Shown: piece after piece, positions 1 through 60,568 of the stretch
Layout of the letters: every line of letters begins with the position of its first letter
Position numbering within the stretch: position 1 is the stretch's first letter
Origin: an uncultured Candidatus Saccharibacteria bacterium
Lineage (GTDB): Bacteria > Patescibacteriota > Minisyncoccia > Phycocordibacterales > UBA9973
Assembly: GCA_964356285.1 (NCBI GenBank)
Contig: CAYHGI010000001.1
Location: forward strand, 1 to 60,568
Direction of reading: 5' to 3'
Length of the DNA stretch: 60,568 bases
The notes under the pieces: model-generated
Database searches by the model: none
What the model saw: only the letters and a program-made list of their open reading frames with translations
Told to the model about the DNA's origin: nothing
Made by a program: the position numbers and the translations under genes

Positions 1-356
1 GCATCCGCCAGAATAAAAACAGAATGGTCCATCTGGTCCACTAACCCCTTAAGATATTTATGGGGAAAGTGGTCCATCTGGTGGTCCTGCGCATGTTCGT
101 AAAAATATCTGGTAAAACTTTCACTGCGCCGGCGATCTCCCTGTTCCGCGTCAGGCGAATAGTTCGACAATACATGGCCACCAGCGTCAATAATGGCATT
201 ACATACGGCAAAATAAAGCCTGCGGGCAGATTCAGAACTGCTGACCTGGACGACATCACCCTTCTTTATGCCTTCTCCGCCGCCCAGAGCGAAACGAACC
301 AAGACTTTAGCATAGCGGTCAAGAATTAGTCTACTCGGTTCATATTTTCTTTTCAT
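1..356 (-). CDS. M29-family aminopeptidase (AmpS/PepS-like), N-terminal part; gene runs off the left edge
   Basis: My own minus-strand translation from ATG at 354-356 gives MKRKYEPSRLILDRYAKVLVRFALGGGEGIKKGDVVQVSSSESARRLYFAVCNAIIDAGGHVL... This resembles the N-terminus of thermophilic-type aminopeptidases. It is missing from the ORF track because it is open at the edge. Confidence 0.5.
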   Translation of the reverse strand, partial: MKRKYEPSRLILDRYAKVLVRFALGGGEGIKKGDVVQVSSSESARRLYFAVCNAIIDAGGHVLSNYSPDAEQGDRRRSESFTRYFYEHAQDHQMDHFPHKYLKGLVDQMDHSVFILAD

Positions 357-401
357 GCGTTTCATTATATCTTTTTTTGCCAAAAATGCTAATATATAAG
401 G

Positions 402-1112
402 GTGGAAAAAGAAAAATTTAAGATAAAGACAATGGGTTTCGAAGGGCCGTTTGGACTGCTTTTAGAGCTAGTGGAAAAGCGGAAGCTATTCATCAATGAT
501 GTGTCGCTCGCGGCGGTGACCGAAGATTACCTGAATTATATGAACAAACTGGGTGACCTGCACCATTCGGAAATTGCCAGCTTTGTGCTGGTGGCTTCCA
601 CGCTTATTTTAATCAAATCAAAATCGCTCCTGCCTAATCTAAACCTTACTTCGGAGGAAGAAGGGGACATACGCAGTCTGGAAGAGAGGTTGCGCCTGTA
701 TCAGCTTTTTATAAAACTCGGAGGAAATATAAAAAGCAATTTCGGCAAGAGGATAATTTTTGCGCCCCTGGAAAGAAAAAGCGAAGTTCTGGTATTTTTG
801 CCGGATGAGCAGATAACCAAAGAAAGCATGATGGGTTTTGTCCGCGATGTATTGGGCTCAATGCCTAAAAAAGTATTTCTGCCGGAAGTGGAAGTGCGAA
901 AAGTCATCAGCATAGAAGAAATGATAGAAAAACTCACGGCGAGAATCACAACTGCGTTAAAAACCAGTTTCAATTCCATGTTTAAAAAGGAAGACAAACT
1001 AGAAACAATAGTTGGATTTCTGGCTATGCTTGAGCTAGTACGACAAGGCATACTGAATGCGGTACAAAATGAAAATGATATCGAAATTAATAAACTAGAA
1101 CCTAGCAACTAG
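402..1112 (+). CDS. scpA: segregation and condensation protein A
   Basis: 236 aa. N-terminus FEGPFGLLLELVEKRKLFINDVSLAAVTEDYL is typical of ScpA, and scpB follows directly. Confidence 0.85.
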   Translation: MEKEKFKIKTMGFEGPFGLLLELVEKRKLFINDVSLAAVTEDYLNYMNKLGDLHHSEIASFVLVASTLILIKSKSLLPNLNLTSEEEGDIRSLEERLRLYQLFIKLGGNIKSNFGKRIIFAPLERKSEVLVFLPDEQITKESMMGFVRDVLGSMPKKVFLPEVEVRKVISIEEMIEKLTARITTALKTSFNSMFKKEDKLETIVGFLAMLELVRQGILNAVQNENDIEINKLEPSN

Positions 1113-1117
1113 AACCT

Positions 1118-1690
1118 ATGAACCTGGAATGCAAGATAGAAGCGATATTGTTTTGGAAAGGGGAGCCGATTTCGCGAAAAAGACTCGGAGAGATTTTGAA
1201 AGTTGGTCAGAGTGAAATAAATGAAGGCATAGAAAAACTTAAAGAAAATTTAAAAACGCGGGGTATAGTGTTGTTGGAAAAAGAAAACGATCTTGCGCTC
1301 GGCACAGCGCCGGAACTTTCCAAGCTGATTGAAGACTTGCAGAAAGAAGAACTGAACAAAGATCTTTCTAAAGCCAGTCTGGAAGCGTTATCTATTATTC
1401 TTTATAAAAACGGAGTAAATCGAGCCGAAATTGATTACATTCGAGGCGTGAATTCCAGTTTTACTTTACGCGCTTTGTCTGTGCGCGGATTGATAGAAAG
1501 AAGTGTAGATCCAAAAGACAACAGACGTTACATTTACAAGCCCAGTTTTGAACTTTTATCATATATAGGCGTAAAATCGGTGACAGAATTGCCGGACTAC
1601 TCGGAGGTGAGTAATTCCATGAACATTGCCGCGGAGAATTTGAAAGAGGAAGAAGAGACCTCTCATACCCCCTCCGCCCCAAGAGATTAA
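1118..1690 (+). CDS. scpB: segregation and condensation protein B
   Basis: 190 aa. IEAILFWKGEPISRKRLGEIL and the winged-helix repeats are typical of ScpB. The last ~11 codons run into a GC-rich repeat. Confidence 0.85.
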   Translation: MNLECKIEAILFWKGEPISRKRLGEILKVGQSEINEGIEKLKENLKTRGIVLLEKENDLALGTAPELSKLIEDLQKEELNKDLSKASLEALSIILYKNGVNRAEIDYIRGVNSSFTLRALSVRGLIERSVDPKDNRRYIYKPSFELLSYIGVKSVTELPDYSEVSNSMNIAAENLKEEEETSHTPSAPRD

Positions 1691-1735
1691 CTGGGCACCT
1701 CCCCCTAAATAGGGGGAGGATGGGTAGGGGTAAGG
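1657..1735. repeat. GC-rich palindromic element (family 1 related) covering the scpB stop
   Basis: Perfect hairpin cctccccct-aaat-agggggagg at 1698-1719. The flanks gacctctc... and ...ggatgggtaggggtaagg resemble the unit at 10007-10049. Confidence 0.6.
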
Positions 1736-1742
1736 TGAATTT

Positions 1743-3470
1743 ATGAAATCAGAAATAAAAAATTGCCAGAATTGCAAACAAGACTTCACTATTGAGTCGG
1801 ATGATTTTGGATTTTATGAAAAGATAAAAGTCCCTCCGCCGACGTTTTGCCCGGAGTGCAGGAGGCAGCGCAGAAATGCTTGGAGAAATAATATTTCTTT
1901 GTATAGTGGGGTATGTGGCTTATGTAAAAAATCAGTGGTGACAATTTATTCTAAAGAATCTGGCGTTGTCATTTACTGCAACAAGTGCTGGTGGAGTGAT
2001 GCTTGGGATCCATTTAACTACGGACAGGACTATGATTTTTCTCGTCCTTTTTTTGAGCAATTTCATAAGTTTTCATTAAAAATTCCGCATATGGCATTGA
2101 TAAATGATAATGGTATCGCGAGTTTAAATTGTGAATACACACAAGATTTTTCGTTTGGGAAAAATTGTTATATGGTTTTTGTCGCTTGGTATGTTGAAAA
2201 TGTTTTGTACAGTTATTTTATACTTGCAGGCAAGGACATAATGGATTGTATGAATATCAGATCCAAAAGCGAATGGCTGTATGAATGTATGATTGTGAGT
2301 CTGTCTTATAGGGTCAAATACTCCCAATTTTGTCTGGCTTGCATCGATTCCCAATTTTTATACGATTGTCGGAATTGTTCCAATTGCTTTATGTGTGCCG
2401 GATTACGTGATAAGAAATTTTATTTTAAAAACAGACAATACTCCAAAAAAGAATATGAAAAAATTTTAGAAAGCTACCGATTAGATACTTTTAGCGGGGT
2501 GGAAAAAGCGCAGAAAGAATATGATGATTTTATTCTAAAATATCCCCGCAGGTATGCACATAATTTTCAAAATGGCAGAAATATCACTGGCGACGTCGTT
2601 TCATACTCTAAAAATTTAAAAGATTGTTTCATTGCCAAAAAATCAGAAAATTGTCGATCTTGCGATTTGGTTGCCGACATGAAAGACTCCTACGACATGT
2701 CCGGTGGAGGAGAATTAAGCGAGTGTTATGAGGGTCTGGTATGCGATCATTCTAGCCGGAATTTATTTGGGATTTATTCTTGGAAAAGTCAGGACGTATT
2801 GTATACAGAACATTGCCATTCCTCTAAATCGCTTTTTGGATGTGTGGGGCTTAAAAGTAAAAAATATTGTATTTTTAATAAGCAATACACCAAAGAAGAA
2901 TACGAAAAAATCTTGCCGAAAATTATACAACAGATGGGGGAAATACCCCATATTGATAAAACAGGAAACAGCTATAAATTTGGGGAATTTTATCCGATAG
3001 AGCTTTCGCCATTTGGTTATAATGAAACTGAAGCGATGAATCATTTTTTATTAACACGAGATGAAGCACTGGGCAAAGGTTTCAATTGGCAGGAAAATAT
3101 ACAGCGAACAACTGGCAAGGAAACATTAAAACCAGAAAGTATTCCTGACAGCATAAATGAAATAGAGGATTCAATATTGGACGAAGTGCTTGTTTGTGTT
3201 GATTGTAAAAGAAATTATAAAATTGTTCCAAACGAACTAATATTCTATAGAAAAATGGAAATTCCAATTCCAAGAAGATGTTTTTATTGTCGTCATGAAG
3301 CAAGATTGAAACGCATAAATCCCTTCAGGCTTTGGCATAGGCAGTGCATGTGTGACAAAAAGCATAATAATCACAAAGGGAAGTGTGAAGTAGAATTTGA
3401 AACTTCGTATGCGCCAGAGCGGCCGGAAATTGTTTATTGCGAAAAATGTTACCAGCAGGAAGTGTACTAA
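1743..3470 (+). CDS. cysteine-rich protein with N- and C-terminal double zinc-ribbon modules (paralogue 1)
   Basis: 575-aa ORF with many CxxC pairs. It shares both termini with 3511-5268 and 34558-36267. Confidence 0.8.
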   Translation: MKSEIKNCQNCKQDFTIESDDFGFYEKIKVPPPTFCPECRRQRRNAWRNNISLYSGVCGLCKKSVVTIYSKESGVVIYCNKCWWSDAWDPFNYGQDYDFSRPFFEQFHKFSLKIPHMALINDNGIASLNCEYTQDFSFGKNCYMVFVAWYVENVLYSYFILAGKDIMDCMNIRSKSEWLYECMIVSLSYRVKYSQFCLACIDSQFLYDCRNCSNCFMCAGLRDKKFYFKNRQYSKKEYEKILESYRLDTFSGVEKAQKEYDDFILKYPRRYAHNFQNGRNITGDVVSYSKNLKDCFIAKKSENCRSCDLVADMKDSYDMSGGGELSECYEGLVCDHSSRNLFGIYSWKSQDVLYTEHCHSSKSLFGCVGLKSKKYCIFNKQYTKEEYEKILPKIIQQMGEIPHIDKTGNSYKFGEFYPIELSPFGYNETEAMNHFLLTRDEALGKGFNWQENIQRTTGKETLKPESIPDSINEIEDSILDEVLVCVDCKRNYKIVPNELIFYRKMEIPIPRRCFYCRHEARLKRINPFRLWHRQCMCDKKHNNHKGKCEVEFETSYAPERPEIVYCEKCYQQEVY

Positions 3471-3510
3471 GTATATTATGATATTATCGATAATGTCATA
3501 ATTAAAAATT

Positions 3511-5268
3511 ATGAAAAGTGAAAATAAAATTTGCCAGAATTGTAAAAAAGGTTTCGTGATAGAGCCGGATGATTTTGGTTTTTATGAAAAAATAAAAGTC
3601 CCTCCGCCGACTTGGTGTTGGAAATGTCGAGCGATACGTAGAATGGCTTTCCGGAATATGCGTCATTTTTATATGCGAACTTGCGATGCAACAGGCGCTA
3701 AAATATTTACATTTATTCCACCCGGGAATCCAATGCCAGTATATAGCAATGATTATTGGAACAGCGATAAATGGGACCCCCTTGATTATGGCAGGGAGTA
3801 TGATTTTTCCAGGCCTTTTTTCGATCAAATTCGCGATCTTTATAATGCAGTGCCGTGGGGCATAATGTGGTCAATGGAAATGGTAAATTGCAATTACAGC
3901 GTTTCAGCTTTTTCTAGAAATTGTTATATGTGTTTTGATTCTGGTTATGATGAAGATAGCGCATATAATGTAACCTTGCTTTATAGCAAACAATGTTTTG
4001 ACGCTTTAAATTTAAAAGACTGTGAATTATGTTATTACTGTCTAAATACTAATCAGTCATATAAAACTTATTTTTCTAGAGATTGTACCGCATGTGTAGA
4101 TGTTTGGTTTAGCCAAGATTGTGTAGGGTGTATAAACTGTTTTGGTTGCAGTAGTCTCCGAAATAAAAATTATCATATTTTTAACAAGCCATATGATAAA
4201 GAAACTTATAATATTAAGCTAGCTGAAATGAAACTTGATTCTTGGTCTGGTATTCAACAAGCAAGAAAACTTGCCGAAGGATTATGGCAAAAATCCCCAG
4301 TTAAATTTCAGCACAGTATTCAAGTGACGCATAGTACAGGAGATTATATTTATAATGGCACGGAATTAGTTAACTGTTTTTTTGTTGGAAACGCAAAAAA
4401 TATGAAACATTGTCAGAGTGTGATTTATCCTCCTAATAATGACAGTATAGACATAACTTCTAGTGAAGGAACAGAGCTTGCATACGAAACAAGTTGTTGT
4501 GGAAATGGAATACATAAAACAGTCGGTGTAACTGAATGTGCTGTCGTAAGTGATAGTTTTTACTCAATAAATTGTCGAAATATATCGAATGTTTTCGGGT
4601 GCGTGGCCTTGCGGAGCAAAAATTATTGCATATTAAACAAACAATATAGCAAAGAGGAATATTTTAATTTGCTTCCAAAGATAAAAAAACATATGGATGA
4701 GATGCCTTATATTGACGCAAAGAAACGAGTTTATCGATTTGGAGAATTTTTTCCGGTAGATATAGCTCCTCATGGCTACGGTCAGTCGCAAGCCTCCGAG
4801 TATTTTTCGATTACTGAAGACGAGGCGAAAAAGAAAGGGTATTGTTGGAAAAAGCCAGAAAAAAGAAATTATATTATTACGAAAAAAGCCAGCGAACTTG
4901 AAGATAATATCGATAAAGTATCGGATAAAATTCTTGAAGAAGTAATTCAATGTGAGCACGAAGAAACTAATAGTCATACATTTGGTTGTAATGTTGATTG
5001 TGCAACCGCCTTTCGTATTACCAAACAAGAATTAGATTTCTACCGTCAAGCAAAGTTGCCTCTACCCAGATTTTGTTTTAATTGCAGACATGTTGATAGA
5101 GTTAAGTGGCGTAATTTACCAGAATTACATCATCGACAATGTATGTGTGACAAAGAAAACCATTTTCACGGGGCAGGGAAGTGCAAAGTGGAATTTGAAA
5201 CAAGTTATGCTCCCGACCGTCCGGAAATTGTTTATTGCGAGAAATGTTATCAGCAGGAAGTGTACTAG
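3511..5268 (+). CDS. cysteine-rich protein with N- and C-terminal double zinc-ribbon modules (paralogue 2)
   Basis: 585-aa ORF, tandem to paralogue 1. It has the same MKSE.K.CQNC start and EFETSYAP.RPEIVYCEKCYQQEVY end. Confidence 0.8.
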   Translation: MKSENKICQNCKKGFVIEPDDFGFYEKIKVPPPTWCWKCRAIRRMAFRNMRHFYMRTCDATGAKIFTFIPPGNPMPVYSNDYWNSDKWDPLDYGREYDFSRPFFDQIRDLYNAVPWGIMWSMEMVNCNYSVSAFSRNCYMCFDSGYDEDSAYNVTLLYSKQCFDALNLKDCELCYYCLNTNQSYKTYFSRDCTACVDVWFSQDCVGCINCFGCSSLRNKNYHIFNKPYDKETYNIKLAEMKLDSWSGIQQARKLAEGLWQKSPVKFQHSIQVTHSTGDYIYNGTELVNCFFVGNAKNMKHCQSVIYPPNNDSIDITSSEGTELAYETSCCGNGIHKTVGVTECAVVSDSFYSINCRNISNVFGCVALRSKNYCILNKQYSKEEYFNLLPKIKKHMDEMPYIDAKKRVYRFGEFFPVDIAPHGYGQSQASEYFSITEDEAKKKGYCWKKPEKRNYIITKKASELEDNIDKVSDKILEEVIQCEHEETNSHTFGCNVDCATAFRITKQELDFYRQAKLPLPRFCFNCRHVDRVKWRNLPELHHRQCMCDKENHFHGAGKCKVEFETSYAPDRPEIVYCEKCYQQEVY

Positions 5269-5305
5269 GGCTATTCTAATATTCTATAGAATTATAGAAT
5301 GTGTT

Positions 5306-6118
5306 TCAGATACAGGCGGGATTAATGGCTGAAACATAATTATTCATCAAATCCAAAGCTGGGATATTTTCGTCTCCCAGGAATCCTTTTATGTCTTCCT
5401 CTGTTATTATTTTTCTGTATTCTTGCGTAAAATCTCTGGCCAGCGGCAGGTAGGACCAATGCCACTTTTCTTCATTGTAGCCGGTTGACCTGATGCTACC
5501 TTTCAGATTATAAGTTTGGCAGAATCCAAATCGAGGTGCATTTTTTGTAAGCCAGTCATACACTTTTTCACCTTCTGCTGTCTCAAAATATTCCAAATTC
5601 GCATTATTTATGTCTACATCCGTGCCCCAATGATGACGAGAAGTTCCCGGAACTGAACTATACTCCAGAATTTTTTGAAATCTTTCTAACCCATCAAGCA
5701 AACTTTTTGATAAATCTTGCCCATCTACAAAAGTAAAACCAGTCCATTTTTTCTCCCAAATATCTTTTTGATAGTCAAAATTGCGAGTAGCCGAAGCAAT
5801 TTTCAATTCTATTCCATCCTTTTCAGCGGTTGCTGACATCCACAAAAAAGCTTCTAAAGTTTCTTTTCTTAAATATATTTTATTAGGAACTATGGTGTAT
5901 TCTTGAGGTACTAAAACAAAATCTTCTCTTTGCGCTGGATCAAACTTGCCCATTAAATAAATTTTTTGCTCGGCTTCTCTTTGGACACGCTCTTGTTCTA
6001 AAAGCAGTTCATTCACTTTTCTTTGCTCTAAATCCAAGAGGGAAGAAGTAGCTATCGGCATCAATAAAAGAACAAACACCAGCATAGGCAAAACGCGTTT
6101 TAAAGTGTCTTTATTCAT
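5306..6118 (-). CDS. M15-family D-alanyl-D-alanine carboxypeptidase-like peptidase (VanY-like), secreted
   Basis: Contains SATRNFDYQKDIW and SRHHWGTDVDIN (metal-binding H.....D style motif). The signal-like N-terminus MNKDTLKRVLPMLVFVLLLMP led me to choose the start at the second Met. Confidence 0.7.
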   Translation of the reverse strand: MNKDTLKRVLPMLVFVLLLMPIATSSLLDLEQRKVNELLLEQERVQREAEQKIYLMGKFDPAQREDFVLVPQEYTIVPNKIYLRKETLEAFLWMSATAEKDGIELKIASATRNFDYQKDIWEKKWTGFTFVDGQDLSKSLLDGLERFQKILEYSSVPGTSRHHWGTDVDINNANLEYFETAEGEKVYDWLTKNAPRFGFCQTYNLKGSIRSTGYNEEKWHWSYLPLARDFTQEYRKIITEEDIKGFLGDENIPALDLMNNYVSAINPACI

Positions 6119-6186
6119 TTTAGTTATTTCGGAACAATAACACACTAGTGTATTTTAATCAAAAAAATATATGTTACAATGGTTCT

Positions 6187-7242
6187 ATGTACCTAAATTT
6201 AATTAAAATTTTTGTGCCGACCACAATGGCCTTTTTCTTTGGATTATTCCTAACGCCGATTGCCGCCCATTTTTTCTATAAGTACAAAATGTGGAAAAAA
6301 TATTCCAGAAATACAACTATAGCCGTTTCTGATTTTTCTAGAATTCATAACGAAAAAGAGGAATTAAAAACTCCGCGCGTTGGCGGAATAATAATATGGG
6401 TTTCGGTGCTTTTCACCATACTTATTTTTTATCTGGCATCAGTTTTATTTCCTTCAAATCTCAATTATGAAATGAATTTTTTAAGCCGCAATCAAACCCT
6501 TATACCGACCTTCACGCTTCTTTTCGGATCGCTTATCGGACTTTGGGACGATTTTATTCAAATTTACGGCAATGGCAGGTTTGCCCGTGACGACAAATCT
6601 TGGCGCAAGTGGAAAGTTTTTCTTGTCAGTTTCATTTCCCTTCTCATCGGTCTTTGGTTTTTTTATAAATTAGGCATAACATCTTTTCATGTTCCTTTTG
6701 GCGGAGAAATGTATTTAGGTATTTTTATCATCCCATTTTTTATAATAGTCGCGCTGGCGACGTTTTCTGGAGGGGTGATTGACGGTATCGACGGACTCTC
6801 GGGAGGAGTTTTTGCCTCTATTTTTGCGGCGTATTCCGCAATCGCGTATGCCAACAATCAAATGGACCTGGCCGCCTTTTCCGCGGTTGCGACTGGGGCG
6901 ATCCTGGCATTTCTCTGGTTTAATATCCCGCCGGCCAGATTTTATATGGGTGAAACAGGCATCATGGGGCTGACTATTACTTTAGCGACTCTGGCATTTC
7001 TGACTGACTCGGTTTTTATTCTTCCAATTGTCGCGTTGCCTCTTGTGCTCACTTCTGGTTCAGTTATTCTGCAATTGGTTTCAAAAAAATTAAGAGGAGG
7101 AAAAAGATTATTCAAACTTGCTCCGCTTCACCACCATTTTGAAGCAGTTGGCTGGTCATCTTATAAAGTTACTATGCGTTTTTGGATTATCTCAGTCGTC
7201 TTTGCCATTATCGGCATAATTTTAGCAGTTATAAGCAGGTAA
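6187..7242 (+). CDS. mraY: phospho-N-acetylmuramoyl-pentapeptide transferase
   Basis: Polytopic membrane protein with DGIDGLSGG and APLHHHFE motifs. An upstream GTG at 6148 is an alternative start. Confidence 0.85.
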   Translation: MYLNLIKIFVPTTMAFFFGLFLTPIAAHFFYKYKMWKKYSRNTTIAVSDFSRIHNEKEELKTPRVGGIIIWVSVLFTILIFYLASVLFPSNLNYEMNFLSRNQTLIPTFTLLFGSLIGLWDDFIQIYGNGRFARDDKSWRKWKVFLVSFISLLIGLWFFYKLGITSFHVPFGGEMYLGIFIIPFFIIVALATFSGGVIDGIDGLSGGVFASIFAAYSAIAYANNQMDLAAFSAVATGAILAFLWFNIPPARFYMGETGIMGLTITLATLAFLTDSVFILPIVALPLVLTSGSVILQLVSKKLRGGKRLFKLAPLHHHFEAVGWSSYKVTMRFWIISVVFAIIGIILAVISR

Positions 7243-7244
7243 AC

Positions 7245-8342
7245 ATGAAAGAAAAAAAACTGGACAGATTTTTTTTAATAATCGTGTTTCTGCTTATTAC
7301 CGTTGGAGTTCTTATGTTTATTTCTGCATCTCTGGGAATTCTGGCTAAAAATGAAAAGATTTTTTATTCTGTGCTTTTCAGCCAGTTAGTTCTAGGTCTT
7401 GGTTTGGGACTTATTGGAATGTATCTTTGTTCAAAAATAAATTATAAGTTTTGGCGCAAATACGCTTTTTTTATTTTTTTAATATCGATACTTTTAACCG
7501 CAGCTGTTTTTATCCCTGATTTAGGATGGAGCCGCGGAGGAGCGCAAAGGTGGATACAATTTTTTGGTTTTTCTTTTCAGCCGGTGGAAATTTTAAAGTT
7601 CGGATTTGTAATTTATTTTGCGGCTTGGCTCTCTTGGGTAAAAAATAAAGTGCAGGATTTTAGATTCGGAGTTCTGCCATTTAGCATAATGCTTGCGGTT
7701 ATCGCTGTAATTTTATTTAAACAGCCGGATACGAAAAGCTTTATTTTGATTGTTATGACTGGAATCTCAATGCTCTTTATTTCTGGCGTTCCTCTGAAAT
7801 ATATTTTAGGCATTGGGACAGCAGTGGCGCTTGTATTAGGCGCTCTCATCTTTTTTACGCCCTATCTTCAGGAACGGGTTAAAACCTTTATCGATCCATC
7901 CAGTGACCCACGAGGCTCTTCTTATCAAATTCAGCAATCGCTTATCGCCCTAGGCTCGGGGGGGATATTTGGACGAGGATTCGGTCAAAGTATTCAGAAA
8001 TTCAGTTATCTTCCGGAGCCGCAGGGCGATTCCATTTTCGCTGTTCTGGGCGAAGAATTTGGTTTTGTCGGGGTAGTGGGGGTACTATTTCTTTATTTGC
8101 TTTTTGTTCTGCGTGGGTTTCGGATTGCCAACAATTCTCCGGACCTCTTTAGTAGACTTTTGGTGTCCGGAATTGTTATACTCATCACGGTGCAATCATT
8201 TATGCACATTGCCTCCATAACTGGAGTATTGCCGTTAACGGGGGTGCCGCTTCCTTTTATGAGCCATGGTGGCACTTCGCTTATGATCTATCTCATGGCA
8301 GTGGGTATTGTGTTCCAAGTGTCAAAATATAACAGAAATTAA
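7245..8342 (+). CDS. ftsW: SEDS-family peptidoglycan polymerase FtsW/RodA
   Basis: Multi-TM protein with PEPQGDSIFAVLGEEFGF and PFMSHGGTS motifs, located between mraY and murG. The start is set at MKEKKLDRFF. Confidence 0.8.
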   Translation: MKEKKLDRFFLIIVFLLITVGVLMFISASLGILAKNEKIFYSVLFSQLVLGLGLGLIGMYLCSKINYKFWRKYAFFIFLISILLTAAVFIPDLGWSRGGAQRWIQFFGFSFQPVEILKFGFVIYFAAWLSWVKNKVQDFRFGVLPFSIMLAVIAVILFKQPDTKSFILIVMTGISMLFISGVPLKYILGIGTAVALVLGALIFFTPYLQERVKTFIDPSSDPRGSSYQIQQSLIALGSGGIFGRGFGQSIQKFSYLPEPQGDSIFAVLGEEFGFVGVVGVLFLYLLFVLRGFRIANNSPDLFSRLLVSGIVILITVQSFMHIASITGVLPLTGVPLPFMSHGGTSLMIYLMAVGIVFQVSKYNRN

Positions 8343-8343
8343 T

Positions 8344-9474
8344 ATGAAAATAGTTTTTACAGGCGGAGGAACAGGCGGGCATTTTTATCCCATTATCGCT
8401 ATTGCCCAAAAAGTTAATAAAATAATAGACCAAGAAAATATACTAGGGGTCAAACTATATTATATTTCTGATAATCCTTATGACAAAGAAATGCTTTTTG
8501 AAAATGGAATTTTGTATGAAGCAATTAAGACTGGCAAAATGCGCACTTATTTTTCTTTGAAAAACTTTTTGGACATCTTTCGGACTTTTTTTGGAGTGAT
8601 CAATAGTCTTTTTAAAATATTTTCAATTTATCCGGACGTAATTTTTGGCAAGGGCGGATACGCTTCGTTTCCAACGCTTTTTGCCGCCAGAATTTTACGC
8701 ATTCCCGTGGTAATTCACGAATCAGATTCTGCTCCCGGCCGAGTAAATAAATGGGCTGGGCATTTTGCCAAGAAGATCGCCGTTTCCTTTGCAGAAACTG
8801 GTTCTTTTTTCCCAAAACAAAAAGTAGCTTGGACGGGTCAGCCGATCAGGGCCGAAATAGAGCATCCTGCCGCGCGCAGGGAAGCTCTGGATTATTTTAA
8901 GCTGGAAGGAGATATACCGATTATTCTTGTCCTGGGGGGATCTTTGGGCGCGGAACTTATCAACAATACTGTTTTGGACGCGCTTCCCAGGCTGGTAGGT
9001 AATTATCAGATTATCCATCAAACCGGCATAAACAATTTTCAAGCAGTTCAAGATCGAGCCAATGTTATATTGGCTGATCATCCGCATAAGCTAAGATATT
9101 TACCTTTGTCTTTTCTCGGCCCGTTGCCTTTGAAAATGACTGCTGGGGTGGCTACCATTATAGTTTCTAGAGCTGGATCAATGTTGTTTGAAATAGCCTC
9201 TTGGGGTATCCCGTCTATTTTAATACCTATTACCAATACAAATCTGGATCATCAAAAAAAGAACGCTTTTAACTACGCTCGTTCCGGCGCCTGCAGTGTT
9301 ATTGAAGAAATAAATGCGACTGCCAATATTTTAAGCGCAGAAATTGAGAGGATTACAGGAGATCATGAAATTTACGACAGCATGTCGCAGAGCGCGAAAG
9401 TTTTCAATAAACCCGATGCGGCGATGAAAATCGCCCAGGCCTTGGTGGATATCGCTTTAAGCCACGAAAGATAA
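8344..9474 (+). CDS. murG: UDP-N-acetylglucosamine--lipid I transferase
   Basis: MKIVFTGGGTGGHFYP N-terminus and HQTG motif, in dcw context. Confidence 0.85.
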   Translation: MKIVFTGGGTGGHFYPIIAIAQKVNKIIDQENILGVKLYYISDNPYDKEMLFENGILYEAIKTGKMRTYFSLKNFLDIFRTFFGVINSLFKIFSIYPDVIFGKGGYASFPTLFAARILRIPVVIHESDSAPGRVNKWAGHFAKKIAVSFAETGSFFPKQKVAWTGQPIRAEIEHPAARREALDYFKLEGDIPIILVLGGSLGAELINNTVLDALPRLVGNYQIIHQTGINNFQAVQDRANVILADHPHKLRYLPLSFLGPLPLKMTAGVATIIVSRAGSMLFEIASWGIPSILIPITNTNLDHQKKNAFNYARSGACSVIEEINATANILSAEIERITGDHEIYDSMSQSAKVFNKPDAAMKIAQALVDIALSHER

Positions 9475-9493
9475 ATTAAAAATTAAAAATATA

Positions 9494-9617
9494 ACCCTCC
9501 TAGCCTCCCTTATCAGGGAGGAATAAAATGCAACCCCCTCGTTCCCCCTTATCAGGGGGATGTAAATACGAAGAGAATTTTTTCTCCCCTGATAAGGGGA
9601 GATGTAAGAGGGGTTGA
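9494..9617. repeat. three family-1 palindromic units upstream of the DUF559 gene
   Basis: Perfect hairpins cctccct-tatc-agggagg (9504-9521), tccccct-tatc-aggggga (9543-9560) and tctcccct-gata-aggggaga (9583-9602). The second and third are in opposite orientation, with flanks caaccccctc / gaggggttg. Confidence 0.8.
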
Positions 9618-9636
9618 ATTTGATATAATTAAATCA

Positions 9637-10044
9637 ATGCAAAAGTATAACATTCCTTTTATTCCTTACGAAAAAAATCTAGTTTCTCGAGCAAGAGAAT
9701 TAAGAAAAGAAACCACAGAAGCAGAAAAAATCTTCTGGAATAGAATTTTAAAACATAAAGATTTGCTGAATTTTAAATTTACTAGACAAAAGCCACTTGA
9801 TCATTTTATTGTCGATTTTTATTGTTCAAGTTTAGGACTTGTGATCGAAATAGATGGGATTATTCATGATTTTCAAAAAGTGAGAGATCAAGAAAGGGAC
9901 ACTATTTTGCAGGAAAAATTTGGATTGAAAATAGTAAGATACACAAATGAAGAAGTTATTAATAATACAGAAAAAATTATTCAGGATTTAATAAGAAGAA
10001 CTAAAACCCTCTCCCGACCTCTCCCTTATCAGGGTGAAGGGTAG
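9637..10044 (+). CDS. DUF559 (Vsr-like) endonuclease domain protein
   Basis: 135 aa with the typical LRKETTEAEKIFWNRIL...KFTRQKPLDHFIVDFYC....LVIEIDG..H...RD..RD..L...G..IVRYTNEEV pattern. The C-terminal SRPLPYQGEG is encoded by a family-1 repeat. Confidence 0.8.
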   Translation: MQKYNIPFIPYEKNLVSRARELRKETTEAEKIFWNRILKHKDLLNFKFTRQKPLDHFIVDFYCSSLGLVIEIDGIIHDFQKVRDQERDTILQEKFGLKIVRYTNEEVINNTEKIIQDLIRRTKTLSRPLPYQGEG

Positions 10045-10087
10045 GGTAGTATAAAGTCCCCCTGACAAGGGGGATTTAGGGGGTTGA
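10005..10087. repeat. two family-1 palindromic units at and after the DUF559 3' end
   Basis: ctcccttatcaggg (10021-10034) lies inside the last codons. The perfect hairpin tccccct-gaca-aggggga (10057-10074) is followed by ttagggggttga. Confidence 0.75.
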
Positions 10088-10109
10088 ATTTTTATGCTAT
10101 TATGTAAAT

Positions 10110-11420
10110 ATGTCAGAACTAAAAGTTGTAACTAGATTTGCACCGTCACCGACGGGCCAATTTCATTTAGGCGGTGTTCGTTCCGCTTTGTATAATTATC
10201 TTTTTGCCAGGAAAAATAAGGGTATATATATCCTTCGCAGTGAAGATACGGACAAAGAAAGATCAAAAAAAGAATATGAAGATGATTTTCTGAAGCTTTT
10301 CGAATGGCTGGGGTTGAAGCCTGACAAATTTTTTAGGCAATCGGAAAGAACGGAAATATACAAAAAATATTTAGAAAAAATGATAGCTGATGGTTTTGCC
10401 TATGTTTCCAAAGAAGAAATAAAAGAAGCAGGGCAGAGAAACGAGGTGATCCGTTTTAAGAATCCCAATAAAAAAATCACTTTCAACGACATTATTTTAG
10501 GCAATATCACTTTCAACACAACAGATCTAAAAGATTTTGTTATCGCCAAAAGTTTGACCGAACCGCTTTATAATCTGACCGCCGTAATAGACGATTATGA
10601 AATGGGCATAACTCACGTAATACGCGGGCAAGAACATATTGCCAACACGCCAAGGCAAATTCTGATCCAAGAGGCGATTGGCGCCTCGCGGCCGCTCTAT
10701 GCCCATCTGCCTCTTATTTTAAGCAAAGATAGAGCTAAACTTTCTAAAAGGGATCCCGAAGTAATACCTGCCCTAGAATATAGGGATTTGGGTTATTTGC
10801 CCGCAGCGATTATAAATTTTTTGGCGCTCATCGGCTGGAATCCTGGCGGAGAGCAGGAGGTTTTTACCTTAGCTGAACTGATACAGAAGTTTGATCTAAA
10901 TAAAATACGAAAAAGCGGAGGAGTTTTTAATTCCGAAAAACTTGATTGGCTCAATAAAGAGCATATAAAATTGCTTTCGCCGGAAGAAATAGAAAAAAAC
11001 ATTTTGGCGTGGCTGCCTCCGGATAAGAGAGAGTCCAAACTCATTCCTGTTATTTTTGAACGTATTTCAAAATGGGGCGATGTGAAAGATATGGCTGAAA
11101 AAGGAGAGCTGGATTTCTTTTTCAAAAAACCGGCATACGCCAAAGAAAAACTTGTATATAAAAATTCTTCGCCGGAAAAAACTTTGAATAATTTAAAACA
11201 GGCACTGAATGTTTTGGAAGGTTTGAACGAAAAAGATTTTACCAAAGAAAATATAAAAAAGGTTCTGATGCAGATAGCCGATAAATTAGAAAGTAGGGGA
11301 GAGCTGTTGCATCCGGTAAGATACGCCCTTTCCGGAATGGATAAATCTCCAGACCCTTTTATCATAGCTTCCATCATAGGAAAAAATGAAACCTTATCTA
11401 GATTACAGAAAGCTGTTTAA
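10110..11420 (+). CDS. gltX: glutamyl-tRNA synthetase (short form)
   Basis: RFAPSPTGQFHLGGVRSALYNY (HIGH-type) and KLSKRD (KMSKS-type) motifs; 436 aa. Confidence 0.85.
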   Translation: MSELKVVTRFAPSPTGQFHLGGVRSALYNYLFARKNKGIYILRSEDTDKERSKKEYEDDFLKLFEWLGLKPDKFFRQSERTEIYKKYLEKMIADGFAYVSKEEIKEAGQRNEVIRFKNPNKKITFNDIILGNITFNTTDLKDFVIAKSLTEPLYNLTAVIDDYEMGITHVIRGQEHIANTPRQILIQEAIGASRPLYAHLPLILSKDRAKLSKRDPEVIPALEYRDLGYLPAAIINFLALIGWNPGGEQEVFTLAELIQKFDLNKIRKSGGVFNSEKLDWLNKEHIKLLSPEEIEKNILAWLPPDKRESKLIPVIFERISKWGDVKDMAEKGELDFFFKKPAYAKEKLVYKNSSPEKTLNNLKQALNVLEGLNEKDFTKENIKKVLMQIADKLESRGELLHPVRYALSGMDKSPDPFIIASIIGKNETLSRLQKAV

Positions 11421-12705
11421 AAATACAAGGCAAGACCTTGTATTACAAGGTCTTGCCTTGTATTTAGTTCTTTTATTGATTCCTACCGCTTTTTCTTTTG
11501 CGCAAACTGCGGTTGAGCTTCAAAATAAAATAAATCAAAAAGATTCCGATATCGCTAAACTAGAGGAAGAAATAAAAGCCTATCAAATAGAGCTTGATAA
11601 TATCGGAGAACAAAAAAGCTCTTTAAGCAAATCCATCCGAGAACTTGATTTAACCAGAAAAAAATTGGTAGCTAATATAAATGTGATTCAAACAAAGATT
11701 GATAAAACAAATCTAAAAATAGAAAGCCTGAGTTCAGATATAGGCGATAAAGAGAAGACTATAACAAACAACCTAAAATCGATTAAACTTGGAATTCAAC
11801 AAACTGATGAATTCGAAAGAAGCAGTTTATTGGAAACTCTCTTGTCTCCGAATGATTTTACTGTGATTTGGAATGATATAGACAGTTTAATTACTATCCG
11901 TGAAAAGACTAGAGAAGATGTGGTTAAATTAAAGCAGATAAAAAATGAATTAGAAGACACCAAAAAAGAAACTATTGACGCCAAAAATGAACTCACGGCG
12001 CTTAAGTCCAAGCTTTCGGATCAACAGAAAATAGTGGTGCGGAATACAAATGAAAAAAATCGTCTTTTAAGAGTGACAAAAAATAGCGAGGCCAATTATC
12101 AAAAACTTTTGAAAGATCAATTGACAAAAAAAGAAATCCTGGAAAAAGAATTACGCGATTATGAATCACAGTTGCAATTTATTCTTGATCCATCCAAACT
12201 TCCTTCCGGCGGAGTGTTAAGTTGGCCACTTGATACAATATATGTCACGCAAATGTTTGGAAAAACCGTTGATTCGAAAAGGCTTTATACTTCAGGTAGT
12301 CACAGCGGTACAGATTTTCGGGCCTCGATCGGTACTCCGGTCAAAGCGATGGCTGAAGGAATAGTCTTGGGCGTTGGCAATACCGACGAAACTTGTATCG
12401 GCACTTCATTTGGAAAATGGATATTCATAAAATATAATAATGGTTTGGCGAGCGCATACGGGCATTTATCGCTTATAAAGGTATATGAAGGGCAAAAGGT
12501 AGAAAGGGGCGATATTGTTGGTTATAGTGGCAATACGGGGCATACGACGGGGCCCCATTTGCACGTGTCGGTCTATGTCAGCAGTGCAGCTAGTGTTCAA
12601 AAAAGACCGAGTACGACCTGCGAAGGCAAAGTTTATACCATGCCGTTAGCCCCCATCAATGCTTATCTGAATCCGCTTTATTATTTACCAAAGTTGCCTT
12701 ATTAA
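11386..12705 (+). CDS. secreted coiled-coil M23 peptidase (EnvC-like murein hydrolase/activator)
   Basis: Long coiled-coil region followed by GTDFRASIGTPVKAMAEG ... GNTGHTTGPHLHVSVY (M23 metal site). The start is uncertain because of the hairpin at 11421-11465; an in-frame TTG at 11458 is an alternative. Confidence 0.75.
   Translation: MKPYLDYRKLFKNTRQDLVLQGLALYLVLLLIPTAFSFAQTAVELQNKINQKDSDIAKLEEEIKAYQIELDNIGEQKSSLSKSIRELDLTRKKLVANINVIQTKIDKTNLKIESLSSDIGDKEKTITNNLKSIKLGIQQTDEFERSSLLETLLSPNDFTVIWNDIDSLITIREKTREDVVKLKQIKNELEDTKKETIDAKNELTALKSKLSDQQKIVVRNTNEKNRLLRVTKNSEANYQKLLKDQLTKKEILEKELRDYESQLQFILDPSKLPSGGVLSWPLDTIYVTQMFGKTVDSKRLYTSGSHSGTDFRASIGTPVKAMAEGIVLGVGNTDETCIGTSFGKWIFIKYNNGLASAYGHLSLIKVYEGQKVERGDIVGYSGNTGHTTGPHLHVSVYVSSAASVQKRPSTTCEGKVYTMPLAPINAYLNPLYYLPKLPY
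11421..11465 (+). terminator. 17-bp perfect-stem hairpin directly after the gltX stop
   Basis: aaatacaaggcaagacc (11421-11437) pairs perfectly with ggtcttgccttgtattt (11449-11465), and T-rich sequence follows. The hairpin lies inside the 5' end of the next predicted ORF. Confidence 0.5.
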
Positions 12706-12725
12706 AAACTTTTTTTAATTTAAAA

Positions 12726-13424
12726 ATGAAAAAAAATTTACCCAACAAAGGCAAAAATTTAACAATAAAAATCGCCGGCCAAAAGTATGCTCGAATACCA
12801 GTTAAAACGCATATTATAAATTTTGGCGACGAACTTTTTTCTATTATAGAAAAATATATTCTACGAGAATTTCAAAAGGGAGATTGTTTAGTCATCTCAG
12901 AAAAAATAATATCTGTTTGTCAGAATAATTTTCGGCATATTTCCACAGTGATAGTGGGATGGCTAGCAAAACTTATCGTCAAAGGAGTAAAAAAATATCC
13001 AAATGATATTGGTTTTTCTCGAGCGGAAAAAATGCAAGTAGTAGTGGATATCTCCGGAAAACTAAGAATAATTTTAGCGATAATTTTAGGAGCGCTTGGA
13101 AAAATTTTTGGGATAAAAGGAGTTTTTTGGGTGGTAGCAGGGAAAAGGGTGTCAGAAATTGATGGTTTTAATCCTGATGCGATGGATATGTACAAAGAAC
13201 ATGTGATCTTGCCGCCAGAAAATCCTGTGAAAACATGCCAAGAAATTGAAGACAAATTTAATTTCCCAACTGTCATCATAGACGGAAATAATATAAATAC
13301 AAAAATTTTAGGTTTCAGCAGGGGAGTTTTCTTAAGTAAAAAAGACCTCAGGCTGGTGTTGCTGGATAATCCAATGGGGCAAAATGACGAAATGACGCCT
13401 TTTGTCCTGCTCAGAAGGATTTAA
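12726..13424 (+). CDS. CofE-like (F420-0:gamma-glutamyl ligase family) protein
   Basis: GDCLVISEKIISVCQNN and the C-terminal NPMGQNDEMTPFVLLRR resemble CofE-family proteins. Assignment is from memory of family motifs only. Confidence 0.4.
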   Translation: MKKNLPNKGKNLTIKIAGQKYARIPVKTHIINFGDELFSIIEKYILREFQKGDCLVISEKIISVCQNNFRHISTVIVGWLAKLIVKGVKKYPNDIGFSRAEKMQVVVDISGKLRIILAIILGALGKIFGIKGVFWVVAGKRVSEIDGFNPDAMDMYKEHVILPPENPVKTCQEIEDKFNFPTVIIDGNNINTKILGFSRGVFLSKKDLRLVLLDNPMGQNDEMTPFVLLRRI

Positions 13425-13456
13425 TTTGTGTTATTATTAGCCTTGTAGTAAAATAT

Positions 13457-13663
13457 ATGGATATGACAAATGAAATAAAAAGTAAAAAAGGCGGATTTTT
13501 GAAATTAATAATCGTAATTATTATCGCTCTTCTCATAATGCGTTATTTTGGTCTGACAATATCCGGTATATTAGCTTATTTTCATTTATCTTGGGCGGAA
13601 ATTATAAATTGGTTCAAACAGGCTCTCGATTGGCTCAAAGATTTGTTTCTTAGCGTGAAATAA
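13457..13663 (+). CDS. small membrane protein, unknown function
   Basis: 68-aa ORF with one clear hydrophobic helix (LKLIIVIIIALLIM). Confidence 0.4.
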   Translation: MDMTNEIKSKKGGFLKLIIVIIIALLIMRYFGLTISGILAYFHLSWAEIINWFKQALDWLKDLFLSVK

Positions 13664-13720
13664 ATAGCTACACTATAATATATATGTCGCAGAACATATA
13701 TTGTGCGACACGGATATAAT

Positions 13721-14101
13721 TTATCTGCACGAGTTCGAAAGCTCGTACCCTGCCTTTTCGGCCTCTTCCCTAGTGGCGAAATAAACTCTATTTTTTTGTA
13801 CGATAGTTTTACCTGCGGAACACCCCAAGGAATAATACTTTGTTCCCCTGTTTGAAGCGAAAAAATTTTTTCCGGCAGAATTTTCCGCGGCAGAAATTTT
13901 TATTGGAGAACTTATCGCTGAGACAACATTTGCCTCCTGTGTGCCATTTTGGTTCGTATATTCGATTTTAATGCCTGACGAGCTGCCTTCTTTTGATAGA
14001 CGGCCCAATTCAAACGAACCCAAACCCACTAAAATAACAATAATAACCACCAAAATATCTTCACCCTTTTCACTTTCAATGAATTGCTTGATTTTTTCCA
14101 T
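13721..14101 (-). CDS. membrane-anchored protein with C-terminal Ada-like Cys pair (sunset-domain-like)
   Basis: N-terminal TM helix. The C-terminus YYSLGCSAGKTI....VYFATREEAEKAGYELSNSC fits the pattern Y..(P)GC ... F.S.EEA..AGYR....C. Confidence 0.4.
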   Translation of the reverse strand: MEKIKQFIESEKGEDILVVIIVILVGLGSFELGRLSKEGSSSGIKIEYTNQNGTQEANVVSAISSPIKISAAENSAGKNFFASNRGTKYYSLGCSAGKTIVQKNRVYFATREEAEKAGYELSNSCR

Positions 14102-14178
14102 ATAATGAATTATACTTAGTTTTGTTATTGAATTATATAATAACTAGCTCCTAGAAGCTATAACCTAGAACCTAATTT

Positions 14179-14451
14179 ATGGCACATAGAAAAGCCGGCG
14201 GTACCGCCAAAAATTTAAGAGATTCACAGCCCAAATACCTAGGTATTAAGCTTGCGGATGGTCAAAAAGCCAAGTCTGGTGGTATTATCGTTCGTCAGCG
14301 CGGTACGGTTGTTATGGCGGGCAACAATGTAGGTCTAGGTAAGGATCATACCCTTTTCGCTCTCAAAGATGGCACAGTCAAATTCGGCTCTCGCCGCAAA
14401 ATTTCTTTCAATGGGCAAACCGTGGTCAAAAAAGTGGTTAACGTAGATTAA
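14179..14451 (+). CDS. rpmA: 50S ribosomal protein L27
   Basis: [24 protein letters not shown]...[10 protein letters not shown] is a canonical L27 sequence. Confidence 0.95.
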
Positions 14452-14891
14452 ATTTTCTCCACAATAAGCTTAAACGATGAATTTTTACCCTTTATAGAAA
14501 TAGGGATTTCGAACTCCCCTACTTGTTTGATCGGTTTTTCCAGAACAATGAATTCTTCACCAATGTCCGCGCGATTTTGCTCCTTCATCGCTTCCACGAT
14601 TTCTTTTTTATGAATTGCCGAGAAAAGGTGTCCAAGTTCGTTGGCTTTGCCTTTGATTGTAATAGTCTTGCCTTTTATTTCCTCTAGATTTTTCAGGAGC
14701 AAACTTTCCTGCACTTCCCTCTCCAAGACAATTTCCTTTTGTCGCATTTCAAGTTCTGCCACGGCTTTTGGCGTAGCGATAACGGCTAATTTTCTGGGCA
14801 ACAAAAAATTCACAGCATAGCCGTCATTTACTTCCTTTACATCATACTTCTTCCCTACCCTTGGCACATCATGTAAAAATATTACCTGCAT
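14448..14891 (-). CDS. rplI: 50S ribosomal protein L9
   Basis: [36 protein letters not shown] is a canonical L9 N-terminal domain. Confidence 0.9.
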
Positions 14892-14916
14892 TTTTTGTTT
14901 TTTACTTTATAATTTT

Positions 14917-14946
14917 TCCGCCCTAGGCGGATCAGCCTTGGGCTGA
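14917..14946. repeat. two tandem 15-nt GC mini-hairpins
   Basis: tccgcc-cta-ggcgga (14917-14931) followed directly by tcagcc-ttg-ggctga (14932-14946), between the S41 protease stop and the rplI start. Confidence 0.6.
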
Positions 14947-14952
14947 ATAACT

Positions 14953-16173
14953 TTACAACTTTCCACTTAGTAACAGCTCCACCGCTTTATCTAACTGCGG
15001 ATCTTTCTTCTTTTCTAAATCTTTTTTAGTAATTTCCACCGGATAATCCGGAGTTAGACCTTTTTCTGAAATAGAAGTTCCATTCGGCGTGAGCCATTTG
15101 GCAACAGTAATTTTCAAAAGAGTATCTGGAGTAATCTTGATTGCTTCTTGCACAGAACCTTTTCCAAAACTTTGACTGCCCACGAGTTTGGCGCGTCCAT
15201 GATTTTGCATTGCGCCGGCCACGATTTCCGAGGCCGAAGCAGACCCGCTATCTATTAAGATAACAAACTTTAATTTATCATTAAATACATTATAGCCTCT
15301 ACTCCTGAATATTTCCGGTTTTTTATCATCGCCGTAGTCTTCAGTCACAATGGTTTTTCCATTTGGCAAAAACCAACTTGATATATCGACAGCCGAATCT
15401 AAATATCCGCCCGGATTTCCTCGCAAGTCCAGTAATAATTTTTCGGTTCCAGATTCAGCAAAACTTTTTATCGCATTGCGGAAAAGGCTCGCTGAATTAG
15501 CGGAAAAACTATAAAGTTTTATGACAAAAATGCCATCTGGTCTGAATTCTGTATCAAGGGTTGGTATGTTGATAACATCTCTGACAATTTTTATTTCCAT
15601 CGGGTCCTTGTTTTCTTCACGAAAGATGGTAAGCGCGACGGTGGTGCCTTTTTCGCCTCTTATTAATTTTATTGCTTTTTCGATGCTCAAACCGGAGGTA
15701 ACTATTTTATCGATTTTAAGAATTTTATCACCGGATTTTATATTTGCCCGATAGGCGGGAGTATCTTTAAGCGGAGCGATAACTGTAAGAATTTTGTCTT
15801 TCATACCCACCTCCATGCCAATGCCTGTAAAATTACCGGCTATTTCATCTTCAAAATCTTTTGCTTCATCTGGGCCAAAAAACACACTGTATGGGTCGTC
15901 CAGTGAGCCTACAAGACCCGAGATAGCTCCATAAACCTTATTCTGATCAATTAATTTGTCCGCCTTTGGGTATTTCTCATTGATGGTATTCCAGACTTTC
16001 CAAAAGGGAGAAAAATCTGTTTCTGTTATAACTTGTGTCTCCTTATTGGAAAGACCTATGACTTTTTCTATTTCCGGACGATTATTTAAACCTATGTAAA
16101 TACCCCAAACAAAAAAAAGACCAAAAAGGAAGACGATAGCAATGATATGTCTTGTTTTTAAAAAATTTTGCAT
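14953..16173 (-). CDS. S41 carboxyl-terminal processing protease
   Basis: PDZ-like segment plus LDLRGNPGGYLDSAV and SASASEIVAGA motifs; N-terminal TM helix. Confidence 0.85.
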   Translation of the reverse strand: MQNFLKTRHIIAIVFLFGLFFVWGIYIGLNNRPEIEKVIGLSNKETQVITETDFSPFWKVWNTINEKYPKADKLIDQNKVYGAISGLVGSLDDPYSVFFGPDEAKDFEDEIAGNFTGIGMEVGMKDKILTVIAPLKDTPAYRANIKSGDKILKIDKIVTSGLSIEKAIKLIRGEKGTTVALTIFREENKDPMEIKIVRDVINIPTLDTEFRPDGIFVIKLYSFSANSASLFRNAIKSFAESGTEKLLLDLRGNPGGYLDSAVDISSWFLPNGKTIVTEDYGDDKKPEIFRSRGYNVFNDKLKFVILIDSGSASASEIVAGAMQNHGRAKLVGSQSFGKGSVQEAIKITPDTLLKITVAKWLTPNGTSISEKGLTPDYPVEITKKDLEKKKDPQLDKAVELLLSGKL

Positions 16174-16182
16174 TATTGGATG

Positions 16183-16407
16183 TTATATTTCTCCCTCGTT
16201 TAAAAACTTATTTTCTGAAAAATTATCAAAAATTTTTTCTTCTTTCACTTCCTTTGTTTTTGCTTCCTGATACAGAACATAGCTGAAATAAATAAGTCCG
16301 AGTCCGGAAAGAGTCATTAAGATATCTTTCCAAGAATACGGAAGACCCAAGTACGGCAATACTGCCACCCAAAGGCCCAAAATCAAAAGTATTCGTGCTT
16401 TTTTCAT
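16183..16407 (-). CDS. small two-TM membrane protein
   Basis: MKKARILLILGLWVAVLPYLGLPYSWKDILMTLSGLGLIYFSYVLY; the start is set at the internal Met. Confidence 0.4.
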   Translation of the reverse strand: MKKARILLILGLWVAVLPYLGLPYSWKDILMTLSGLGLIYFSYVLYQEAKTKEVKEEKIFDNFSENKFLNEGEI

Positions 16408-16529
16408 AGGTACATTGTATTGCATAAATATAAAAAATGCAAACACCTAATTTAATAAATTCTATTTCGTATTATCTTACGATGTTAAACATATGTAAAA
16501 GATAGTAAGAAAATAAATTGGTATAAAAA

Positions 16530-17045
16530 AAATAAAGAGGACCCGGCCGCGCCCCAAACTATCAACTATCTGCTGCTGGAAATCGCGCCCTCGCGAAAAT
16601 TCCTTTTATAAATAGATGCCCTTTGGAGTACCATCTATTTTCTTGCGGCAACGTATGCGCAAGAAAGCTTGTCCCGTGAGGTCGGGTCACCCCGCCTCGG
16701 TAACTGCACGTAAACGCTCCTCTTCTTTTGAGCGATATTTTACATGGAGTCGTCCCACAATTCTTTGAACGGTATTGCTTTCAGATCTTATTCGTTCAGA
16801 AAATTGTAGCTAGACACATTCCAACCCATCGTTTCCCCATTTGATATGCCAAATAACGGGGGCGATAAAGAAGACACACTATTTTAAGTGAACCATATGC
16901 GCAGCTTCTTCTTTATACAGAAACTACACAATCAAACGAGTTCACTTAGTCTGATTTTTTATCTGACCAAGAGAGACATACGCACAGACAACGCGTATGT
17001 ATTGAAGCTTACACAATCACTTGAAGCGATTGATACTAGGTAAAT
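16530..17045. ncRNA. candidate structured RNA or gene relic (ORF-free, GC-enriched, hairpin-rich)
   Basis: No ORF of 60 aa or more in any frame across ~640 bp. Perfect stems at 16610-16640, 16642-16663 and 16976-17000. There are also long-range pairs 16865-74/16907-16 and 16886-93/16940-47. The strand is not determined. Confidence 0.3.
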
Positions 17046-17052
17046 TAAAAGG

Positions 17053-17069
17053 AAAGGTAAAATACCTTT
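17053..17069 (-). terminator. rho-independent terminator after PBP2
   Basis: On the minus strand, aaaggta-ttt-taccttt is followed by ccttttaattt. Confidence 0.5.
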
Positions 17070-17093
17070 AATTATTAGCATATTTTAGTAATT

Positions 17094-18782
17094 TTATTCA
17101 AAATATTCCGGAGTGTTGATGGACATCCAGTCCAGAAGTTCTCGCATGACAGAGGACGCATTTCTGCCGCTGGTTGAAGAACCGGCTTCCAGCATAACAA
17201 CAAAAGAATATTTCGGCTTTTCGTAAGGGAAAAAACCAACAATCCAAGAATTTACCTTGTTTTTAGCGGTTCCAAGCTGGGCGGTGCCGGTTTTAGCGGC
17301 TATTTGCACATAAGGAACATTTAAATTTAAGGCAGTGCCATAAGTGACCGCCTGTCGCATACCATCATGCACCACGTCAAAATATTCTTTTTTTATATTT
17401 ATGATTTCCACTTTTTTTTCCATTTCCTTATCTTCCAATAAAAAATGCGGAGTGAACAGCTTTCCATAATTCGCAATTGCTCCGATAGCCCGCACTATTT
17501 CCATCGGGGTAACTTGAAATCCATATTGTCCAATAGCCGTGTTATAAGTGTCTCCGATACGCCAAGGATCTCCGTTGAAATTAGCCATTTTCCATTCCGG
17601 ACTAGGAATAATACCTTCGATTTCATCCGGCAAATCAACACCTGTTTTTTCTCCTAAACCGAAAAGCTCCGCATATTTTTTTATATTAGCAATACCAAGT
17701 CCTTTTTGATTTTCAAAACCTCCCCCTATTTCATAAAAATAAATGTCGGAAGAAACAGCCAGCGCTTCTGCCATATTGGTCCAGCCATTTGCTCTCCAAT
17801 CTTTAAAAACTGTTTTTTGATCCGGAAAATAAGGGTTAGGAATAGAAATAGAACCGGTGGAAAGAATTTTTTTTGTTTGATCGATTACGCCTTCTATTAG
17901 TGCAGCTAATCCTAAAAATGGCTTGACGATGGATCCTGGAGCATAAAGGCCGGAAACATTTCTATCCAAGAAAAATTTCCTTTTATCATTTAAATAGCTG
18001 TTAATCTTTTTGGAATCTTTTCCTAAGGAAAGAATTTCGGAATTATATTCCGGAAAACTGGTGGAAGCTATTATTTCTCCGTTTCGCGTATCCATAATTA
18101 TTCCAGCTCCGCCCGTGAAAGAATTTTCGAATAAATTTTTAATTAAAGAAAATAATTCTGTTTGGATGCGCGCGTCTACGCTAGTAGCCAGATCGTTTCC
18201 CTTTTTAGGTATGTTGATAATATTTTCCGAATGAATAACTCCTTTGGCGTCGGTTTCTATTATCTTTGATCCGTTTTCTCCCTTTATTTGGCTATTATAT
18301 TTTTTTTCCAGTCCGTCTTTGCCCATAAATTCGTTTTGCCAGTAATTTCCCGCGTTGTCTTTTGCCGGATAGCTCACATAACCGAGCAGATGCGAAAATC
18401 CCGGAGACAAATAAGCGCGGGTGTATAAATTAGACGGATCGTCACTCTTTTTATTCCAAGCCAATTCTTTTTTATTTCTATCATAAATAATGCCTCTTTC
18501 CGTGAAGATATTTACTTTTTCCAAAATATTATTTTCGCTTCTTTTCCTGTAATTATCACCATTTTGTACCTGTAGATACACCAAGCGGGTTCCGAATATC
18601 AAAATAATCAAGAGAAAAAAAACACCAAGAAAGTTAATGGTTTTTTTAGGGATAGTTTTTTCTATTCGGCCTTCAAATTGTTGGCGATCAAAATTTTGCA
18701 AGTTCTTCGAGTCCAGGAAAATTTCATCCGGCTCCACGAAATTATTCTTGCTCTTGTTTTTTAAGAATTTTCCAAGATTCAT
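17094..18782 (-). CDS. penicillin-binding protein 2 (class B transpeptidase)
   Basis: N-terminal TM helix; SIVKPF (SxxK) and KTGTAQ motifs. The start at MNLGKF gives an ATGA overlap with the upstream ORF. Confidence 0.85.
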   Translation of the reverse strand: MNLGKFLKNKSKNNFVEPDEIFLDSKNLQNFDRQQFEGRIEKTIPKKTINFLGVFFLLIILIFGTRLVYLQVQNGDNYRKRSENNILEKVNIFTERGIIYDRNKKELAWNKKSDDPSNLYTRAYLSPGFSHLLGYVSYPAKDNAGNYWQNEFMGKDGLEKKYNSQIKGENGSKIIETDAKGVIHSENIINIPKKGNDLATSVDARIQTELFSLIKNLFENSFTGGAGIIMDTRNGEIIASTSFPEYNSEILSLGKDSKKINSYLNDKRKFFLDRNVSGLYAPGSIVKPFLGLAALIEGVIDQTKKILSTGSISIPNPYFPDQKTVFKDWRANGWTNMAEALAVSSDIYFYEIGGGFENQKGLGIANIKKYAELFGLGEKTGVDLPDEIEGIIPSPEWKMANFNGDPWRIGDTYNTAIGQYGFQVTPMEIVRAIGAIANYGKLFTPHFLLEDKEMEKKVEIINIKKEYFDVVHDGMRQAVTYGTALNLNVPYVQIAAKTGTAQLGTAKNKVNSWIVGFFPYEKPKYSFVVMLEAGSSTSGRNASSVMRELLDWMSINTPEYFE

Positions 18783-19036
18783 TTCCTTATTTTTTTCTTT
18801 AATAATTCTAAAATTATAAAACAAACCAAGGCCAACAGAAAAGAGATAAAAAGCATGTTGAAAAACCTCGGTTCTTTTGTTTGATAAAGCAGATCAGAAA
18901 TAAAAAATAAAAAGACCGCTTCCCAGAAAAATGTGAAATAAATCATACCCGCCAAAGCCAAAACGACAGAGACCCAAAAGGGCATAAAAAGTATGGAAAG
19001 CAATAAAATTGCAGAAGCAAAAATCCGTAGCAGCAT
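18779..19036 (-). CDS. small polytopic membrane protein (possibly MreD-like)
   Basis: 85 aa with three hydrophobic segments. It is coupled to PBP2 by a 4-nt overlap. Confidence 0.4.
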   Translation of the reverse strand: MLLRIFASAILLLSILFMPFWVSVVLALAGMIYFTFFWEAVFLFFISDLLYQTKEPRFFNMLFISFLLALVCFIILELLKKKIRK

Positions 19037-19045
19037 CTTTCTATC

Positions 19046-20431
19046 TTACCTTGAAGCGAGTTTGGAAGCCAGACCGGTGTAGTTTTTGGGCGTTATTTTC
19101 AGCAATTCTTTTTTTATTTTTTCATCTATTTTAAGATTTTTAATAAATATATGAATGTCAGCCAGGGTCACAGTTTTCCCGCGAGTGAGCTCTTTTAATT
19201 TTTCATACGGCATTTTTTCGCCCTCACGGCGCAAAATAGTTTGAATAGCTTCGGTAATTACTTCCGGATGATTGTTTAAATCTTTCTCCATGTTTTCTTT
19301 ATTCACTTTTATTCTTCCCAATTGTCTTTTTAAATACTCAAGAGCGATTAAGCTGTGAGCAAAGGCGCTTCCTATATTTCTTTGCACCGTAGAATCCGAC
19401 AAATCTCTTTGGAGTCTTGAGATTGGAAGTTTCCTTCCGAAAAATTCAAACAGGGCGTTTGCCATTCCCAGATTTCCCTCGCTATTTTCTAGAAACAAAG
19501 GATTGATTTTGTGTGGCATTGTAGAAGACCCCACTTCCCCTTCCACCGCTTTTTGCCCTATCCATCCATCACTGATGTATCTCCAGATATCTTGATTCAT
19601 ATCTATGAGTATAGTATTTGCTCGGCGTATCATATCAAAAAGCTCTATATAACTGTCATGTGGTTCGATTTGGGTAGTGTAAAGGTTTGTTGCGATTTTT
19701 ACTCTTCTTTCCTTTGCCAATTTTGTAATAAATTTTTGAGAAAACTCTATCCAGTTCACTTTTGGATAAGCTATTATTAGAGCGTTGTAGTTTCCTGTAG
19801 CGCCGTTCATTTTTACAAGTATTTTATGGCTTCTGATTTGGTTAAGTTGGCGCTTAAGTCTCTCTTCAAAAATTTTCATTTCTTTGCCGAAGGTTGTGGG
19901 TGAGGCTGGCTGACCATGAGTGCGCGCCAGCATCGGAGCATTTTTATTTTCTTTTGCGAGCTTTCCTATTTTATTTATGACGTCTTCTAGGGTCGGTATA
20001 TATACCTCTTTCAAGCTCTCACTTATCATAAGCGCGTAGGCAATATTAGTAGCATCTTCGGTGGTAAGACCAAAATGTACGAATTCTAAAACATTTTTCA
20101 AGCTACTATTTCCAAGTTTTTCTTTTATATAGTATTCAATTGCCTTGAAATCATGCTCGGTCGCTTTTATATTTTTATAACCTTTGAGTTCGATTCGGTT
20201 TATAATATCTGCATCATTTTCATTTAATTCATACAGACCTCTTATTAGATTCTTTTCTCTTCCAGAGAATTTTCGCAGGTTTAGTCCTTTAGTTTCCGAA
20301 AGAGTGATCAGGTATTCCCCTTCTGTGATAATTTTATATTTCATACTGGCTCTCTCGCTAAAAAAAGCTGAAAGCTTCTCGGTGTATTTTTTATAGCGCC
20401 CGTCTATGGGAGAAATTGAATTTAAAGACAT
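19046..20431 (-). CDS. purB: adenylosuccinate lyase
   Basis: SPIDGRYKKYT N-terminus and the fumarate-lyase signature GSSTMPHKINP. Confidence 0.9.
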   Translation of the reverse strand: MSLNSISPIDGRYKKYTEKLSAFFSERASMKYKIITEGEYLITLSETKGLNLRKFSGREKNLIRGLYELNENDADIINRIELKGYKNIKATEHDFKAIEYYIKEKLGNSSLKNVLEFVHFGLTTEDATNIAYALMISESLKEVYIPTLEDVINKIGKLAKENKNAPMLARTHGQPASPTTFGKEMKIFEERLKRQLNQIRSHKILVKMNGATGNYNALIIAYPKVNWIEFSQKFITKLAKERRVKIATNLYTTQIEPHDSYIELFDMIRRANTILIDMNQDIWRYISDGWIGQKAVEGEVGSSTMPHKINPLFLENSEGNLGMANALFEFFGRKLPISRLQRDLSDSTVQRNIGSAFAHSLIALEYLKRQLGRIKVNKENMEKDLNNHPEVITEAIQTILRREGEKMPYEKLKELTRGKTVTLADIHIFIKNLKIDEKIKKELLKITPKNYTGLASKLASR

Positions 20432-20433
20432 GT

Positions 20434-21366
20434 TTATATAATATATTTTTTTAGATTATTCTCTATTCTTTTTGAAATATCTCCAGTTTCGATTTTAAAA
20501 TTTTGTCCAGTGATTTGTTCGTAAATTTTTATATATCTGCGAGAAAGTTCGGTAATCATGTCCTGGGGAGCTTCCGGCAACACTTTGTCTTTATACGGAT
20601 CGCAATTTTGCTTGAACCATAAACGCAGGAATTCCTTGTCAAAATTTTCCGGTTCTAAGCCTTTTTCTATTCTTTCTTTATAGGAATTGGCTTGCCAGTA
20701 TCTAGAAGAATCAGGAGTGTGAATTTCATCCACAAGGGTTAATTCCCCTTTCTCATCTATTCCGAATTCGTATTTTGTATCCACCAGTATAAGTCCATGC
20801 GCTAGAGCCACTTCTTGCCCGCGTTTGAATAATTTAATTGCCGTGTCAGAAAGCTTTTTCCACATTTCTTCACTAACTATTTTTTCGTCCAAAATTTCTC
20901 TAGTTGTGAGCGGGCGATCGTGCTCGGCAGATTTTGTTGTCGGAGTCAAAACCGGATAATTCAATTTCTGATTCTTTTTCATGCCATCAGGCAAGGTAAA
21001 ATCCCCAAAATCTCGTTGTCCTTTTTGATAAAGTGTCCAGAGGCTTGTCCCGGTAACTCCTGTGATATAAGCGCGCGGCACTATTTCAATGGGAATGACT
21101 TTGCATTTCTTACCGACTACGACGTTTGGATCAGGAAATTCTATGACATGATTCTTTACAATGTCTTTGGTCTGCTCAAACCAAAAACGGCTAACTTGGG
21201 TGAGCACTTGTCCCTTAGAAGGAATCAAGGCCAGATTACGATCAAAGGCAGAATACCTGTCAGTAGAAACCATAATAACTTTATTTTTTTGAATATAAAC
21301 GTCCCGCACCTTGCCGGTGTATTTTTCTCCTAAATTCTTAAGATCTGTTTTTTCGAGAATATTCAT
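20434..21366 (-). CDS. purC: SAICAR synthetase
   Basis: YTGKVRDVY, LILVDTKYEFG and IHTPDSSRYW motifs. Confidence 0.9.
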   Translation of the reverse strand: MNILEKTDLKNLGEKYTGKVRDVYIQKNKVIMVSTDRYSAFDRNLALIPSKGQVLTQVSRFWFEQTKDIVKNHVIEFPDPNVVVGKKCKVIPIEIVPRAYITGVTGTSLWTLYQKGQRDFGDFTLPDGMKKNQKLNYPVLTPTTKSAEHDRPLTTREILDEKIVSEEMWKKLSDTAIKLFKRGQEVALAHGLILVDTKYEFGIDEKGELTLVDEIHTPDSSRYWQANSYKERIEKGLEPENFDKEFLRLWFKQNCDPYKDKVLPEAPQDMITELSRRYIKIYEQITGQNFKIETGDISKRIENNLKKYII

Positions 21367-21376
21367 ATATTTTCTA

Positions 21377-22534
21377 TTATTTATAAATAATTTTTTGATC
21401 TTTAGTTAATTTAGAAATTATAGATAATTGCGGAGTATCTTTTTTTATAATTTTGCCTACGACCTTGGCTTTAATTGAAAAATCTTTAGCCCTTTCAATA
21501 CAATAATCAGCATCTTTTTCTTCTACTATTAATAACATACCTTGTCCTCCGTTCCAAACCTCATAGAACTCCTCATCATTGAGGCCTCGCCACTCTGCAC
21601 ACTTTTTCATAATCTGCGGTGGTTCCCATAAATCAAAAAGTTCGGCGGAAAGCTTTTTTGGGAAAAGAATATCTTTTGCCAGTTTTTCTTTCAAGGCTCC
21701 TCCGGAAAGATGAACAATGGAGTGAATGTTAATTTCCGGCTTAAAATCTTTACTAAACCATCCATGAAGAGTATTAATATAAGTATCGTAAAGAATAGAA
21801 GGAGTTGCTGCTTGTTTTATACTCTTTTTCGCCTTTGGATTTTTCCACCATTCTTTTCCAAATTTTTTTCTTAAAGCTTTTCTCAGCGAACTTATTCCGT
21901 TGCAACGAAATCCGTTCTCTTTCAATCCAATAATGACTTGTCCGGGAGCGAGTTTCTCTCCTGTTATCATTTTATTTTTATGATAGGCGCCGATCATAGT
22001 TCCAGACCAATTCAATTTGGTTTTAGATTCCGAAATTTCAGATCCAATAGCATCTCCCATTTGCGCGGTTTCTCCCTTCAAAACCACAATTTTTGATTCT
22101 TTAGCTACTTTTCCTAAACCGGAAATCGCGCTCTTGTAAGTTTGGCTTACTTTATCGCCGGCATTTCCTATGGAAGTAGTATCAAAAACATTAACGAAAA
22201 TTAGAGGAATTCCGCCATAGCGGGTAATATCGCTCGCAGTCATAGCTATGATGTCATAGGCAGCTAAATGATGGGTCTTTGCGGCATCAATAATAATACC
22301 TTTGGTTCCTAGTCCATCTGTGGATGCCTCTATCAAGTACCCTTTTGGGAGATTTTTGAAATTAAAAGGTCGAGGACCGCGAAAGTTTCCCCCGGAAAAA
22401 TCAGTTATATCAACGAAAGGAGAATTTTTATAACTTGCCTTACATACAGAACCCGCAAAACTACTAAACGAAGATTCTTCTTCCACATCAACTCCGTCAC
22501 TGGAATAAATCTTTTTCTTCGTTAGTTTGCTCAT
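21377..22534 (-). CDS. purM: AIR synthetase (phosphoribosylformylglycinamidine cyclo-ligase)
   Basis: DGLGTKGII...AYDIIAMTASDITRYGGIPLIF matches the PurM/AIRS fold, in pur operon context. Confidence 0.8.
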   Translation of the reverse strand: MSKLTKKKIYSSDGVDVEEESSFSSFAGSVCKASYKNSPFVDITDFSGGNFRGPRPFNFKNLPKGYLIEASTDGLGTKGIIIDAAKTHHLAAYDIIAMTASDITRYGGIPLIFVNVFDTTSIGNAGDKVSQTYKSAISGLGKVAKESKIVVLKGETAQMGDAIGSEISESKTKLNWSGTMIGAYHKNKMITGEKLAPGQVIIGLKENGFRCNGISSLRKALRKKFGKEWWKNPKAKKSIKQAATPSILYDTYINTLHGWFSKDFKPEINIHSIVHLSGGALKEKLAKDILFPKKLSAELFDLWEPPQIMKKCAEWRGLNDEEFYEVWNGGQGMLLIVEEKDADYCIERAKDFSIKAKVVGKIIKKDTPQLSIISKLTKDQKIIYK

Positions 22535-22536
22535 AT

Positions 22537-23064
22537 CTATTTATCTGATTTTCCTTGCAAATATTTTTTATACCCAATCTTTTGCAATTTTTTTCCTTTT
22601 ATTTCTATTTCGTCAGCCATTTTCTTTTTATAAACAACAAGTTTTTTTTCTAAGTTTTTATCAACAATGGCTAGTATTTGGATTGCCAATAGTCCGGCGT
22701 TTTTAGCGGAATTTATGCCGACCGTGGCGACAGGTACTCCCGGAGGCATACCTACAGTGGAGAAAAGAGAATCAAGCCCCTTTAGATTTTTTGACTTGAC
22801 CGGTACGCCGATGACTGGCAGAGTGGTGAGTGATGCAACCACTCCAGCCAAGTGCGCTGCTCCGCCCGCGCCTGCAATGATAATTTTTATTCCGCAATTT
22901 TTGGCATTGGTCGCATACTTATGCACAGTCTCTGGAGAACGATGCGCGGAAGCAACCGTAATTTCATAACTTACTTCAAATTCTTCTAGAATTTTAGCCG
23001 CTTCAGCCATCACTTCTAAATCCGAATCCGAGCCCATGAGTATGCCAACCTTAGTGTCTTTCAT
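22537..23064 (-). CDS. purE: PurE (carboxyaminoimidazole ribonucleotide mutase/carboxylase)
   Basis: [21 protein letters not shown] and [10 protein letters not shown] motifs. Confidence 0.9.
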
Positions 23065-23136
23065 TATGTTTTCATATTAACATTTTTTCTATAGAAAACA
23101 AATTCACCTAAAATAAAAAGTCAGAACTCAACATAG

Positions 23137-23175
23137 ATATTCTTAACTTTCATGCATATGCTAGAATATTAAGAA
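23137..23175. repeat. left copy of ~35-bp inverted repeat bracketing the PaaX-like gene
   Basis: tcttaactttcatgcatatgctagaatattaag. Its partner is at 23806-23840, sharing the 14-nt core gcatatgctagaat and tcttaa. Confidence 0.65.
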
Positions 23176-23184
23176 AAAGGTTTA

Positions 23185-23802
23185 TTAGGTTAAATTGAAA
23201 TACTTTTTGATTTTTTCATCGCGCAGTATGTTGTCAACAGTCAAAACTTCAACATACTTCACTACCCCAAAGAAATCAGAGATGAAGATAATTTCATCTT
23301 CACATGGATACGGATATATCCAGGCGGACTTCTGGAATTGGAAAAAATCCAGATTTTTTAGGTGATAACGCAGCGCCTCTCTTCCTTTTGTAAATCTCAT
23401 AGGTATATCAAACATCGCTAATCTCCATTTCCCATCCCATCTCTTCGGTATTTTAATCTTCATTAACTCAATGTCGAATTCTCTAAGTCTAACTTCTCCC
23501 CTTTTAGTGACTTTAACTATTGCTTTACCATTTTTGTCTCTAACATATTCGATGAGTTTTTGGCGCTTCAAGCTATCGATAGCATTCTGGATCTGCCTTT
23601 TGGAATACCTTTTAGAACCTTCAAACATACCAAAGCATTGCACAGCATTGCCTATAACAGCGGCACCAAGCACAAGAACGGGAAGCGAAGCTAGTGCAAC
23701 GACGCATAGAGCAACAGTAGCAATCTTTGCTTCTTTGGTGTCAGAATTCAAAAAATTTCTTAATCTCTCTGTATAGTTGTCTTTATTTTTTAGTATTTCC
23801 AT
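23185..23802 (-). CDS. PaaX-family/Cas2-like-domain regulator with N-terminal TM helix
   Basis: The hydrophobic segment AKIATVALCVVALASLPVLVLGAAVIG is followed by a winged-helix-like part. After that comes KRWDGKWRLAMFDIPMRFTKGREALRYHLKNLDFFQFQKSAWIYP, typical of the PaaX C-terminal region. Confidence 0.6.
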   Translation of the reverse strand: MEILKNKDNYTERLRNFLNSDTKEAKIATVALCVVALASLPVLVLGAAVIGNAVQCFGMFEGSKRYSKRQIQNAIDSLKRQKLIEYVRDKNGKAIVKVTKRGEVRLREFDIELMKIKIPKRWDGKWRLAMFDIPMRFTKGREALRYHLKNLDFFQFQKSAWIYPYPCEDEIIFISDFFGVVKYVEVLTVDNILRDEKIKKYFNLT

Positions 23803-23805
23803 ACT

Positions 23806-23840
23806 CTTATAATTCTAGCATATGCAAGATTCTTAAGATA
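23806..23840. repeat. right copy of the inverted repeat bracketing the PaaX-like gene
   Basis: The reverse complement tatcttaagaatcttgcatatgctagaattataag aligns with 23137-23175. Confidence 0.65.
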
Positions 23841-23933
23841 ACAGAATGAAATAAGATTTGTGTGTAAAAACAAAAAATCGCTGGGCGAACCATGCGAAAT
23901 TTTTTGATGTTTTTGCCCCTCCTTTGTGGGGCG

Positions 23934-24185
23934 TTAAGTTTTTTTGCTTCGCCGTGCTATTGCAGACAACACACCTCCATAGAGAGATGCAATCTCTTTA
24001 GTCTGGGGATCGAATCCGGCGGGAATTTTACCTTCTTGAGCCAAGATGGCTAACTCTAGGTAAGTCTCAATCATTGCCTTCAAGGTTTCAGTTTTCGAGC
24101 CGAACCCGCAAATTTCTAAAGCCTGGTCAATCATTTCATGATGACTGGGCGGCAAATCTAAGCTGAGTCTAATTTTGGTGATCAT
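23934..24185 (-). CDS. ribbon-helix-helix (CopG-like) small DNA-binding protein
   Basis: 83 aa. The N-terminus ITKIRLSLDLPPSHHEMIDQALE has a beta-strand then helix pattern. GC is higher than in neighbouring genes. Confidence 0.45.
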   Translation of the reverse strand: MITKIRLSLDLPPSHHEMIDQALEICGFGSKTETLKAMIETYLELAILAQEGKIPAGFDPQTKEIASLYGGVLSAIARRSKKT

Positions 24186-24224
24186 TCAACATGGTTTATA
24201 TCACACCGGGCGTCTTTTGTCTAG

Positions 24225-25718
24225 TTAATGTTTAAAATGCCTAAATCCAGTCGTAACCATTGCCATGTTGTATTTATCGGCCATATTGATTGATGCTTGG
24301 TCGTTCTTTGAGCCGCCGGGCTGGATAACTGCCGTGATGCCATTTTTGGCGGCTTCTTCGACGCAATCAGGAAATGGAAAGAACGCTTCGGAAGACATCA
24401 CGGTGCCTTTTAGTGAAAAATTGAATCTATTTGCCTTGTCTATTGCCTGCTTTAAGGCATCAATGCGAGATGTTTGTCCGCAGCCCATGGAGATGAGCGC
24501 GCCGTTTTTTACCAGAGCGATGGCGTTTGATTTTAAATGTTTGGTCGCTACCGAGGCTACGAGCAAGTCTTTAGTTTCTTCGACAGTTGGTTTTCTTTTT
24601 GTTGTTACTTTAAAATCCCCTTCAGTTTCTGTATGAGTATCGCGGTCTTGGACCAGTGTGCCAGTAAAAGATGTTCGCGTTTGTTTTTGTGGAAGAATAG
24701 GATTTTTCCATTGTAAAATTCGGCAATCTTTCTTTTCTTTGAGAATCGCGAGCGCTTCTTCAGAAAAATCCGGCGCGATTATTACTTCTACAAAAAGCTT
24801 TTGCTCTTTTATCAGTTTGGCTATATCTTCTGTTATTTTTCTATTGGCCGCCAATATTCCCCCAAAAGCTGACAGTGGATCCGCGTTGTAGGCCGACTTG
24901 TATGCTTCTAGTAAATTATTTTTTATTGCCAATCCGCAGGTATTCATATGCTTCACGATGGCGAAAGCCGGATCTTTGAAATCATTTACTACCATGATAG
25001 CCGCCTCGGTGTCTATGAAGTTATTATATGAAAGTTCTTTACCGTGGAGCTGGACAAAACTTTCTGCCAGATCCCCTATAAATTCTGCTTTTTGATGAGG
25101 ATTTTCTCCATATCGAAGCGTTGTACCCTGAAAGTAACTTCTAATTGCAAAATCATATTTACTAGTGATTTCAAATGCACTTCCGGCAAACTTTTTACGT
25201 TCTTCAAGTGTGGTTTCGGTCCCCTTTTCTAAAATATTTTCTAGATTCTTATATTGATCTTTAGAAGATATCACTACAACATCATTAAAATTCTTCGCCG
25301 CCGCGCGAATGAGAGATACTCCGCCGATGTCTATTTTTTCTATTATTTCGGTTTCGGTGCCGCCTTTAGCAAGAGTTTCCTCGAATGGATACAAATCTAC
25401 AATAACTAAATCTATATCTTTTATTTTGTGTTTTGCTTTTTCTTTCTGATCTTCTGAATTATCTCGGCGATTCAAAATTCCTCCGAAAATCTGAGGCTGT
25501 AAAGTTTTAACTCTCCCGCCGAATACAGCCGGAAAATTTGTAATTTCTTCTATTTCAGTAACTGGGATTTTCAATTTCCGTATAAATTCTGCTGTGCCAC
25601 CTGTAGAAATTATTTTTACGCGGTACTTATCTAAAAGCCTAACGATCTCCTCGAGTCCATCCTTATTAAAAACTGATATAAGAGCTGAATTTATTTTTTT
25701 TGTCATATATTTATTCAA
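24225..25718 (-). CDS. purH: bifunctional AICAR transformylase / IMP cyclohydrolase
   Basis: ALISVFNKDGL, GGTAEF and the C-terminal QPGGSKNDQ...TGFRHFKH motifs. The alternative start MTKK at 25706 avoids overlap with guaA. Confidence 0.9.
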   Translation of the reverse strand: MNKYMTKKINSALISVFNKDGLEEIVRLLDKYRVKIISTGGTAEFIRKLKIPVTEIEEITNFPAVFGGRVKTLQPQIFGGILNRRDNSEDQKEKAKHKIKDIDLVIVDLYPFEETLAKGGTETEIIEKIDIGGVSLIRAAAKNFNDVVVISSKDQYKNLENILEKGTETTLEERKKFAGSAFEITSKYDFAIRSYFQGTTLRYGENPHQKAEFIGDLAESFVQLHGKELSYNNFIDTEAAIMVVNDFKDPAFAIVKHMNTCGLAIKNNLLEAYKSAYNADPLSAFGGILAANRKITEDIAKLIKEQKLFVEVIIAPDFSEEALAILKEKKDCRILQWKNPILPQKQTRTSFTGTLVQDRDTHTETEGDFKVTTKRKPTVEETKDLLVASVATKHLKSNAIALVKNGALISMGCGQTSRIDALKQAIDKANRFNFSLKGTVMSSEAFFPFPDCVEEAAKNGITAVIQPGGSKNDQASINMADKYNMAMVTTGFRHFKH

Positions 25719-27249
25719 ATTCCGTTGTTGCCGGAGGCTTAGGAGTCATGTCAAAAAATACTCGGACAATATTTTTGTGCTTAGTTAGGGCGTTGGTAAT
25801 TTCGTCAACTACAATTTGCGGGAAATAATAGCCTTTGGCAGTCATGAAGTCTGATGTCTGGACTGCTCGCACAGCTATGGAGTGACCATACACTCTTTCG
25901 TCTCCTTTGACTCCCACGGAATTGATGCCGAGAAGGGCGACAATAATTTGTGAAATTTCTTTTTGAATGTTGTATTTTTTTATTATGTCTGTAACTGTTT
26001 TATCTGCTTGTCTGACCAATTCTAATTTTTCTTTGGAAACCGGTGTGCCGACAACTCGTAAATACAATCCCGGTCCGGGGAACGGATTGCGCTCGTACAC
26101 TTCTTTCGGAAGCTTGAGTGCCTTGGCAAGTTCACGAACTTCATATTTAAATAAATTGCGGAGCGGATGCAGATCGCTTATTCCCCTTGCTTCCCAGTCG
26201 AGGCCGACATTGTGGTGGGTCTTGATCATGGCCGACTTTCCCGCTTGTCCGCTTTCTATAATATCGGTTGCTAGAGTTCCCTGCACGATAAATCCAGCTT
26301 TATATTTTTTTATTTCTTTTTCAAATATTTTTTTGTAAACTTCTCTGAATTTTTCGCGTTTTTCTTCCCCATCAATTGTTGTGGAAATATTTTTAATGAA
26401 ATCAACTTCTGCACTAATTATTACCAAATTTTTCACGCCTGCACTCCTAGAGTTGGCTTTTATTTCTTCAAATTCTTCCGCGCGCACTCCGCCGGTGGCT
26501 ATCGCTACACAAATGAGCTGTTCGCCTAGCACCGGAGCAAGAATTGCAGCCAGTGTAGTAGAATCTACTCCGCCGGAGAAACCTAGAATAACTTTTTGTT
26601 TGTTTTTGCTCACACTTTTTAATACCTCTTCCTGTATTTCTTTAATCAAATTTTTCGGATCCCAGTCTTTTGCGCAGCCAGAAAGATTTAAAAAATTCTG
26701 TAGTATTTTTTTACCTTCTTTTGTGTGCGCGACTTCCGGATGAAATTGGATGCCCAGTATTTTATTATTTTTATTAGACATGGCGGCAAAACCTTTTGAG
26801 GTGGCAATAGAACTAAAACCTTTCGGCAGTTTAGTAACAGTGTCTCCATGGCTTGCCCACACTTCTGTCTTTTTAGGAACATTTTTAAAAAGCGGGTTTG
26901 CAGTGTTTATTTCTACAACAGCCGGACCATATTCCTTCTTGCCATGTTCTTGTTCTACTTTGCCTCCTAATTTGTGGGCTAAAAGTTGCATGCCGTAGCA
27001 TATTCCCAGTATCACATATTTTTTGCCTGTTAAATCTATTTTTTTGGGGAGAGACGGCGCGTTTTCATCATACGCGCTCCAGTTACTGCCGGAGAGAATT
27101 ACCGCTTTCGGATGATTGTCTTTAAGCCAAGCGTTCGCTTTTTCCGGCGAAAAGATAACACTACGCACTCCGAGCTCGCGCAAGGCGCGACCAATAACGA
27201 GAGTGTATTGCGAGCCGTAATCTACAATGAGAATTTGTATAGGATTCAT
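25711..27249 (-). CDS. guaA: GMP synthase (glutamine-hydrolysing)
   Basis: GATase domain (GICYGMQ, HPE), ATP-PPase SGGVDS motif and the C-terminal KPPATTEFE. Confidence 0.95.
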   Translation of the reverse strand: MNPIQILIVDYGSQYTLVIGRALRELGVRSVIFSPEKANAWLKDNHPKAVILSGSNWSAYDENAPSLPKKIDLTGKKYVILGICYGMQLLAHKLGGKVEQEHGKKEYGPAVVEINTANPLFKNVPKKTEVWASHGDTVTKLPKGFSSIATSKGFAAMSNKNNKILGIQFHPEVAHTKEGKKILQNFLNLSGCAKDWDPKNLIKEIQEEVLKSVSKNKQKVILGFSGGVDSTTLAAILAPVLGEQLICVAIATGGVRAEEFEEIKANSRSAGVKNLVIISAEVDFIKNISTTIDGEEKREKFREVYKKIFEKEIKKYKAGFIVQGTLATDIIESGQAGKSAMIKTHHNVGLDWEARGISDLHPLRNLFKYEVRELAKALKLPKEVYERNPFPGPGLYLRVVGTPVSKEKLELVRQADKTVTDIIKKYNIQKEISQIIVALLGINSVGVKGDERVYGHSIAVRAVQTSDFMTAKGYYFPQIVVDEITNALTKHKNIVRVFFDMTPKPPATTEFE

Positions 27250-27259
27250 AATGTGATAG

Positions 27260-28759
<1,500 letters not shown>

Positions 28760-28768
28760 TAAAATTAT

Positions 28769-30088
28769 ATGAAACAAGGATTCATCGATGTAGTCGTCGG
28801 ACTGCAATGGGGAGACGAGGGTAAAGGCAAAAATATTGACGAGCTTATTTCTCATGGAAAGTATGCTGGTGTTGCAAGATTTCAAGGTGGAGCAAACGCT
28901 GGGCATACCTTAAAATACAAAAATACTACTTTTGTGGGTCACATAGTTCCATCGGGTTGCTTACAAAAAGATGTTGAACTTTATATAGGAAACGGAGTAG
29001 TGGTGGATGTCGTATCTTTAATTAAAGAAATAGACGAATTAAAAAATTTTGGGTTCAAAATTACTCCTCGCCTTTATATTTCTAATCGAGCAAAACTTGT
29101 ATCATACCTCCATCCTTTTATTGATCAAGCTGATGAGCATTACAGGAATAAAAGAGGAGCAAAGATAGGCACGACCTCAAGAGGTATCGGTCCGGCATAT
29201 GCTGATGCTAGGGCTCGAAGAGGTCTTCTTGTGGGTGATGTGCTTTTGTCTGATTTTGTCGAAAAAGAAAAAATCCTAGCTGATTTTCACATGAATGTTT
29301 TGAATATGTATCAAGAAAAATATGGTTTCAAAATTAATTTACAAAAAATAAAAGAAGCAGAAAAAAAATGGTGGGAGGCCTTGGAAGAATTAAATAAGCT
29401 CCAGATTTGCGATTTGTCATTTTTGATACAGAAAAGGCTTTCCGAAGGCAAAAATATTCTAGCCGAAGGCGCGCAGGCAGTGATGCTAGATATTGATTTT
29501 GGAGACTATCCCAATGTTACCAGCTCGAATACTTTGCCTGCGAACGTATGTCTCGGGCTCGGTGTGCCTCATACGGCTCTACGAGACATTTACGGCGTAA
29601 TTAAGGCATATACCACAAAAGTAGGAGGTGGCAACTTCCCTGCTAGGATTAAAGACGTAGTTCTTGAGAAAGCTTTTCAGGACGCTGGGCATGAATTTGG
29701 AGCAACTACCGGCCGACCGAGGATGTGTGGCTGGCTCGACATATTTGCGCTTCGCCATGCTGTCATGCTTTCCGGTGTTAATAAAATTTTTATAAATAAA
29801 GCGGATATTTGCAAAAGTTCTAAAATGAAAGTTGTAATTGGGTATAAAAACGGCAGGAAAATACTAAAAGAATTTCCTTTGTATCTATCGCAAGTGACTG
29901 ATGTAATTACCGAAGAAATTCCCGGATGGGGGCAGAAAAATTACGGGGTAAAAGACAAAAAAAATGTTTCCAAAGAACTTCAATCATATTTAAACTACAT
30001 TGAAAAGAAACTTTTGGATTTGGATGTGAAAATCATCGCAGTCGGCACCGGCCAAGACCGGGATCAATTTTTTAGGTGGAGTAAGTAG
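28769..30088 (+). CDS. purA: adenylosuccinate synthetase
   Basis: VVGLQWGDEGKGK, GTTSRGIGPAY and GATTGRPR motifs. Confidence 0.95.
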   Translation: MKQGFIDVVVGLQWGDEGKGKNIDELISHGKYAGVARFQGGANAGHTLKYKNTTFVGHIVPSGCLQKDVELYIGNGVVVDVVSLIKEIDELKNFGFKITPRLYISNRAKLVSYLHPFIDQADEHYRNKRGAKIGTTSRGIGPAYADARARRGLLVGDVLLSDFVEKEKILADFHMNVLNMYQEKYGFKINLQKIKEAEKKWWEALEELNKLQICDLSFLIQKRLSEGKNILAEGAQAVMLDIDFGDYPNVTSSNTLPANVCLGLGVPHTALRDIYGVIKAYTTKVGGGNFPARIKDVVLEKAFQDAGHEFGATTGRPRMCGWLDIFALRHAVMLSGVNKIFINKADICKSSKMKVVIGYKNGRKILKEFPLYLSQVTDVITEEIPGWGQKNYGVKDKKNVSKELQSYLNYIEKKLLDLDVKIIAVGTGQDRDQFFRWSK

Positions 30089-30091
30089 AAT

Positions 30092-31450
30092 TTAGAGCGC
30101 GTTTTTTCCTATATCTTTTCGATATTGCATCCCTTCAAAAGATATTTTTTTTATAGCTTTATAGGCTTTTTCTAGCGCTTCTTTGAGGGAATTTCCTGTG
30201 GCAGAAACTCCAAGCACTCGCCCGCCGTTAGTCGTTAGGTCTTGCCTCACAACTTTTGTGCCGGCGTGGAAGATGATTACATCACCTCCCCCTCCCCCCT
30301 CCAACCCTTCCCGACTTCCCCTTATCAGGGGAGGCAAATTGGTTCCCCCTGATAAGAGGGATGCAGGGGGTTTAAGGAGGGGAGGAACTCCCGTAATCAT
30401 TTTCCCTTTTTTATAATTTCCCGGATATCCGCCCGAAGCAAGAACGATATTGCAAACAGACTTATTACTCCATTTTATTTCTGTTTGGTCTAGCTTTTGA
30501 TCAATAGAGTTTTCAATAATTTCTAAAAGATCAGTTTCAAGAAGTCTCATATATGTTTGAGTTTCAGGGTCGCCAAAACGTGCATTGTATTCTAGTATTT
30601 TTGGTCCCTCTTTGGTGAGCATAAGTCCTGGATATAGCACTCCCATAAAAGGTTTTCCATCTTTTTTCATACCCTCCAATGTCGGGGCAACAATTTCTTT
30701 TTCTATTTTTTGCATGAGTTCTTTAGTTACAAATGGCAACGGTGCAATTGTGCCCATGCCGCCTGTATTTGGGCCAGTATCCCCTTCACCAATTTTCTTA
30801 TGATCTTGCGATGGCGGGAACATTTTGTAACTCTTTCCATCAGAAAATGCATGTATTGAGATTTCCGGACCTGTTAAAAACTCTTCGATGACTACTTTAT
30901 TTCCTGACTCACCGAAAACTTTCTTTATCATTATTTCTTCAAGAGTTTCTATTGCTTTTTCTTTAGTCTCACATATAACTGCTCCTTTACCACCTGCGAG
31001 CCCGCTTGCTTTGATCACTATCGGTAGAGTTTGTTTCGTCAGATACTCTTTTGCTTTTTCAAAATCGTTGAATATTTCAAATTTTGCTGTAGGTAAATTA
31101 TGCCGGCGCATGAAATCTTTAGAAAAAGCTTTTGACCATTCTAGCTGTGCCGCCGCTTTTTTCGGGCCCCAGATGCGCAAGTTTGCCTTCTGAAACTCGT
31201 CTACGACACCCAAAGCAAGCGGATCATCGGAAAGAGCCAGCGTTAGGTTAATTTTTTCTTTTTGCGCGAACTCTATAAGCTTAGAAATTTCTGTCTCTTC
31301 GATATCTAAGTTGGTTCCCAGTCGTGCCGTTCCAGCATTACCTCTAGCAAAAAATAATTCTCTCGCTCGTGGTGATTGCGCAATTTTCCATCCGACAGCA
31401 TGCTCTCTTCCTCCTCCTGCTCCAATTATTAAAATTTTTAATTTTGACAT
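30092..31450 (-). CDS. purD: phosphoribosylamine--glycine ligase, carrying an in-frame repeat insertion
   Basis: KILIIGAGGREHA, ATP-grasp core, FHAGTK...TNGGRVLGV. The start is set at MSKLKIL. Confidence 0.9.
   Translation of the reverse strand: MSKLKILIIGAGGGREHAVGWKIAQSPRARELFFARGNAGTARLGTNLDIEETEISKLIEFAQKEKINLTLALSDDPLALGVVDEFQKANLRIWGPKKAAAQLEWSKAFSKDFMRRHNLPTAKFEIFNDFEKAKEYLTKQTLPIVIKASGLAGGKGAVICETKEKAIETLEEIMIKKVFGESGNKVVIEEFLTGPEISIHAFSDGKSYKMFPPSQDHKKIGEGDTGPNTGGMGTIAPLPFVTKELMQKIEKEIVAPTLEGMKKDGKPFMGVLYPGLMLTKEGPKILEYNARFGDPETQTYMRLLETDLLEIIENSIDQKLDQTEIKWSNKSVCNIVLASGGYPGNYKKGKMITGVPPLLKPPASLLSGGTNLPPLIRGSREGLEGGGGGDVIIFHAGTKVVRQDLTTNGGRVLGVSATGNSLKEALEKAYKAIKKISFEGMQYRKDIGKNAL
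30284..30388. repeat. ~105-bp composite family-1 palindromic element inserted in frame in purD
   Basis: Head-to-head units tcccct-tatc-agggga (30317-30332) and tccccct-gata-agaggga (30344-30361). The outer arms cctcccccctccaaccc / gggtttaaggaggggagg are inverted. The element is translated as PPLLKPPASLLSGGTNLPPLIRGSREGLEGGGGG. Confidence 0.8.
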
Positions 31451-31508
31451 GTTGATAATCAACTATATCATAAAGTCCTTTCTTGTGATATAATTCTATT
31501 TTGAAAAT

Positions 31509-31715
31509 ATGAGCATGCCAAGTTGTCAGGTCTGCGGGAAAACATTCCCTTTTGAAGTTTGCGACGGGAGTGGGCGACTACTCTGTGATAATTGTCGGGA
31601 TCCCCGCCAGCTGGCGGACAGATCACAACCACAAACAAATTTCTTTCCCCAAATGGTTGCATATGAAAGGAAAGATAGGACGAGCGACTTTCATCGATCG
31701 TCAAGGGGGTATTGA
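31509..31715 (+). CDS. possible small zinc-ribbon protein in a GC-rich island (weak call)
   Basis: 68-aa ORF with CQVC-x16-CDNC, followed by two hairpins and a T-rich tract. There is no clear SD and the tail is disordered-looking. Confidence 0.25.
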   Translation: MSMPSCQVCGKTFPFEVCDGSGRLLCDNCRDPRQLADRSQPQTNFFPQMVAYERKDRTSDFHRSSRGY

Positions 31716-31773
31716 AAGGATACCCCAGGTATCAGGGAGAAAGGGAGAGTACGAACCATTCGTCCTCCCTCTT

Positions 31774-32325
31774 TCATTTCTTAGAAAGCTTTTCTAAAAC
31801 TTCTACGTATAGCTGATTTTCTTTTTTCTTGAGTCTGGCGTACAAAGATTCAACATTGTCATCAGTTTCAATTTTCTCAAAAGTTCTGCCTAAGACCGGT
31901 CCGAAATCAAAATCCAAAGTTAAAAAATGAATAGAAGATCCTGCATAAGTGCTTTTTTGATCTAGGAAATTAGCAATAGCTTTACTGCCATACATTCCTT
32001 TGTTCCAGAGAGCTTTTGTGTTGTCAGGATTTAATACTTCTCCATTTACTGTGTCTGGGATTAATCCCGGATGTAAATTTAAAATTCTGTTTTCATATTT
32101 TCTTATTATTTCGTCAGGGATTATCTTCTTCCATCCAGCGAGGCATATATAGTCTGGTGATATTTTTTCTAGTATTGATGTAGGGTTTTCTGTGTCCGTT
32201 ATAACCGTAAGAATTTCTGCATTTATAATTTTTGCATCAATGGCACTCCTAACTACTTTTAAGTTAGTTTGAGCGCCCCCTTGGTGAACCATAAAAACCA
32301 ATTTTATTTTATTCTTTTGGAACAT
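31774..32325 (-). CDS. purN: phosphoribosylglycinamide formyltransferase
   Basis: ILNLHPGLIP and formyltransferase fold features. The start is set at MFQKNKIKLVFM, because the longer ORF overlaps purF by more than 200 nt. Confidence 0.75.
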   Translation of the reverse strand: MFQKNKIKLVFMVHQGGAQTNLKVVRSAIDAKIINAEILTVITDTENPTSILEKISPDYICLAGWKKIIPDEIIRKYENRILNLHPGLIPDTVNGEVLNPDNTKALWNKGMYGSKAIANFLDQKSTYAGSSIHFLTLDFDFGPVLGRTFEKIETDDNVESLYARLKKKENQLYVEVLEKLSKK

Positions 32326-33712
32326 CGTAATTAATCTCTTTTTCCCGCTCCCAAATAGGGATAGGATAAGTTCCATCAAAAGATGAAAGCGAGAAATGGC
32401 TTTTGGGTAGTCCAGTAGCCGCGACCATCCCTTTAATTGACAGATATGAAAGAGAGGTAGCTCCGAGAAATTCGCAAATTTCTTTAGTCGTTTTCTGTGA
32501 GGCAATGAGATCCGATTGTTTGGGAGTATCAATGCCATAAAAGTCCGGAAATTTTATCGGGGCGGAACTGACCAAGAAATGCACTTCTGTGGCTCCGGCA
32601 TCAAAAAGCATTTTCACAATCTGTTTAGAGGTGGTTCCGCGAACAATGGAGTCGTCCATGACCGCAATTTTCTTTCCTTTTATTACGCTTGCCAATGGAC
32701 TTAATTTCATTTTTACTTTTTCATTGCGCAGTTCTTGAGTAGGTTCAATAAAGGTGCGGTTGATGTAGTGGTTTTTAGAAATTCCCATCTCAAATGGAAT
32801 TCCGGATTCTTCGGCATAGCCGATAGCCGCTGGTACGGCTGTATCTGGAACCGGAATAACCATATCGACATCTAATTTATGTTCCCGGGCAAGAATTCTA
32901 CCTAAATTTTTCCTTACTTCATATACAGATTTGCCTAATATCGTACTGTCATAACGAGCGAAGTATATGAATTCAAAAATATCAAGTTTTTGTTTTTGTT
33001 CTGCCAGTTTTCTGCTTTCTACTCCATTTTTGTTTATTACTACCATTTCTCCCGGCCTTATTTCTCTAACTAATTCTGCTCTGATTGTCTGTAAGGCGCA
33101 TGTTTCTGATGATACGATCATTTCTTTTCCTTTTTTTCCTAGAACTAGCGGTCGAATGCCGCAAGCATCGCGAAAGGCTACCATGGTGTCTAATCCGAGA
33201 GCCACGCAAGAAAACGCTCCGGTAAAAAGAGGATATGCTTTAGCCACCGCATCCGGCAATGATAGTCCTTCTTTCATGCAAGATCCGATTGCTTGAGTCA
33301 TAAGCTGGGAATCAGACCGGTTTTCCGTGATCTCTCCGCGATTTTTTAAAAATTGAACTAGCGCTTCGGTACTTGGCAGATTTCCGTTGTGTCCAAACAC
33401 AAAAAGATTTTCATACAAAAACGGCTGGGCGTATTCAACATGATTGCCTTTGGACGTAGAGTAACGGTTATGTCCGATTGCGGCAAAACCGGGAAGTTGT
33501 TTTATGATTTCTTCTGTATAAATTTGACTCACTAGGCCTGAATTTTTGTGTATATAAATTTTTTTACCATCGGTGGTTGCAATTCCCGAGTGCTCTTGAC
33601 CGCGATGTTGCAACGCAAAAAGCCCGAAATACGTTTCTCTAGCAGTTTCATTTAGAAAAAGTTTATTCTCTCCAAAAATTCCAAAAACTGCGCATTTTTC
33701 ATTTAGGTCCAT
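32309..33712 (-). CDS. purF: amidophosphoribosyltransferase
   Basis: N-terminal CAVFGIFG (Ntn Cys), the PRTase motif VMDDSIVRGTT, and pur context. Confidence 0.95.
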   Translation of the reverse strand: MDLNEKCAVFGIFGENKLFLNETARETYFGLFALQHRGQEHSGIATTDGKKIYIHKNSGLVSQIYTEEIIKQLPGFAAIGHNRYSTSKGNHVEYAQPFLYENLFVFGHNGNLPSTEALVQFLKNRGEITENRSDSQLMTQAIGSCMKEGLSLPDAVAKAYPLFTGAFSCVALGLDTMVAFRDACGIRPLVLGKKGKEMIVSSETCALQTIRAELVREIRPGEMVVINKNGVESRKLAEQKQKLDIFEFIYFARYDSTILGKSVYEVRKNLGRILAREHKLDVDMVIPVPDTAVPAAIGYAEESGIPFEMGISKNHYINRTFIEPTQELRNEKVKMKLSPLASVIKGKKIAVMDDSIVRGTTSKQIVKMLFDAGATEVHFLVSSAPIKFPDFYGIDTPKQSDLIASQKTTKEICEFLGATSLSYLSIKGMVAATGLPKSHFSLSSFDGTYPIPIWEREKEINYDVPKE

Positions 33713-33779
33713 CCCAGTACTAAAATTTTAAGTTATTCATTGTAATGGTTATATATTTTAATCAAAAATTTAGTACGGG
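33713..33779 (-). promoter_or_regulatory. long-range inverted repeat abutting the purF start codon
   Basis: cccagtactaaaattt (33713-33728) is nearly complementary to aaatttagtacggg (33766-33779). On the mRNA the 3' arm ends at the AUG. Confidence 0.3.
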
Positions 33780-33784
33780 ACAAG

Positions 33785-34558
33785 TTATTTCTTGAAATAA
33801 TTAACAGCATTTTTTAAAATCTTCAGGCCCTTACCCCATTTTTCCATTTTCTCTTTTACTTGCCTGCCCCGTAGGAAGCTTGCTTTCCTTCGGGGCCATA
33901 AAGGGCTTTGGTGCGAGAACATCGCTCGCTCCGGATGCGGCATCATTCCCAGAACTCTCCCATTATAAGCTAAAACTCCAGCAATGTCATAATCCGATCC
34001 GTTTGGGTTGGGTTCTAAGTTTTGAAATTTACAAATCGGACCTTTCACGTATTTGAAGGCTACTGTCCCTTTTTGCTTAGGGTCTACAACATAATGTCCT
34101 TCGCCGTGGGCGATTGGTAGAGATATTTTTTTAATGTTTTTAAGCCATGGACTATTATTTTTTTCGATTTGTAAATCTACCCACCTATCTATATATCTGC
34201 CATTTTTATTTTGCGCTAGAGCGCCGGGCAAGATTCCGAGGTTTGTCATAATCTGAAATCCGTTACAAATCCCTATAGCCAGAGTGTCGCGAGACAAAAA
34301 TTCTTCAAGCTCTTTTGCTAAATGATTTTTAAATTTGTTAGCATACGCCTTGCCGGATCCGGTATCATCTCCATAAGAAAATCCTCCCGGAAAAACGAGG
34401 ATCTGATATTTTGAGAGTATTTTAGGTTCGGCGATCAGATCATTGATGTGCACTATGTCAGCCATGCCTCCCGCAGAGTCAAAAGCGAATTTCGTCTCCT
34501 CTTCGCAATTGAGTCCGTAGCCAGACATTATTATTATTTTTGGATTTTTATTTTTCAT
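33785..34558 (-). CDS. purQ: FGAM synthase glutaminase subunit
   Basis: GICNGFQ (nucleophile Cys) and MPHPER motifs. The start at MKNKNPKIIIMSG shares one base with the upstream stop (TAATG). Confidence 0.85.
   Translation of the reverse strand: MKNKNPKIIIMSGYGLNCEEETKFAFDSAGGMADIVHINDLIAEPKILSKYQILVFPGGFSYGDDTGSGKAYANKFKNHLAKELEEFLSRDTLAIGICNGFQIMTNLGILPGALAQNKNGRYIDRWVDLQIEKNNSPWLKNIKKISLPIAHGEGHYVVDPKQKGTVAFKYVKGPICKFQNLEPNPNGSDYDIAGVLAYNGRVLGMMPHPERAMFSHQSPLWPRRKASFLRGRQVKEKMEKWGKGLKILKNAVNYFKK
33862..33895. repeat. family-2 34-nt palindromic element inside purQ
   Basis: gcctgccccgtaggaagcttgctttccttcgggg, translated as [11 protein letters not shown]. Confidence 0.75.
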
Positions 34559-36267
34559 TAATATATCTCCTGCTGATAACATTTTTCGCAGTATACTATT
34601 TCCGACCTATCCGGTGCATAACTTGTTTTGAATGCCACTTCGCACTTATCTTGTCCATGAAAGTGGCTATTTTTGTCGCACATGCAGACTCTATCCCAAA
34701 GTTTTAGGGGATTTCTTTGACCTATTCTCTCGTAATGCCTGCAATTCGGGCACAATCGTGGCAAAGGCAGGCTCATTCTTTTATAGAATTTAAATTCTTC
34801 CGGAATAATCTTGAACGCTTCCGTGCACTGATGCTTGCATGCGCCGCCATGATTACAAGCAATTACTTTGCCTACTATATCATCTTCTATATCCTTAATA
34901 TTATCCGGGATATTTTTGGTTTCTATGTCAATTTTGTAATTTCTTTTTTCTTCATCTTGCCAGGTATAGTTTTTTGCGAGAGCTTCTTTTTTGGTTAGAG
35001 GAAAATATTCTTGGGCGATGGTTTCATTGTAAGCAAATGGAGATAACTCTTTTGGGAAAAATTCTCCGTATTCGCCTGTTGTTTTCATGTGCTCGATTAT
35101 TTTGGGCACAAGCGCCTCGTATTCTTCTTTGGTGTATTGTTTGTTTAATATACAATAGGATTTTTTACGAAGTCCCTCACATCCAAATATATTTGCACAG
35201 TTGTGACATTCTTCACTGTAGTATGTATTCTGGTTCATTAGATTTCTTATACTAAACGCTGTGTTTGATCCGGCGAAGCCGTGAGCCACTTCATAAAGAA
35301 GTTCGGCATTAAAGCCTTGGAAAGAAGTATCGTAACAATTTTTCGTTCCCCTTCTACAGAAGAACAAGTATTTCGAGTTTTCTGTCTGTCCGGAAGTAAA
35401 AGATATCTGGGTGTTTCTGGCTTCAGAAAGATCATCCCCGCTGGAATTCACGGATTTGTAAATACGAGCGTATCTGTGAGGCACATTTAATTTTAATTTT
35501 TGTAGCCTTTCTAAATTTTTTAAATGCTTAGTGTAACTTCCCTGATTTTCTTTTGTAAACTCTTTGTATGTTTCTTTAGTGACAGGCTGATTAAATATAT
35601 GATATTTTTTATTTACCAATCCGACGCAACCGAAACATTTTGTACAATTTCTACAATCAATTAAGTAGTAACTCTCCACGCAGTCTTTTGAGTAAGAGCT
35701 GAAAAAGACTTTATTAAATGATTTAGATTCGAAAATTTCATAACTGAACTCAATTTTCGAGGAAAAAGCTATATCCAAAGAATCGCGAGATTCGACGACC
35801 TGATTGCCGAAGTAAATTCTCTCATTGTTCATTCCCCCAAATAGCAAATAACATTCCTTAAAATCCAGACCATAGTTACAATAATCGCTCAAGATAAAAT
35901 TGTCGCGGTAAAGATTTACTCTGGGGACTGCTTCCATGAGAACTTTGAACTGATCAAAGAAAGGTTTAGAAAAATCGTAATCCTTACCGTAATCTATCGG
36001 ATTCCATTTATCGGAGAGCCAGCAATCGCGGCAATAAATAGTGTAGGGGCGACTTTTGTGATATATGGTGAGAACTGGCTCGTGGCATAAGACGCATTCT
36101 CTTTTGTAAAGAACTCTGTTGTTTCTAAAAAGCAATCTTCTCTGAAACCTGCATTCTGGGCAAAAAGTCGGCGACGGCACCTTCATCTTCTCATAAAATC
36201 CAAAATCATCCGACTCAATGACGAATTCTTTTTGGCAGTTTTGGCAATTTTTTGTTTCAGTTTTCAT
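34558..36267 (-). CDS. cysteine-rich protein with N- and C-terminal double zinc-ribbon modules (paralogue 3)
   Basis: 569 aa. It starts MKTETKNCQNCQKEFVIESDDFGFYEKMKVPSPTFCPECR and ends FKTSYAPDRSEIVYCEKCYQQEIY. It lies between purL and purQ. Confidence 0.8.
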   Translation of the reverse strand: MKTETKNCQNCQKEFVIESDDFGFYEKMKVPSPTFCPECRFQRRLLFRNNRVLYKRECVLCHEPVLTIYHKSRPYTIYCRDCWLSDKWNPIDYGKDYDFSKPFFDQFKVLMEAVPRVNLYRDNFILSDYCNYGLDFKECYLLFGGMNNERIYFGNQVVESRDSLDIAFSSKIEFSYEIFESKSFNKVFFSSYSKDCVESYYLIDCRNCTKCFGCVGLVNKKYHIFNQPVTKETYKEFTKENQGSYTKHLKNLERLQKLKLNVPHRYARIYKSVNSSGDDLSEARNTQISFTSGQTENSKYLFFCRRGTKNCYDTSFQGFNAELLYEVAHGFAGSNTAFSIRNLMNQNTYYSEECHNCANIFGCEGLRKKSYCILNKQYTKEEYEALVPKIIEHMKTTGEYGEFFPKELSPFAYNETIAQEYFPLTKKEALAKNYTWQDEEKRNYKIDIETKNIPDNIKDIEDDIVGKVIACNHGGACKHQCTEAFKIIPEEFKFYKRMSLPLPRLCPNCRHYERIGQRNPLKLWDRVCMCDKNSHFHGQDKCEVAFKTSYAPDRSEIVYCEKCYQQEIY

Positions 36268-36317
36268 AATTACATATTTACGCCATGGCTGAAATGTGTG
36301 TTTTTCATGTTTCTTTG

Positions 36318-39233
36318 CTATTGTTGTGAATTTGAAAACTTATGATAAATGCTGTGCAGTTTTTTGACATTGGTGTCTATAATTTTTTTCCTGCTTTCGA
36401 TTATAACTACTTTACTATTATTTCCAACTTTCCCAATCTTAGCATAAGTAATTTTTTGCATTAATTTTTCAAATAGCTTGGCATTTTTAGGAGAAACAGA
36501 TACCAAAATCCTGCCCTGTGATTCAGAAAAAAGCCTTGTTTCTATGGATAAAACGGAAGCAAGGCTTCCGTTTTTTTGTGCCATTATCTGGTCTAGAGAA
36601 ACATTGTAGCCGAGCATGCCGCCTATACAGGCTTTGGCGAGAGCTATTCCTAGGCCTCCTGAAGTTATGGAAAGAGAAGAAGTCACAAGCTCTTTGTTAA
36701 TAGCTTGCTCGAGCGTCTGATAAGTTTTTAGATTCTTTTCAAGGTTAACTTTTGGAACAATTTCATCATGAGTTTCACCCAATAAATAAATTACGTCGCC
36801 ACTATTTTTAAATTCAGGTGAAACTGTTTTATATAGATCTGGCATGACGCTTATGCCAGAGATAAGGAGTGTCGGTGGAATAGAAATAGCCACTGGATTC
36901 CCCTTCTCATCAAATCCTTTGAAATCGTTGAACATGCTGTCCTTACCGGAGATAAAAGGCGTGCCGTAGGCTACGGCGCAGTCGTAGCACGCTTTTACGG
37001 CCTCTTTGAGCTGGTAGAGCCTTTTTGGATCATTCGATGAGCACCAACAGAAATTATCAAGTAGGGCGAGATGATTTAAGGTACCACCAGCGGATATAAT
37101 ATTTCGAACTGCCGTATCTATAGCGCAGGCCGCCATCTGATAGATATCTATGTCTCCATATGAAGGATAAACTCCGTAAGAAAGCACCACCCCTTTATCT
37201 GAATTCAACACTGGCTTAATGACTTGGGCGTCAGTATTTATTCTTCCAGGACCGGACAAAGGTTTAAGTACAGAAGAAGCTTGAACTTCATGATCATATT
37301 GTTCAGAGATAAAAGAATATCCGGAAATGTTTTTGTCACGAAGGAGGTTTTCGAGAATTTTATTCACCTCTCCTGGCTTTTCAGCCACCCTCTCCTTGAC
37401 AAGGAGAGGGGCTGGGGGTGAGGTTTTTAGTTGTTCCTTCGGCAATCCGTTATGCAAAAAATTCATCTCCAAATCCATTATTTTCTTTCTCTTGTGATCC
37501 ACAACTACTCTTCCTGAATTTATAAATTCCCCTATTGTCGTCGCTTCTACTCCTCGACTCTTCATTAATTTTTGAAATTTTTTCCATTTATTTTTTGGTA
37601 CCGATAAAGTCATGCGTTCTTGCGACTCTGAAATCCATATTTCCCACGGTTTGAGTCCCGGATATTTTAGCGGAACTTTATCTAAATAAATTTTTACACC
37701 ATTACACTCCTTTGCCATTTCGGCGACAGAAGACGAGAGGCCCCCTGCGCCATTGTCCGTAATACTATTGTATAATCCTTGACCCCGAGCTTCTTTTATT
37801 ATGGCATCGCTCAATTTCTTTTGAGTTATCGGGTCCCCTATTTGTACCGCAGTCGCTGGCGAATGTGAATCTATATTTTCCGAAGAAAATGTCGCTCCGT
37901 GGATGCCGTCAAGTCCAATTCTTCCCCCTACCATTACCACATAATCTCCGGGCTGCGCCTTCTTTTCGTGCATAAGTCTGCCTTTTACCTTCCTTGGAAT
38001 AAGACCGACTGTGCCTGCGAAAACCATCGGCTTGGCGCGATAGCGATTGTCAAATCTGATAAATCCTGAAATAGTAGGAATTCCGGAACAATTTCCGCCG
38101 ACGTTTATACCCTTGATTACTCCCTCCATTATTCTTTTTGGAGGAAGCATTGGTTGAGTTGAATTTCTATCTCTAAAGAATTTTCTTTTATCATCCAGGT
38201 TACTAAAACAAAATCCGTATGTATTGGCGACAGGTTTTGCTCCCAATCCGAACCCTATAGCATCTCGATTGACTCCTCCTATACCAGTAACCGCTCCTCC
38301 ATAAGGATCCAGAGCTGAAGGACTGTTGTGAGTCTCCACCTTATGAGTAATTAAATAATTTTTATTAAAAATTATTCCGCCGGCATTGTCTGAAAATACT
38401 GAAATGCAAAAATCCCCGCCTTTGGACGGGGCAAGCTTCCCTCTTTCTTGTTTTTGTTTTCTGATTAAATTCGTCGCGCCCTTTATGTAAGTTTTATATA
38501 AACCGTCTCTAATATCATCTATTGAATTCGCGAAAATAGTGTGCTTGCAATGCTCCGACCATGTCTGGGCAAGTGATTCCAGCTCTATATCCGTCGGATC
38601 TCTTTTTAGCTTGGCGAAATAAGCTTGTATTGCCTTCATGTATAACAGAGAAAGAGCCAACGGGCCGCGACGACGCCCTGTCTCATCCATAATTCCCTCC
38701 TTGCCTATTTTTGTGAGTTCTTCATCAGAGACATCAAGGGATACATTCAAGACTGAAGCGCCTTTCTTTAAAATTACTTCCGGAACTTTATTTGGAAATT
38801 TTACTTTTCCATCTTTGAGTTTCAAAATATTTACTCTCTCTATGAGCGGGTTATATAAAGTTTGAGCTATGGTTTTAACCTCATTATCTGTGCGGGAACC
38901 AGAAATAAAAAAAATTTTAGATGTATATACTTTTATATCTAAATCTTTTTTAAGATGAAGTAAGTCTTTAGCTATTTCTTCAACTGTATGGCCTACATTA
39001 TCTGTCACTCCCGGCAAGAAACCAATCTCGATGGCATATGTAAAAGATGTCGGACGTCGAGATTCCAGACGTCCGACGTCAAGGGATTCATTGATCGAAT
39101 AGTTTTCTAGAATTGGATTAGTAATAGCCTCCGCTAACTTCGTGAGTTCTTTTTTTGATAATTTAGAGTCAATAAGGTAAGAATCTGCTCTTGTACTTCC
39201 CTTTTTCGGCATCACATATATCCGCGAAATCAT
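36318..39233 (-). CDS. purL: FGAM synthase large subunit with N-terminal extension (possible fused PurS-like domain)
   Basis: 971 aa with WSEHCKHTIF, duplicated PurM-like halves and GKDSMFN. About 170 aa precede the usual PurL start. Confidence 0.9.
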   Translation of the reverse strand: MISRIYVMPKKGSTRADSYLIDSKLSKKELTKLAEAITNPILENYSINESLDVGRLESRRPTSFTYAIEIGFLPGVTDNVGHTVEEIAKDLLHLKKDLDIKVYTSKIFFISGSRTDNEVKTIAQTLYNPLIERVNILKLKDGKVKFPNKVPEVILKKGASVLNVSLDVSDEELTKIGKEGIMDETGRRRGPLALSLLYMKAIQAYFAKLKRDPTDIELESLAQTWSEHCKHTIFANSIDDIRDGLYKTYIKGATNLIRKQKQERGKLAPSKGGDFCISVFSDNAGGIIFNKNYLITHKVETHNSPSALDPYGGAVTGIGGVNRDAIGFGLGAKPVANTYGFCFSNLDDKRKFFRDRNSTQPMLPPKRIMEGVIKGINVGGNCSGIPTISGFIRFDNRYRAKPMVFAGTVGLIPRKVKGRLMHEKKAQPGDYVVMVGGRIGLDGIHGATFSSENIDSHSPATAVQIGDPITQKKLSDAIIKEARGQGLYNSITDNGAGGLSSSVAEMAKECNGVKIYLDKVPLKYPGLKPWEIWISESQERMTLSVPKNKWKKFQKLMKSRGVEATTIGEFINSGRVVVDHKRKKIMDLEMNFLHNGLPKEQLKTSPPAPLLVKERVAEKPGEVNKILENLLRDKNISGYSFISEQYDHEVQASSVLKPLSGPGRINTDAQVIKPVLNSDKGVVLSYGVYPSYGDIDIYQMAACAIDTAVRNIISAGGTLNHLALLDNFCWCSSNDPKRLYQLKEAVKACYDCAVAYGTPFISGKDSMFNDFKGFDEKGNPVAISIPPTLLISGISVMPDLYKTVSPEFKNSGDVIYLLGETHDEIVPKVNLEKNLKTYQTLEQAINKELVTSSLSITSGGLGIALAKACIGGMLGYNVSLDQIMAQKNGSLASVLSIETRLFSESQGRILVSVSPKNAKLFEKLMQKITYAKIGKVGNNSKVVIIESRKKIIDTNVKKLHSIYHKFSNSQQ
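37388..37410. repeat. family-1-like hairpin inside purL
   Basis: ccctctcct-tgaca-aggagaggg flanked by cagccac / gctgggggtgagg; translated as PPAPLLVKERVAE. Confidence 0.65.
39046..39080. repeat. family-3 (GACGTC-core) palindromic element inside purL
   Basis: gtcggacgtc-gagattcca-gacgtccgac; translated as DVGRLESRRPTS. Confidence 0.7.
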
Positions 39234-39283
39234 AGTTATATACTATATTATGTATGCCTCAAAAACAAATGATGACTTGCCTA

Positions 39284-40048
39284 CTAACCTTCAAGATTTT
39301 TCCAGTTATTTTCAAATATTAATTTCTGGGTTTGATAAATTTCTTGGTTCTCTATTACGATGCCAACTGGCTTGTCCGCGTTGTCGAGACTTATATGAGC
39401 CACCTTTCCAACATAAATAATTTCATATGTTGGTCGAAGATTCTCCTCTCCTTTTTCCTTGGGCAGTTTCATCCATTTTCTTTCATCAAGACCATGTAAA
39501 ATGCCTCCCTCACCAAGAGCAATTGTTTTAACTTTTATTTTTCTTCTTATCCTCTTCTTGCTAAAATCTTTCATAGCCAAATAGACATTCTTCCTGACTG
39601 TTGCAGAGGAGTATACATAATATGTTTTGTTCTTTGTGCCGTCCATACTCTTTAAAACATCTTCTAGAATGTGCCTGATACCCATTGTTCCTTCATATAG
39701 TTTAACAGCCGGTTTTCCTCCCTGTTTTTCAAATAGAGTTTTAAATAATGGTAAGCTTTCCTCAATGTTTTCCTTAATCTCGTTTAAGTTTTCTTGTTTC
39801 TTGTCTATTACAGCTAGAAGAGTCTCTGGTCGTTCGGCTATAAAATATTGCTTTGACTGCTTATTAAAATAAGAAACTATTCCCATATTGATTAGAGATT
39901 TTAAAATATCGTAAGTTGTCCCACGGTTCACTTTTGCCTTTTCTGCTACTGTGCGCACGGAAGAAGAACCAAGCTCAATCAAAGCAAGGTATACCGCTAC
40001 CTCTTTTTCCGAGAGACCAAAGTTTTTAAGAATAACCTGAATTTGCAT
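39284..40048 (-). CDS. TrmB-family transcriptional regulator
   Basis: N-terminus LKNFGLSEKEVAVYLALIELGSSSVRTVAEKAKVNRGTTYDILKSLINMGIV is a TrmB-type wHTH. Confidence 0.75.
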   Translation of the reverse strand: MQIQVILKNFGLSEKEVAVYLALIELGSSSVRTVAEKAKVNRGTTYDILKSLINMGIVSYFNKQSKQYFIAERPETLLAVIDKKQENLNEIKENIEESLPLFKTLFEKQGGKPAVKLYEGTMGIRHILEDVLKSMDGTKNKTYYVYSSATVRKNVYLAMKDFSKKRIRRKIKVKTIALGEGGILHGLDERKWMKLPKEKGEENLRPTYEIIYVGKVAHISLDNADKPVGIVIENQEIYQTQKLIFENNWKNLEG

Positions 40049-40173
40049 ATTTATATGCTATGCGTTACAACATATTTTGTCAACTTTTCTTCTGCAATTT
40101 ATTAGTATTCCTAAAATAGACTAATATCACTATATATTTTTATATACATCTGTAAGTTATTCATCTGCAAAAT

Positions 40174-40201
40174 TTGACAGTATATCTGTATAAACTATGC
40201 T
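40174..40201 (+). promoter_or_regulatory. sigma70-like promoter for the PfkB gene
   Basis: TTGACA (40174-40179), a 16-nt spacer, then TATGCT (40196-40201). An AAGGA SD lies 6 nt before the ATG at 40259. Confidence 0.4.
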
Positions 40202-40258
40202 TAATTTGAATCTCGAACAACCTTGAAAACAAAATAAACCCTCAACAAAGGAATAATC

Positions 40259-41209
40259 ATGTACAAACATGCAATCGTTGGATTCTCGGTTAATCCTGAG
40301 CTGGAATTGGCGGTGGAAGACACACCGGGGCCAAAGAAGGTCCTGCGCAAAATAGACTTTTGCCTCAGCGGTTCATCTGGCAACGTCGCTATGGCACTCA
40401 AGAAAATGGGCAGTACTCCGCGCCTTCTTGGTTTGACAGGACCTGGTTTCGTAGTGCCCGGTTGTCACGAAACACTTGCGGACCATCTCCTCTGTGAAGC
40501 AGTGGATCAAAGTGAGATTCGCTTTATGAGCATTAAGGCACTTACTCAAACCAACATCTGCGTCATACCCGTCATCGGGCAGGACAATGGAGTTTCATGG
40601 GGAAAGCGAAATCGAATCGTGCACTCCGATATTCCAGGAGCCCTAGAGGATATTTATAGGGTGTGGGATATTCTCAAAGCTGGAGAAGTCGACGTAGAAA
40701 GTACTTTTTCCATCGTCACTGGTCTCCGAGCTGTTGAAGTTGTGTTTGCAAAAGCACTGCTCTCAAAAGCTCGATTTGGCTTCCGTGTGCTGAACGCCAA
40801 GGACACTCTTTGTCGGAGCAGAGAATTCAAAAAAGTTCTTCCGCTGGTGGATCTTCTTGTGCTTAACAAGCGTGAGTTTGATGAAACCGGCAAGACGCTT
40901 TCAGAGTTGCATAACCATGGCCCGAGGATTATCGTAGTAACTCACGATAAGAAGGGAGGTATGTTCTCCTTTCGTTGGGCATGTTGTCAGTTTAAAGCTA
41001 TAAACTTCCCCGGAGGCAAGTTCGAGACTGGAGCAGGAGACTGGTTTCTCGGAGCTCTGGTTTCAGAGCTCATGAGACTCCAAGTTTCAGTGTCTACCGT
41101 CACTAAAGAGGAATTCCAGGGGGCGGTCGATTTTGCGGCGCGAGTTGCTGGCAAAAAGATCACCATGGCGGGCGGAGGTAATGGACCCACACGCGCACAG
41201 CTTCGGTAA
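40259..41209 (+). CDS. PfkB-family carbohydrate/nucleoside kinase, GC-rich relative to surroundings
   Basis: The ribokinase-like C-terminal motif GAGDWFLGALV and N-terminal GSSGNVAMAL. By eye it is about 50% GC. Confidence 0.75.
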   Translation: MYKHAIVGFSVNPELELAVEDTPGPKKVLRKIDFCLSGSSGNVAMALKKMGSTPRLLGLTGPGFVVPGCHETLADHLLCEAVDQSEIRFMSIKALTQTNICVIPVIGQDNGVSWGKRNRIVHSDIPGALEDIYRVWDILKAGEVDVESTFSIVTGLRAVEVVFAKALLSKARFGFRVLNAKDTLCRSREFKKVLPLVDLLVLNKREFDETGKTLSELHNHGPRIIVVTHDKKGGMFSFRWACCQFKAINFPGGKFETGAGDWFLGALVSELMRLQVSVSTVTKEEFQGAVDFAARVAGKKITMAGGGNGPTRAQLR

Positions 41210-41231
41210 AGCTGATCAAAATTATCTCGTC

Positions 41232-41265
41232 GAGCTCACTATTTTTAGTGGGCTCTTCTTTTTTG
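41232..41265 (+). terminator. rho-independent terminator of the PfkB gene
   Basis: gagctcact-atttt-tagtgggctc followed by ttcttttttt. Confidence 0.6.
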
Positions 41266-41270
41266 GGCTA

Positions 41271-41840
41271 TTAGATCTTTTGAAGATATTTTAATACAAA
41301 AGGCAACTCATGCGTAGGTATAAATTTGTGGAATAGAAGCTCGTCTTCTTTGCTCAAATTTGATAAATAGTCAGGAGAAAATTTATGGAAGCCGTCAGTT
41401 TCTAACGGATCTGCTTTGAGTTCACCGTCACTCACAGGGTGTTTATATACATACACTGATCTAATAAAATTATTAATCCTTCCAAATTTCTCATGTTTCT
41501 TAATTCCCGTGAATTTAGTTAGAAGAATCAAATCAGACTCTAAAATGGAAAGTCCGGACTCTTCCTTGGTTTCGCGGACTGCCGCTTCTAAATACTCTTC
41601 ACCTTGATTCAAGTGTCCTCCAATAGATGCATCCATTAAACCAGCCGAGGATTTATGAGCAGGGCTTTTTTGAAAATATATATTTTTCTCTTTATCAAAC
41701 AGCCAGACATGAACTTCGCGATGTAAAAGTCCGAGACGATGCACTTCGTCTCTTTTCCTTAATCCAATGATCACGTCATTGTCGTCTACTATATCTATGA
41801 TCTCACTATTATCTCTAGTTTCTGTACTTTCTTTAATCAT
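41271..41840 (-). CDS. NUDIX hydrolase
   Basis: Nudix box GGHLNQGEEYLEAAVRETKEESGL. Confidence 0.85.
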   Translation of the reverse strand: MIKESTETRDNSEIIDIVDDNDVIIGLRKRDEVHRLGLLHREVHVWLFDKEKNIYFQKSPAHKSSAGLMDASIGGHLNQGEEYLEAAVRETKEESGLSILESDLILLTKFTGIKKHEKFGRINNFIRSVYVYKHPVSDGELKADPLETDGFHKFSPDYLSNLSKEDELLFHKFIPTHELPFVLKYLQKI

Positions 41841-41887
41841 GTACGAACAGTATAGCAAAAATAACAAATTTAAGTTAAAATTTACAT

Positions 41888-42430
41888 ATGAAATTCATTT
41901 TTGATTTTGACGGTGTTTTATTTACTACAAAGGAATTTCTAAAGTATCTATACGCCTGTATAGGAAAAGATGGTGTACCTCGAAACATAGCTGAAGAATA
42001 TTACAAGAAAGTGGGAGGAACTCAATTTAATTTGAAAAAGTTGTTGATTCATCTTTCTATCAGAGAAAATTTACATGAAGAAATACTAGAAGAAAGCAAG
42101 AGTTTTCTAAATAAAGATTTATTAGCTGTGGTCAAAAAACTCGGAAAAGTAAACTGTTATATCGTGAGTCATGCGAATAAAGAATGGCAATTAGATAAAA
42201 TTAGGAGTACCGGTATCGAATTTCTTTTTTCTGAAATTATTGTGGTTCCAGAAAGTAAAAAACAGGTAGTTGAAAAAATATGTGCGAAGTATGGAGACGA
42301 AGAAGTGATATTTATTGATGATAAAGCAAAATATTTCGAAGATCTCAACTTTAAAAAATATCCAAATTTAAAGATAATTCTTTATGATGAGCAAGGCTTG
42401 GAAAAACTTAAGGCAGAGATTGGTCAATAA
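41888..42430 (+). CDS. HAD-superfamily hydrolase
   Basis: Motif I FIFDFDGVLF and a late FIDDK motif. Confidence 0.7.
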   Translation: MKFIFDFDGVLFTTKEFLKYLYACIGKDGVPRNIAEEYYKKVGGTQFNLKKLLIHLSIRENLHEEILEESKSFLNKDLLAVVKKLGKVNCYIVSHANKEWQLDKIRSTGIEFLFSEIIVVPESKKQVVEKICAKYGDEEVIFIDDKAKYFEDLNFKKYPNLKIILYDEQGLEKLKAEIGQ

Positions 42431-42453
42431 CTTAGCATTATATTTTTTATAAA

Positions 42454-42837
42454 TTATTTTGCATTGTTAATAATACCTTGAATAATTTGGTCAATTTCCT
42501 CTGATCTCTCACCCAAATCAGCTCGCGGAAAAAATTGCGATAGAACAATTGGGCGCATGCCGGAAATAAATGTCTGTTTATCTTTAATATATACATTTAT
42601 TTTGCACGGTAAACAAAGTCCAATTTTAATATCCTTGTTTAAAAACTCGTTGGCAAACTTTGCGTTGCAAAACTCCACAATCTTAAAAGGTTCTCGCTTG
42701 AAACCCTTCTCGGCTAATGTTGCTTGGACATCGTGAATATGCAAAATCCGCATACCGGCTTTGGCAATTTCGTCTTGCGCGCTTAAAACCGCCTCGTCAA
42801 AAACTTTTGTTGTGGTTGTAGTGTAATCGAATTCCAT
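42454..42837 (-). CDS. DUF302 domain protein
   Basis: FKIVEFCNAKFANEFL...IGLCLPCKINVY pattern. Confidence 0.7.
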   Translation of the reverse strand: MEFDYTTTTTKVFDEAVLSAQDEIAKAGMRILHIHDVQATLAEKGFKREPFKIVEFCNAKFANEFLNKDIKIGLCLPCKINVYIKDKQTFISGMRPIVLSQFFPRADLGERSEEIDQIIQGIINNAK

Positions 42838-42883
42838 ATATTTTGTATACTTAATTATAATTAGTTGCTTAAATCCTTTTTCT

Positions 42884-43414
42884 CTAAATAGGAGCTTTCT
42901 CAGGCCCTCTATCGTTATTCGTTTCTATGAATTCCTTGATTTTTGCTTCATCAATTGTCTGAAGCTTTAGAAGGTAATTCCATGATGTTAGCGCAACTGG
43001 AACATCTAGATCTTTGCGCGGTAACATTATTTTCTTCCCAGAAGAAACACTAAAAGCTTTTTTTATTCTTTCTATTTCATTTTGACCCAATCCCTCCCTA
43101 TACCAAACGACTGCCGCGCCATGCTCCATGCTATGAAGCACAAGCTCATCAGGCACTGGTTCATTTTTAATTCCCGGTCCAGCCGTGCCGGTCCAGTGTG
43201 GACCAGAGGTCGGAGGATTTGATTTATATGCGACATGAGTTTTATCACGAGCTACATGCACCGCGCCTTCATCGGCCATTTTTTCTCCCATCAATGGTTT
43301 GGCTAATTTTTCTTTTTCTTTTTCTCCTTTAGAACTAGATAACCATACTCCGCCAACTATAATAATCAGTGTTAATAGTACAACCCCTCCGATTATTTTA
43401 TATTCTGTTTTCAT
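42884..43414 (-). CDS. DUF3105 domain protein, membrane anchored
   Basis: YKSNPPTSGPHW and HSMEHGAAVVWY motifs; N-terminal TM helix. Confidence 0.7.
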   Translation of the reverse strand: MKTEYKIIGGVVLLTLIIIVGGVWLSSSKGEKEKEKLAKPLMGEKMADEGAVHVARDKTHVAYKSNPPTSGPHWTGTAGPGIKNEPVPDELVLHSMEHGAAVVWYREGLGQNEIERIKKAFSVSSGKKIMLPRKDLDVPVALTSWNYLLKLQTIDEAKIKEFIETNNDRGPEKAPI

Positions 43415-43446
43415 TTATTTTTTTTAAGTTAATAATAATCGCTAAA

Positions 43447-44253
43447 CTATGTCCCGCAACTTGCTCCCCCTTTTTGCCCTGACGGTTTTATTTGTGACAA
43501 TACTTTTTGATATCCAGATGCGCTCGAATACTCAGCTCCTAGAATTTTCTTAGGGTCAACTGTGTTCCAATTCATGTTTTTGAATGCAAAAAAAGTTTTA
43601 ATCGCTTCATATGTATCTGGGAACCAAAGAGTATTTATCTGGAGCGCCATTTTATACATATCAGCTTCAGATGCTCCTTGGGACGCCATTAATTCCAGCA
43701 ATCCGAGCATTGCCATACCATGGTTGCAATCAGGAAAATAAGTGGAATTGTCGCAACATGGTCGGTATATATTCTTGGCAGTCCGCTCAACCAATGTTTG
43801 TTGTTCTGCCGTAAGCTTTATAAACGAATGCATACTGTAATAAGTCATCGCGTCACCCTTGGCTAGCGTCCACCCGCCAGTTGATGCAAAATTTTCCGCT
43901 CCACCATATTGTTTATCCATCATCGGGCCATTTTCCAGAATCGGATTTTTATTTGAGAGTCCAAGAGCCCAAAGCAAATTTAACATCACTTCGGAATTTT
44001 CTAATGTAATTGTGAGATTTTCATTATCAGTATCATAAAGCAATTTTTTGTTCTTTGCGTTTAAGCCGCCTCTTTGCGCATAAAGACTTTCAAACTTAAC
44101 TTTATCAATCACTCCGGCTTCCACCATTCTCATTCCGATATCTCCCCAATTTAGAGAAAAGGATGACTGCCGATTAACAGGCACAAAACCTAAAAGCATG
44201 ATTAATATAATGCCTGCGGTAATGACTAATACATTTTTTATTTTGTTTTTCAT
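43447..44253 (-). CDS. membrane-anchored protein with CCDNSTYFPDCNHG cysteine/histidine motif, unknown function
   Basis: 268 aa with an N-terminal TM helix and the motif RPCCDNSTYFPDCNHGMAMLGLLE. The C-terminus ends GGASCGT. Confidence 0.6.
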   Translation of the reverse strand: MKNKIKNVLVITAGIILIMLLGFVPVNRQSSFSLNWGDIGMRMVEAGVIDKVKFESLYAQRGGLNAKNKKLLYDTDNENLTITLENSEVMLNLLWALGLSNKNPILENGPMMDKQYGGAENFASTGGWTLAKGDAMTYYSMHSFIKLTAEQQTLVERTAKNIYRPCCDNSTYFPDCNHGMAMLGLLELMASQGASEADMYKMALQINTLWFPDTYEAIKTFFAFKNMNWNTVDPKKILGAEYSSASGYQKVLSQIKPSGQKGGASCGT

Positions 44254-44556
44254 TTAACAACAGTTATCTAACTGATTCTTTATTTCGTCGACCTTCGTGT
44301 TTTCTCTTTTATTTCTCCATTTCAGAAATACTTTTTTAAGCTCGGTTACTATACCGCCTATTGTCGCGCCCATCAAAATTGCGGTAATGAATTCATAGTG
44401 GGAAGCAGGCAGGAACCCAAATCCCATTCCGAGGAGCATCCAAAGCCAGGTGAGGGTTACTCCGGCGCAGATCGAACAAACCTGTATAGGCAACTTTTTA
44501 TTGAGTAGCCACACAAGAACGGTTAAAACAAGAACTGATAATATTGCGATAATCAT
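44254..44556 (-). CDS. small membrane protein with CxxC in TM2 and C-terminal CC
   Basis: 100 aa with VCSICAGVTLTWLW, ending in DNCC. Confidence 0.5.
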   Translation of the reverse strand: MIIAILSVLVLTVLVWLLNKKLPIQVCSICAGVTLTWLWMLLGMGFGFLPASHYEFITAILMGATIGGIVTELKKVFLKWRNKRENTKVDEIKNQLDNCC

Positions 44557-44557
44557 A

Positions 44558-45337
44558 TTAGATAAAGAAAATTAAAATACCAATAATAATCATTGCAATT
44601 CCTGTCCAAAGTTTCAACCCGTCCATATTATCGCGTTTCCATACTTGCATTTTGTCAACCAATGCTTTATTCGCCGAGATAAGCAATACAGCCACTAGCG
44701 GAATAATCAGAATTAAATTATAAAGCAATAGATAATTAAATCCGCTTAGATAAGTCATCTGGTCGCGCAAAAGTCCAATCACCATCAGGTAGGGTCCGCC
44801 CATACACGGAAACTGGCAAATGCCGACAAGCAATCCGAGACCGAACACCGCCGGAAATGAAGCTTGGTCCATTAATTTTCCCATGCTCGAGTGAGCAATT
44901 CCTGGAATTTTAAGTTTGATGGGAAAGGCCGGGAAAAAACGATTGAGAAGATTGAGCGCGCCAAAAGTAATCAGAAGGGTCGCTCCCAATTTTCCCATAA
45001 AGTGCGGAGTGTTGAACAAATGCAATACTTTTAATATTCCGAGTCCAATCAAGAAATACGCCACGAATATTCCGGCAATGTATGTTCCGCCAAGCTTAAG
45101 AATTTTTTCCCGGCTCATTTGGATTCCAAAAAGGAAGGCAATGGTAATCAGCAGAATTGAGAATGAGCACGGATGCACGCTGTCCAGAATTGCCGATATT
45201 AAGACAAGCGGCAAAAGCCACATGCCTTGTTCGCTTAAGTTCCAGATGATGGACGAAGTGGCTGGGTTATTTTTGAGAATAACTATGCCGATTATGACAA
45301 CCAGCGCCAGGCTGATTGTAGTAATAATTTTTTTCAT
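44558..45337 (-). CDS. CcdA/DsbD-family transmembrane thiol-disulfide electron transporter (putative)
   Basis: Polytopic, with LDSVHPCSFSILL and GICQFPCMGGPYL, two Pro-Cys motifs in TM segments. Confidence 0.5.
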   Translation of the reverse strand: MKKIITTISLALVVIIGIVILKNNPATSSIIWNLSEQGMWLLPLVLISAILDSVHPCSFSILLITIAFLFGIQMSREKILKLGGTYIAGIFVAYFLIGLGILKVLHLFNTPHFMGKLGATLLITFGALNLLNRFFPAFPIKLKIPGIAHSSMGKLMDQASFPAVFGLGLLVGICQFPCMGGPYLMVIGLLRDQMTYLSGFNYLLLYNLILIIPLVAVLLISANKALVDKMQVWKRDNMDGLKLWTGIAMIIIGILIFFI

Positions 45338-45341
45338 AGGG

Positions 45342-45863
45342 TTATGGAATTACATTTGCCTTAATTTCAAACTGGAGCTTGTTGCCGCTTGCATCTTCAA
45401 GAAAGACAAGTCGGTCAACCATCCCGACTCCGGCTGGACCGTGGGCGTTGGGGTCATAGACAACTTCAATCTCCCGCGATTCGCCTGCTTTGATAAGCTC
45501 ATTGACTTTGGACACGGCCCCGCCGTGCCCGGGCATGCCAAAAGGCCCTTTTTTATTCCCATTTTGCTGGATAAGATAAGCGTTAGTGCACATGCAGGAA
45601 GTAGATAATTTTTCCAGATTAATATCTCCATCCGTTGAATTAGAAACCTTGAACATCTTGCTCACATTTCCATTCTTCATTGAGATTACGCCAAAGTCAT
45701 AGAATGTCTGAGACGCAACGAGCGCGCCCCCTGTCCTTGCCGGATGCGATTTGGTTAATTCATTAGCATTTAATTCTTTTTTTTCTACCGACTTGCTCCA
45801 CCAGACCAAGCTTGCCACACCAACAATGATTATGAGTAGTGAAATAATTGTTTTTTTGTCCAT
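45342..45863 (-). CDS. DUF1573 domain protein
   Basis: FYDFGVISMKNGNVSKMFKVSNSTDGDINLEKLSTSCMCTNA pattern; N-terminal TM helix. Confidence 0.7.
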   Translation of the reverse strand: MDKKTIISLLIIIVGVASLVWWSKSVEKKELNANELTKSHPARTGGALVASQTFYDFGVISMKNGNVSKMFKVSNSTDGDINLEKLSTSCMCTNAYLIQQNGNKKGPFGMPGHGGAVSKVNELIKAGESREIEVVYDPNAHGPAGVGMVDRLVFLEDASGNKLQFEIKANVIP

Positions 45864-45945
45864 AAATTTGGATAATTAGAATAGTAAAAAATTCCTTTGC
45901 TGGGACTTAAAAAACACAGCTAAAATTTTACGACAAAATAATTAG

Positions 45946-46350
45946 CTATGCCTTGAACATGAAAGACGGGCTATTTTCAAAAAGAGATAACCATTTTATT
46001 ATTCTGTTCGGAAAAGTATGTAATTTTTTGTTATATAGATAATATTTCCATTTATAAAAATACAGTTTGGGATTTAAAAAGTTTTGTTGATTGAAAAAAT
46101 ATAAAATTATTCCTAGTATCAGAAGAGAAAAGATGAATATAGAAGAAAAAGTTGTACTAGAAAATTGACGCCAACCATTAATATGGTCAAGACTGTTTTC
46201 GCAAATTGAATAACTATTTTGAGAGTAGGGGCAGTTAACCATCGGCGCTTCAGCCATATGGTTGGATTGAACCAAGCCAAATACTCCTATACTTATATAA
46301 GCAAGTAAAATAGAAATCCCCAGGAACAATTTTATATTTCGTAAAGTCAT
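45946..46350 (-). CDS. membrane protein with HM....M.NCP......C motif, unknown function
   Basis: Two TM helices flanking SNHMAEAPMVNCPYSQNSYSICENSLDHINGW. Confidence 0.45.
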   Translation of the reverse strand: MTLRNIKLFLGISILLAYISIGVFGLVQSNHMAEAPMVNCPYSQNSYSICENSLDHINGWRQFSSTTFSSIFIFSLLILGIILYFFNQQNFLNPKLYFYKWKYYLYNKKLHTFPNRIIKWLSLFENSPSFMFKA

Positions 46351-46373
46351 GTTTTTTAACCCCCGGTTTATAT

Positions 46374-46754
46374 TTATTTGAACCATTCTTTAATAGACTT
46401 CGGCCACCCAATTATTAAAAGCAAGGCTAAAGGAGCTCCCCAGTTAGCCCATCTTTCAACGAAATCCCAAATCGGCATACCGACAATCGGTCTCAAGAGC
46501 GCGGTCCAAAATCCCCAGAATACCATCCAGAGAAGCGCCAGACGCACCGGTTTAATCAGAATAAGGATAGCCAAGACAATATCTATGACCCCAATAATAA
46601 ATAGCCATTGAGTTGCGGTTGCCGGGTCAGATACGCCAAATTGAGCAAACCAACCAATCCAATCTTTTTTGCCCTGTACGGCAAGTACTCCGTGGCCGAT
46701 AAATTCGCCAGCCACAGAAATTCTCAAGACCCATTCGATAAGTTTTGTATTCAT
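46374..46754 (-). CDS. DoxX-like membrane protein
   Basis: Four hydrophobic segments (RISVAGEFIGHGVLA...). The start is set at MNTKLIEW so it does not overlap the small ORF upstream. Confidence 0.4.
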   Translation of the reverse strand: MNTKLIEWVLRISVAGEFIGHGVLAVQGKKDWIGWFAQFGVSDPATATQWLFIIGVIDIVLAILILIKPVRLALLWMVFWGFWTALLRPIVGMPIWDFVERWANWGAPLALLLIIGWPKSIKEWFK

Positions 46755-46770
46755 AATTTTATTATACCAC

Positions 46771-46896
46771 CTATTTATTAATTTGTTTGAAAAGCCAAAT
46801 ACCCAAAAGAATAAGATCAATCAACACTATGGTCCCCAAAATCACACTCCAACCTCCTCCCATCATCCCACTATAACCATATCCATATCCCATCAT
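46771..46896 (-). CDS. 41-aa Gly/Met/Tyr-rich single-TM peptide (not in ORF track)
   Basis: My translation is MMGYGYGYSGMMGGGWSVILGTIVLIDLILLGIWLFKQINK, ending at a stop codon. Confidence 0.45.
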   Translation of the reverse strand: MMGYGYGYSGMMGGGWSVILGTIVLIDLILLGIWLFKQINK

Positions 46897-46946
46897 GTAA
46901 TTTTTTTGATTACCTCTTGATAATTCTCGACAGACTCATTTTAACA

Positions 46947-47150
46947 TTATTGGTTTTTGTTATCAATACGAAACGCTGTATGAAGCCAGCAATAACCCCA
47001 AAAGCTCTCAACCAAGGCAATCCAGCCGATAACCACCAAAATCATATTCGTGGAGCTCGCTTCAAAAGTGGGCGCAAACGGCCCGAGCAGCCAAAAAGCC
47101 AAAGCAAAACGAAAAATCCTGTCCAAATTTCCCAAATTTTGATGTGCCAT
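46947..47150 (-). CDS. DUF2892 (YgaP-like) small membrane protein
   Basis: NLGNLDRIFRFALAF...GYCWLHTAF fits the DUF2892 pattern. Confidence 0.65.
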   Translation of the reverse strand: MAHQNLGNLDRIFRFALAFWLLGPFAPTFEASSTNMILVVIGWIALVESFWGYCWLHTAFRIDNKNQ

Positions 47151-47183
47151 AAAATTTTTTAAATTAATTAATAATCTCGACCT

Positions 47184-49532
47184 TTACAATTTCTTTGCCT
47201 TGATTCTTAAAGAGTTCGAAACTACCGATACTGAAGACATCGCCATGGCAAATCCGGCAAAGATCGGTGAAAGAAGCCAGCCAAAGATCGGATAAAATAA
47301 TCCAGTTGCCAGCGGAATACCCACTATATTATATATGAAAGCCCAAAAAAGATTCTGCTTAATGCCCCGCATTGTCATTTTTGAAAGTTTTATCGCTTTC
47401 ACCAATTTTGAAATATCTCCGTGTAAAAGCGTAATTCCGGCGGATTCGATGGCAACATCGGTGCCGGTCGCCATGGCGATGCCCACGTCCGCTTGCGCCA
47501 AGGCCGGCGCGTCGTTGACTCCATCTCCCGCCATCGCCACGATACGCCCTTCTATTTGCAGTTCTTTTATTTTATTTAGTTTATCTTCCGGCATTACTTC
47601 GGCAATCACTTCATCAATGCCGACTAATTTTGCAATATACTCAGCCGTATTTTTATTGTCCCCTGTCAGCATAACCATTTTAATGCCAAGCTTGTGAAGA
47701 TTTCTGACCGCTTCAATCGCTTCGGGTTTAATGGCATCAGCGATCATAACGATGCCGAATACTGCATTTTTATCTGCAAGGATAACTGGAGTTTTGCCTT
47801 CTAGGGTTTCTTTTTGGAGCACCGCTTTATCAAATTTTAAATTAAGATCTTTTATAAGTTTAATATTGCCGGCGAAATATTCTTTTCCATCAATTGTTCC
47901 TTTCAACCCTTGACCTTTGATTATCGCGAAATCTTGCGCCTCGGTAATTTGTATTTTATTTTGTTTAGCATATTCGATAACCGCATGAGCAATCGGGTGT
48001 TCTGATTTATTTTCTAATGTTGCCAGTATTGAAATAAAGTCCTCGTCATTTTTTTGCGAGTAATTTTTAATGCTGACAAGTTCTGGTTTGCCTTTCGTTA
48101 TTGTTCCCGTCTTGTCAGCCACTATTATATTCACCTTGTGCAGTTTCTCAAGCGTGGCCGCGTCTTTAATCAAAATGCCTTCTTTCGCCCCCTTGCCCAC
48201 ACCTACGATAATCGCGGTCGGCGTCGCGAGTCCTAAAGCGCATGGACAAGCAATAACAAGGACGCCTACAAATGACACAAGTCCAAAGGAAAGCGCTTGG
48301 GAAAAACCGAGGTATGACGTTCCGACAATAAGCCAGAGCGCTAAGGAAACAATAGATATGTCTAAAACAATAGGCACAAAAACACTCGAAATTTTATCAG
48401 CTAAAGCCTGAATGGGCGCCTTACTACTTTGCGCTTCTTCCACCATTTTGATTATATGGGCAAGCAATGTTTCCGAGCCGACTTTTGTAGCTTTGAATGT
48501 GAATGACCCGCTGGTGTTTATTGTAGCGGCAATCACGTTGTCCCCTACTTTTTTTTGAGTCGGCATAGGCTCGCCGGTCACCATCGATTCATCTACAAAA
48601 GAAGAACCTTCCGTGATTAATCCATCGACAGGAATCTTCGCCCCCGGTTTTACAATCACAAAATCTCCATGTTTGACATCGTTGACTGAAATTTCTATTT
48701 CTTTTCCGCCTGCCCCGTAGGAAGCTGGCTTTCCTTCGGGGTCTCGGATGACCAAGGCAGTCTTAGCTTGGAGATTTAAAAGTTTTTCGATAGCATCGCC
48801 GGTTTTTAATTTTGATTTAGCTTCCAAATATTTGCCAAGCGCGATAAAAGTGATAACAATTATTGTGATATCATAATAAGTGGCTTCCACATTTATAAAC
48901 GACCGAAGTGGTTCTTCGAGCGCGGTAATCGCGAAGCTGTATAAATAAGCGGCTACGGTGCCGATGCCGATAAGTGTATCCATATTCGCTTTACCGTAAC
49001 GAAGAAAACGAAAAAAACCCAAAAGATACGGTTTGCCCACCACGAACAAAACATACGTAGCCATTAGGGGCAGAAGATGATGAAAAAATTCTTTGGCCGT
49101 ATAGCTCATTGCGGACACAACATTGTATTGCGCTAAAATGTCCCAACTTAAAATAAGAGAACTGATTATGGCAAGCGGAATGGCCGAAATTACTTTGATT
49201 TTCATATCTCTTATCTCAACCAGCTTTTCAGTTTTTGACTGGCCGAGCCCCAGATGCGCTTTATGTTCATCCTCGGTCATGTCCATCCCGCTTGCGCTGA
49301 GCATAGTCGAAGTGTTTGCCGCAGGTATGATAAGCGAATAACCAAGCGGTTCAATTTTTTTGGAAAGAGATTCTGGATTAATCTTTGTTTCATCAAAATT
49401 TATTTTTACCGATTCATTCCCGTAATTTGCTTCCACGGTATTAACTCCATCGATTTTTTTGAAAGTTCTCTCAATTATCCCCGTGCAAGAAGCGCAGTGC
49501 ATTCCTTTTATTTTATAAGTTTTATTTTGCAT
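47184..49532 (-). CDS. copA: copper-translocating P1B-type ATPase
   Basis: N-terminal HMA domain GMHCASCTG, the CPC motif ([11 protein letters not shown]), DKTGTIT and GDGVNDAP. Confidence 0.95.
48708..48741. repeat. family-2 34-nt palindromic element inside copA
   Basis: gcctgccccgtaggaagctggctttccttcgggg; translated as [11 protein letters not shown] between VIRD and GKEIEI. Confidence 0.8.
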
Positions 49533-49582
49533 ATTAGTAGTTTTTTGTCTCTCTTTTTTTCATAATCTACATCTGCACACAG

Positions 49583-49653
49583 CTGGGGGACTTGGATTCG
49601 AACCAAAATTAAGGGCTTCAAAGGCCCCGGTCCTACCATTAGACGATCCCCCA
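49583..49653 (-). tRNA. tRNA-Gln (anticodon UUG)
   Basis: Hand fold of the minus strand: acceptor TGGGGGA/TCCCCCA, D arm GTCT..GGAC, anticodon stem GGGGC/GCCCT with loop CTTTGAA, and T arm TTTGG-TTCGAAT-CCAAG. No CCA is encoded. Confidence 0.85.
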
Positions 49654-49697
49654 GCTCTATGCACATATTTCTCTTTCAATAACTTTACTAATTGTTA

Positions 49698-50738
49698 TTA
49701 CTTATCCTGCCCCAAAATCTTCACCAAAGCAAGTTCTAAAGGCAATTCGGCGATAAAAGCATTGTCTATATTTTGATAAGCTTCAAGCAAGGTTGTTAAA
49801 GCCTGAGAACGGAGCATGCCCGTTTTACCTTCTTTTATTACTGTTTGCAAGAATTCTAAATCTTCTTCGCTTAAATCCCCTTTCATTTCTTCTTTTAATT
49901 TTGGCGCGTAACGCAAAATTATGGCCATCCGGAATTTTTCTATAATTAATTTCAAGTATAACTTCATGTCCAAATTTTCCGAAGACGCGTTTCGAACGGC
50001 AGTAATTCCCTTTTCCAAATTTTTTTCCGCAATAGCGGAGATAAAATTATTCACTAGGATTGTTTTTGGCGCGCCGGTTATTTTTTCTACTTCTTCTTTA
50101 TTGATTTTTTTGCTCTTGGCAAAGTTTAGGACTTTCTGTAGTTCCCCTTGGGCATCTCGAAACGATCCATCCCCTAAAATAGCCAAAAGTTCTGCAGAAC
50201 CTACATCCAAATCAAAACCTTCTTTCTTCGCTATTTCAATCAACATTTTTTTGGATACGGTATCTGAAGCTTTTTTGAAAGTGAAAACCTGACAGCGGGA
50301 AATGATTGTTTCCGGCACTTTGTGAAATTCAGTCGTGGCTAAAATAAAAATGACATGTTTCGGCGGTTCTTCCAGAGTTTTCAGCAAAGCGCCCCAAGCG
50401 TCTTTGGAAAGCATATGCACTTCGTCTATAATGTAAACCTTGTATTTTGAATCAAAAGGCAACACCCGCGCGCCTTCGCGAAGCTCTTTGATATCTTCAA
50501 TGCCCCTGTTTGAAGCGGCATCTATTTCATACATATCATTTGCAGACACGCCGATATTCGCTGCAAAAATTCTAGCGACAGAAGTTTTGCCTGTTCCGCG
50601 AGAGCCGACAAAAAGATATGCGTGAGAGACTTTATTCGTCTGCACGGAACTTTCTAATACCTTGACAATATGATCCTGTCCTAAGACTTCCTTGAAGCTT
50701 TTAGGCCTGTATTTGCGATATAGAGCCAAATCATGCAT
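49698..50738 (-). CDS. dnaX: DNA polymerase III gamma/tau subunit (short form)
   Basis: YRKYRPKSFKEVLGQDHI, GSRGTGKTS and SRCQVF motifs. Confidence 0.9.
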   Translation of the reverse strand: MHDLALYRKYRPKSFKEVLGQDHIVKVLESSVQTNKVSHAYLFVGSRGTGKTSVARIFAANIGVSANDMYEIDAASNRGIEDIKELREGARVLPFDSKYKVYIIDEVHMLSKDAWGALLKTLEEPPKHVIFILATTEFHKVPETIISRCQVFTFKKASDTVSKKMLIEIAKKEGFDLDVGSAELLAILGDGSFRDAQGELQKVLNFAKSKKINKEEVEKITGAPKTILVNNFISAIAEKNLEKGITAVRNASSENLDMKLYLKLIIEKFRMAIILRYAPKLKEEMKGDLSEEDLEFLQTVIKEGKTGMLRSQALTTLLEAYQNIDNAFIAELPLELALVKILGQDK

Positions 50739-50819
50739 AGACTTGATTATATCAATAAAAGAAATGAAAAAGCCAGTTTGTCTACTATCTTTTACATATG
50801 TTTGAGATAGTAGACATTT

Positions 50820-50895
50820 AAAAAGCCAGCCCCTTTCGGTGTGCTGGCTAGTATGAATTAATCAGTAACTCACAACTTGCTCGGAATACAAGCGT
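50820..50895 (-). other. conserved 3' module (hairpin, AU-rich linker, terminator), copy A
   Basis: On the minus strand: gcttg-tattc-cgagc, then aagttgtgagttactgattaattcatactag, then gccagc-acaccgaaaggg-gctggc and ttttt. It is homologous to 59862-59951. Confidence 0.55.
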
Positions 50896-50941
50896 AGACT
50901 ATTAAGGACGGTCCTTGCTAGTTATACACGGACCGGCGTGA

Positions 50942-51814
50942 TCACTTCATGAGAGCTTCTAGTTGGGTCAAGAGCGCTTCGGCGCTTTGGATCTTCTTGA
51001 GCTTATCTTCGAGCTCAAGTAAGACAACTTTCTGGAGCGTGATCTGCTCCTCTATCGCCGGCTTCTCGGCGACGAGACGCTGAGCCCGCACGAGCGGGTC
51101 CGTCGACTCTATTGGTGGCTCCTCGCCAACGTGGCCGAGGAGCTTTTCTGTTGCGCGGTACTGGCCTGCGTTAGTCGCCCCTTCTGTGACAACTGCTTCG
51201 AGCCACCCCTCGGTCACCATCATTGAGTTGGTGGTCGTGATTCCAGCTGTTCGTCGGATTTCTCCGACGACGTTCTTGGAGACAAGCCCGTTCCCACTTT
51301 TCTCGGCCTCAGCCTTGAAAAGTCGTGCGAACTTGTCGATTGGTTGTTGTTCCATTTTTTTCGTTTCCTTTCTTAGGCCCTGATCCAACAGGGCAGTTAA
51401 CATTTCTATTGCAGGAACTACGGAAACAACGGGCGTTGGCGTTTCCACCACATCGCTCAGTGCCACCGTTTTGACGACCAGCGGCGTTACCGCCACTGGG
51501 TGTAGCAAGTCGGAACAAGCTACCAGTAGCCTTTTTATTTCACCATTAGAGAGCACCACAGGGTGGGTCTCACTTCGAACCTTGATTCGTTCAAGGGTCT
51601 TATGGTCAATAAATCTGCTACTGACAACCAGACCGACGTTGTGTCGTAGACTCGAAGGAGCATGGTGATAGAACATCACCCGCCCCTCCTTACTGATTTG
51701 TCTCGTCTTGGGATCGTGATTTGAGTCACGCCAGCCGAGCACAATCAGTGTCTTTCCTTCTGCTAGCACGTTTCGCATGCGTTGCAGAAGTGCCTGTCTT
51801 TGTTCTGTTATCAA
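50942..51814 (-). CDS. hypothetical protein in a GC-rich single-gene island
   Basis: Long ORF of about 50-55% GC by eye. The strong SD GAGGAGG (51823-51829) lies 8 nt upstream of TTG at 51814. I recognise no domain. Confidence 0.6.
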   Translation of the reverse strand: MITEQRQALLQRMRNVLAEGKTLIVLGWRDSNHDPKTRQISKEGRVMFYHHAPSSLRHNVGLVVSSRFIDHKTLERIKVRSETHPVVLSNGEIKRLLVACSDLLHPVAVTPLVVKTVALSDVVETPTPVVSVVPAIEMLTALLDQGLRKETKKMEQQPIDKFARLFKAEAEKSGNGLVSKNVVGEIRRTAGITTTNSMMVTEGWLEAVVTEGATNAGQYRATEKLLGHVGEEPPIESTDPLVRAQRLVAEKPAIEEQITLQKVVLLELEDKLKKIQSAEALLTQLEALMK

Positions 51815-51837
51815 TGTAGGTACCTCCTCAGTTCGAG

Positions 51838-51865
51838 ATAATAACATATTTTTATAAAATGTCAA
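51838..51865 (-). promoter_or_regulatory. sigma70-like promoter of the GC-rich island gene
   Basis: On the minus strand: TTGACA (51865-51860), a 16-nt spacer, then TATTAT (51843-51838). Confidence 0.45.
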
Positions 51866-51876
51866 TATTAAAATTA

Positions 51877-51914
51877 ATTTAGCATTTAATAGCGACCGCT
51901 TCTTATTGCTAAAT
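51877..51914 (-). terminator. hairpin after dus
   Basis: atttagca (51877-84) pairs with tgctaaat (51907-14), with an inner agcg/cgct stem. Confidence 0.35.
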
Positions 51915-51919
51915 ACAAT

Positions 51920-53011
51920 TCAGTTCAATTTGCTCAGAAATTCATTTACTATTTTTTCCACTTGCGAGGCGTTTTCGGTATCCATTAATTTTATACGCAA
52001 CTCTTTGGCGCCGTCGAAACCGTTTATATATGCCTTGAAATGTTTTTTCATCACAGCAAAATTCTTCGCCCCGTTAGAAGTAGGTCGTTTACGACCGTCA
52101 GTTCTAATGGGGTTTGTATCCATTAGCATCTTTTCAAAAAGCTTCGTGTGTTCAACCATGACTCTTAGTTTTTCCGAAATGGACGGAACATACATTTCGC
52201 CCCGAGTATTCTCGAGGGGTTGTCCTTCGACTTCGCTCAGGACATTTTTCTTTGCAAAGAAAAATGGATTGCCGAAAACCCCGCGGCCGATCATTACTCC
52301 GTCACAGCCGTATTGAAGAGCTTTTTCTTCTCCATCTTTCAAACTCGTAACATCGCCGTTGCCAATCAGCAATATTTCTTTTCCGCTTTTCTCTATAAGT
52401 TTTTTTATCTTCTTGATATGTTCCCAATTTGCCGGAACAAGCGATAGTTCTTTAGAAGTGCGCAAATGTATTATCAAAGCGGAAATGTCTTCTTTTAATA
52501 ATTCAGGTATCCAAGCATCAATTTCTTCTTTATTAAAACCGATTCTTGTTTTGACTGATACCGGAATATGCGCTCCGGCGGATTTTATTCCGGCTTGGGC
52601 CGCTTGGATGATTTTTCGCGCGAGTTCCGGTTTTTTAATCAAGCCGGCTCCAGCTCCTTGGCTTACCACGGATCTATCCGGACAGCCCATATTTATATCA
52701 ATGCCATCAAAACCAAGGCTGGCGACATATTGGCAGGCCTTTTTCATATTTTCCGGATTAGCGCCGAAGACTTGCGCCACAATCGGTCTTTCACTTTCCG
52801 AAAATTTCAACATATGCGACAGTTTTTTCCTGCCAAGCTTATCGCACAACCCGTCCGCCGAAACAAATTCTGTCCAGAAAACAATCCTGTCCCTGTTTTC
52901 TCTATTTTTGCCGTATTTTGCCAGCATATGGCGAAAAGCAATGTCTGTGACATCGGACATTGGCGCCAAGCAGAAGATTGGTTTTTTAAGTTTTTTCCAA
53001 AAATTTGGCAT
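51920..53011 (-). CDS. dus: tRNA-dihydrouridine synthase
   Basis: FCLAPMSDVTDIAFR, GIDINMGCP and VMIGRGVFGNPFFF motifs. Confidence 0.85.
   Translation of the reverse strand: MPNFWKKLKKPIFCLAPMSDVTDIAFRHMLAKYGKNRENRDRIVFWTEFVSADGLCDKLGRKKLSHMLKFSESERPIVAQVFGANPENMKKACQYVASLGFDGIDINMGCPDRSVVSQGAGAGLIKKPELARKIIQAAQAGIKSAGAHIPVSVKTRIGFNKEEIDAWIPELLKEDISALIIHLRTSKELSLVPANWEHIKKIKKLIEKSGKEILLIGNGDVTSLKDGEEKALQYGCDGVMIGRGVFGNPFFFAKKNVLSEVEGQPLENTRGEMYVPSISEKLRVMVEHTKLFEKMLMDTNPIRTDGRKRPTSNGAKNFAVMKKHFKAYINGFDGAKELRIKLMDTENASQVEKIVNEFLSKLN
52200..52244. repeat. 45-nt GC-rich double hairpin inside dus
   Basis: ccccgag-tatt-ctcg(a)gggg (52200-52219) plus tgtcct-N12-aggaca (52221-52244); translated as VLSEVEGQPLENTRG. 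Confidence 0.5.
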
Positions 53012-53865
53012 TAACGGAACTTGTAATATACTTTATTCCCATACCGGAGGTCAATGTATTCCAAAGAAGAGTATTTATTTTTTAAATTCGACAAGAGGGG
53101 TTCCGTATCGAGCGCGATCTCTAGATTTTCTGCAACCTTTCGGAAATCAGAGTTAATTTTGAAAATTATGTATGGTTGTTTTGATGTTTTGTTTGAAGAA
53201 AGAAAAATCTTTACTCTTTCATTTTCCAGAATAGATAAAGAAACAGGTTTTAAATCCATGGTTGTTAAAGCATCTTTAAAATAAATTAATTGCTTGAAAT
53301 TTTCTTTAGAGAAATAAGTTCCGATATCAGCGGGGCCATAAAACTTAAAATAAACTTCTCCGGAAAAATATGGCGCTTCATCGAAAATATAGCCGGAATC
53401 ATCTAAGAAATAGCATTTTAACTCCTTTTCACCATTCACTTGAGAATCAGGAATATTATTCCCGCACCATGTATATAAAGCTGTTCGTTCAATTAAAGAT
53501 ATCTCCAGTGTTTTGTAATTTTTTACTGATAAAGTTATGCTTTTAAGCCGCTTAAATTGGAGCGTAAGATCATTTTTTATTTTATTTTGAGGGTAAAAAA
53601 ATATATTTGTTTTGGGAAAAACCCATAAATAATATCCGGTAATTTCTTTTTCTACGGCAATTTTGACAGCTGATGCATCTATTATTTTATTTCCGACTAC
53701 TCTTATTTCACTGATATTTAATTCTTCTGAACGGGAAATATAAGCTAAACTTAGGAAAATAACAGAAAGAGAAATCAGAAATAAGAAAATTTTACTAAAA
53801 ACAATCCTGCGCCTATGTTTTTTTAGCTTCACGAGGCGCGGAGAATTTAAAACATTTCGTTTCAT
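53011..53865 (-). CDS. ftsQ: FtsQ/DivIB-like cell division protein
   Basis: Basic N-terminus, a single TM helix, then the POTRA-like ISEIRVVGNKIIDASAVKIAVEKEI. There is a TAATG overlap with dus. Confidence 0.55.
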   Translation of the reverse strand: MKRNVLNSPRLVKLKKHRRRIVFSKIFLFLISLSVIFLSLAYISRSEELNISEIRVVGNKIIDASAVKIAVEKEITGYYLWVFPKTNIFFYPQNKIKNDLTLQFKRLKSITLSVKNYKTLEISLIERTALYTWCGNNIPDSQVNGEKELKCYFLDDSGYIFDEAPYFSGEVYFKFYGPADIGTYFSKENFKQLIYFKDALTTMDLKPVSLSILENERVKIFLSSNKTSKQPYIIFKINSDFRKVAENLEIALDTEPLLSNLKNKYSSLEYIDLRYGNKVYYKFR

Positions 53866-53867
53866 AA

Positions 53868-55133
53868 CTATTTAATAAATTCTTTTCCTCCCATGTATTT
53901 TTTCAGCACTTCCGGAATTTTGACTGTCCCGTCCGCCTGCTGGTAGTTTTCTACAATAGCTACTAAAATCCTAGGGGTTGCTACCGCTGTGCTGTTGAGC
54001 GAATGAACAAAATGATACTTGCCCCCCGCATCTTTATAACGGATGTTAAATCGTCTTGTCTGGAAATCGTGATAATATGAAGCGCTAGAAACCTCACGGT
54101 ATTGATTTTGTGATGGAATCCAAGCCTCTGTATCATAGCTTTTTACATGAGCAGATTTTAAATTTCCTGCGCAAATTTCTAGTCGGCGGTAAGGAATATT
54201 CAGAGATTCTAAAAATTCTTCATAGTTTCTATTTATTTCTTCATGAAATTTTACCGACTCTTCGTGGCTCGCTTCGCAAAGTATTAGTTGCTCTAATTTA
54301 TAAAATTCTTGCACGCGGATCAGACCTTTTGTATCTTTTGAATGCGCGCCGGCTTCCCTTCTGTAACACGGAGAAAATGCCAAGTAACGTTTCGGCAGTT
54401 CTTCTTTGGCGATAATTTCGTTGCTATGATAGCCCATCATTGGTATCTCAGCTGTACCAGACAGATAATCCCCGTCTTGAGTCTGATAAATATCTTCTGC
54501 TCCTCCTGGTAAATGCCCCGTGCCATACAAATGCTGTTTATGCACAATGGCCGGCGCAATAAAAGTTTTAAAATTTTTTTTCCCGAAAAAATCTCGGGCA
54601 TAATTCCAAATTGCGAAAGAGAGCTCTACTCCGTCGTTTTGTAAAAAATATCCTCTAAAACCATGCACCTTAACCCCTCTTTCAAAATCAACCATTTTAA
54701 GTTTGGTCATTAATTCCACGTGGTCTTTGGGAGCAAAATCAAATTTAGGTTTTTCTCCCCAGATTAAAACTTCCTTGTTATTTTCTTCACCTGCGCCTTC
54801 CGGTACAGACATATCTGGCACATTTGGAACTTGCAACATTAAGCGTTGCCATTCTTCCACAATTTTTTTCAATTTTTCTTCTTTGGCTTTGATCTCATCT
54901 TTCACCACACGCATTTCCTCAATCAGTTGAACCTTATGCGCCGAATCTTGGTCGCGGACTATGTCATTGGAAACTCTATTCACTTCCGCCCGCAGGTCTT
55001 CCACTTCCTTGAGTTCCTTTAAGCGTTCATCATCAACGGCAATCAGCTTTTCAATATCAATCTCTACACGCTTTTTCTTGGCGCCCGCCTGCACGATTTC
55101 TTTATTTTCCCGGATGAATTTTATGTCTAGCAT
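53868..55133 (-). CDS. serS: seryl-tRNA synthetase
   Basis: MLDIKFIRENKE followed by a coiled-coil arm, and class II motifs (FRREAG-like CYRREAG, GTAVATPR). The start is set at the internal Met. Confidence 0.9.
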   Translation of the reverse strand: MLDIKFIRENKEIVQAGAKKKRVEIDIEKLIAVDDERLKELKEVEDLRAEVNRVSNDIVRDQDSAHKVQLIEEMRVVKDEIKAKEEKLKKIVEEWQRLMLQVPNVPDMSVPEGAGEENNKEVLIWGEKPKFDFAPKDHVELMTKLKMVDFERGVKVHGFRGYFLQNDGVELSFAIWNYARDFFGKKNFKTFIAPAIVHKQHLYGTGHLPGGAEDIYQTQDGDYLSGTAEIPMMGYHSNEIIAKEELPKRYLAFSPCYRREAGAHSKDTKGLIRVQEFYKLEQLILCEASHEESVKFHEEINRNYEEFLESLNIPYRRLEICAGNLKSAHVKSYDTEAWIPSQNQYREVSSASYYHDFQTRRFNIRYKDAGGKYHFVHSLNSTAVATPRILVAIVENYQQADGTVKIPEVLKKYMGGKEFIK

Positions 55134-55169
55134 ATATACAGTATATAATAAAACTGATACAATTACAAA

Positions 55170-56033
55170 ATGCAAATTAGAAAATTAACTAAAAAGGAAT
55201 TTCCTAAAGCTTTACTTGAGATTCCCCAGCCCCCAGAAACGCTTTGGACTATTGGCGACTTACCGGCGGATGAAAATTTGATTTATTTATGTGTGGTTGG
55301 TTCGCGTAAATTTACTTCATACGGACGCGAAGCGTGTGAAAAAATAATAGCTGGCCTGAAAGGATATCCGATAGTGATAGTTTCCGGTTTTGCCATGGGT
55401 ATAGATACTATTGCGCACAAAAAAGCGATGCAAATAGGACTCAAAACTGTTGTTTTCCCCGGTTCTGGACTTTCCGAAGAAGCAATGTATCCGCAAACCA
55501 ATGTACGGCTAGTGGACGAAGTGCTTAAAAATGGCGGGTGCTTGATTTCTGAATTTGAACCTGATTTCAAAGCAACCCAATGGGGTTTTCCAATGCGCAA
55601 TAGGTTGATGGCTGGTATTTCCAAAGCGGTTCTCATCATAGAAGCCGAAGAAAAATCCGGAACGCTGATCACTGCTCGACTCACAACCGAATACAATAGA
55701 GATTTATTGGTTGTGCCCGGATCAATTTTTTCCTCAAATTCAAAAGGAACAAATAGATTACTGCATCGAGGCGCAACGCCCGTCACCTGTGCCGAAGATG
55801 TTTTAGAAGCGCTTGGTTTTGAATTAAAAAAAGACGAGGAAAAACAAGCAAGACTTTTTGCAGATTTATCTCCTGAAGAAAAAATGGTTGTTGACCTACT
55901 CAGAGAACCGATGCAAAGAGATGATTTAATCCGCGCCATGAAACTTGCAATACCAATAGCTAACGCTTTGTTGTCGGTCATGGAAATAAAAGAACTGATC
56001 AAAGAAGAAATGGGTGAGATTAGGTTAGCGTAA
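55170..56033 (+). CDS. dprA: DNA processing protein DprA/Smf
   Basis: VVGSRKFTSYG, GFAMGIDTIAHKKAM and SGTLITA motifs. Confidence 0.85.
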   Translation: MQIRKLTKKEFPKALLEIPQPPETLWTIGDLPADENLIYLCVVGSRKFTSYGREACEKIIAGLKGYPIVIVSGFAMGIDTIAHKKAMQIGLKTVVFPGSGLSEEAMYPQTNVRLVDEVLKNGGCLISEFEPDFKATQWGFPMRNRLMAGISKAVLIIEAEEKSGTLITARLTTEYNRDLLVVPGSIFSSNSKGTNRLLHRGATPVTCAEDVLEALGFELKKDEEKQARLFADLSPEEKMVVDLLREPMQRDDLIRAMKLAIPIANALLSVMEIKELIKEEMGEIRLA

Positions 56034-56071
56034 TTTGCATTAAAAAACTATTTCGTGTAATACTGTGTGTA

Positions 56072-58378
56072 ATGAAATTATTAATTGTTGAATCACCGTC
56101 AAAAGCCAAGACTATCGAAAAATATTTGGAAGGCGCTTTTACTGTGCGCGCGTCCGTCGGACATGTGCGTGATTTACCTAAATCAAACAAAACGGCGATA
56201 GACATCGAAGGTGGTTTTATTCCGCATTATGAAATTTCTAAAGGTAAAGAAAAAATTGTCCGTGAATTGCAGGGATTAGCGGAAAAAGCCAGTCAGGTGG
56301 TATTAGCGACCGACCCCGACCGTGAAGGAGAAGCCATCGCTTGGCACATAGAGACACTTCTGAAGCAGGACCTCGAAGGAAAGAGTACTTCCTACGGGGC
56401 AGGCAAAAAAGTAAAAGCCCCAATAAGCAGAATAGTTTTCCACGAGATAACCAAAGAGGCAATTTTAGAAGCGTTAAAACACCCTCGAAAAATAGATACC
56501 CATCTCCGTCAGGCTCAAGAAGCCCGCAGGGTTCTAGACCGTTTGGTCGGCTATGATCTTTCTGGGCTTATTTGGAAAAAAGTGCGATACGGGCTTTCAG
56601 CTGGTCGAGTTCAATCCCCCGCGCTGCGCATTATTATGGAACGGGAACGCGAAATTCGCGCTTTTATTCCGGAAAAATTTTGGAGAATTTTTGGTTTATT
56701 TCAAACTACGAAAAGGGAAAAAATAACCTTGGAGTGTTCTGAAGAAATAAGAGACCTGCCCGCCCTCCCGGGTGGTCGGGAGCAGGCGGGTGAAAAATTG
56801 GTGGAGAAAATTATGGAAGCGGGTAGAAACGGCACATGGATCGTAAATGACATTAAGGAATCAGAACAAAAACGTTCACCTCGCGCGCCTTTTACCACTT
56901 CTACCTTGCAACAGACGGCGAGTTCTCGTCTTGGTTACTCTCCTTCGCGCACGATGCAAATAGCGCAACGGCTTTACGAAACTGGATATATCACATATAT
57001 GCGAACAGACAGTACTAATTTGTCCATAATTGCGCAAGAGCAAATTATTAATTTTGTTAAAAATAAATACGGTGAAGAATATGCGCAAGCCAGAATTTAT
57101 AAAACTAAATCAAAGAACGCTCAAGAAGCGCATGAAGCGATTCGTCCTACTCATATAGACAAGCTTATCGCCGGTAGCGGAGAGGGAGAAAAACTTTATA
57201 GATTAATTTGGGAACGCGCCGTATCTTCCCAAATGGCTGATGCGGAACTTTTGAAAACAAAAATTTCCGCTGTAATTGAAACAACTTCGGACGTTGGACG
57301 TCCAAATGACGGACGTCCAACGTCCGATCTGCCGGATTTTTCAGCTAATGGCTCTCGCCTTCTCTTCCCTGGATGGCTTGCGGTAGATACTGATGCTCGA
57401 GGTGATGATGTAGAACTGCCGGTGTGTAAAGAGGGCGAAGAATTGAAATTGCTTGATTTAATAAAAGAAGAAAAATTTACCGAACCACCAAGCAGATATA
57501 GCGAGGCAGGACTCATTAAAGAACTCGAAAATCGAGGTATTGGACGGCCTTCGACTTATGCTTCCATCATGAGAACTATTGAAGAAAGGGGCTATGTCAA
57601 CAAAGAAGGAAAAACGCTTTTTCCTACAGACGTCGGTGAAGTGGTATCGGACTTTTTGGAAAATAATTTTCCCAATTACATTTCCGATACTTTTACCGCG
57701 GAGATGGAAGACGAACTGGACGAAATTTCACGAGGCGAGCGCGAATATGAGAAAACACTGAAAGATTTTTATATACCATTTTCTAAAGATGTAAAGTCAA
57801 AAGATAAATTAGAAAAAGTCACAAACTTAGGCAATGCTCCAAAAAATATAAAATGCCCAAAATGCAACAGTGAAATGATCATCAAACTTTCTCGTGGAGG
57901 CAAATTCTATTCTTGCTCAAAGTATCCGAATTGTGACGGAGCTCTTATGATGAACGGTACAGAGTTAAAAGGCCCGAAAGAAACTGGAGAAATGTGTCCG
58001 GAATGCGGGAAGAAGTCTGGCGGAAAACTTGTTGTCCGCGAACGACGCGACGGCACCGGCACATTCATCTCCTGCTCGCGTTATCCAAAATGCAAATTTA
58101 TTAAGAGCGATGAAGTAGAAGAGGCTAAAAAGAGAACAGGTATAGTTTGTCCTTTGTGCGAGAAAGGAGATATTTCCGAGCGACGCGGAAAGTTTGGAAT
58201 TTTCTATTCTTGCTCCAATTACCCAAATTGTAAATTTGCCATAAAAGCAAAACCGACTGGCAGAAAATGCGAAAAATGCGGCAGTTTGATGATGGAAGGC
58301 ACAAAAACAATTCCAGAACGTTGCAGTAATAATAAATGTCCAAATTACCGACCAGATAAATTAAATAAAATGTTATAA
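56072..58378 (+). CDS. topA: DNA topoisomerase I with C-terminal zinc ribbons, carrying three in-frame palindromic inserts
   Basis: TOPRIM domain MKLLIVESPSKAKTIEKYL, active-site region YITYMRTDS, and four CxxC...CxxC fingers at the C-terminus. Confidence 0.95.
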   Translation: MKLLIVESPSKAKTIEKYLEGAFTVRASVGHVRDLPKSNKTAIDIEGGFIPHYEISKGKEKIVRELQGLAEKASQVVLATDPDREGEAIAWHIETLLKQDLEGKSTSYGAGKKVKAPISRIVFHEITKEAILEALKHPRKIDTHLRQAQEARRVLDRLVGYDLSGLIWKKVRYGLSAGRVQSPALRIIMEREREIRAFIPEKFWRIFGLFQTTKREKITLECSEEIRDLPALPGGREQAGEKLVEKIMEAGRNGTWIVNDIKESEQKRSPRAPFTTSTLQQTASSRLGYSPSRTMQIAQRLYETGYITYMRTDSTNLSIIAQEQIINFVKNKYGEEYAQARIYKTKSKNAQEAHEAIRPTHIDKLIAGSGEGEKLYRLIWERAVSSQMADAELLKTKISAVIETTSDVGRPNDGRPTSDLPDFSANGSRLLFPGWLAVDTDARGDDVELPVCKEGEELKLLDLIKEEKFTEPPSRYSEAGLIKELENRGIGRPSTYASIMRTIEERGYVNKEGKTLFPTDVGEVVSDFLENNFPNYISDTFTAEMEDELDEISRGEREYEKTLKDFYIPFSKDVKSKDKLEKVTNLGNAPKNIKCPKCNSEMIIKLSRGGKFYSCSKYPNCDGALMMNGTELKGPKETGEMCPECGKKSGGKLVVRERRDGTGTFISCSRYPKCKFIKSDEVEEAKKRTGIVCPLCEKGDISERRGKFGIFYSCSNYPNCKFAIKAKPTGRKCEKCGSLMMEGTKTIPERCSNNKCPNYRPDKLNKML
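56371..56404. repeat. family-2 palindromic element inside topA
   Basis: cctcgaaggaaagagtacttcctacggggcaggc; translated as LEGKSTSYGAG. Confidence 0.75.
56755..56791. repeat. GC-rich hairpin element inside topA
   Basis: cccgcc-ctcccg-ggtggt-cgggag-ca-ggcggg; translated as LPALPGGREQAG. Confidence 0.6.
57287..57327. repeat. family-3 (GACGTC-core) palindromic element inside topA
   Basis: Perfect 17-bp arms tcggacgttggacgtcc / ggacgtccaacgtccga around aaatgac; translated as SDVGRPNDGRPTSD. Confidence 0.8.
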
Positions 58379-58385
58379 TTATCCC

Positions 58386-59855
58386 ATGTCGAATGTTAAC
58401 GAAATCATTAGTCTAATTAAGGGCGGAATAAGCGAGCAAGAAAAAAAACTTTTGGCTAAAGCTTATAAGTTCGCGGAAGATGCGCACGCTGGACAGAAAA
58501 GAATGAGCGGAGAACCATACTTTAACCATGCTTTTGAAACTGCAAAAATTTTAGGCAAGCTTGGAATGGATGCGCAAACTATCGCCGCAGGGCTTCTGCA
58601 CGATGTAACTCCTTATACCAAGGTAACTGTTGAAGATATAAAAAAAGAATTTGGAGACGAAGTCGCCTTTCTGGTAGAAAGTGTGACAAATCTGGGAACT
58701 CTAAAATATAGGGGACACGAAAGGCATCTGGAGAGTTTGCGTAAATTCTTTATCGCCATGGCTCATGATTTGCGCGTGGTTATTATAAAGTTTGCCGATA
58801 GGCTTCACAATCTGCGCACCCTGCAGTTCTTATCGAAAGAAAAAGGATACCGAATCGCCATAGAATCGATCGAAGTCTACGCCTCGCTTGCCAATCGTCT
58901 CGGTATGGGAAAAATTAAAGGAGAACTCGAAGATGCGGCTTTCCCATATGCCTACCCTAAAGAATATGCTCAAACGGAAGAAATAATCAGAAAAAAACGA
59001 GAATCGTATCAAAAAAACTTGTCAGAAATCCAAAAAGAATTAACGAAAAAATTGGAAGAGAATAAGATAAGATTGGTTGAAATTGATTGCAGGATGAAAC
59101 ACAAGTATAGCTTGTGGAAGAAACTCGTAAAGCGCGAAATGGATCTGGAAAAAGTCTATGATGTGGTCGCTTTGCGGGTTGTAGTCGAAAGTATCGAAGA
59201 ATGTTACCGAGTGCTTGGAATCATACATTCTATCTGGAATCCTCTACCCGGCAGAATCAAAGATTATATCGCCCTCCCAAAACCAAACGGATATCGCTCT
59301 ATTCATACCACAGTTTTCACTGGCTCGGGCGGCACGGCAGAAATCCAGATACGAACCAAGGAAATGCACGCGGAAGCGGCCCACGGTATCGCGGCTCATT
59401 TTGCCTACAAGGAACAAATAGGCAGAAGAAAAGGCCAAGATAAAATAAAGTTAAAGTGGCTGGAAGAATTAAATGGACTCAATTATGAACCAAATGAATC
59501 GAAGAAATTCATCGAGCACTTAAAAATGGATTTCTTTAATGACCGCATATTCGTTTTTACTCCGAGAGGAGACATAGTGGATCTGCCGGAAGGCTCTAGC
59601 CCGATAGATTTTGCTTATTCCATACATTCCGATCTCGGAGATCATCTCTCCGGCGCTAAAGTAAACGGAAAAATGATTCAGATTTTTTCCAAATTAAAAA
59701 ACAGGGATATAGTGGAAATAATCGAAAAGAGAGACGCTTACCCATCAAAAAAATGGCTAGAATATGCTAGAACAGCTATGGCCAGAAAACATATCAAGTC
59801 GTATTTGGAAAAACACAGCCTACTCAATAAATTGAAATCTTTCGGTCAAAAATAA
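58386..59855 (+). CDS. rel: RelA/SpoT-family (p)ppGpp synthetase with degenerate hydrolase motif
   Basis: HD region, synthetase domain (YRSIHTTV), and TGS domain (VFTPRGDIVDLPEGSSPIDFAYSIHSDLG). No ACT domain. Confidence 0.85.
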   Translation: MSNVNEIISLIKGGISEQEKKLLAKAYKFAEDAHAGQKRMSGEPYFNHAFETAKILGKLGMDAQTIAAGLLHDVTPYTKVTVEDIKKEFGDEVAFLVESVTNLGTLKYRGHERHLESLRKFFIAMAHDLRVVIIKFADRLHNLRTLQFLSKEKGYRIAIESIEVYASLANRLGMGKIKGELEDAAFPYAYPKEYAQTEEIIRKKRESYQKNLSEIQKELTKKLEENKIRLVEIDCRMKHKYSLWKKLVKREMDLEKVYDVVALRVVVESIEECYRVLGIIHSIWNPLPGRIKDYIALPKPNGYRSIHTTVFTGSGGTAEIQIRTKEMHAEAAHGIAAHFAYKEQIGRRKGQDKIKLKWLEELNGLNYEPNESKKFIEHLKMDFFNDRIFVFTPRGDIVDLPEGSSPIDFAYSIHSDLGDHLSGAKVNGKMIQIFSKLKNRDIVEIIEKRDAYPSKKWLEYARTAMARKHIKSYLEKHSLLNKLKSFGQK

Positions 59856-59861
59856 AATTAA

Positions 59862-59951
59862 AAAAACCAGTACGTTTTTATTTTCCTCCTTTCGGGGTGT
59901 ACTGGTTTAGTGAGAATTAATGAGTAATTCACAACTGCTCGAAACGAGCGT
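59862..59951 (-). other. conserved 3' module (hairpin, AU-rich linker, terminator), copy B
   Basis: On the minus strand: gctcg-ttt-cgagc, then agttgtgaattactcattaattctcactaa, then accagtac...gtactggt and ttttttt. Confidence 0.55.
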
Positions 59952-59958
59952 GATATGG

Positions 59959-60474
59959 CTATTGCAAAAATGCTTTGGCCATTTTGACGATTTCGAGTCG
60001 TGGGTAACGCGGCTCGATGTAGGCAAGGTGCCCACGAACCCCTTCCCGATATTCGGCAAGCCGTTCTGTTTTCATTCGTCCCGTAGCAGTGAGATTGAAA
60101 GTGTTATCGAAAAATCCAAGGAGAATGACTTCTTCGCCTCGATTAAAGATTTCGACGAACTTGTTTTCCCTCTTGCTAAAGGTCAAGCCATGAACGAGAG
60201 GGCTAGCATCGGGAGAATCTTTAACCCAGCTGGGAAGCTCGGCGGTCGTATCCTCGATCAGATCGTGAGCAAGAAGAGCTTTCGCTCCCCTCACTCGAAA
60301 TTCTTCTGGCAAACTCTCCTCGTTGAGAAGAAACATTGCTAAAAGAACTGGATGGACTCCATAGGGTGTTACCCCGTCGAACCTCCTGAAGGCCTTTTCC
60401 GGCTCCCGAGGAAACAACGAGTGGATCCTAAAGATATCGCTCGTCATTACCGCCCATTCTTGTGCACTTAGCAT
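59959..60474 (-). CDS. small HD-domain protein (small alarmone hydrolase-like), GC-rich
   Basis: 171 aa with VHPVLLAMFLL ... ALLAHDLIEDT, an intact H...HD..ED motif as in RelA/SpoT hydrolase domains. An AAGGAG SD precedes the ATG. Confidence 0.6.
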   Translation of the reverse strand: MLSAQEWAVMTSDIFRIHSLFPREPEKAFRRFDGVTPYGVHPVLLAMFLLNEESLPEEFRVRGAKALLAHDLIEDTTAELPSWVKDSPDASPLVHGLTFSKRENKFVEIFNRGEEVILLGFFDNTFNLTATGRMKTERLAEYREGVRGHLAYIEPRYPRLEIVKMAKAFLQ

Positions 60475-60568
60475 GATGTTCTCCTTTCGGTTGACTGCAG
60501 TTAAATTGTGAAGAAGTGAATTCTCTTTTGAATTAGAACGATTGATGTATGCTAAAGATATGAAAAAA

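What the first reader, a model, noticed from the sequence alone, without database searches (positions are those of the whole stretch)
1743..5268. Tandem pair of ~580-aa cysteine-rich proteins built from duplicated zinc-ribbon modules (third member at 34558-36267)
Seen in the sequence:
- ORFs 1743-3470 (575 aa) and 3511-5268 (585 aa) are adjacent paralogues, and 34558-36267 (569 aa) is a third member.
- All three begin MK(S/T)E.K.CQNC...F.IE.DDFGFYEK.KVP.PT.C..CR.
- All three end LP.PR.C..CRH..R....P..LW.R.CMCDK..H.H...KC.V.F.TSYAP.R.EIVYCEKCYQQE.Y.
- The C-terminal ~90 aa is recognisably the same module as the N-terminal ~90 aa (CxxC, F.I, FY.K...P.P..C..CR, CxxC, YC.KC). Each protein is therefore capped at both ends by a unit with four CxxC pairs.
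- The centre is an internal duplication of short Cys-containing repeats. Each half closes with C.NCFGC..LR.K.Y.I.NK.Y.KE.Y.
- There is no signal peptide or TM segment, so the several dozen cysteines are cytoplasmic and more likely metal ligands than disulfides.
- The last ~50 nt of the two tandem copies are nearly identical while upstream synonymous sites have diverged. That suggests gene conversion or nucleotide-level constraint.
I cannot place this architecture in any named family from memory.
Basis: partly seen in the sequence, partly recalled or inferred. Interest (0 to 1): 0.7.

Follow-up and report, generated by a model that had tools for sequence, protein, structure and literature searches.

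The report
Undescribed multi-zinc protein family of Patescibacteria
Three genes on this groundwater Patescibacteria contig belong to a very large, undescribed family of cysteine-rich proteins capped by zinc fingers; these tiny bacteria keep many copies, often in tandem arrays next to orphan "coupling-protein" ATPases, which points to a cellular machine nobody has described.

Summary
ORFs 1743-3470, 3511-5268 and 34558-36267(-) are paralogues (43-46% identity). Their N- and C-terminal ~90-aa modules are homologous (hhalign 99.4%), and the centre is an internal duplication (99.8%).

Each end module is a CxxC-x24-CxxC unit followed by a CxxC-x17-CxxC unit. These correspond to Pfam zf_Tbcl and zf_Tbcl_2 / TIGR04272. 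The ~300-aa centre matches no Pfam, NCBIfam, PADLOC or PDB sequence. Two AlphaFold models (best pTM 0.90) have no Foldseek match.

The family is large: 4,544 clusters at 50% identity. Every taxonomically named hit is Patescibacteria. Orthologues are as conserved as neighbouring core genes.

In 81 related loci all 184 members are co-oriented, in arrays of up to 10. They are repeatedly adjacent to soluble VirD4/TraD-like ATPases (median gap 45 nt). The long ATPase form carries the same CxxC-x17-CxxC finger. This holds in two CPR classes.

Central cysteines follow a strict period of 3, but only about 20 are conserved. The gene-conversion idea is weak (p≈0.01-0.04).

Function is unknown. My best inference is paralogue-specific partners of the orphan coupling-protein-like ATPases.

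The parts
1743..3470 (+). Gene pA, 575 aa, 35 Cys; family member lying 52 nt downstream of scpB
   Evidence: ORF. Thousands of full-length homologues, best 78% identity. AlphaFold pLDDT 80, pTM 0.82.
3511..5268 (+). Gene pB, 585 aa, 37 Cys; tandem paralogue 40 nt downstream of pA; its second N-terminal zinc site is lost
   Evidence: ORF. 43% identical to pA. Orthologues at 74-78% identity in L031 and L081. AlphaFold pLDDT 87.6, pTM 0.90.
34558..36267 (-). Gene pC, 569 aa, 31 Cys; third paralogue, between purL and purQ, overlapping the mechanically listed purQ ORF by 25 nt
   Evidence: ORF. Separate orthologue group at 66-75% identity. Also inside purine clusters in L001, L064 and L081.
1743..2027 (+). 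pA N-terminal end module (res 1-95): CxxC-x24-CxxC (C8, C11, C36, C39) followed by an Arg-rich helix, then CxxC-x17-CxxC (C58, C61, C79, C82)
   Evidence: Sub-threshold Pfam zf_Tbcl match at res 7-46. Homologous to the C module. Spacings read directly from the sequence.
2055..2474 (+). pA repeat module M1 plus capping helix (res 105-244), ending DCxNCxNCFxCxGL..K.Y...N..YSK.EY
   Evidence: Homologous to M2. Period-3 Cys/Ser register. pLDDT 55-77.
2514..2921 (+). pA repeat module M2 plus capping helix (res 258-393), ending C..(H)......FGCVGL..K.YCI.NKQYTKEEY
   Evidence: hhalign. Cys columns 358, 367 and 376 conserved 79-97%.
2922..3152 (+). pA conserved linker domain (res 394-470) with GEFFP..LSPF.YNET motif
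   Evidence: Conservation across 73 members. pLDDT >90.
3153..3467 (+). pA C-terminal end module (res 471-575): C485xxC488-x24-C513xxC516, then C535 / CxC..HxH loop / C548-x17-C566xxC569; ends in the invariant tail EIVYCEKCYQQEVY
   Evidence: hhalign to the N module. Loop present in ~70% of members.
3511..3795 (+). pB N-terminal end module (only the first zinc site is complete)
   Evidence: Alignment. Coordinates.
3823..4680 (+). pB duplicated repeat modules M1 (3823-4227) and M2 (4267-4680)
   Evidence: Coordinates mapped from the alignment. AlphaFold predicts beta strands in M2.
4909..5265 (+). pB C-terminal end module
35983..36267 (-). pC N-terminal end module
35101..35955 (-). pC duplicated repeat modules M1 (35548-35955) and M2 (35101-35499)
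34561..34899 (-). pC C-terminal end module

Best explanation
What is shown.
- The three genes encode members of a very large protein family that I found described nowhere.
- Every hit that carries an organism name is from Patescibacteria (CPR).
- The proteins are cytoplasmic and bind several metal ions, most likely zinc.
- Two homologous end modules are each built from a CxxC-x24-CxxC treble-clef-type finger plus a CxxC-x17-CxxC finger.
- These modules cap a duplicated beta-rich repeat module. In it every third residue is a small or hydrophobic, often Cys, core position.
- Genomes keep many anciently diverged paralogues. Each is conserved about as well as core genes.

What is inferred.
- The proteins work with the soluble VirD4/TraD-like (type IV coupling protein clade) P-loop ATPases that flank their arrays in other Patescibacteria.
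- The shared CxxC-x17-CxxC finger and the Arg-rich helices would give a common docking or nucleic-acid-binding function.
- The variable repeat modules would give each paralogue its own client or target.
- On this reading the three window copies are dispersed members of that set, transcribed with the scpAB and purine operons.
For: Architecture.

No known family or fold for the whole protein.

Size and taxonomy.
- 6,986, 7,975 and 6,839 hits from three word-capped searches.
- 4,544 clusters at 50% identity.
- Names only from Nomura-, Paceibacter-, Azam-, Jorgensen-, Staskawicz-, Gracili- and Peregrinibacteria and the like.

Purifying selection.
- pA orthologues have median 65% identity, against ScpA 70, ScpB 74, VanY 60 and MraY 77.
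- pC orthologues are 68-75% identical, against PurL 63-65 and PurF 56.

Arrays. 184 members in 81 loci are all co-oriented. There are 68 member-member junctions with a median gap of 38.5 nt, and up to 10 copies in 18 kb.

ATPase link.
- 45 ATPase genes occur in 28 of 81 loci.
- 29 same-strand direct junctions have a median gap of 45 nt, some overlapping by 4-8 nt.
- The same arrangement is seen in Gracilibacteria/Peregrinibacteria-type genomes with otherwise unrelated neighbours: L084, L085 and L090.
- The long ATPase form carries PF23477/TIGR04272 above threshold. That unit equals the second finger of the family's end modules.
- The ATPases lack membrane segments.

Specificity surface. Positions conserved within but different between the pA and pC orthologue groups make up 17% of M1 and 13% of its cap, against 3-4% in the N module and linker.

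Literature. A 2025 survey reports 5,713 VirD4-type homologues in 2,918 Patescibacteria genomes, only 148 of them near virB4. Its authors suggest exaptation (PMC12102498).
Against: - No such ATPase lies in this 60-kb window. The only hit was a 38-aa finger match to pA itself.
- About two thirds of the sampled loci also show none within 10 kb.
- Much of the Paceibacteria adjacency sits in one conserved syntenic block: grpE - members - dnaK - ATPase - members - ATPase - dnaJ. Shared ancestry inflates the counts.
- Loci were sampled by similarity, and some overlap (L039/L040).
- No physical interaction, metal content or nucleic-acid binding has been tested.
- Repeat-module confidence in the models is only moderate (pLDDT 55-88).
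- No catalytic motif and no client can be named.
Confidence: 0.4

Rival explanations
1. The proteins are cargo, not partners. They would be cytoplasmically made substrates that the coupling-protein-like ATPases hand to the Patescibacteria type IV secretion system for delivery into host cells. On this reading they form an effector family central to the epibiotic lifestyle.
For: - No Sec signal.
- Multi-copy arrays beside VirD4/TraD-like ATPases.
- An invariant extreme C-terminus; type IV signals are usually C-terminal (established knowledge).
- T4SS genes are reported as essential for epibiotic growth in a cultivated Patescibacteria strain (PMC12102498, citing its ref. 37).
- Arrays lie next to grpE/dnaK/dnaJ in Paceibacteria, which could keep cargo unfolded.
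Against: - Orthologues evolve as slowly as core enzymes, unlike typical effectors.
- The C-terminal tail contains zinc ligands C566/C569 and is modelled as a confident helix, not a disordered signal.
- The ATPases have no membrane anchor and are rarely near virB4.
- The t4cp homologue was not essential in the cultivated strain.
- Tightly metal-folded proteins are poor translocation substrates (inference).
- Members are embedded in housekeeping operons.
Confidence: 0.2
2. They are stand-alone nucleic-acid-binding housekeeping proteins (DNA or RNA organisers or chaperones). The treble-clef fingers and Arg-rich helices would bind nucleic acid. The ATPase adjacency would be mostly inherited synteny.
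For: - The conserved CR.QRR...RN helix follows the second CxxC, and the end modules are mildly basic.
- pA/pB follow scpA-scpB in 17 loci.
- Members sit after ribosomal-protein/rpoA and secY-adk blocks (gene names there are my reading of the layout, not Pfam-checked) and near nucleotide-metabolism genes.
- The CxxC-x17-CxxC domain often accompanies helicases (from memory, not tested).
Against: - Whole proteins are net acidic (median -6), and the repeat modules are acidic.
- No match to any known DNA- or RNA-binding family.
- ATPase adjacency recurs in a second CPR class with different neighbours.
Confidence: 0.15
3. They are metal or redox proteins: zinc or iron stores, iron-sulfur electron carriers, or thiol redox buffers or sensors. 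This would exploit the 26-48 cysteines per protein.
For: - About 6% cysteine; median 37 Cys per protein.
- A CxxCxxCxxC run at 209-218 is conserved 74-92%.
- The organisms are commonly described as anaerobic (from memory, not tested here).
- Heat-shock operon neighbours.
Against: - Most central Cys columns are only 30-70% Cys and swap with Ser/Ala/Val.
- No ferredoxin-type CxxCxxCxxxCP motif is visible in the sequences, and there is no Fer4 Pfam hit at E<=1.
- A store would not need many anciently diverged, individually conserved paralogues, nor conserved non-Cys motifs.
Confidence: 0.07
4. The 3' nucleotide identity of the tandem pair reflects gene conversion or an RNA/DNA-level element.
For: 46/48 nt are identical. 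Codon identity at identical residues is 13/16 in the tail against 50% elsewhere, Fisher p 0.013.
Against: - 11 of 224 windows of 16 such sites score as high.
- p rises to 0.039 for 25 codons.
- There is no excess against the third copy.
- The peptide is invariant family-wide, so amino-acid constraint plus AT-biased codon use explains most of the identity.
- No Rfam match.
Confidence: 0.1

Closest known systems
Pfam PF13451 zf_Tbcl ('probable treble clef / zinc-binding domain')
   Same: The first finger of each end module (CxxC-x24-CxxC with a helix starting at the second CxxC) matches this model in 31 of 73 members, best E 2.5e-6. pA and pC match sub-threshold. It is probably the source of the 'zinc-binding / zinc-ribbon domain containing protein' names on a few database members (my inference).
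   Different: It is a 48-residue domain. The library gives only a structural description and no function. It covers under 10% of the protein and says nothing about the centre or the architecture.
CxxC-x17-CxxC domain (NCBIfam TIGR04272; Pfam PF23477 zf_Tbcl_2)
   Same: The second finger of the end modules has exactly this spacing (C58xxC61-x17-C79xxC82; C548-x17-C566xxC569). 31 of 73 members match PF23477. The neighbouring long ATPases match both models above threshold.
   Different: It is a 37-residue domain; neither library entry gives a function. The window's own copies do not reach E<=1. In about half of the family the N-terminal copy has lost three of its four cysteines.
Type IV coupling proteins (VirD4/TraD/TrwB) and their substrates, e.g. 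Xanthomonas X-Tfe effectors with a conserved C-terminal VirD4-interacting domain
   Same: Cytoplasmic proteins without Sec signals are encoded beside VirD4-family ATPases, with a conserved C-terminal region shared by many paralogues.
   Different: The ATPases here are soluble and rarely near T4SS genes. The whole protein is conserved, not only the C-terminus. The C-terminus is a folded zinc site. No toxin or enzymatic domain is present.
Cys-ladder 12-residue beta-helices such as the Tenebrio molitor antifreeze protein (TCTxSxxCxxAx)
   Same: Small or Cys residues occur at every third position with a 12-residue super-period in the repeat modules.
   Different: This is analogy only. Foldseek finds no match. 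AlphaFold does not draw a regular helix. The proteins are cytoplasmic, so disulfide ladders are unlikely.
DnaJ cysteine-rich zinc domain / Hsp70 co-chaperones
   Same: These are multi-CxxC zinc modules, and genes in Paceibacteria lie between grpE, dnaK and dnaJ.
   Different: There is no J domain, no CxxCxGxG repeat and no Pfam DnaJ match. The Hsp70 neighbourhood is absent in the Gracilibacteria-type loci.

Membership tests
Pfam PF13451 zf_Tbcl | HMM score at or above the gathering threshold (24 bits) | tested here: inconclusive
   pA scores 16.9 bits, pC 16.0 bits, pB no hit. 31 of 73 diverse members match at E<=0.1, best 2.5e-6. Some database members carry a precomputed PF13451 hit.
Pfam PF13451 zf_Tbcl | Two CxxC pairs, the second opening a helix (treble-clef layout) | tested here: met
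   C8, C11, C36, C39 and C485, C488, C513, C516 are conserved 75-100%. In both models the helix starts at residue 37, just after C36.
CxxC-x17-CxxC domain (TIGR04272 / PF23477) | Two CxxC pairs exactly 17 residues apart | tested here: met
   pA and pC N modules have C58xxC61-x17-C79xxC82. All C modules have C548-x17-C566xxC569, with the first pair split by a loop. pB's N module keeps only C58.
CxxC-x17-CxxC domain (TIGR04272 / PF23477) | HMM match above threshold | tested here: not met
   The window proteins or their isolated end modules give no hit at E<=1. 31 of 73 family members match PF23477 at E<=0.1, best 1.1e-6.
Array-plus-soluble-VirD4-like-ATPase arrangement (grouping proposed here) | Same-strand adjacency to a VirD4/TraD-like P-loop ATPase | tested here: not met
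   None in the 60-kb window. Met in related loci: 28 of 81 loci and 29 direct junctions. Also met in L084, L085 and L090 of a second CPR class.
Type IV secretion substrates | Unstructured or charged C-terminal translocation signal | tested here: not met
   The last 10 residues include ligands C566 and C569 and form a helix; the last two 10-residue blocks average pLDDT 83-96 in the two models.
Type IV secretion substrates | Demonstrated transfer, or genetic linkage to a virB4 T4SS locus | not testable with these tools
   Literature only: 148 of 5,713 Patescibacteria T4CP homologues lie near virB4.
Ferredoxin-type iron-sulfur proteins | CxxCxxCxxxCP motif or a Fer4-family HMM hit | tested here: not met
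   The closest run is C209xxC212xxC215xxC218, without the x3 spacing or the Pro. There is no Fer4 hit at E<=1.
Cys-ladder 12-residue beta-helix (TmAFP type) | 12-residue coils with inward Cys/Ser/Ala at every third residue | tested here: inconclusive
   The period-3 signal is strong: power 0.48 and 0.52, against shuffle 99.9th percentiles of 0.49 and 0.27. The register is visible at columns 130-172. However there is no Foldseek match, and the modelled secondary structure is irregular.
HNH / His-Me finger nucleases | HNH-family HMM hit or a confident structural match | tested here: not met
   No Pfam HNH hit. HNH hits in the viral structure library have E>=0.08 over ~65 residues, i.e. the shared treble clef only.
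DnaJ-type zinc domain | CxxCxGxG repeats or a J domain | tested here: not met
   No Pfam DnaJ or DnaJ_CXXCXGXG hit on 73 members at E<=0.1. The true DnaJ in the neighbouring loci does match.

The most novel reading that the evidence does not exclude
The cysteine-rich arrays, the two soluble VirD4/TraD-like ATPases per genome and the adjacent winged-helix regulators (PaaX-like in Paceibacteria, TrmB-like in Gracilibacteria-type genomes) together form an unrecognised, Patescibacteria-wide machine. It would be either a cargo family exported to host cells, or a set of paralogue-specific adaptors for a DNA- or protein-translocating motor. Either way it would explain what the thousands of 'orphan' coupling proteins of these bacteria do. 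It would also define a new protein fold with up to six metal sites.
Probability: 0.3. Interest if true: 0.85.

Novelty: categorically new. Interest (0 to 1): 0.68.

Why it matters
Patescibacteria make up a large share of bacterial diversity and have minimal genomes. Yet they keep many ~1.7-kb paralogues of this family: 3 in this 60-kb contig, and up to 10 or more in about 20 kb elsewhere. Each paralogue is conserved like a core gene. That is a large investment in something with no name, no family model and no known fold.

The link to soluble VirD4-like ATPases gives a concrete handle on an open question raised in 2025: why these bacteria carry about two coupling-protein homologues per genome far from any secretion locus. 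If the proteins are cargo or adaptors of that motor, they bear directly on how these epibionts deal with hosts or with imported macromolecules.

At the least, the family deserves a domain model for its central module and an experimental structure with its metals.

Tried and rejected
Family and structure searches with no useful result.
- Pfam, NCBIfam, PADLOC and PHROGs on the three proteins gave only sub-threshold zinc-finger hits.
- PDB sequence searches with a single protein and with a 128-sequence profile gave nothing at E<=10.
- Foldseek against PDB with two models gave best E 6.6 and 3.1.
- Foldseek against viral structures matched only small zinc-ribbon proteins.

Phage origin. tblastn against 50,697 phage records found no match. 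A viral-contig scan found one marginal hit at a contig end.

Other checks.
- The ORF at 17094-18824 is a penicillin-binding protein, not a fourth member.
- No coupling-protein ATPase is in the window. The large ORFs near its end are topA, relA/spoT and a copper-type P-type ATPase.
- No fusion exists between ATPase and family modules beyond the finger.
- Gene conversion at the 3' end is weak.
- Rfam finds only a tRNA.
- Promoter and terminator scans are at background level and uninformative.

Purine link. Members lie in or near purine genes in the window, L001, L027, L064, L081, L085 and L091. With many copies per small genome, my rough estimate is that this is not clearly above chance. I left it open.

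Literature. Searches for the domain names, for cysteine-rich Patescibacteria families and for zinc ribbons in CPR found no description of this family. One alignment-wide Pfam call failed on size.

Full report
OBSERVATION

The three ORFs exist as described: 1743-3470 (+, 575 aa), 3511-5268 (+, 585 aa) and 34558-36267 (-, 569 aa). I call them pA, pB and pC.
- They are 43-46% identical and share the stated N- and C-terminal motifs.
- On a 128-sequence alignment, hhalign aligns residues 4-85 with 481-572: probability 99.4%, E 2.6e-21.
- It also aligns residues 105-244 with 258-393: probability 99.8%, E 6.7e-29.
- The layout is therefore: end module, repeat module M1, repeat module M2, a conserved linker domain, end module.
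- None of the three has a hydrophobic segment. The maximum 19-residue Kyte-Doolittle mean is at most 1.44, against about 3 for MraY and FtsW.
- They carry 35, 37 and 31 cysteines.
- A fourth ~576-aa ORF at 17094-18824 is a penicillin-binding protein by reading of its translation.

ANATOMY

Each end module has two fingers.
- In pA the first is C8xxC11-x24-C36xxC39, followed by the Arg-rich helix CR.QRR...RN.
- The second is C58xxC61-x17-C79xxC82.
- The C module repeats both spacings: C485xxC488-x24-C513xxC516, and C548-x17-C566xxC569 with C535.
- In about 70% of members the C module has an extra CxC..HxH loop.

The fingers correspond to known small domain models.
- The first finger corresponds to Pfam zf_Tbcl. 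pA scores 16.9 bits against a threshold of 24. 31 of 73 diverse members match, best E 2.5e-6.
- The second corresponds to zf_Tbcl_2 / TIGR04272, the 'CxxC-x17-CxxC domain'.
- pB, like about half of the family, has lost three of the four cysteines of the second N-terminal finger.

Cysteine conservation across 73 members drawn from 50%-identity clusters is limited.
- Only about 20 Cys columns are at least 70% conserved: 8, 11, 36, 39, 58; 142, 209, 212, 215, 218; 358, 367, 376; 485, 488, 513, 516, 535, 537, 548, 566, 569.
- The other central cysteines sit in a strict period-3 register. Spectral power at period 3.0 is 0.48 and 0.52, against shuffle 99.9th percentiles of 0.49 and 0.27.
- In that register they interchange with Ser, Ala, Thr, Val and Ile. 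A 12-residue super-period is visible at columns 130-172.
- I read these as buried core positions of a beta-rich repeat, with perhaps one metal site at the end of each half. That reading is inference.

NOT A KNOWN FAMILY OR FOLD

- Pfam, NCBIfam, PADLOC and PHROGs give nothing beyond the fingers.
- PDB sequence searches, single and profile, give nothing at E<=10.
- AlphaFold models are confident overall: pA has pLDDT 80 and pTM 0.82. pB, with a more diverse alignment, has pLDDT 87.6 and pTM 0.90. Repeat modules score 55-88.
- Foldseek finds no PDB match (best E 6.6 and 3.1).
- In the viral structure library it finds only small zinc-ribbon proteins (E 3e-3 over 67 residues).
- Literature searches found no description of the family.

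SIZE, TAXONOMY AND SELECTION

- Three word-limited searches each returned about 7,000-8,000 hits, capped at 8,000 candidates.
- An exhaustive profile search found 4,544 clusters at 50% identity, 1,999 of them below E 1e-30. Nearly all of the best 150 are full length, with a few truncated entries.
- Every name that carries an organism is from Patescibacteria. This includes the distant Gracilibacteria and Peregrinibacteria.
- The family is absent from phage records and essentially absent from viral contigs.
- pA and pC define separate orthologue groups at 64-78% identity.
- pA orthologues (median 65%) are about as conserved as ScpA (70), ScpB (74), VanY (60) and MraY (77) in the same loci.
- pC orthologues (68-75%) are at least as conserved as PurL (63-65) and PurF (56).
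- Positions conserved within but different between the two groups make up 17% of M1 and 13% of its cap, against 3-4% in the N module and linker. This fits a paralogue-specific surface.

GENOMIC CONTEXT

In the window:
- pA and pB follow scpA-scpB with gaps of 52 and 40 nt, and face a convergent VanY gene ahead of mraY-ftsW-murG.
- pC lies between purL and purQ inside a near-complete purine cluster.

In 81 related genome loci:
- The family has 184 members, all co-oriented, in arrays of up to 10 (L058), 8 (L048) and 7 (L061). The median member-member gap is 38.5 nt.
- After the family itself, the most frequent neighbour is a P-loop ATPase: 45 genes in 28 loci.
- It matches TrwB_AAD_bind, T4SS-DNA_transf, TraG-D_C and DUF87. 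Its best NCBIfam models are TraD and VirD4 CD1115, far below their cut-offs.
- It comes in a ~480-530-aa form and a ~630-815-aa form, both without membrane segments.
- The long form carries zf_Tbcl_2/TIGR04272 above threshold, i.e. the same finger as the family's end modules.
- There are 29 same-strand direct junctions with a median gap of 45 nt, some overlapping by 4-8 nt.

A recurring Paceibacteria layout is: grpE, members, a PaaX-like gene on the other strand, dnaK, long ATPase, 1-7 members, short ATPase, dnaJ. Shared ancestry inflates those counts.

The arrangement also recurs in Gracilibacteria/Peregrinibacteria-type genomes with unrelated neighbours.
- L084 has three members followed by a 742-aa ATPase.
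- L085 has five members and a 750-aa ATPase.
- L090 has three members, a 790-aa ATPase, then three more members.
- The L084 and L085 ATPases are 48% identical to the Paceibacteria ATPases.
- These arrays often have a divergently transcribed TrmB-like regulator directly upstream.

A 2025 survey counted 5,713 VirD4-type homologues in 2,918 Patescibacteria genomes, only 148 of them near virB4. Its authors suggested exaptation (PMC12102498). It does not mention this family.

INTERPRETATION

Shown:
- a very large, CPR-associated, cytoplasmic, multi-finger protein family with a duplicated repeat core;
- many anciently diverged and individually conserved paralogues per genome;
- repeated tight linkage to soluble VirD4-like ATPases that share one of its fingers.

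Inferred, at about 0.4 confidence: the proteins are paralogue-specific partners (adaptors or client-binding subunits) of that ATPase. The fingers would provide common docking or nucleic-acid binding, and the repeat modules would provide specificity.

Rivals:
- Exported cargo (0.2). It fits the lack of a Sec signal and the arrays. Against it are core-gene-like conservation, a folded zinc-bound C-terminus and ATPases with no membrane anchor.
- Autonomous nucleic-acid-binding proteins (0.15).
- Metal or redox proteins (0.07). Against this are the poor conservation of most cysteines and the absence of iron-sulfur motifs.

No ATPase of this kind lies in the window itself. For these three copies the link is therefore by family membership only.

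THE 3' END

The last 48 nt of pA and pB are 46/48 identical.
- At identical amino acids the background codon identity is already 50%.
- The tail value is 13/16: Fisher p 0.013, or 0.039 for 25 codons.
- Eleven of 224 windows of 16 such sites reach that value, some of them overlapping the tail.
- Neither copy shows any excess against pC.

Invariant peptide sequence plus AT-biased codon use explains most of the identity. Gene conversion is not excluded, but it is not needed.

VERDICT

The 'dozens of metal ligands' claim and the gene-conversion idea are weak. The family, its central fold and its coupling to orphan coupling-protein ATPases appear to be undescribed.

Noticed in passing
window 19046-39233: A near-complete de novo purine cluster with guaA, guaB and purA sits on one Patescibacteria contig: purB, purC, purM, purE, purH, guaA, guaB, purA and purD are confirmed by Pfam. 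purN, purF, purQ and purL are named from ORF translations and synteny only. No purK was seen, and purS was not looked for.
   Followed up: partly
window 23185-23802 (-): A PaaX_M (Cas2-like) small protein lies inside the purine cluster. Relatives lie on the opposite strand immediately downstream of a family member in about 10 related loci, e.g. L042, L049, L054, L062 and L066.
   Followed up: partly
window 39284-40048 (-): A TrmB-family regulator lies just upstream of purL-pC-purQ. TrmB-like genes are divergently transcribed directly upstream of family arrays in L083, L085, L090 and two JGI contigs.
   Followed up: partly
window 1698-1719: A perfect 8-bp GC hairpin (CCTCCCCC-TAAATA-GGGGGAGG) lies between scpB and pA in an AT-rich genome, with no T tract after it. 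AAGGTG at 1732-1737 looks like pA's ribosome-binding site.
   Followed up: no
window 3483-3494: A 12-nt perfect palindrome, ATTATCGATAAT, lies in the 40-nt pA-pB spacer. No Shine-Dalgarno-like sequence precedes pB.
   Followed up: no
L010:17358-18938, L010:11777-13837, L021:7570-9987, L022:2504-4858: The low-complexity C-terminal tails of the VirD4-like ATPases contain a recurring peptide, PARNA(S/T)xSDAGG. It might reflect a GC-rich palindromic DNA element inside the coding sequence.
   Followed up: no
L083:11662-13332; L071:18916-19365; L037:1473-1799: Some family copies are split or truncated: 384 + 166 aa in L083, and N-terminal fragments of 149 and 108 aa elsewhere. This suggests pseudogenes, frameshifts or recoding in some arrays.
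   Followed up: partly
L020-L080 (17 loci), e.g. L059:7345-9963: The short VirD4-like ATPase sits immediately upstream of dnaJ in 17 Paceibacteria loci. grpE is followed by family members in 7 loci. The canonical grpE-dnaK-dnaJ operon is thus interrupted by these genes.
   Followed up: partly
window 31774-32538 vs 32309-33712 (-): The mechanically listed ORFs I read as purN and purF overlap by 230 nt. The downstream ORF's real start is probably further in.
   Followed up: no
8 of 73 family members (alignment A3); P0429: Pfam Med15_N matches a minority of members, best E 4.5e-6. This is probably a low-complexity insertion; it was not examined.
   Followed up: no
window 9637-10044 (+): A DUF559 gene lies between murG and the glutamyl-tRNA synthetase gene.
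   Followed up: no

Follow-up and report, generated by a model that had tools for sequence, protein, structure and literature searches.

In-frame, nested repeats of the BoxC/PIT/TM class in a Patescibacteria purD gene and their physical linkage to DUF559 genes

A composite palindrome within purD

The window analysed here is a stretch of DNA of 60,568 nucleotides, in which purD (GAR synthetase; 30092..31462, minus strand) is an intact ORF of 456 aa that keeps all invariant residues. Its product matches GARS_N, GARS_A and GARS_C, the match to the C domain being broken into two stretches. The gene carries a composite palindrome at 30284..30388 (palindromic features carry no strand assignment here), which codes for residues ~359-394 (VPPLLKPPASLLSGGTNLPPLIRGSREGLEGGGGGD). 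Around it, PurD reads ...GKMITGVPPLLKPPASLLSGGTNLPPLIRGSREGLEGGGGGDVIIFHAGTK..., the same peptide that the initial annotation had given for this ORF. That a GC-rich imperfect palindrome lies there in frame was confirmed: its GC is 0.55-0.58, against 0.39 for the window, and it folds as a single long imperfect hairpin of -71.7 kcal/mol (z = -4.7), a stability reached by 0/200 shuffled sequences.

The extent of the additional segment was established by comparison with known PurD proteins. Solved PurDs align with residues 8-360 and 394-455 of the window protein and have only ~6 residues of their own between these two blocks, and 27 residues placed just before the FHAGT strand are extra relative to 120 orthologues. 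The extra segment first claimed is therefore real, but its net size is 27 rather than ~28 residues.

The ancestral state of the site, G[IV]xEAExxxD[IV]VVFHAGT, is AT-rich and has no hairpin. Because this empty site is found in ~60 Patescibacteria orthologues and in outgroup phyla, the purD segment is a derived insertion, and the orthologue alignment bears out the insertion reading proposed at the outset. Among orthologues, the site holds at least five sequence types of insert, each a stop-free multiple of three that leaves the downstream domain in the same frame. From one lineage to the next, these inserts share neither sequence nor length, and close relatives are without them. A target-site duplication, which the initial annotation had suggested looking for, was not found: the distribution of direct repeats in the flanks of 79 copies equals that of the permuted control. 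Complementarity of the flanks over at least 3 nt was observed in 13/79 copies, against 2.6 expected.

Two nested insertion events

The 105 bp are the product of two nested insertion events, namely an older short unit and a younger doublet of ~70 nt. The inner element (30303..30373) is a family-1 doublet of the form AACCC...GGGGTT(T), ~70 nt long, composed of two inverted TM-type arms. Its two head-to-head units, CCCCTTATCAGGGG at 30318 and CCCCTGATAAGAGG at 30346, form the small hairpins TTCCCCTTATCAGGGGAG (unit A, 30316..30333) and TCCCCCTGATAAGAGGGA (unit B, 30344..30361, slightly degenerate). On either side lie the parts of the older TM unit, both on the minus strand. The C-block (30374..30385; coding strand CCTCCCCTCCTT) encodes PPLL and is the same at 12/12 positions in the purD loci of the relatives L002 and L005, both of which are without the inner element, while the G-block and mirror G-block (30284..30302; coding strand GGAGGGGGGAGGGGGAGGT) encode EGGGGG.

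In L002 and L005, the purD site reads CCTCCCCTCCTT-GTG-GAGGAGGGGG, i.e., the older unit alone. In the window, the same 12-nt arm is followed by the 71 nt of the family-1 element and then by the G-blocks, which places the doublet in loop 1 of the older short unit. A second nested case was found in PurL of locus L024. The initial description of a single 105-bp composite was thus right as to the two head-to-head family-1 units, but the outer inverted arms belong to a separate older unit and not to the same element. Relative to L002, the inner element brings a net gain of 66 nt, or 22 codons, and the older unit contributes the remaining ~5 of the 27 residues.

Arm identity and geometry, rather than a resolved tree, suggest that the outer unit came first and the inner one second; an NJ tree of PurD with the insert site masked was star-like, with empty and filled orthologues interspersed, and did not order the two insertions. 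The purD copy shows mismatches in both arms and is decaying. Most core elements (AACCCC..GGGGTT) inside genes have a length that is not divisible by three, falling at 1 or 2 modulo 3; trimming or selection must therefore have acted on the junctions, and the termini of the core are not those of the inserted segment. Comparing element length modulo 3 between copies in ORFs and intergenic copies was uninformative.

A dispersed family with three-block arms

Family-1 units also occur at 9545, 9586 and 10059, where they flank a DUF559 gene, and the window holds 10 matches in total against 0.04 expected. The proposed correspondence between the purD units and those at 9.5-10.1 kb is thereby upheld. 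The family-1 signature was found on at least 120 metagenome contigs, and the same loop sequence, TGATAA/TTATCA, accompanies DUF559 in contigs of 31-61% GC. Copies from other genomes, located within unrelated genes as well as between genes, share 82-87% identity with the purD copy over the whole of its inner ~70 nt (85-87% for those in PurL of L015 and L024 and in RNase R of L105), and the copies beside DUF559 in the same genome as purD share only 70-74%. The older purD unit matches a hairpin family that adjoins another DUF559 gene (L168).

Units of the family are 35 nt long and doublets 62-108 nt (median 74 nt), with terminal inverted repeats AACCCC...GGGGTT; sequence conservation stops abruptly at GGGGTT. 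Arms follow the consensus CCCTGAYAA-GGGGAGG-N3-4-GGAGGGG-TT. In 91% of 151 arms the inner G-run equals the outer one, compared with 34% when partners are permuted; the mirror-repeat score behind this result was anchored on the fixed ends, a first anchoring on the variable spacer having given a null. By the layout of its arms, each consisting of a C-block, a loop, a G-block, a short loop and a mirror G-block, the purD insert is made of repeats of the BoxC/PIT/"TM" class. A triplex fold of the family-1 arms is predicted from the covariation of the mirror repeats. A generic TM finder flags 30304-30334 in the window purD as well as the purD inserts of L001, L002, L004, L005, L006 and L050.

When the 36-aa insert peptide was compared exhaustively with 1.84 billion proteins by phmmer, 0 hits reached E <= 0.001, a result of low power given so short and low-complexity a query. 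Viral contigs yielded only 6 stretches, none near DUF559, which leaves phage-borne spread without support, and no IS element was seen next to any copy.

In-frame copies in other genes

The window contains further units of the class. One lies in frame in PurL (37387..37423, minus strand; peptide TSPPAPLLVKERV), at a site hit in 13 lineages, and another is intergenic, at the 3′ end of a gene (1698..1731, plus strand). A scan of the window for GC islands proved too noisy, and a stem-loop census with a shuffle control was used in its place: it returned 9 strong GC hairpins against ~0.7 in shuffles, 7/9 of them within ORFs. In an unbiased sample of Patescibacteria, a major uncultured lineage, 29/32 TM loci lie within genes and keep the frame, and this PurD loop, a PurL loop and the PurN-PurD linker stand out as reproducible hot spots.

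In-frame host genes elsewhere include RNase R, LigA, FtsK, trigger factor, KsgA, PurL, an MmeI-type methyltransferase and OGDH E1, and an insert in CopA was verified against solved structures. In some relatives, TM peptides make up the linker of fused PurN-PurD proteins, and selfish DNA would on this view routinely supply streamlined genomes with loops and linkers.

Relation to known repeat systems

The TM repeats of E. coli (TMECO) are reported as "always located intergenically", and the BoxC/PIT/TM class is known from E. coli and cyanobacteria only as intergenic repeats (PMC4666352). The elements described here are like them in the three-block build (C-stem, loop of 3-6 nt, G-stem, loop of ~3 nt, mirror G-stem), and both are GC-rich, dispersed and over-represented, often occur as inverted doublets ("palindromic TM") and have no transposase nearby. 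They differ in that the Patescibacteria loci are mostly intragenic and in frame, the intergenic rule being a description of E. coli and not a strict definition. Family-1 also shares the architecture but not the consensus of TMECO (CCCTCNCCC-N3-6-GGGNGAGGG-N3-GGGNGAGGG): its stems measure 7 nt, its loop is fixed as TGATAA/TTATCA and it ends in AACCCC/GGGGTT, while TMECO has 9-nt CCCTCNCCC stems. The older purD unit (TCCCCTCCTT-GTG-GAGGAGGGGG-CT-GGGGGTGGT) and the PurL unit at 37387 are closer to the TMECO consensus than family-1 is. Salmonella reportedly lacks TMECO. Holder et al. (2015) reported no stable triplex in vivo in E. coli, and their account of TM repeats contains neither a linkage to DUF559 nor an occurrence in Patescibacteria (PMC4666352). 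In the literature covered, searches on palindromic or in-frame elements in Patescibacteria, and on DUF559 with repeats, returned no description, in agreement with the initial annotation, which knew of no equivalent in this lineage.

In behaviour, the closest parallel is with the Rickettsia palindromic elements (RPEs; Ogata et al. 2000, 2002), and the initial comparison with them proved apt, given the in-frame occurrence of the family in several housekeeping genes. As summarised in PMC10969869 and PMC3184786, RPEs are ~105-146 bp long and confined to Rickettsia. By these accounts, both groups are dispersed palindromes found in frame in unrelated housekeeping genes, where the ORF is kept and predictions see no conflict between insert and protein fold; both show an unusually high share of in-gene copies and encode no transposase. 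Unlike RPEs as portrayed there, the elements described here are 35-nt units or doublets of ~62-108 nt, GC-rich in an AT-rich genome, with a three-block mirror (triplex-type) build, a distribution from Patescibacteria to proteobacteria, nesting and linkage to DUF559. From families RPE-1 to RPE-10, the purD element is set apart by lineage (Patescibacteria) and length (~70 nt). In-frame "protein-coding palindromes" have so far been treated as a peculiarity of Rickettsia; here a different class of repeats, of far wider distribution, behaves in this way as a rule.

Other systems share some of these features. As in REP/REPIN-RAYT systems, inverted doublets of short palindromes give a long hairpin, copies bracket a single-copy, vertically inherited nuclease gene, target-site duplications are absent, and clustering and nesting occur (PMC3116915, PMC3337134, PMC5581495). 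In contrast, the partner here would be a PD-(D/E)XK DUF559 protein and not a Y1 HUH (IS200/IS605-like) transposase, the termini are AACCCC/GGGGTT and not GTAG or CGTC (PMC3733652), and the copies are mostly intragenic, whereas REPs are extragenic by definition. MITEs such as ERIC, BOX, QMITE1, Nezha and Correia are likewise short, non-autonomous elements with terminal inverted repeats that form stable RNA or DNA hairpins and are occasionally fused in frame to host ORFs (PMC10969869, PMC3184786). A MITE, however, is by definition flanked by a target-site duplication and derived from an IS whose terminal repeats match its own, and a classical MITE was rejected on the lack of a duplication among the 79 copies.

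Linkage to DUF559 and a possible mode of spread

The DUF559 gene of the window (PF04480; Vsr-like PD-(D/E)XK; 9637..10044, plus strand) encodes a candidate partner nuclease and occupies the conserved slot murG-DUF559-gltX. Because of this conserved syntenic position, DUF559 is not itself mobile. Directly upstream, at 9494..9618, lie a single TM unit (9494-9521) and a family-1 doublet (9532-9618); another family-1 doublet (10003..10088) lies directly downstream, and the DUF559 ORF reads into it. In an early set, 10/10 DUF559 genes found by HMM were flanked by repeats. DUF559 was found in none of 80 purD loci by tblastn or HMM, and the association was therefore tested on separately fetched loci. 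When loci were selected by protein, 4/4 from Patescibacteria were flanked on both sides, against a background of 4 units per 1.04 Mb; of those from cyanobacteria, alpha-, beta- and gamma-proteobacteria and E. coli, 6/9 were flanked by TM units, against a background of 1.7% (P ~2e-9). Taken together, 10/13 protein-selected loci are flanked (P ~7e-16), including E. coli ycjD, a DUF559 gene that has a canonical TMECO 169 nt away. The units often occupy both flanks, or form arrays that begin <200 nt from the gene. Repeats and DUF559 are thus physically linked.

We regard as probable an overall explanation in which nested copies of the TM class entered purD in a frame-preserving manner and are translated as a disordered loop, with DUF559 proposed to act in trans. 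In this model, an older single unit, CCTCCCCTCCTT-loop-GGAGGGGG-GGGGGAGGT, would first have replaced the ancestral AT-rich loop codons of purD, and an inverted doublet of ~70 nt, AACCC...CCCCTTATCAGGGG...CCCCTGATAAGGGG...GGGGTT, would later have landed in the first loop of that unit. Both insertions happened to keep the frame without introducing a stop, and the inserted DNA would therefore be transcribed and translated. Between two beta-strands directly ahead of FHAGT, PurD would gain a disordered stretch of ~33 residues rich in Pro and Gly, its fold being unchanged. Selection would spare insertions only in permissive loops and linkers, and existing hairpins may attract new copies through a putative targeting to hairpin loops; both effects would give rise to hot spots. 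Spread of the repeats is probably a DNA-level process that leaves no target-site duplication, and the DUF559 PD-(D/E)XK nuclease is proposed to act in trans on the repeats that bracket it, as RAYT does on REP/REPIN.

By this analogy, DUF559 is a candidate for the mobilisation of the repeats or for some catalytic role in it; the repeats could instead target the flanks of DUF559, or DUF559 could act against them. A serious contender, to which we give somewhat less than an even chance, is that the insertion is real and translated but that DUF559 is not the mover. The repeats would then owe their spread or maintenance to host processes (replication, recombination or repair) that act on non-B DNA, with DUF559 as a preferred neighbour (target, regulator or counteracting nuclease). 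Holder et al. associate TM repeats with local instability and found neither a transposase nor an integrase close by (PMC4666352). The vertical inheritance of DUF559 in its fixed slot, the lack of a TM unit at 3/8 DUF559 loci from a plasmid collection and the location of most TM copies far from any DUF559 gene all speak for this reading. Against it stand the adjacency itself, which extends from Patescibacteria to E. coli and often involves both flanks or arrays, the specific TGATAA/TTATCA loop that travels with DUF559 across contigs of widely different GC, and the resemblance of a resident single-copy nuclease flanked by its own repeats to the REP/RAYT pattern (PMC3337134; PMC5581495).

The broader proposal, which we put forward tentatively as a possibility and not as the expected outcome, is that DUF559 proteins, E. 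coli YcjD included, are dedicated partners of BoxC/PIT/TM repeats. They would form a second domesticated nuclease-repeat system of the REP/RAYT kind, built on a PD-(D/E)XK nuclease and extending from Patescibacteria through cyanobacteria to proteobacteria, with in-frame colonisation of coding sequences as the rule in Patescibacteria. If DUF559 is such a partner, its repeats would create disordered loops in the housekeeping enzymes of Patescibacteria and even the linkers of PurN-PurD fusions. For 30 years, neither a partner of the BoxC/PIT/TM intrastrand-triplex repeats (Bergler 1992; Hoyne/Maher 2000) nor a mechanism of their spread has been known, and DUF559 is without a known function; the tight linkage of repeats and gene, which includes E. 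coli K-12, makes both questions approachable by standard genetics and biochemistry.

The insert in PurD and alternative readings of it

An AlphaFold model of the window PurD has a pLDDT of 86.7 overall and below 50 for residues 363-392. It superimposes on solved PurDs with a TM-score of 0.94-0.95, the insert being disordered between two strands. Frame preservation and the lack of stops in all inserts, the disorder of the insert in the model and the absence of an RNA-family match make it most likely that the insert is translated, and the structure prediction suggests that it most likely gives a tolerated floppy loop. Of the two fates initially considered for the element, toleration as a loop is accordingly favoured over removal.

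It is unlikely that the Pro/Gly-rich loop was co-opted for a new PurD function, such as an interaction surface or regulation through the mRNA hairpin, and is kept by positive selection. The repeated hits at the purD site would fit such a role, as would the TM peptides that serve as PurN-PurD linkers in relatives and can thus be structurally useful. However, the inserts differ completely between lineages, close relatives do without one, the purD copy is decaying with both arms mismatched, and the model shows no ordered structure; variable, decaying and disordered inserts fit tolerance rather than function.

An origin of the extra segment by local events (slippage, duplication or a repair-generated palindrome in a flexible loop), rather than as a copy of a dispersed element, appears very improbable. 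Such loops do tolerate indels, no target-site duplication points to a transposition, and the older short unit is of low complexity (P/G codons) and variable between lineages. Yet the inner 70 nt match, over their full length, copies that other genomes carry within unrelated genes and between genes, and they also match the DUF559-flanking units of the same window, and the older unit both matches the hairpin family beside the L168 DUF559 gene and fits the three-block TM pattern.

We give very little credence to the removal of the insert before the enzyme matures, whether by excision of the hairpin from the RNA or by protein splicing or processing, in which case PurD would not actually be longer. 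The RNA hairpin is stable enough to be, in principle, a processing signal. Nevertheless, at least five types of insert at the purD site and those in ~10 other host genes all keep the frame without a stop, an outcome with a chance of at most (1/3)^n, and this counts against removal since excised inserts need no frame. An endonucleolytic cut in the mRNA hairpin would moreover destroy the message, and at 22-35 residues the inserts are far below the size of an intein. Rfam searches over the insert and the whole window returned one tRNA and otherwise sub-threshold, miRNA-like generic hairpin hits, with no match to an intron family. An intron or intein was rejected on size and frame conservation.

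Repeats often confuse or break metagenome assemblies, and many DUF559 contigs are very short, but an artefact or chimera built from mis-assembled repeat-containing reads can be dismissed with near certainty, as an identical 452-aa PurD product with the insert was found on 6 contigs from at least 4 independent Hainich groundwater samples and assemblers (ENA and Logan), the reading frame is intact and analogous inserts occur in many independent MAGs.

In practical terms, Patescibacteria MAGs are affected by such inserts in that proteins come out longer, Pfam hits to a domain are split and assemblies break. Peptides predicted to span the insert junctions in PurD include the tryptic peptide MITGVPPLLKPPASLLSGGTNLPPLIR as well as EGLEGGGGGDVIIFHAGTK.

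An in-frame insertion in purD

The purD gene (30092-31462, minus strand) encodes a PurD of 456 aa with GARS_N, GARS_A and GARS_C matches, the last of which is broken into two stretches. The initial annotation placed an in-frame GC-rich imperfect palindrome within this gene, and its description holds: the ORF is intact around the peptide ...GKMITGVPPLLKPPASLLSGGTNLPPLIRGSREGLEGGGGGDVIIFHAGTK, and the DNA at 30284-30388 has a GC content of 0.55-0.58, against 0.39 for the window, and is predicted to fold into a single long imperfect hairpin (-71.7 kcal/mol, z = -4.7). The alignment of orthologues agrees, as the uninterrupted motif G[IV]xEAExxxD[IV]VVFHAGT occupies the site in most orthologues, of which 120 proteins and 80 loci were compared, as well as in all outgroup phyla, and the insert-free site is AT-rich and forms no hairpin. 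By this comparison, the extra segment is an insertion of 27 residues relative to orthologues; solved PurDs align to positions 8-360 and 394-455 of the window PurD, and in them about 6 residues separate the two stretches. It is not an artefact, because the identical protein was assembled in at least four independent Hainich groundwater samples. The source organism is a Patescibacterium of the Nomurabacteria/Paceibacteria group.

Two fates had been proposed for the insert, namely tolerance as a loop or removal. Every independent insert is free of stops and keeps the downstream domain in frame, which excised sequences would not need, and this argues for translation. In the AlphaFold model of the window PurD (pLDDT 86.7, pTM 0.87), residues 363-392, between a strand ending near 357 and one starting at 395, have pLDDT below 50, while the remainder matches solved GAR synthetases with TM-scores of 0.94-0.95. 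We infer that, instead of being removed, the segment is translated and forms a disordered loop. Rfam returned only sub-threshold miRNA-like hairpin matches.

The same PurD site carries other, unrelated Pro/Gly-rich inserts in at least 18 orthologues (e.g., LTPPLAPLSLSRRGEGG, SPLEEYPLGGGGNASTPSRKRATPQEGN and NLKKHHLAFGTPPQKGGE), whose DNA likewise forms GC-rich hairpins, compared with at most three inserts at any other PurD site.

Two nested elements

The insert had been read as one composite element of 105 bp. Its palindromic, in-frame character stands, but comparison with two relatives' purD loci (L002 and L005) resolves it into two nested events. These relatives read GGAGTT CCTCCCCTCCTT GTG GAGGAGGGGG(C/T)(T/A)GGGGGTGGT GAC, encoding PPLLVEEGAGGG, and the window reads GGAGTT CCTCCCCTCCTT [AAACCCCC...GGGTT, 71 nt] GGAGGGGGGAGGGGGAGGT GAT, so that a family-1 doublet at 30303-30373, a net gain of 66 nt, interrupts loop 1 of a short, older unit. 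The proposed order derives from geometry and the identity of the 12-nt arm rather than from a resolved tree, the PurD tree being star-like with filled and empty orthologues intermixed. Nesting of the same kind is found in PurL of locus L024.

Anatomy and class of the repeat

The units of the purD palindrome, CCCCTTATCAGGGG and CCCCTGATAAGAGG, are found again at 9545, 9586 and 10059, around the DUF559 gene, as initially annotated, and the window holds 10 family-1 unit matches against 0.04 expected. At least 120 metagenome contigs, with GC contents of 23-64%, carry the signature CCCTTATCAGGG-N10-40-CCCTGAYAAGRGG. Identity of the purD copy to those in other genomes is 82-87%, but to the copies beside its own genome's DUF559 gene it reaches only 70-74%. 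Alignment of 180 arms gives the consensus CCCTGAYAA-G(n)A..-3-4 nt-..AG(n)-TT, and since conservation ends directly after GGGGTT, the termini are AACCCC and GGGGTT, with a median element length of 74 nt. The G-blocks within each arm are co-varying mirror repeats, their G-runs being equal in length in 91% of 151 unique arms, compared with 34% with permuted partners (rho 0.91). No target-site duplication (TSD) was found for family-1; flank complementarity of at least 3 nt is enriched (13 of 79 copies versus 2.6 expected).

Repeats of this architecture have been described before: Holder et al. (2015) equated BoxC, PIT and "TM/TMECO" repeats under the pattern CCCTCNCCC-N3-6-GGGNGAGGG-N3-GGGNGAGGG, with purine-motif intrastrand triplex formation in vitro, 3,610 copies across 262 genomes of proteobacteria, numerous cyanobacterial copies, frequent inverted doublets, E. 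coli copies "always located intergenically", and no associated transposase, integrase or gene class (PMC4666352). A generic three-block finder matches the purD arm at 30304-30334, the purD inserts of six loci (L001, L002, L004, L005, L006 and L050) and every DUF559-flanking unit. Judged by architecture, family-1 is best filed in the BoxC/PIT/TM class (hereafter TM), from whose described intergenic habit it departs. The parallel drawn earlier with Rickettsia palindromic elements (RPEs) is sound for behaviour, yet the element is not an RPE family member. It resembles REPIN/RAYT in organisation but lacks the defining enzyme and sequence features, and the absence of TSDs sets it apart from MITEs.

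In-frame copies as the rule

Genes that carry family-1 copies in frame encode RNase R, trigger factor, FtsK, LigA, KsgA, an MmeI-type methyltransferase and 2-oxoglutarate dehydrogenase E1; copies also occur in PurL of L015 and L024. The 80 purD loci and the window form a sample whose selection did not depend on the repeat; of the 32 TM loci in its patescibacterial part, 29 are in frame inside ORFs of at least 150 aa. In-frame copies are the rule in this major uncultured lineage, and so nearly universal a position within genes is of interest in itself.

Further hot spots accompany that of PurD. In PurL, GLPKHHLKT-[TM]-YTKDLENLL is occupied by different TM sequences in 13 lineages: the window (37387-37423, PurL identity confirmed) and L001, L003, L004, L005, L009, L011, L015, L016, L023, L024, L029 and L030. 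The TM peptide TSPQPSPERRG, at the junction of PurN and PurD, is the linker of fused PurN-PurD proteins of 630-683 aa (e.g., P0014), encoded at L004 9966-9997, L005 9955-9998, L009 9951-9998 and L016 9939-9975; a TM repeat may have bridged or created this gene fusion. The third is a linker in a protein of 520-570 aa (L006, L033) that may be GMP synthase, to go by its VILGVSGG motif.

The window contains nine strong GC hairpins against about 0.7 in shuffles, and seven, of several families, lie inside ORFs. A second family, CCCCGAAGGAAAG...CTTCCTACGGGG, occurs, also in frame, at the C-terminus of PurQ and in a CopA-type ATPase and TopA (33866-33896, 48713-48741 and 56371-56406); the 11-residue ATPase insert was verified against solved CopA. 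A third, GTCGGACGTC...GACGTCCGAC, encodes ...DVGR...RPTS... peptides in PurL (39046-39080) and TopA (57287-57327), and similar peptides occur in PurD of P0039, P0105 and L037.

Association with DUF559

The DUF559 gene (9637-10044; PF04480, E = 3.7e-30) has family-1 elements on both sides, as do all four homologues retrieved by protein search (L201-L204), against a background of 4 units per 1.04 Mb. Because the murG-DUF559-gltX slot (8308-11420 in the window) is conserved in three of these four (L201-L203; several Nomurabacteria), DUF559 is a resident, vertically inherited gene. High-GC contigs carry the same element upstream of DUF559. Many homologues are found on very short contigs, which would follow if the flanking repeats disrupt assembly.

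Eight annotated DUF559 loci were chosen by tblastn from a plasmid collection, three of which have no TM units. TM units adjoin DUF559 in Synechocystis, Sphingomonas and Azospirillum; a 6-unit array begins 186 nt downstream in Neisseria gonorrhoeae (L221 5498-6190) and a 15-unit array 53 nt downstream in Photobacterium (L222 5356-6939), both long and regular with alternating strands. In E. coli K-12, a canonical TMECO lies 169 nt downstream of the DUF559 gene ycjD, in the ycjD-fabI spacer from which BoxC was originally reported; this unit is a dispersed repeat, found at a median of 19 positions per genome across 5,426 genomes. That spacer (L215 4240-4420) also contains a duplicated ycjD 3'-end fragment, with a degenerate unit at the ycjD stop on one side and the canonical TMECO on the other, a layout that fits TM-associated local rearrangement. 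With a TM unit in 1.74% of 750-nt windows as background, 6 of 9 DUF559 loci are flanked (P ~2e-9), and 10 of 13 overall (P ~7e-16). A literature search found no paper tying DUF559 to repeats, and the linkage is testable in E. coli.

A dispersed TM-class doublet interrupts the loop of an earlier TM unit within a permissive PurD loop, with the frame preserved, and its family, free of TSDs, is physically tied to DUF559. Hot spots would reflect structural tolerance, and new copies may in addition be drawn to hairpins already present. DUF559 might act in trans on hairpin or triplex DNA, as RAYT does on REPINs, a proposal to which we give somewhat less than an even chance. In its main rival, the repeats are spread by host replication or repair, and DUF559 is a neighbour or antagonist.

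Other features of the window

Between purN and purD lies a 313-nt spacer (31463-31775) unique to the window genome, with no similarity in the approximately 220 loci compared, the same population excepted; it is predicted to be structured as RNA (z = -3.07) and gave no Rfam match. In relatives, the two genes are either directly adjacent or fused. Regions 1736-5292 and 34558-36274 share long inverted similarities (71-80% over 74-214 nt), by which the tandem ORFs 1743-3470 and 3511-5268 resemble ORF 34558-36267, probably as oppositely oriented paralogues. Finally, a stretch of 128 nt (51055-51182, 0.66 GC, predicted fold -56 kcal/mol) within ORF 50942-51865 contains the hairpin GCTCCTCGCC...GGCGAGGAGC.

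Follow-up and report, generated by a model that had tools for sequence, protein, structure and literature searches.

Three near-identical, imperfectly palindromic sequences lie in frame in the copA, purQ and topA genes of the window (the whole 60,568-nucleotide stretch of DNA that was analysed, from an ultra-small groundwater bacterium of the CPR). We consider it probable that each is a copy of a small mobile DNA element, non-autonomous and able to form a hairpin, that occurs widely among CPR bacteria of the Paceibacteria (Parcubacteria) type. The best reading of the evidence is that this element is selfish, with a form like that of REPs and MITEs and a lifestyle like that of the RPEs of Rickettsia.

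The copA gene (47184-49532, minus strand) encodes a Cu+ P-type ATPase of 782 aa with Pfam HMA, E1-E2_ATPase and Hydrolase domains, and its product matches CopA in the PDB with E=1e-168; a tRNA lies at 49583-49653 (Rfam, gathering thresholds). The purQ gene (33785-34582, minus strand) encodes the glutaminase subunit of FGAM synthase (265 aa; Pfam GATase_5, 3.6e-68; PDB 3D54 PurQ), and topA (56072-58378, plus strand) encodes DNA topoisomerase I (768 aa; Pfam Toprim, Topoisom_bac and Zn_ribbon_Top1) within a neighbourhood of conserved synteny, holB-dus-x-serS-dprA-topA-relA-parB. The copA copy is found at 48709..48741 on the minus strand (33 nt, loop variant CCAG). The genomic sequence at 48708-48741 is GCCTGCCCCGTAGGAAGCTGGCTTTCCTTCGGGG, and the strand read by the host, CCCCGAAGGAAAGCCAGCTTCCTACGGGGCAGG, encodes 11 residues. 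The purQ copy (33863..33895, minus strand; 33 nt, loop CAAG) is read in a different frame, +1, as 12 residues, while the topA copy (56371..56403, plus strand; 33 nt, loop AGTA) is read in the same frame as that of CopA and gives LEGKSTSYGAG, within the peptide D-LEGKSTSYGAG-KK. A preliminary description of this DNA had proposed that the copies differ essentially only in the loop. This is true of purQ (33862-33895), which differs from copA by a single loop change, and partly true of topA (56371-56404), a reverse-complement copy that differs in the 4-nt loop and also in one outer-stem base (CCTC for CCCC; CGAGG).

All three ORFs read through the element without interruption, as had been claimed, and the element is GC-rich in an AT-rich host genome. 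Dinucleotide-preserving shuffles (n=100) gave no matches to it, the CopA sequence is identical in three independent Hainich assemblies, and many unrelated studies have yielded MAGs that contain the element. All that favours a chance palindrome or an assembly artefact is that the folding z-scores of single sequences are modest, and we regard that explanation as having a negligible probability.

Comparison of filled with empty orthologues defined the inserted unit as 33 nt, CCTGC-CCCGTAGGAAG-loop-CTTTCCTTCGGGG, with a longer-loop subtype of 36 nt. The 34 nt initially proposed included one base of a host codon. Information content falls sharply at both edges of the 33-nt unit, and the junctions carry no target-site duplication: empty sites read GAY GGA or GAC AAA, and filled sites read GA[33 nt]Y followed by GGA or AAA. 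In orthologue DNA, the copA element thus adds 33 nt between the GA and the Y of an Asp codon. At topA, an empty locus (L212) reads CAA GAC AAA AAA and two filled loci (L211, L213) read CAA GAC CCC GAA...GCA RGT AAA AAA. Among 38 copies belonging to subtypes with a 4-nt loop, 33 are preceded by an A on the host sense strand; beyond that one base the target preference is slight.

The unit begins with a 4-nt 5' tail, CCTG. Next comes a 29-nt imperfect hairpin in which a T.T mismatch separates the outer stem (CCCCG/CGGGG) from the inner one; the inner stem has a single bulged T and is closed by a loop that varies. The stem had earlier been described as a plain 12 bp with one mismatch, and is better drawn as 5 bp, the T.T mismatch, and a further 5–6 bp with a one-base bulge. 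Because the folding z-scores of single sequences are only -1 to -3, the structural evidence comes from covariation. Sister subfamilies keep the outer stem and alter the inner stem by compensatory substitutions in 7 of 13 pairs; in the alignment 92.6% of cells are paired, and none of 500 shuffles attained the score observed. Of 60 matches to the outer motif, all but 3 passed the folding filter. The idea that the loop guides target choice was rejected, since loop type is unlinked to the flanks save for the adjacent base, and a single topA codon is found with several loops.

Next to these filled sites, most close orthologues are empty at the exact codon. The insert is lacking in 109 of 120 CopA proteins and in about 108 of 120 TopA proteins (LLKQD|KKVKAP), and in 77 of 121 PurQ proteins, a further 22 of which have intact-to-decayed versions at the same site. 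The 11 extra residues previously noted in CopA correspond to an exact gap in A. fulgidus CopA (3J09) as well as in those 109 orthologues, and the segment is missing both in CopA of unrelated taxa and in about 90% of CPR orthologues, even those 75% identical. Among filled proteins, 8 of 10 for CopA and 10 of 10 for TopA have a nearest relative that is empty; in one such pair, filled P0123 and empty P0122 share 91% identity. Such sites could serve as natural presence/absence markers for strain tracking in groundwater metagenomes. Insertion sites also recur. The same TopA codon is occupied by different subfamilies and loop types, and CopA has a second insertion point three codons downstream (P0009, L050, L119) and a third site (L010, L118). 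Decayed versions form a series in CopA (PDGKPSSVGAG and PDGKPLAFNGAG) and are graded in PurQ, from the 12-residue version down to CQKKASSIQGKHK.

Beyond the three window sites, we found at least about 104 true copies in about 95 other species-representative genomes, nearly all of them CPR/Patescibacteria MAGs, in many genes and in intergenic DNA. Among the copies listed, host genes include those for RuvB, PNPase, PcrA, UvrA, UvrC, LigA, SecA, ArgRS, Tgt and RNR. Long ORFs contain, and read through, about 70% of the census copies. The intergenic ones number about 30 and include most of the 5-nt-loop variants, and two loci (L005, L047) have adjacent inverted pairs. A phage-borne element was rejected, since 2.9 M viral contigs contained no element matches. 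Since the CopA segment is not conserved in unrelated taxa, since copies are numerous elsewhere, and since presence and absence alternate at exact codons in copA, topA and purQ, the reading first suggested for these sequences, a mobile element, is the best supported.

The 29-33-mers are nearly identical across the roughly 95 species, which is what one might expect of a signal for DNA uptake or recombination that had become enriched through the scavenging of DNA by the competence machinery of CPR cells. USS and DUS, the uptake signals of Pasteurellaceae and Neisseriaceae, occur about once per kb and accumulate by point substitution; USS are also known within genes in preferred frames, and in the window dprA adjoins topA. 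However, the density of the element is far too low, at 3 copies per 60 kb in the window and close to 0–1 per several hundred kb elsewhere, and about 1 Mb of sequence surrounding other copA genes, roughly half of it from distant non-CPR relatives, contained only one extra copy. Moreover, its copies arise as discrete, clean 33-nt indels rather than by point mutation, and the covariation among subfamilies preserves structure, not sequence. We therefore consider an uptake signal very unlikely. The scarcity of copies around other copA genes also counts against the mobile-element reading.

Orientation and frame were assessed with the 72 genic census copies in ORFs of at least 150 codons. Sixty-seven of them run one way, where open frames alone would predict 3/5 (p=3e-10), and 51 of these 67 share the frame encoding (D)PEGKxxSYGAG (p=9e-13). 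The stop-containing frame of the element is never used; three reading frames and both orientations occur among genic copies. Intergenic copies favour the same orientation, by 11:5, suggesting that peptide selection may not be the sole cause of the bias. In the window GC skew follows gene orientation, so that for element orientation the replication strand is inseparable from the transcription strand.

The junctions show that the element integrates seamlessly and leaves no target-site duplication. Subtypes with a 4-nt loop usually enter directly 3' of a sense-strand A of the host, for instance inside GA|Y Asp codons. Because CPR genomes are compact, many insertions fall in genes. Surviving copies would be those that are a multiple of 3 nt long and stop-free, with selection probably keeping the orientation and frame in which PEGKxxSYGAG, a hydrophilic loop rich in Gly and Pro, is placed at a surface turn or a protein terminus. 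Old copies would then decay, as happens in purQ, and permissive sites such as those of copA and topA would be reused repeatedly. Presumably the copies are translated rather than spliced out; splicing was rejected because selection acts on frame, on length class and for stop-free frames.

Some features of the CopA copies are less easily explained by random reinsertion. The five 33-nt copies, which come from scattered lineages, all have the loop CTGG, which is absent elsewhere among 103 census copies. Moreover, only 2 of 11 codons vary synonymously within the element, as against 51 of 59 in the flanks (p=1.6e-5), which differ pairwise at 55% of synonymous sites. This rare common loop and synonymous invariance fit a single origin with constraint at the nucleotide level, or allele transfer, better than they fit random reinsertion. 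One explanation of this kind is that the sequence is a module beneficial to the host, either as a DNA or RNA structure (acting in mRNA stability, translational pausing or antisense termination) or as a peptide loop for a CPR factor, which was inserted once into each gene in ancient times and has since been precisely lost. The near-invariance and shared loop of the CopA copies would agree with this, as would the hairpin architecture kept by covariation across subfamilies, the sense-strand bias that extends to intergenic copies, and the downstream residues ISRIVF/RVRF that filled TopA alleles have in common. However, about 90% of close orthologues of these essential genes do without the element, PurQ copies decay freely, different subfamilies sit at one TopA codon, and the use of three frames and both orientations implies that no single peptide is required. 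A strand-specific RNA structure was rejected because wobble pairs showed none of the one-strand G.U-type excess expected of it (16 vs 11), and a known RNA family because Rfam, at gathering thresholds, gave nothing at the element. On balance we consider a host-beneficial module unlikely.

The same CopA loop and TopA downstream motif could also arise if filled alleles had spread mainly by homologous recombination between CPR lineages after a few ancient insertions. In favour of this, copA lies in csoR-copA cassettes, which at one locus (L204) are duplicated beside a serine recombinase and ParB-methylase genes. Against such transfer, the flanks differ synonymously as far as the junctions, so that copA shows no visible conversion tract, copies are present in dozens of unrelated genes and at intergenic sites, and more than one subfamily and loop type is found at the same topA codon. 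Spread mainly by allele transfer thus seems improbable to us, and a mobile element remains the preferred reading.

Among known systems, the closest in lifestyle are the RPEs, palindromic repeats of about 100–150 bp in Rickettsia (Ogata et al., 2000, as summarised in PMC10969869). Like RPEs, the element is palindromic, belongs to reduced genomes, and inserts in frame into unrelated housekeeping genes, where it adds a stereotyped peptide at tolerated surface positions; it has intergenic copies too, and RPEs likewise have no known transposase. It differs, on a comparison of descriptions, in its size (33–36 nt and 11–12 added residues) and in its occurrence in many CPR lineages rather than in Rickettsia only, and also in its strong reuse of identical codons and its clean filled/empty junctions without duplication. 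The element therefore appears to behave like a miniature relative of RPEs, usually adding an 11-residue surface loop. In-frame palindromic selfish DNA in essential genes has so far been known mainly from Rickettsia, and the finding would make it a general trait across a vast radiation of uncultivated organisms, reduced there to an extreme miniature of 33 nt and 11 residues.

In form, the element resembles REPs, BIMEs and SMAG-type GTAG repeats, being an imperfect palindrome in the range of 20–40 nt with conserved irregularities, a short asymmetric 5' extension, a GTAG tetranucleotide and numerous scattered copies, some of which sit side by side as inverted pairs. REPs, however, are extragenic by definition, while most copies of the element are intragenic and translated; GTAG lies at the foot of the stem in REPs and inside the stem here; and REP families are usually species-specific, while the sequence of the element is common to about 95 species. 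MITEs such as Correia, ERIC and Coxiella QMITE1 are 100–500 bp long, AT-rich and mostly intergenic (PMC10969869, PMC5896051). The element shares with them its non-autonomous, structured, multi-copy nature and the occasional in-frame ORF fusion, but MITEs have terminal inverted repeats and target-site duplications, whereas the 33-nt element is GC-rich, lacks a duplication and is mostly intragenic.

GC clusters in the organelles of fungi and algae, of which yeast mitochondrial var1 is an example, are another parallel. Short palindromes are also found in the organelle genomes of Volvox (PMC2670323). Both these and the element are short GC-rich hairpins spreading in a compact AT-rich genome, sometimes in frame within coding sequence, but the clusters are organellar and eukaryotic and their sequences are unrelated. 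We know of no comparable frame stereotype or cross-species identity reported for them, and the literature that we searched contained no account of elements of this sort in CPR bacteria.

An enzyme that acts in trans and recognises the shape of the hairpin may mobilise the element, and we only infer that the most likely mobiliser is a HUH/Y1 transposase working on single-strand DNA, as do those of the IS200/IS605-TnpA or RAYT kind, a candidate that we favour because such chemistry inserts and excises without footprints. Palindrome-associated elements derived from IS200/IS605 (PATEs), and single-strand 'peel and paste' transposition, share with the element hairpin recognition, the lack of a target-site duplication, presence and absence that leave no footprint, and insertion beside a short base context that is preferred. 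They differ in having a pair of unlike subterminal hairpins and a target of 4-5 nt, where the element has a single hairpin and about one preferred base; no TnpA or TnpB was identified. The clean junctions and covarying hairpin support a mode of action that works like IS200/IS605 single-strand transposition, not membership of that family. RAYT genes (TnpA-REP, Y1 HUH) are typically flanked by REPs. Against the mobile-element reading, no transposase was seen among the window ORFs scanned, and a phmmer search with E. coli RayT found no match among 6144 ORFs from the window and 2.1 Mb of loci, which are genome fragments, a search of low sensitivity. No full-length autonomous parent IS was seen in 2 Mb of these loci, again fragments rather than complete genomes. 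Two candidate parents lying between inverted copies were rejected from their translations: the ORF in L025 reads as a transketolase-like subunit and that in L095 as a hypothetical protein with an in-frame copy, neither of them resembling a transposase.

A further point against the mobile-element reading is that the target motif, slight beyond one base, offers no mechanism for the repeated use of the same codons. It is possible, though we would not call it probable, that an active, CPR-specific, site-selective and footprint-free system repeatedly places the 33-nt cassette at the same topA and copA codons and can precisely remove it, with intact copies staying unchanged as its substrates or because the host uses them. 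If so, the element would be a new kind of mobile element that writes protein loops, and not a passive relic. The filled/empty pairs, covarying hairpins and recurrent codons offer a handle on a hairpin-specific recombinase, and on the tolerance of proteins for loop insertions.

The element offers a concrete explanation for many short lineage-specific insertions in CPR protein alignments, and a warning for gene callers, phylogenomic pipelines and structure predictors. In the three window proteins, the positions of the insert are loops or tails according to the models and alignments available. In TopA it lies in a Toprim-domain loop before the RVVF strand, and in PurQ in the C-terminal tail after HPERA, outside the region that aligns to solved PurQ structures. 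In CopA it falls in an A-domain beta-hairpin, where an AF2 model of moderate confidence (mean pLDDT 71) predicts residues 264-274 to be coil between strands 258-263 and 277-282.

The element is present three times in the window: at 48708-48741 in the ORF of a Cu P-type ATPase (CopA; 47184-49532, minus strand), as a motif match first read as a 34-mer; at 33862-33895 in the ORF of PurQ (33785-34582, minus strand); and, as the reverse complement, at 56371-56404 in that of topoisomerase I (TopA; 56072-58378, plus strand). No match appeared in 100 dinucleotide-preserving shuffles. The preliminary description had the copies differing essentially only in the loop, which holds for purQ (one loop substitution relative to copA); in topA the 4-nt loop is different and one stem base is substituted as well. 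As it also stated, no copy breaks the frame, and the CopA, PurQ and TopA ORFs all read through. Orientation relative to the host gene is identical for the three. TopA (KQD-LEGKSTSYGAG-KKVK) reads the element in the same frame as CopA, and the PurQ frame is shifted by one base. The G+C content is about 65% in the element and 39% in the window. An identical CopA protein was found on three contigs of independent Hainich groundwater assemblies (0.1 and 0.2 µm filter fractions), and each of the three proteins has its closest homologues in MAGs of Paceibacterota, Nomurabacteria and other Patescibacteria.

Comparison with relatives showed that these copies are insertions of a discrete unit (33 nt here, 36 nt in a longer-loop type) with seamless junctions, polymorphic at exact codons in CopA, TopA and PurQ orthologues. 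Among 120 CopA orthologues (about 75% identity), 109 read VIR-D-GKE uninterrupted (‘empty’), and A. fulgidus CopA aligned with an exact gap of 11 residues opposite the insert, bearing out the 11 extra residues originally proposed. Ten orthologues are ‘filled’ at the Asp codon; seven of these carry intact 11-mers or 12-mers, and two have decayed inserts (PDGKPSSVGAG and PDGKPLAFNGAG). A second insertion point, three codons downstream, is occupied in orthologue P0009 and in census loci L050 and L119 (RDGK-DPEGK...GAG-IEI). About 45 more CopA genes from metagenome DNA were every one empty, CGN GAY GGN AAR GAA; filled copA reads CGN GAC CCC GAA GGA AAG CCA GCT TCC TAC GGG GCA GGY GGN AAR. Filled/empty pairs thus give a unit of 33 nt rather than 34 (CCCC...GCAGG), which splits the Asp codon between GA and Y and duplicates no base. 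In TopA, about 108 of 120 orthologues are empty (LLKQD-KKVKAP); the DNA is CAA GAC AAA AAA GTA in empty locus L212 and CAA GAC CCC GAA ... GCA RGT AAA AAA GTA in filled loci L211 and L213. Of the 121 PurQ orthologues, 77 are empty, 22 have the +1-frame peptide of the element at this position and the other 22 have different inserts, the filled/empty length difference being 11 residues, as in CopA. The inserts lie in a turn between two A-domain beta-strands of CopA (a low-confidence coil between strands 258-263 and 277-282 of the AF2 model), in a loop of the TopA Toprim domain and in the C-terminal tail of PurQ.

A single scan of species-representative genomes with the pattern CCCGTAGGAA-N3-9-TTTCCTTCG returned at least 119 matching stretches. 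In about 104 of the matches listed the flanking context YRC...RR is complete; about 10 without it, in Firmicutes, Bacteroidetes, Proteobacteria and others, look like chance. The census therefore contains at least about 104 copies, in many genes and between genes, and the true matches listed come from at least roughly 95 genomes with labels of the Patescibacteria radiation (CPR): Nomurabacteria, Paceibacterota, Nealsonbacteria, Wolfebacteria, Giovannonibacteria, Azambacteria, Minisyncoccia, Parcubacteria and generic Patescibacteria or ‘Saccharibacteria’. Across 103 non-redundant copies among these matches, information content falls sharply outside CCTGC...GGGG, boundaries that are exactly those of the unit inferred from filled/empty pairs. 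The main loop types among the matches listed are CTTG (22), CCGAAGG (17, the 36-nt unit) and TACT (16), and the 5-nt-loop variants are mostly intergenic. Copy density is uneven: the 60-kb window has three, whereas some 1 Mb of DNA surrounding other copA genes, roughly half of which belongs to distant non-CPR relatives, yielded only one extra copy. None was present in 2.9 M viral contigs searched.

The hairpin has the mismatch originally noted, within a fold of 5 bp, T.T (A.A) and 5-6 bp with a bulged base instead of a plain 12-bp stem. Predicted RNA free energies are -12 to -15 kcal/mol, with modest z-scores (-1.4 to -2.2). Sister subfamilies in the loci fetched from other genomes retain both tail and outer stem (CCTG-CCCCG-T-A ... 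T-T-CGGGG), with a C-G to T-A switch of the terminal pair, and have different yet complementary inner stems: GGAAG/CTTTCC, CCAAG/CTTTGG, CGAAG/CTTTCG, GGGAG/TTCTCC, GGGTCGC/GCGACTCC and GTTATGC/GCATATAC. Over 57 distinct sequences the hairpin covaries: pairing holds in 92.6% of cells, double (compensatory) changes occur at 7 of 13 pairs, and the covariation score is 0.206 vs 0.090 when shuffled (0/500 shuffles as high), a signal destroyed when the 3’ partners were slid. Since only 3 of 60 outer-motif matches failed the folding filter, the selection step did not create this signal. Wobble pairs show no strand asymmetry and so do not tell whether the DNA or the RNA hairpin matters. In two species (L005, 540-651; L047, 1753-1873, in tgt) two hairpin subfamilies lie inverted, about 50 nt apart, inside the same gene, an arrangement that resembles a BIME.

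A selective filter acts on frame and orientation. ORFs of 150 codons or more contain 72 of the copies among the matches listed, and about 30 others are intergenic. The proteins hit include RuvB, PNPase, PcrA/UvrD, UvrC, UvrA, LigA, Tgt, class II RNR, SecA, ArgRS, CopA and TopA. Among these long-ORF copies, 67 of 72 are oriented as in the window (p=3e-10 vs 3/5 expected from stop-free frames). Of the 67, 51 use the frame (D/N/Y/H)-PEGK-x-x-SYGAG (p=9e-13), ten PKESKLPTGQA and six the remaining stop-free frame; the TAG-containing frame has none. A weaker lean in the same direction is seen in intergenic copies that lie between co-directional genes (11:5 among the matches listed). Because frame, length class and stop codons all matter, the copies must be translated, not removed from the mRNA.

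Nearest relatives are empty for 8 of 10 filled CopA and all 10 filled TopA, and the trees of both genes have filled alleles dispersed among empty ones (P0123 and P0122, at 91% identity, are one filled/empty pair), a pattern seen within the conserved holB-dus-serS-dprA-topA-relA-parB neighbourhood. One TopA codon is occupied by TACT-type and CTTG-type copies, subfamilies PERPRQGGANGAG and PARKLSALNGAG, or a truncated remnant, and loop types differ at several other orthologous census sites among the matches listed. This pattern suggests that a few permissive or preferred sites have received independent insertions repeatedly, possibly with precise loss as well. The sole clear sequence preference is a sense-strand A directly before the element, in 33/38 copies of the 4-nt-loop types vs only 4/17 of the CCGAAGG type. 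Copies in PurQ range through successive stages of decay, so there is no protection of old ones.

In CopA, five 33-nt copies from scattered lineages all have a CTGG loop absent elsewhere among the 103 copies. Their synonymous positions hardly vary, at 2/11 codons vs 51/59 in the flanks (p=1.6e-5), with pairwise synonymous differences of 9% vs 55%. Nucleotide-level constraint acting on one old insertion could explain this, as could a source copy specific to CopA or the transfer of alleles; the last is plausible given csoR-copA cassettes, in one genome duplicated beside a serine recombinase. There (L204, 9734-18844) two tandem csoR-copA-(HMA/DsbD_2)-cupredoxin cassettes adjoin serine recombinase and ParB-methyltransferase genes, so that copper-resistance cassettes look horizontally mobile among CPR genomes. 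In filled TopA alleles (P0121, P0140, P0180, P0209, P0203, P0239; D/KK site) the next strand tends to carry ISRIVF or RVRF, against ERVTF or ARVAF in empty ones; either compensatory change or a recombination tract common to the filled alleles could account for this.

We suspect that a hairpin-recognising enzyme would mobilise the element in trans. A single-strand HUH/Y1 transposase (IS200/IS605 TnpA or RAYT type) would fit the seamless chemistry, imperfect hairpin and short asymmetric tail; we regard this class as a doubtful candidate because no such gene was found among the window ORFs scanned, among ORFs between inverted copies at two loci, or in a low-sensitivity RayT search. Rickettsia palindromic elements are in-frame, peptide-encoding and found in housekeeping genes (PMC10969869); our element shares this lifestyle but not their defining size and host. 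It is like REP sequences in form but not in extragenic location, and lacks the target duplication of MITEs. We found no account of an element of this kind from CPR bacteria in the literature searched.

Several families of short GC-rich palindromic inserts appear to crowd the window genome and CPR proteins such as PcrA (L080) and Tgt (L047). A second GC-rich palindrome in topA (56750-56795, CCTGCCCGCCCTCCCGGGTGGTCGGGAGCAGGCGGG), in frame as (RD)LPALPGGREQAG, starts with CCTGCCC like the 33-nt element, and its site is occupied in only 3/120 TopA orthologues (P0121; shorter in P0206 and P0137). A third family, built on GTCGGACGTC, occurs in topA (57287-57327; perfect 17-bp stem, peptide TSDVGRPNDGRPTSDL) and purL (39046-39080; ORF 36318-39233); this TopA loop is hypervariable, about 39/120 orthologues having inserts of many kinds. 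Short GC-rich palindromes of CCCCCTTATCAGGGGG / CCCTCTCCTTGACAAGGAGAGGG type lie at 1693-1725, 9529-9561, 10007-10037, 10054-10077, 30305-30372 and 37388-37410 (purL). Three paralogous ORFs of 569-585 aa (1743-3470, 3511-5268 and, between purL and purQ, 34558-36267) share 70-80% nt identity over parts and have no Pfam match. A 205-aa ORF (23185-23802) flanked by 34-nt inverted repeats (23141-23174 and 23805-23838, 82% complementary) may form a small cassette, either mobile or regulated. The 30-nt AT-rich TACGATGTTAAACATATGTAAAAGATAGTA occurs in intergenic, inverted copies 34 kb apart (16478-16507 and 50783-50812, 90% identity). Finally, a hairpin at 11421-11465 that has a 3-nt loop on a perfect stem of 21 bp, directly after an ORF ending at 11420, is probably a terminator or other repeat type.
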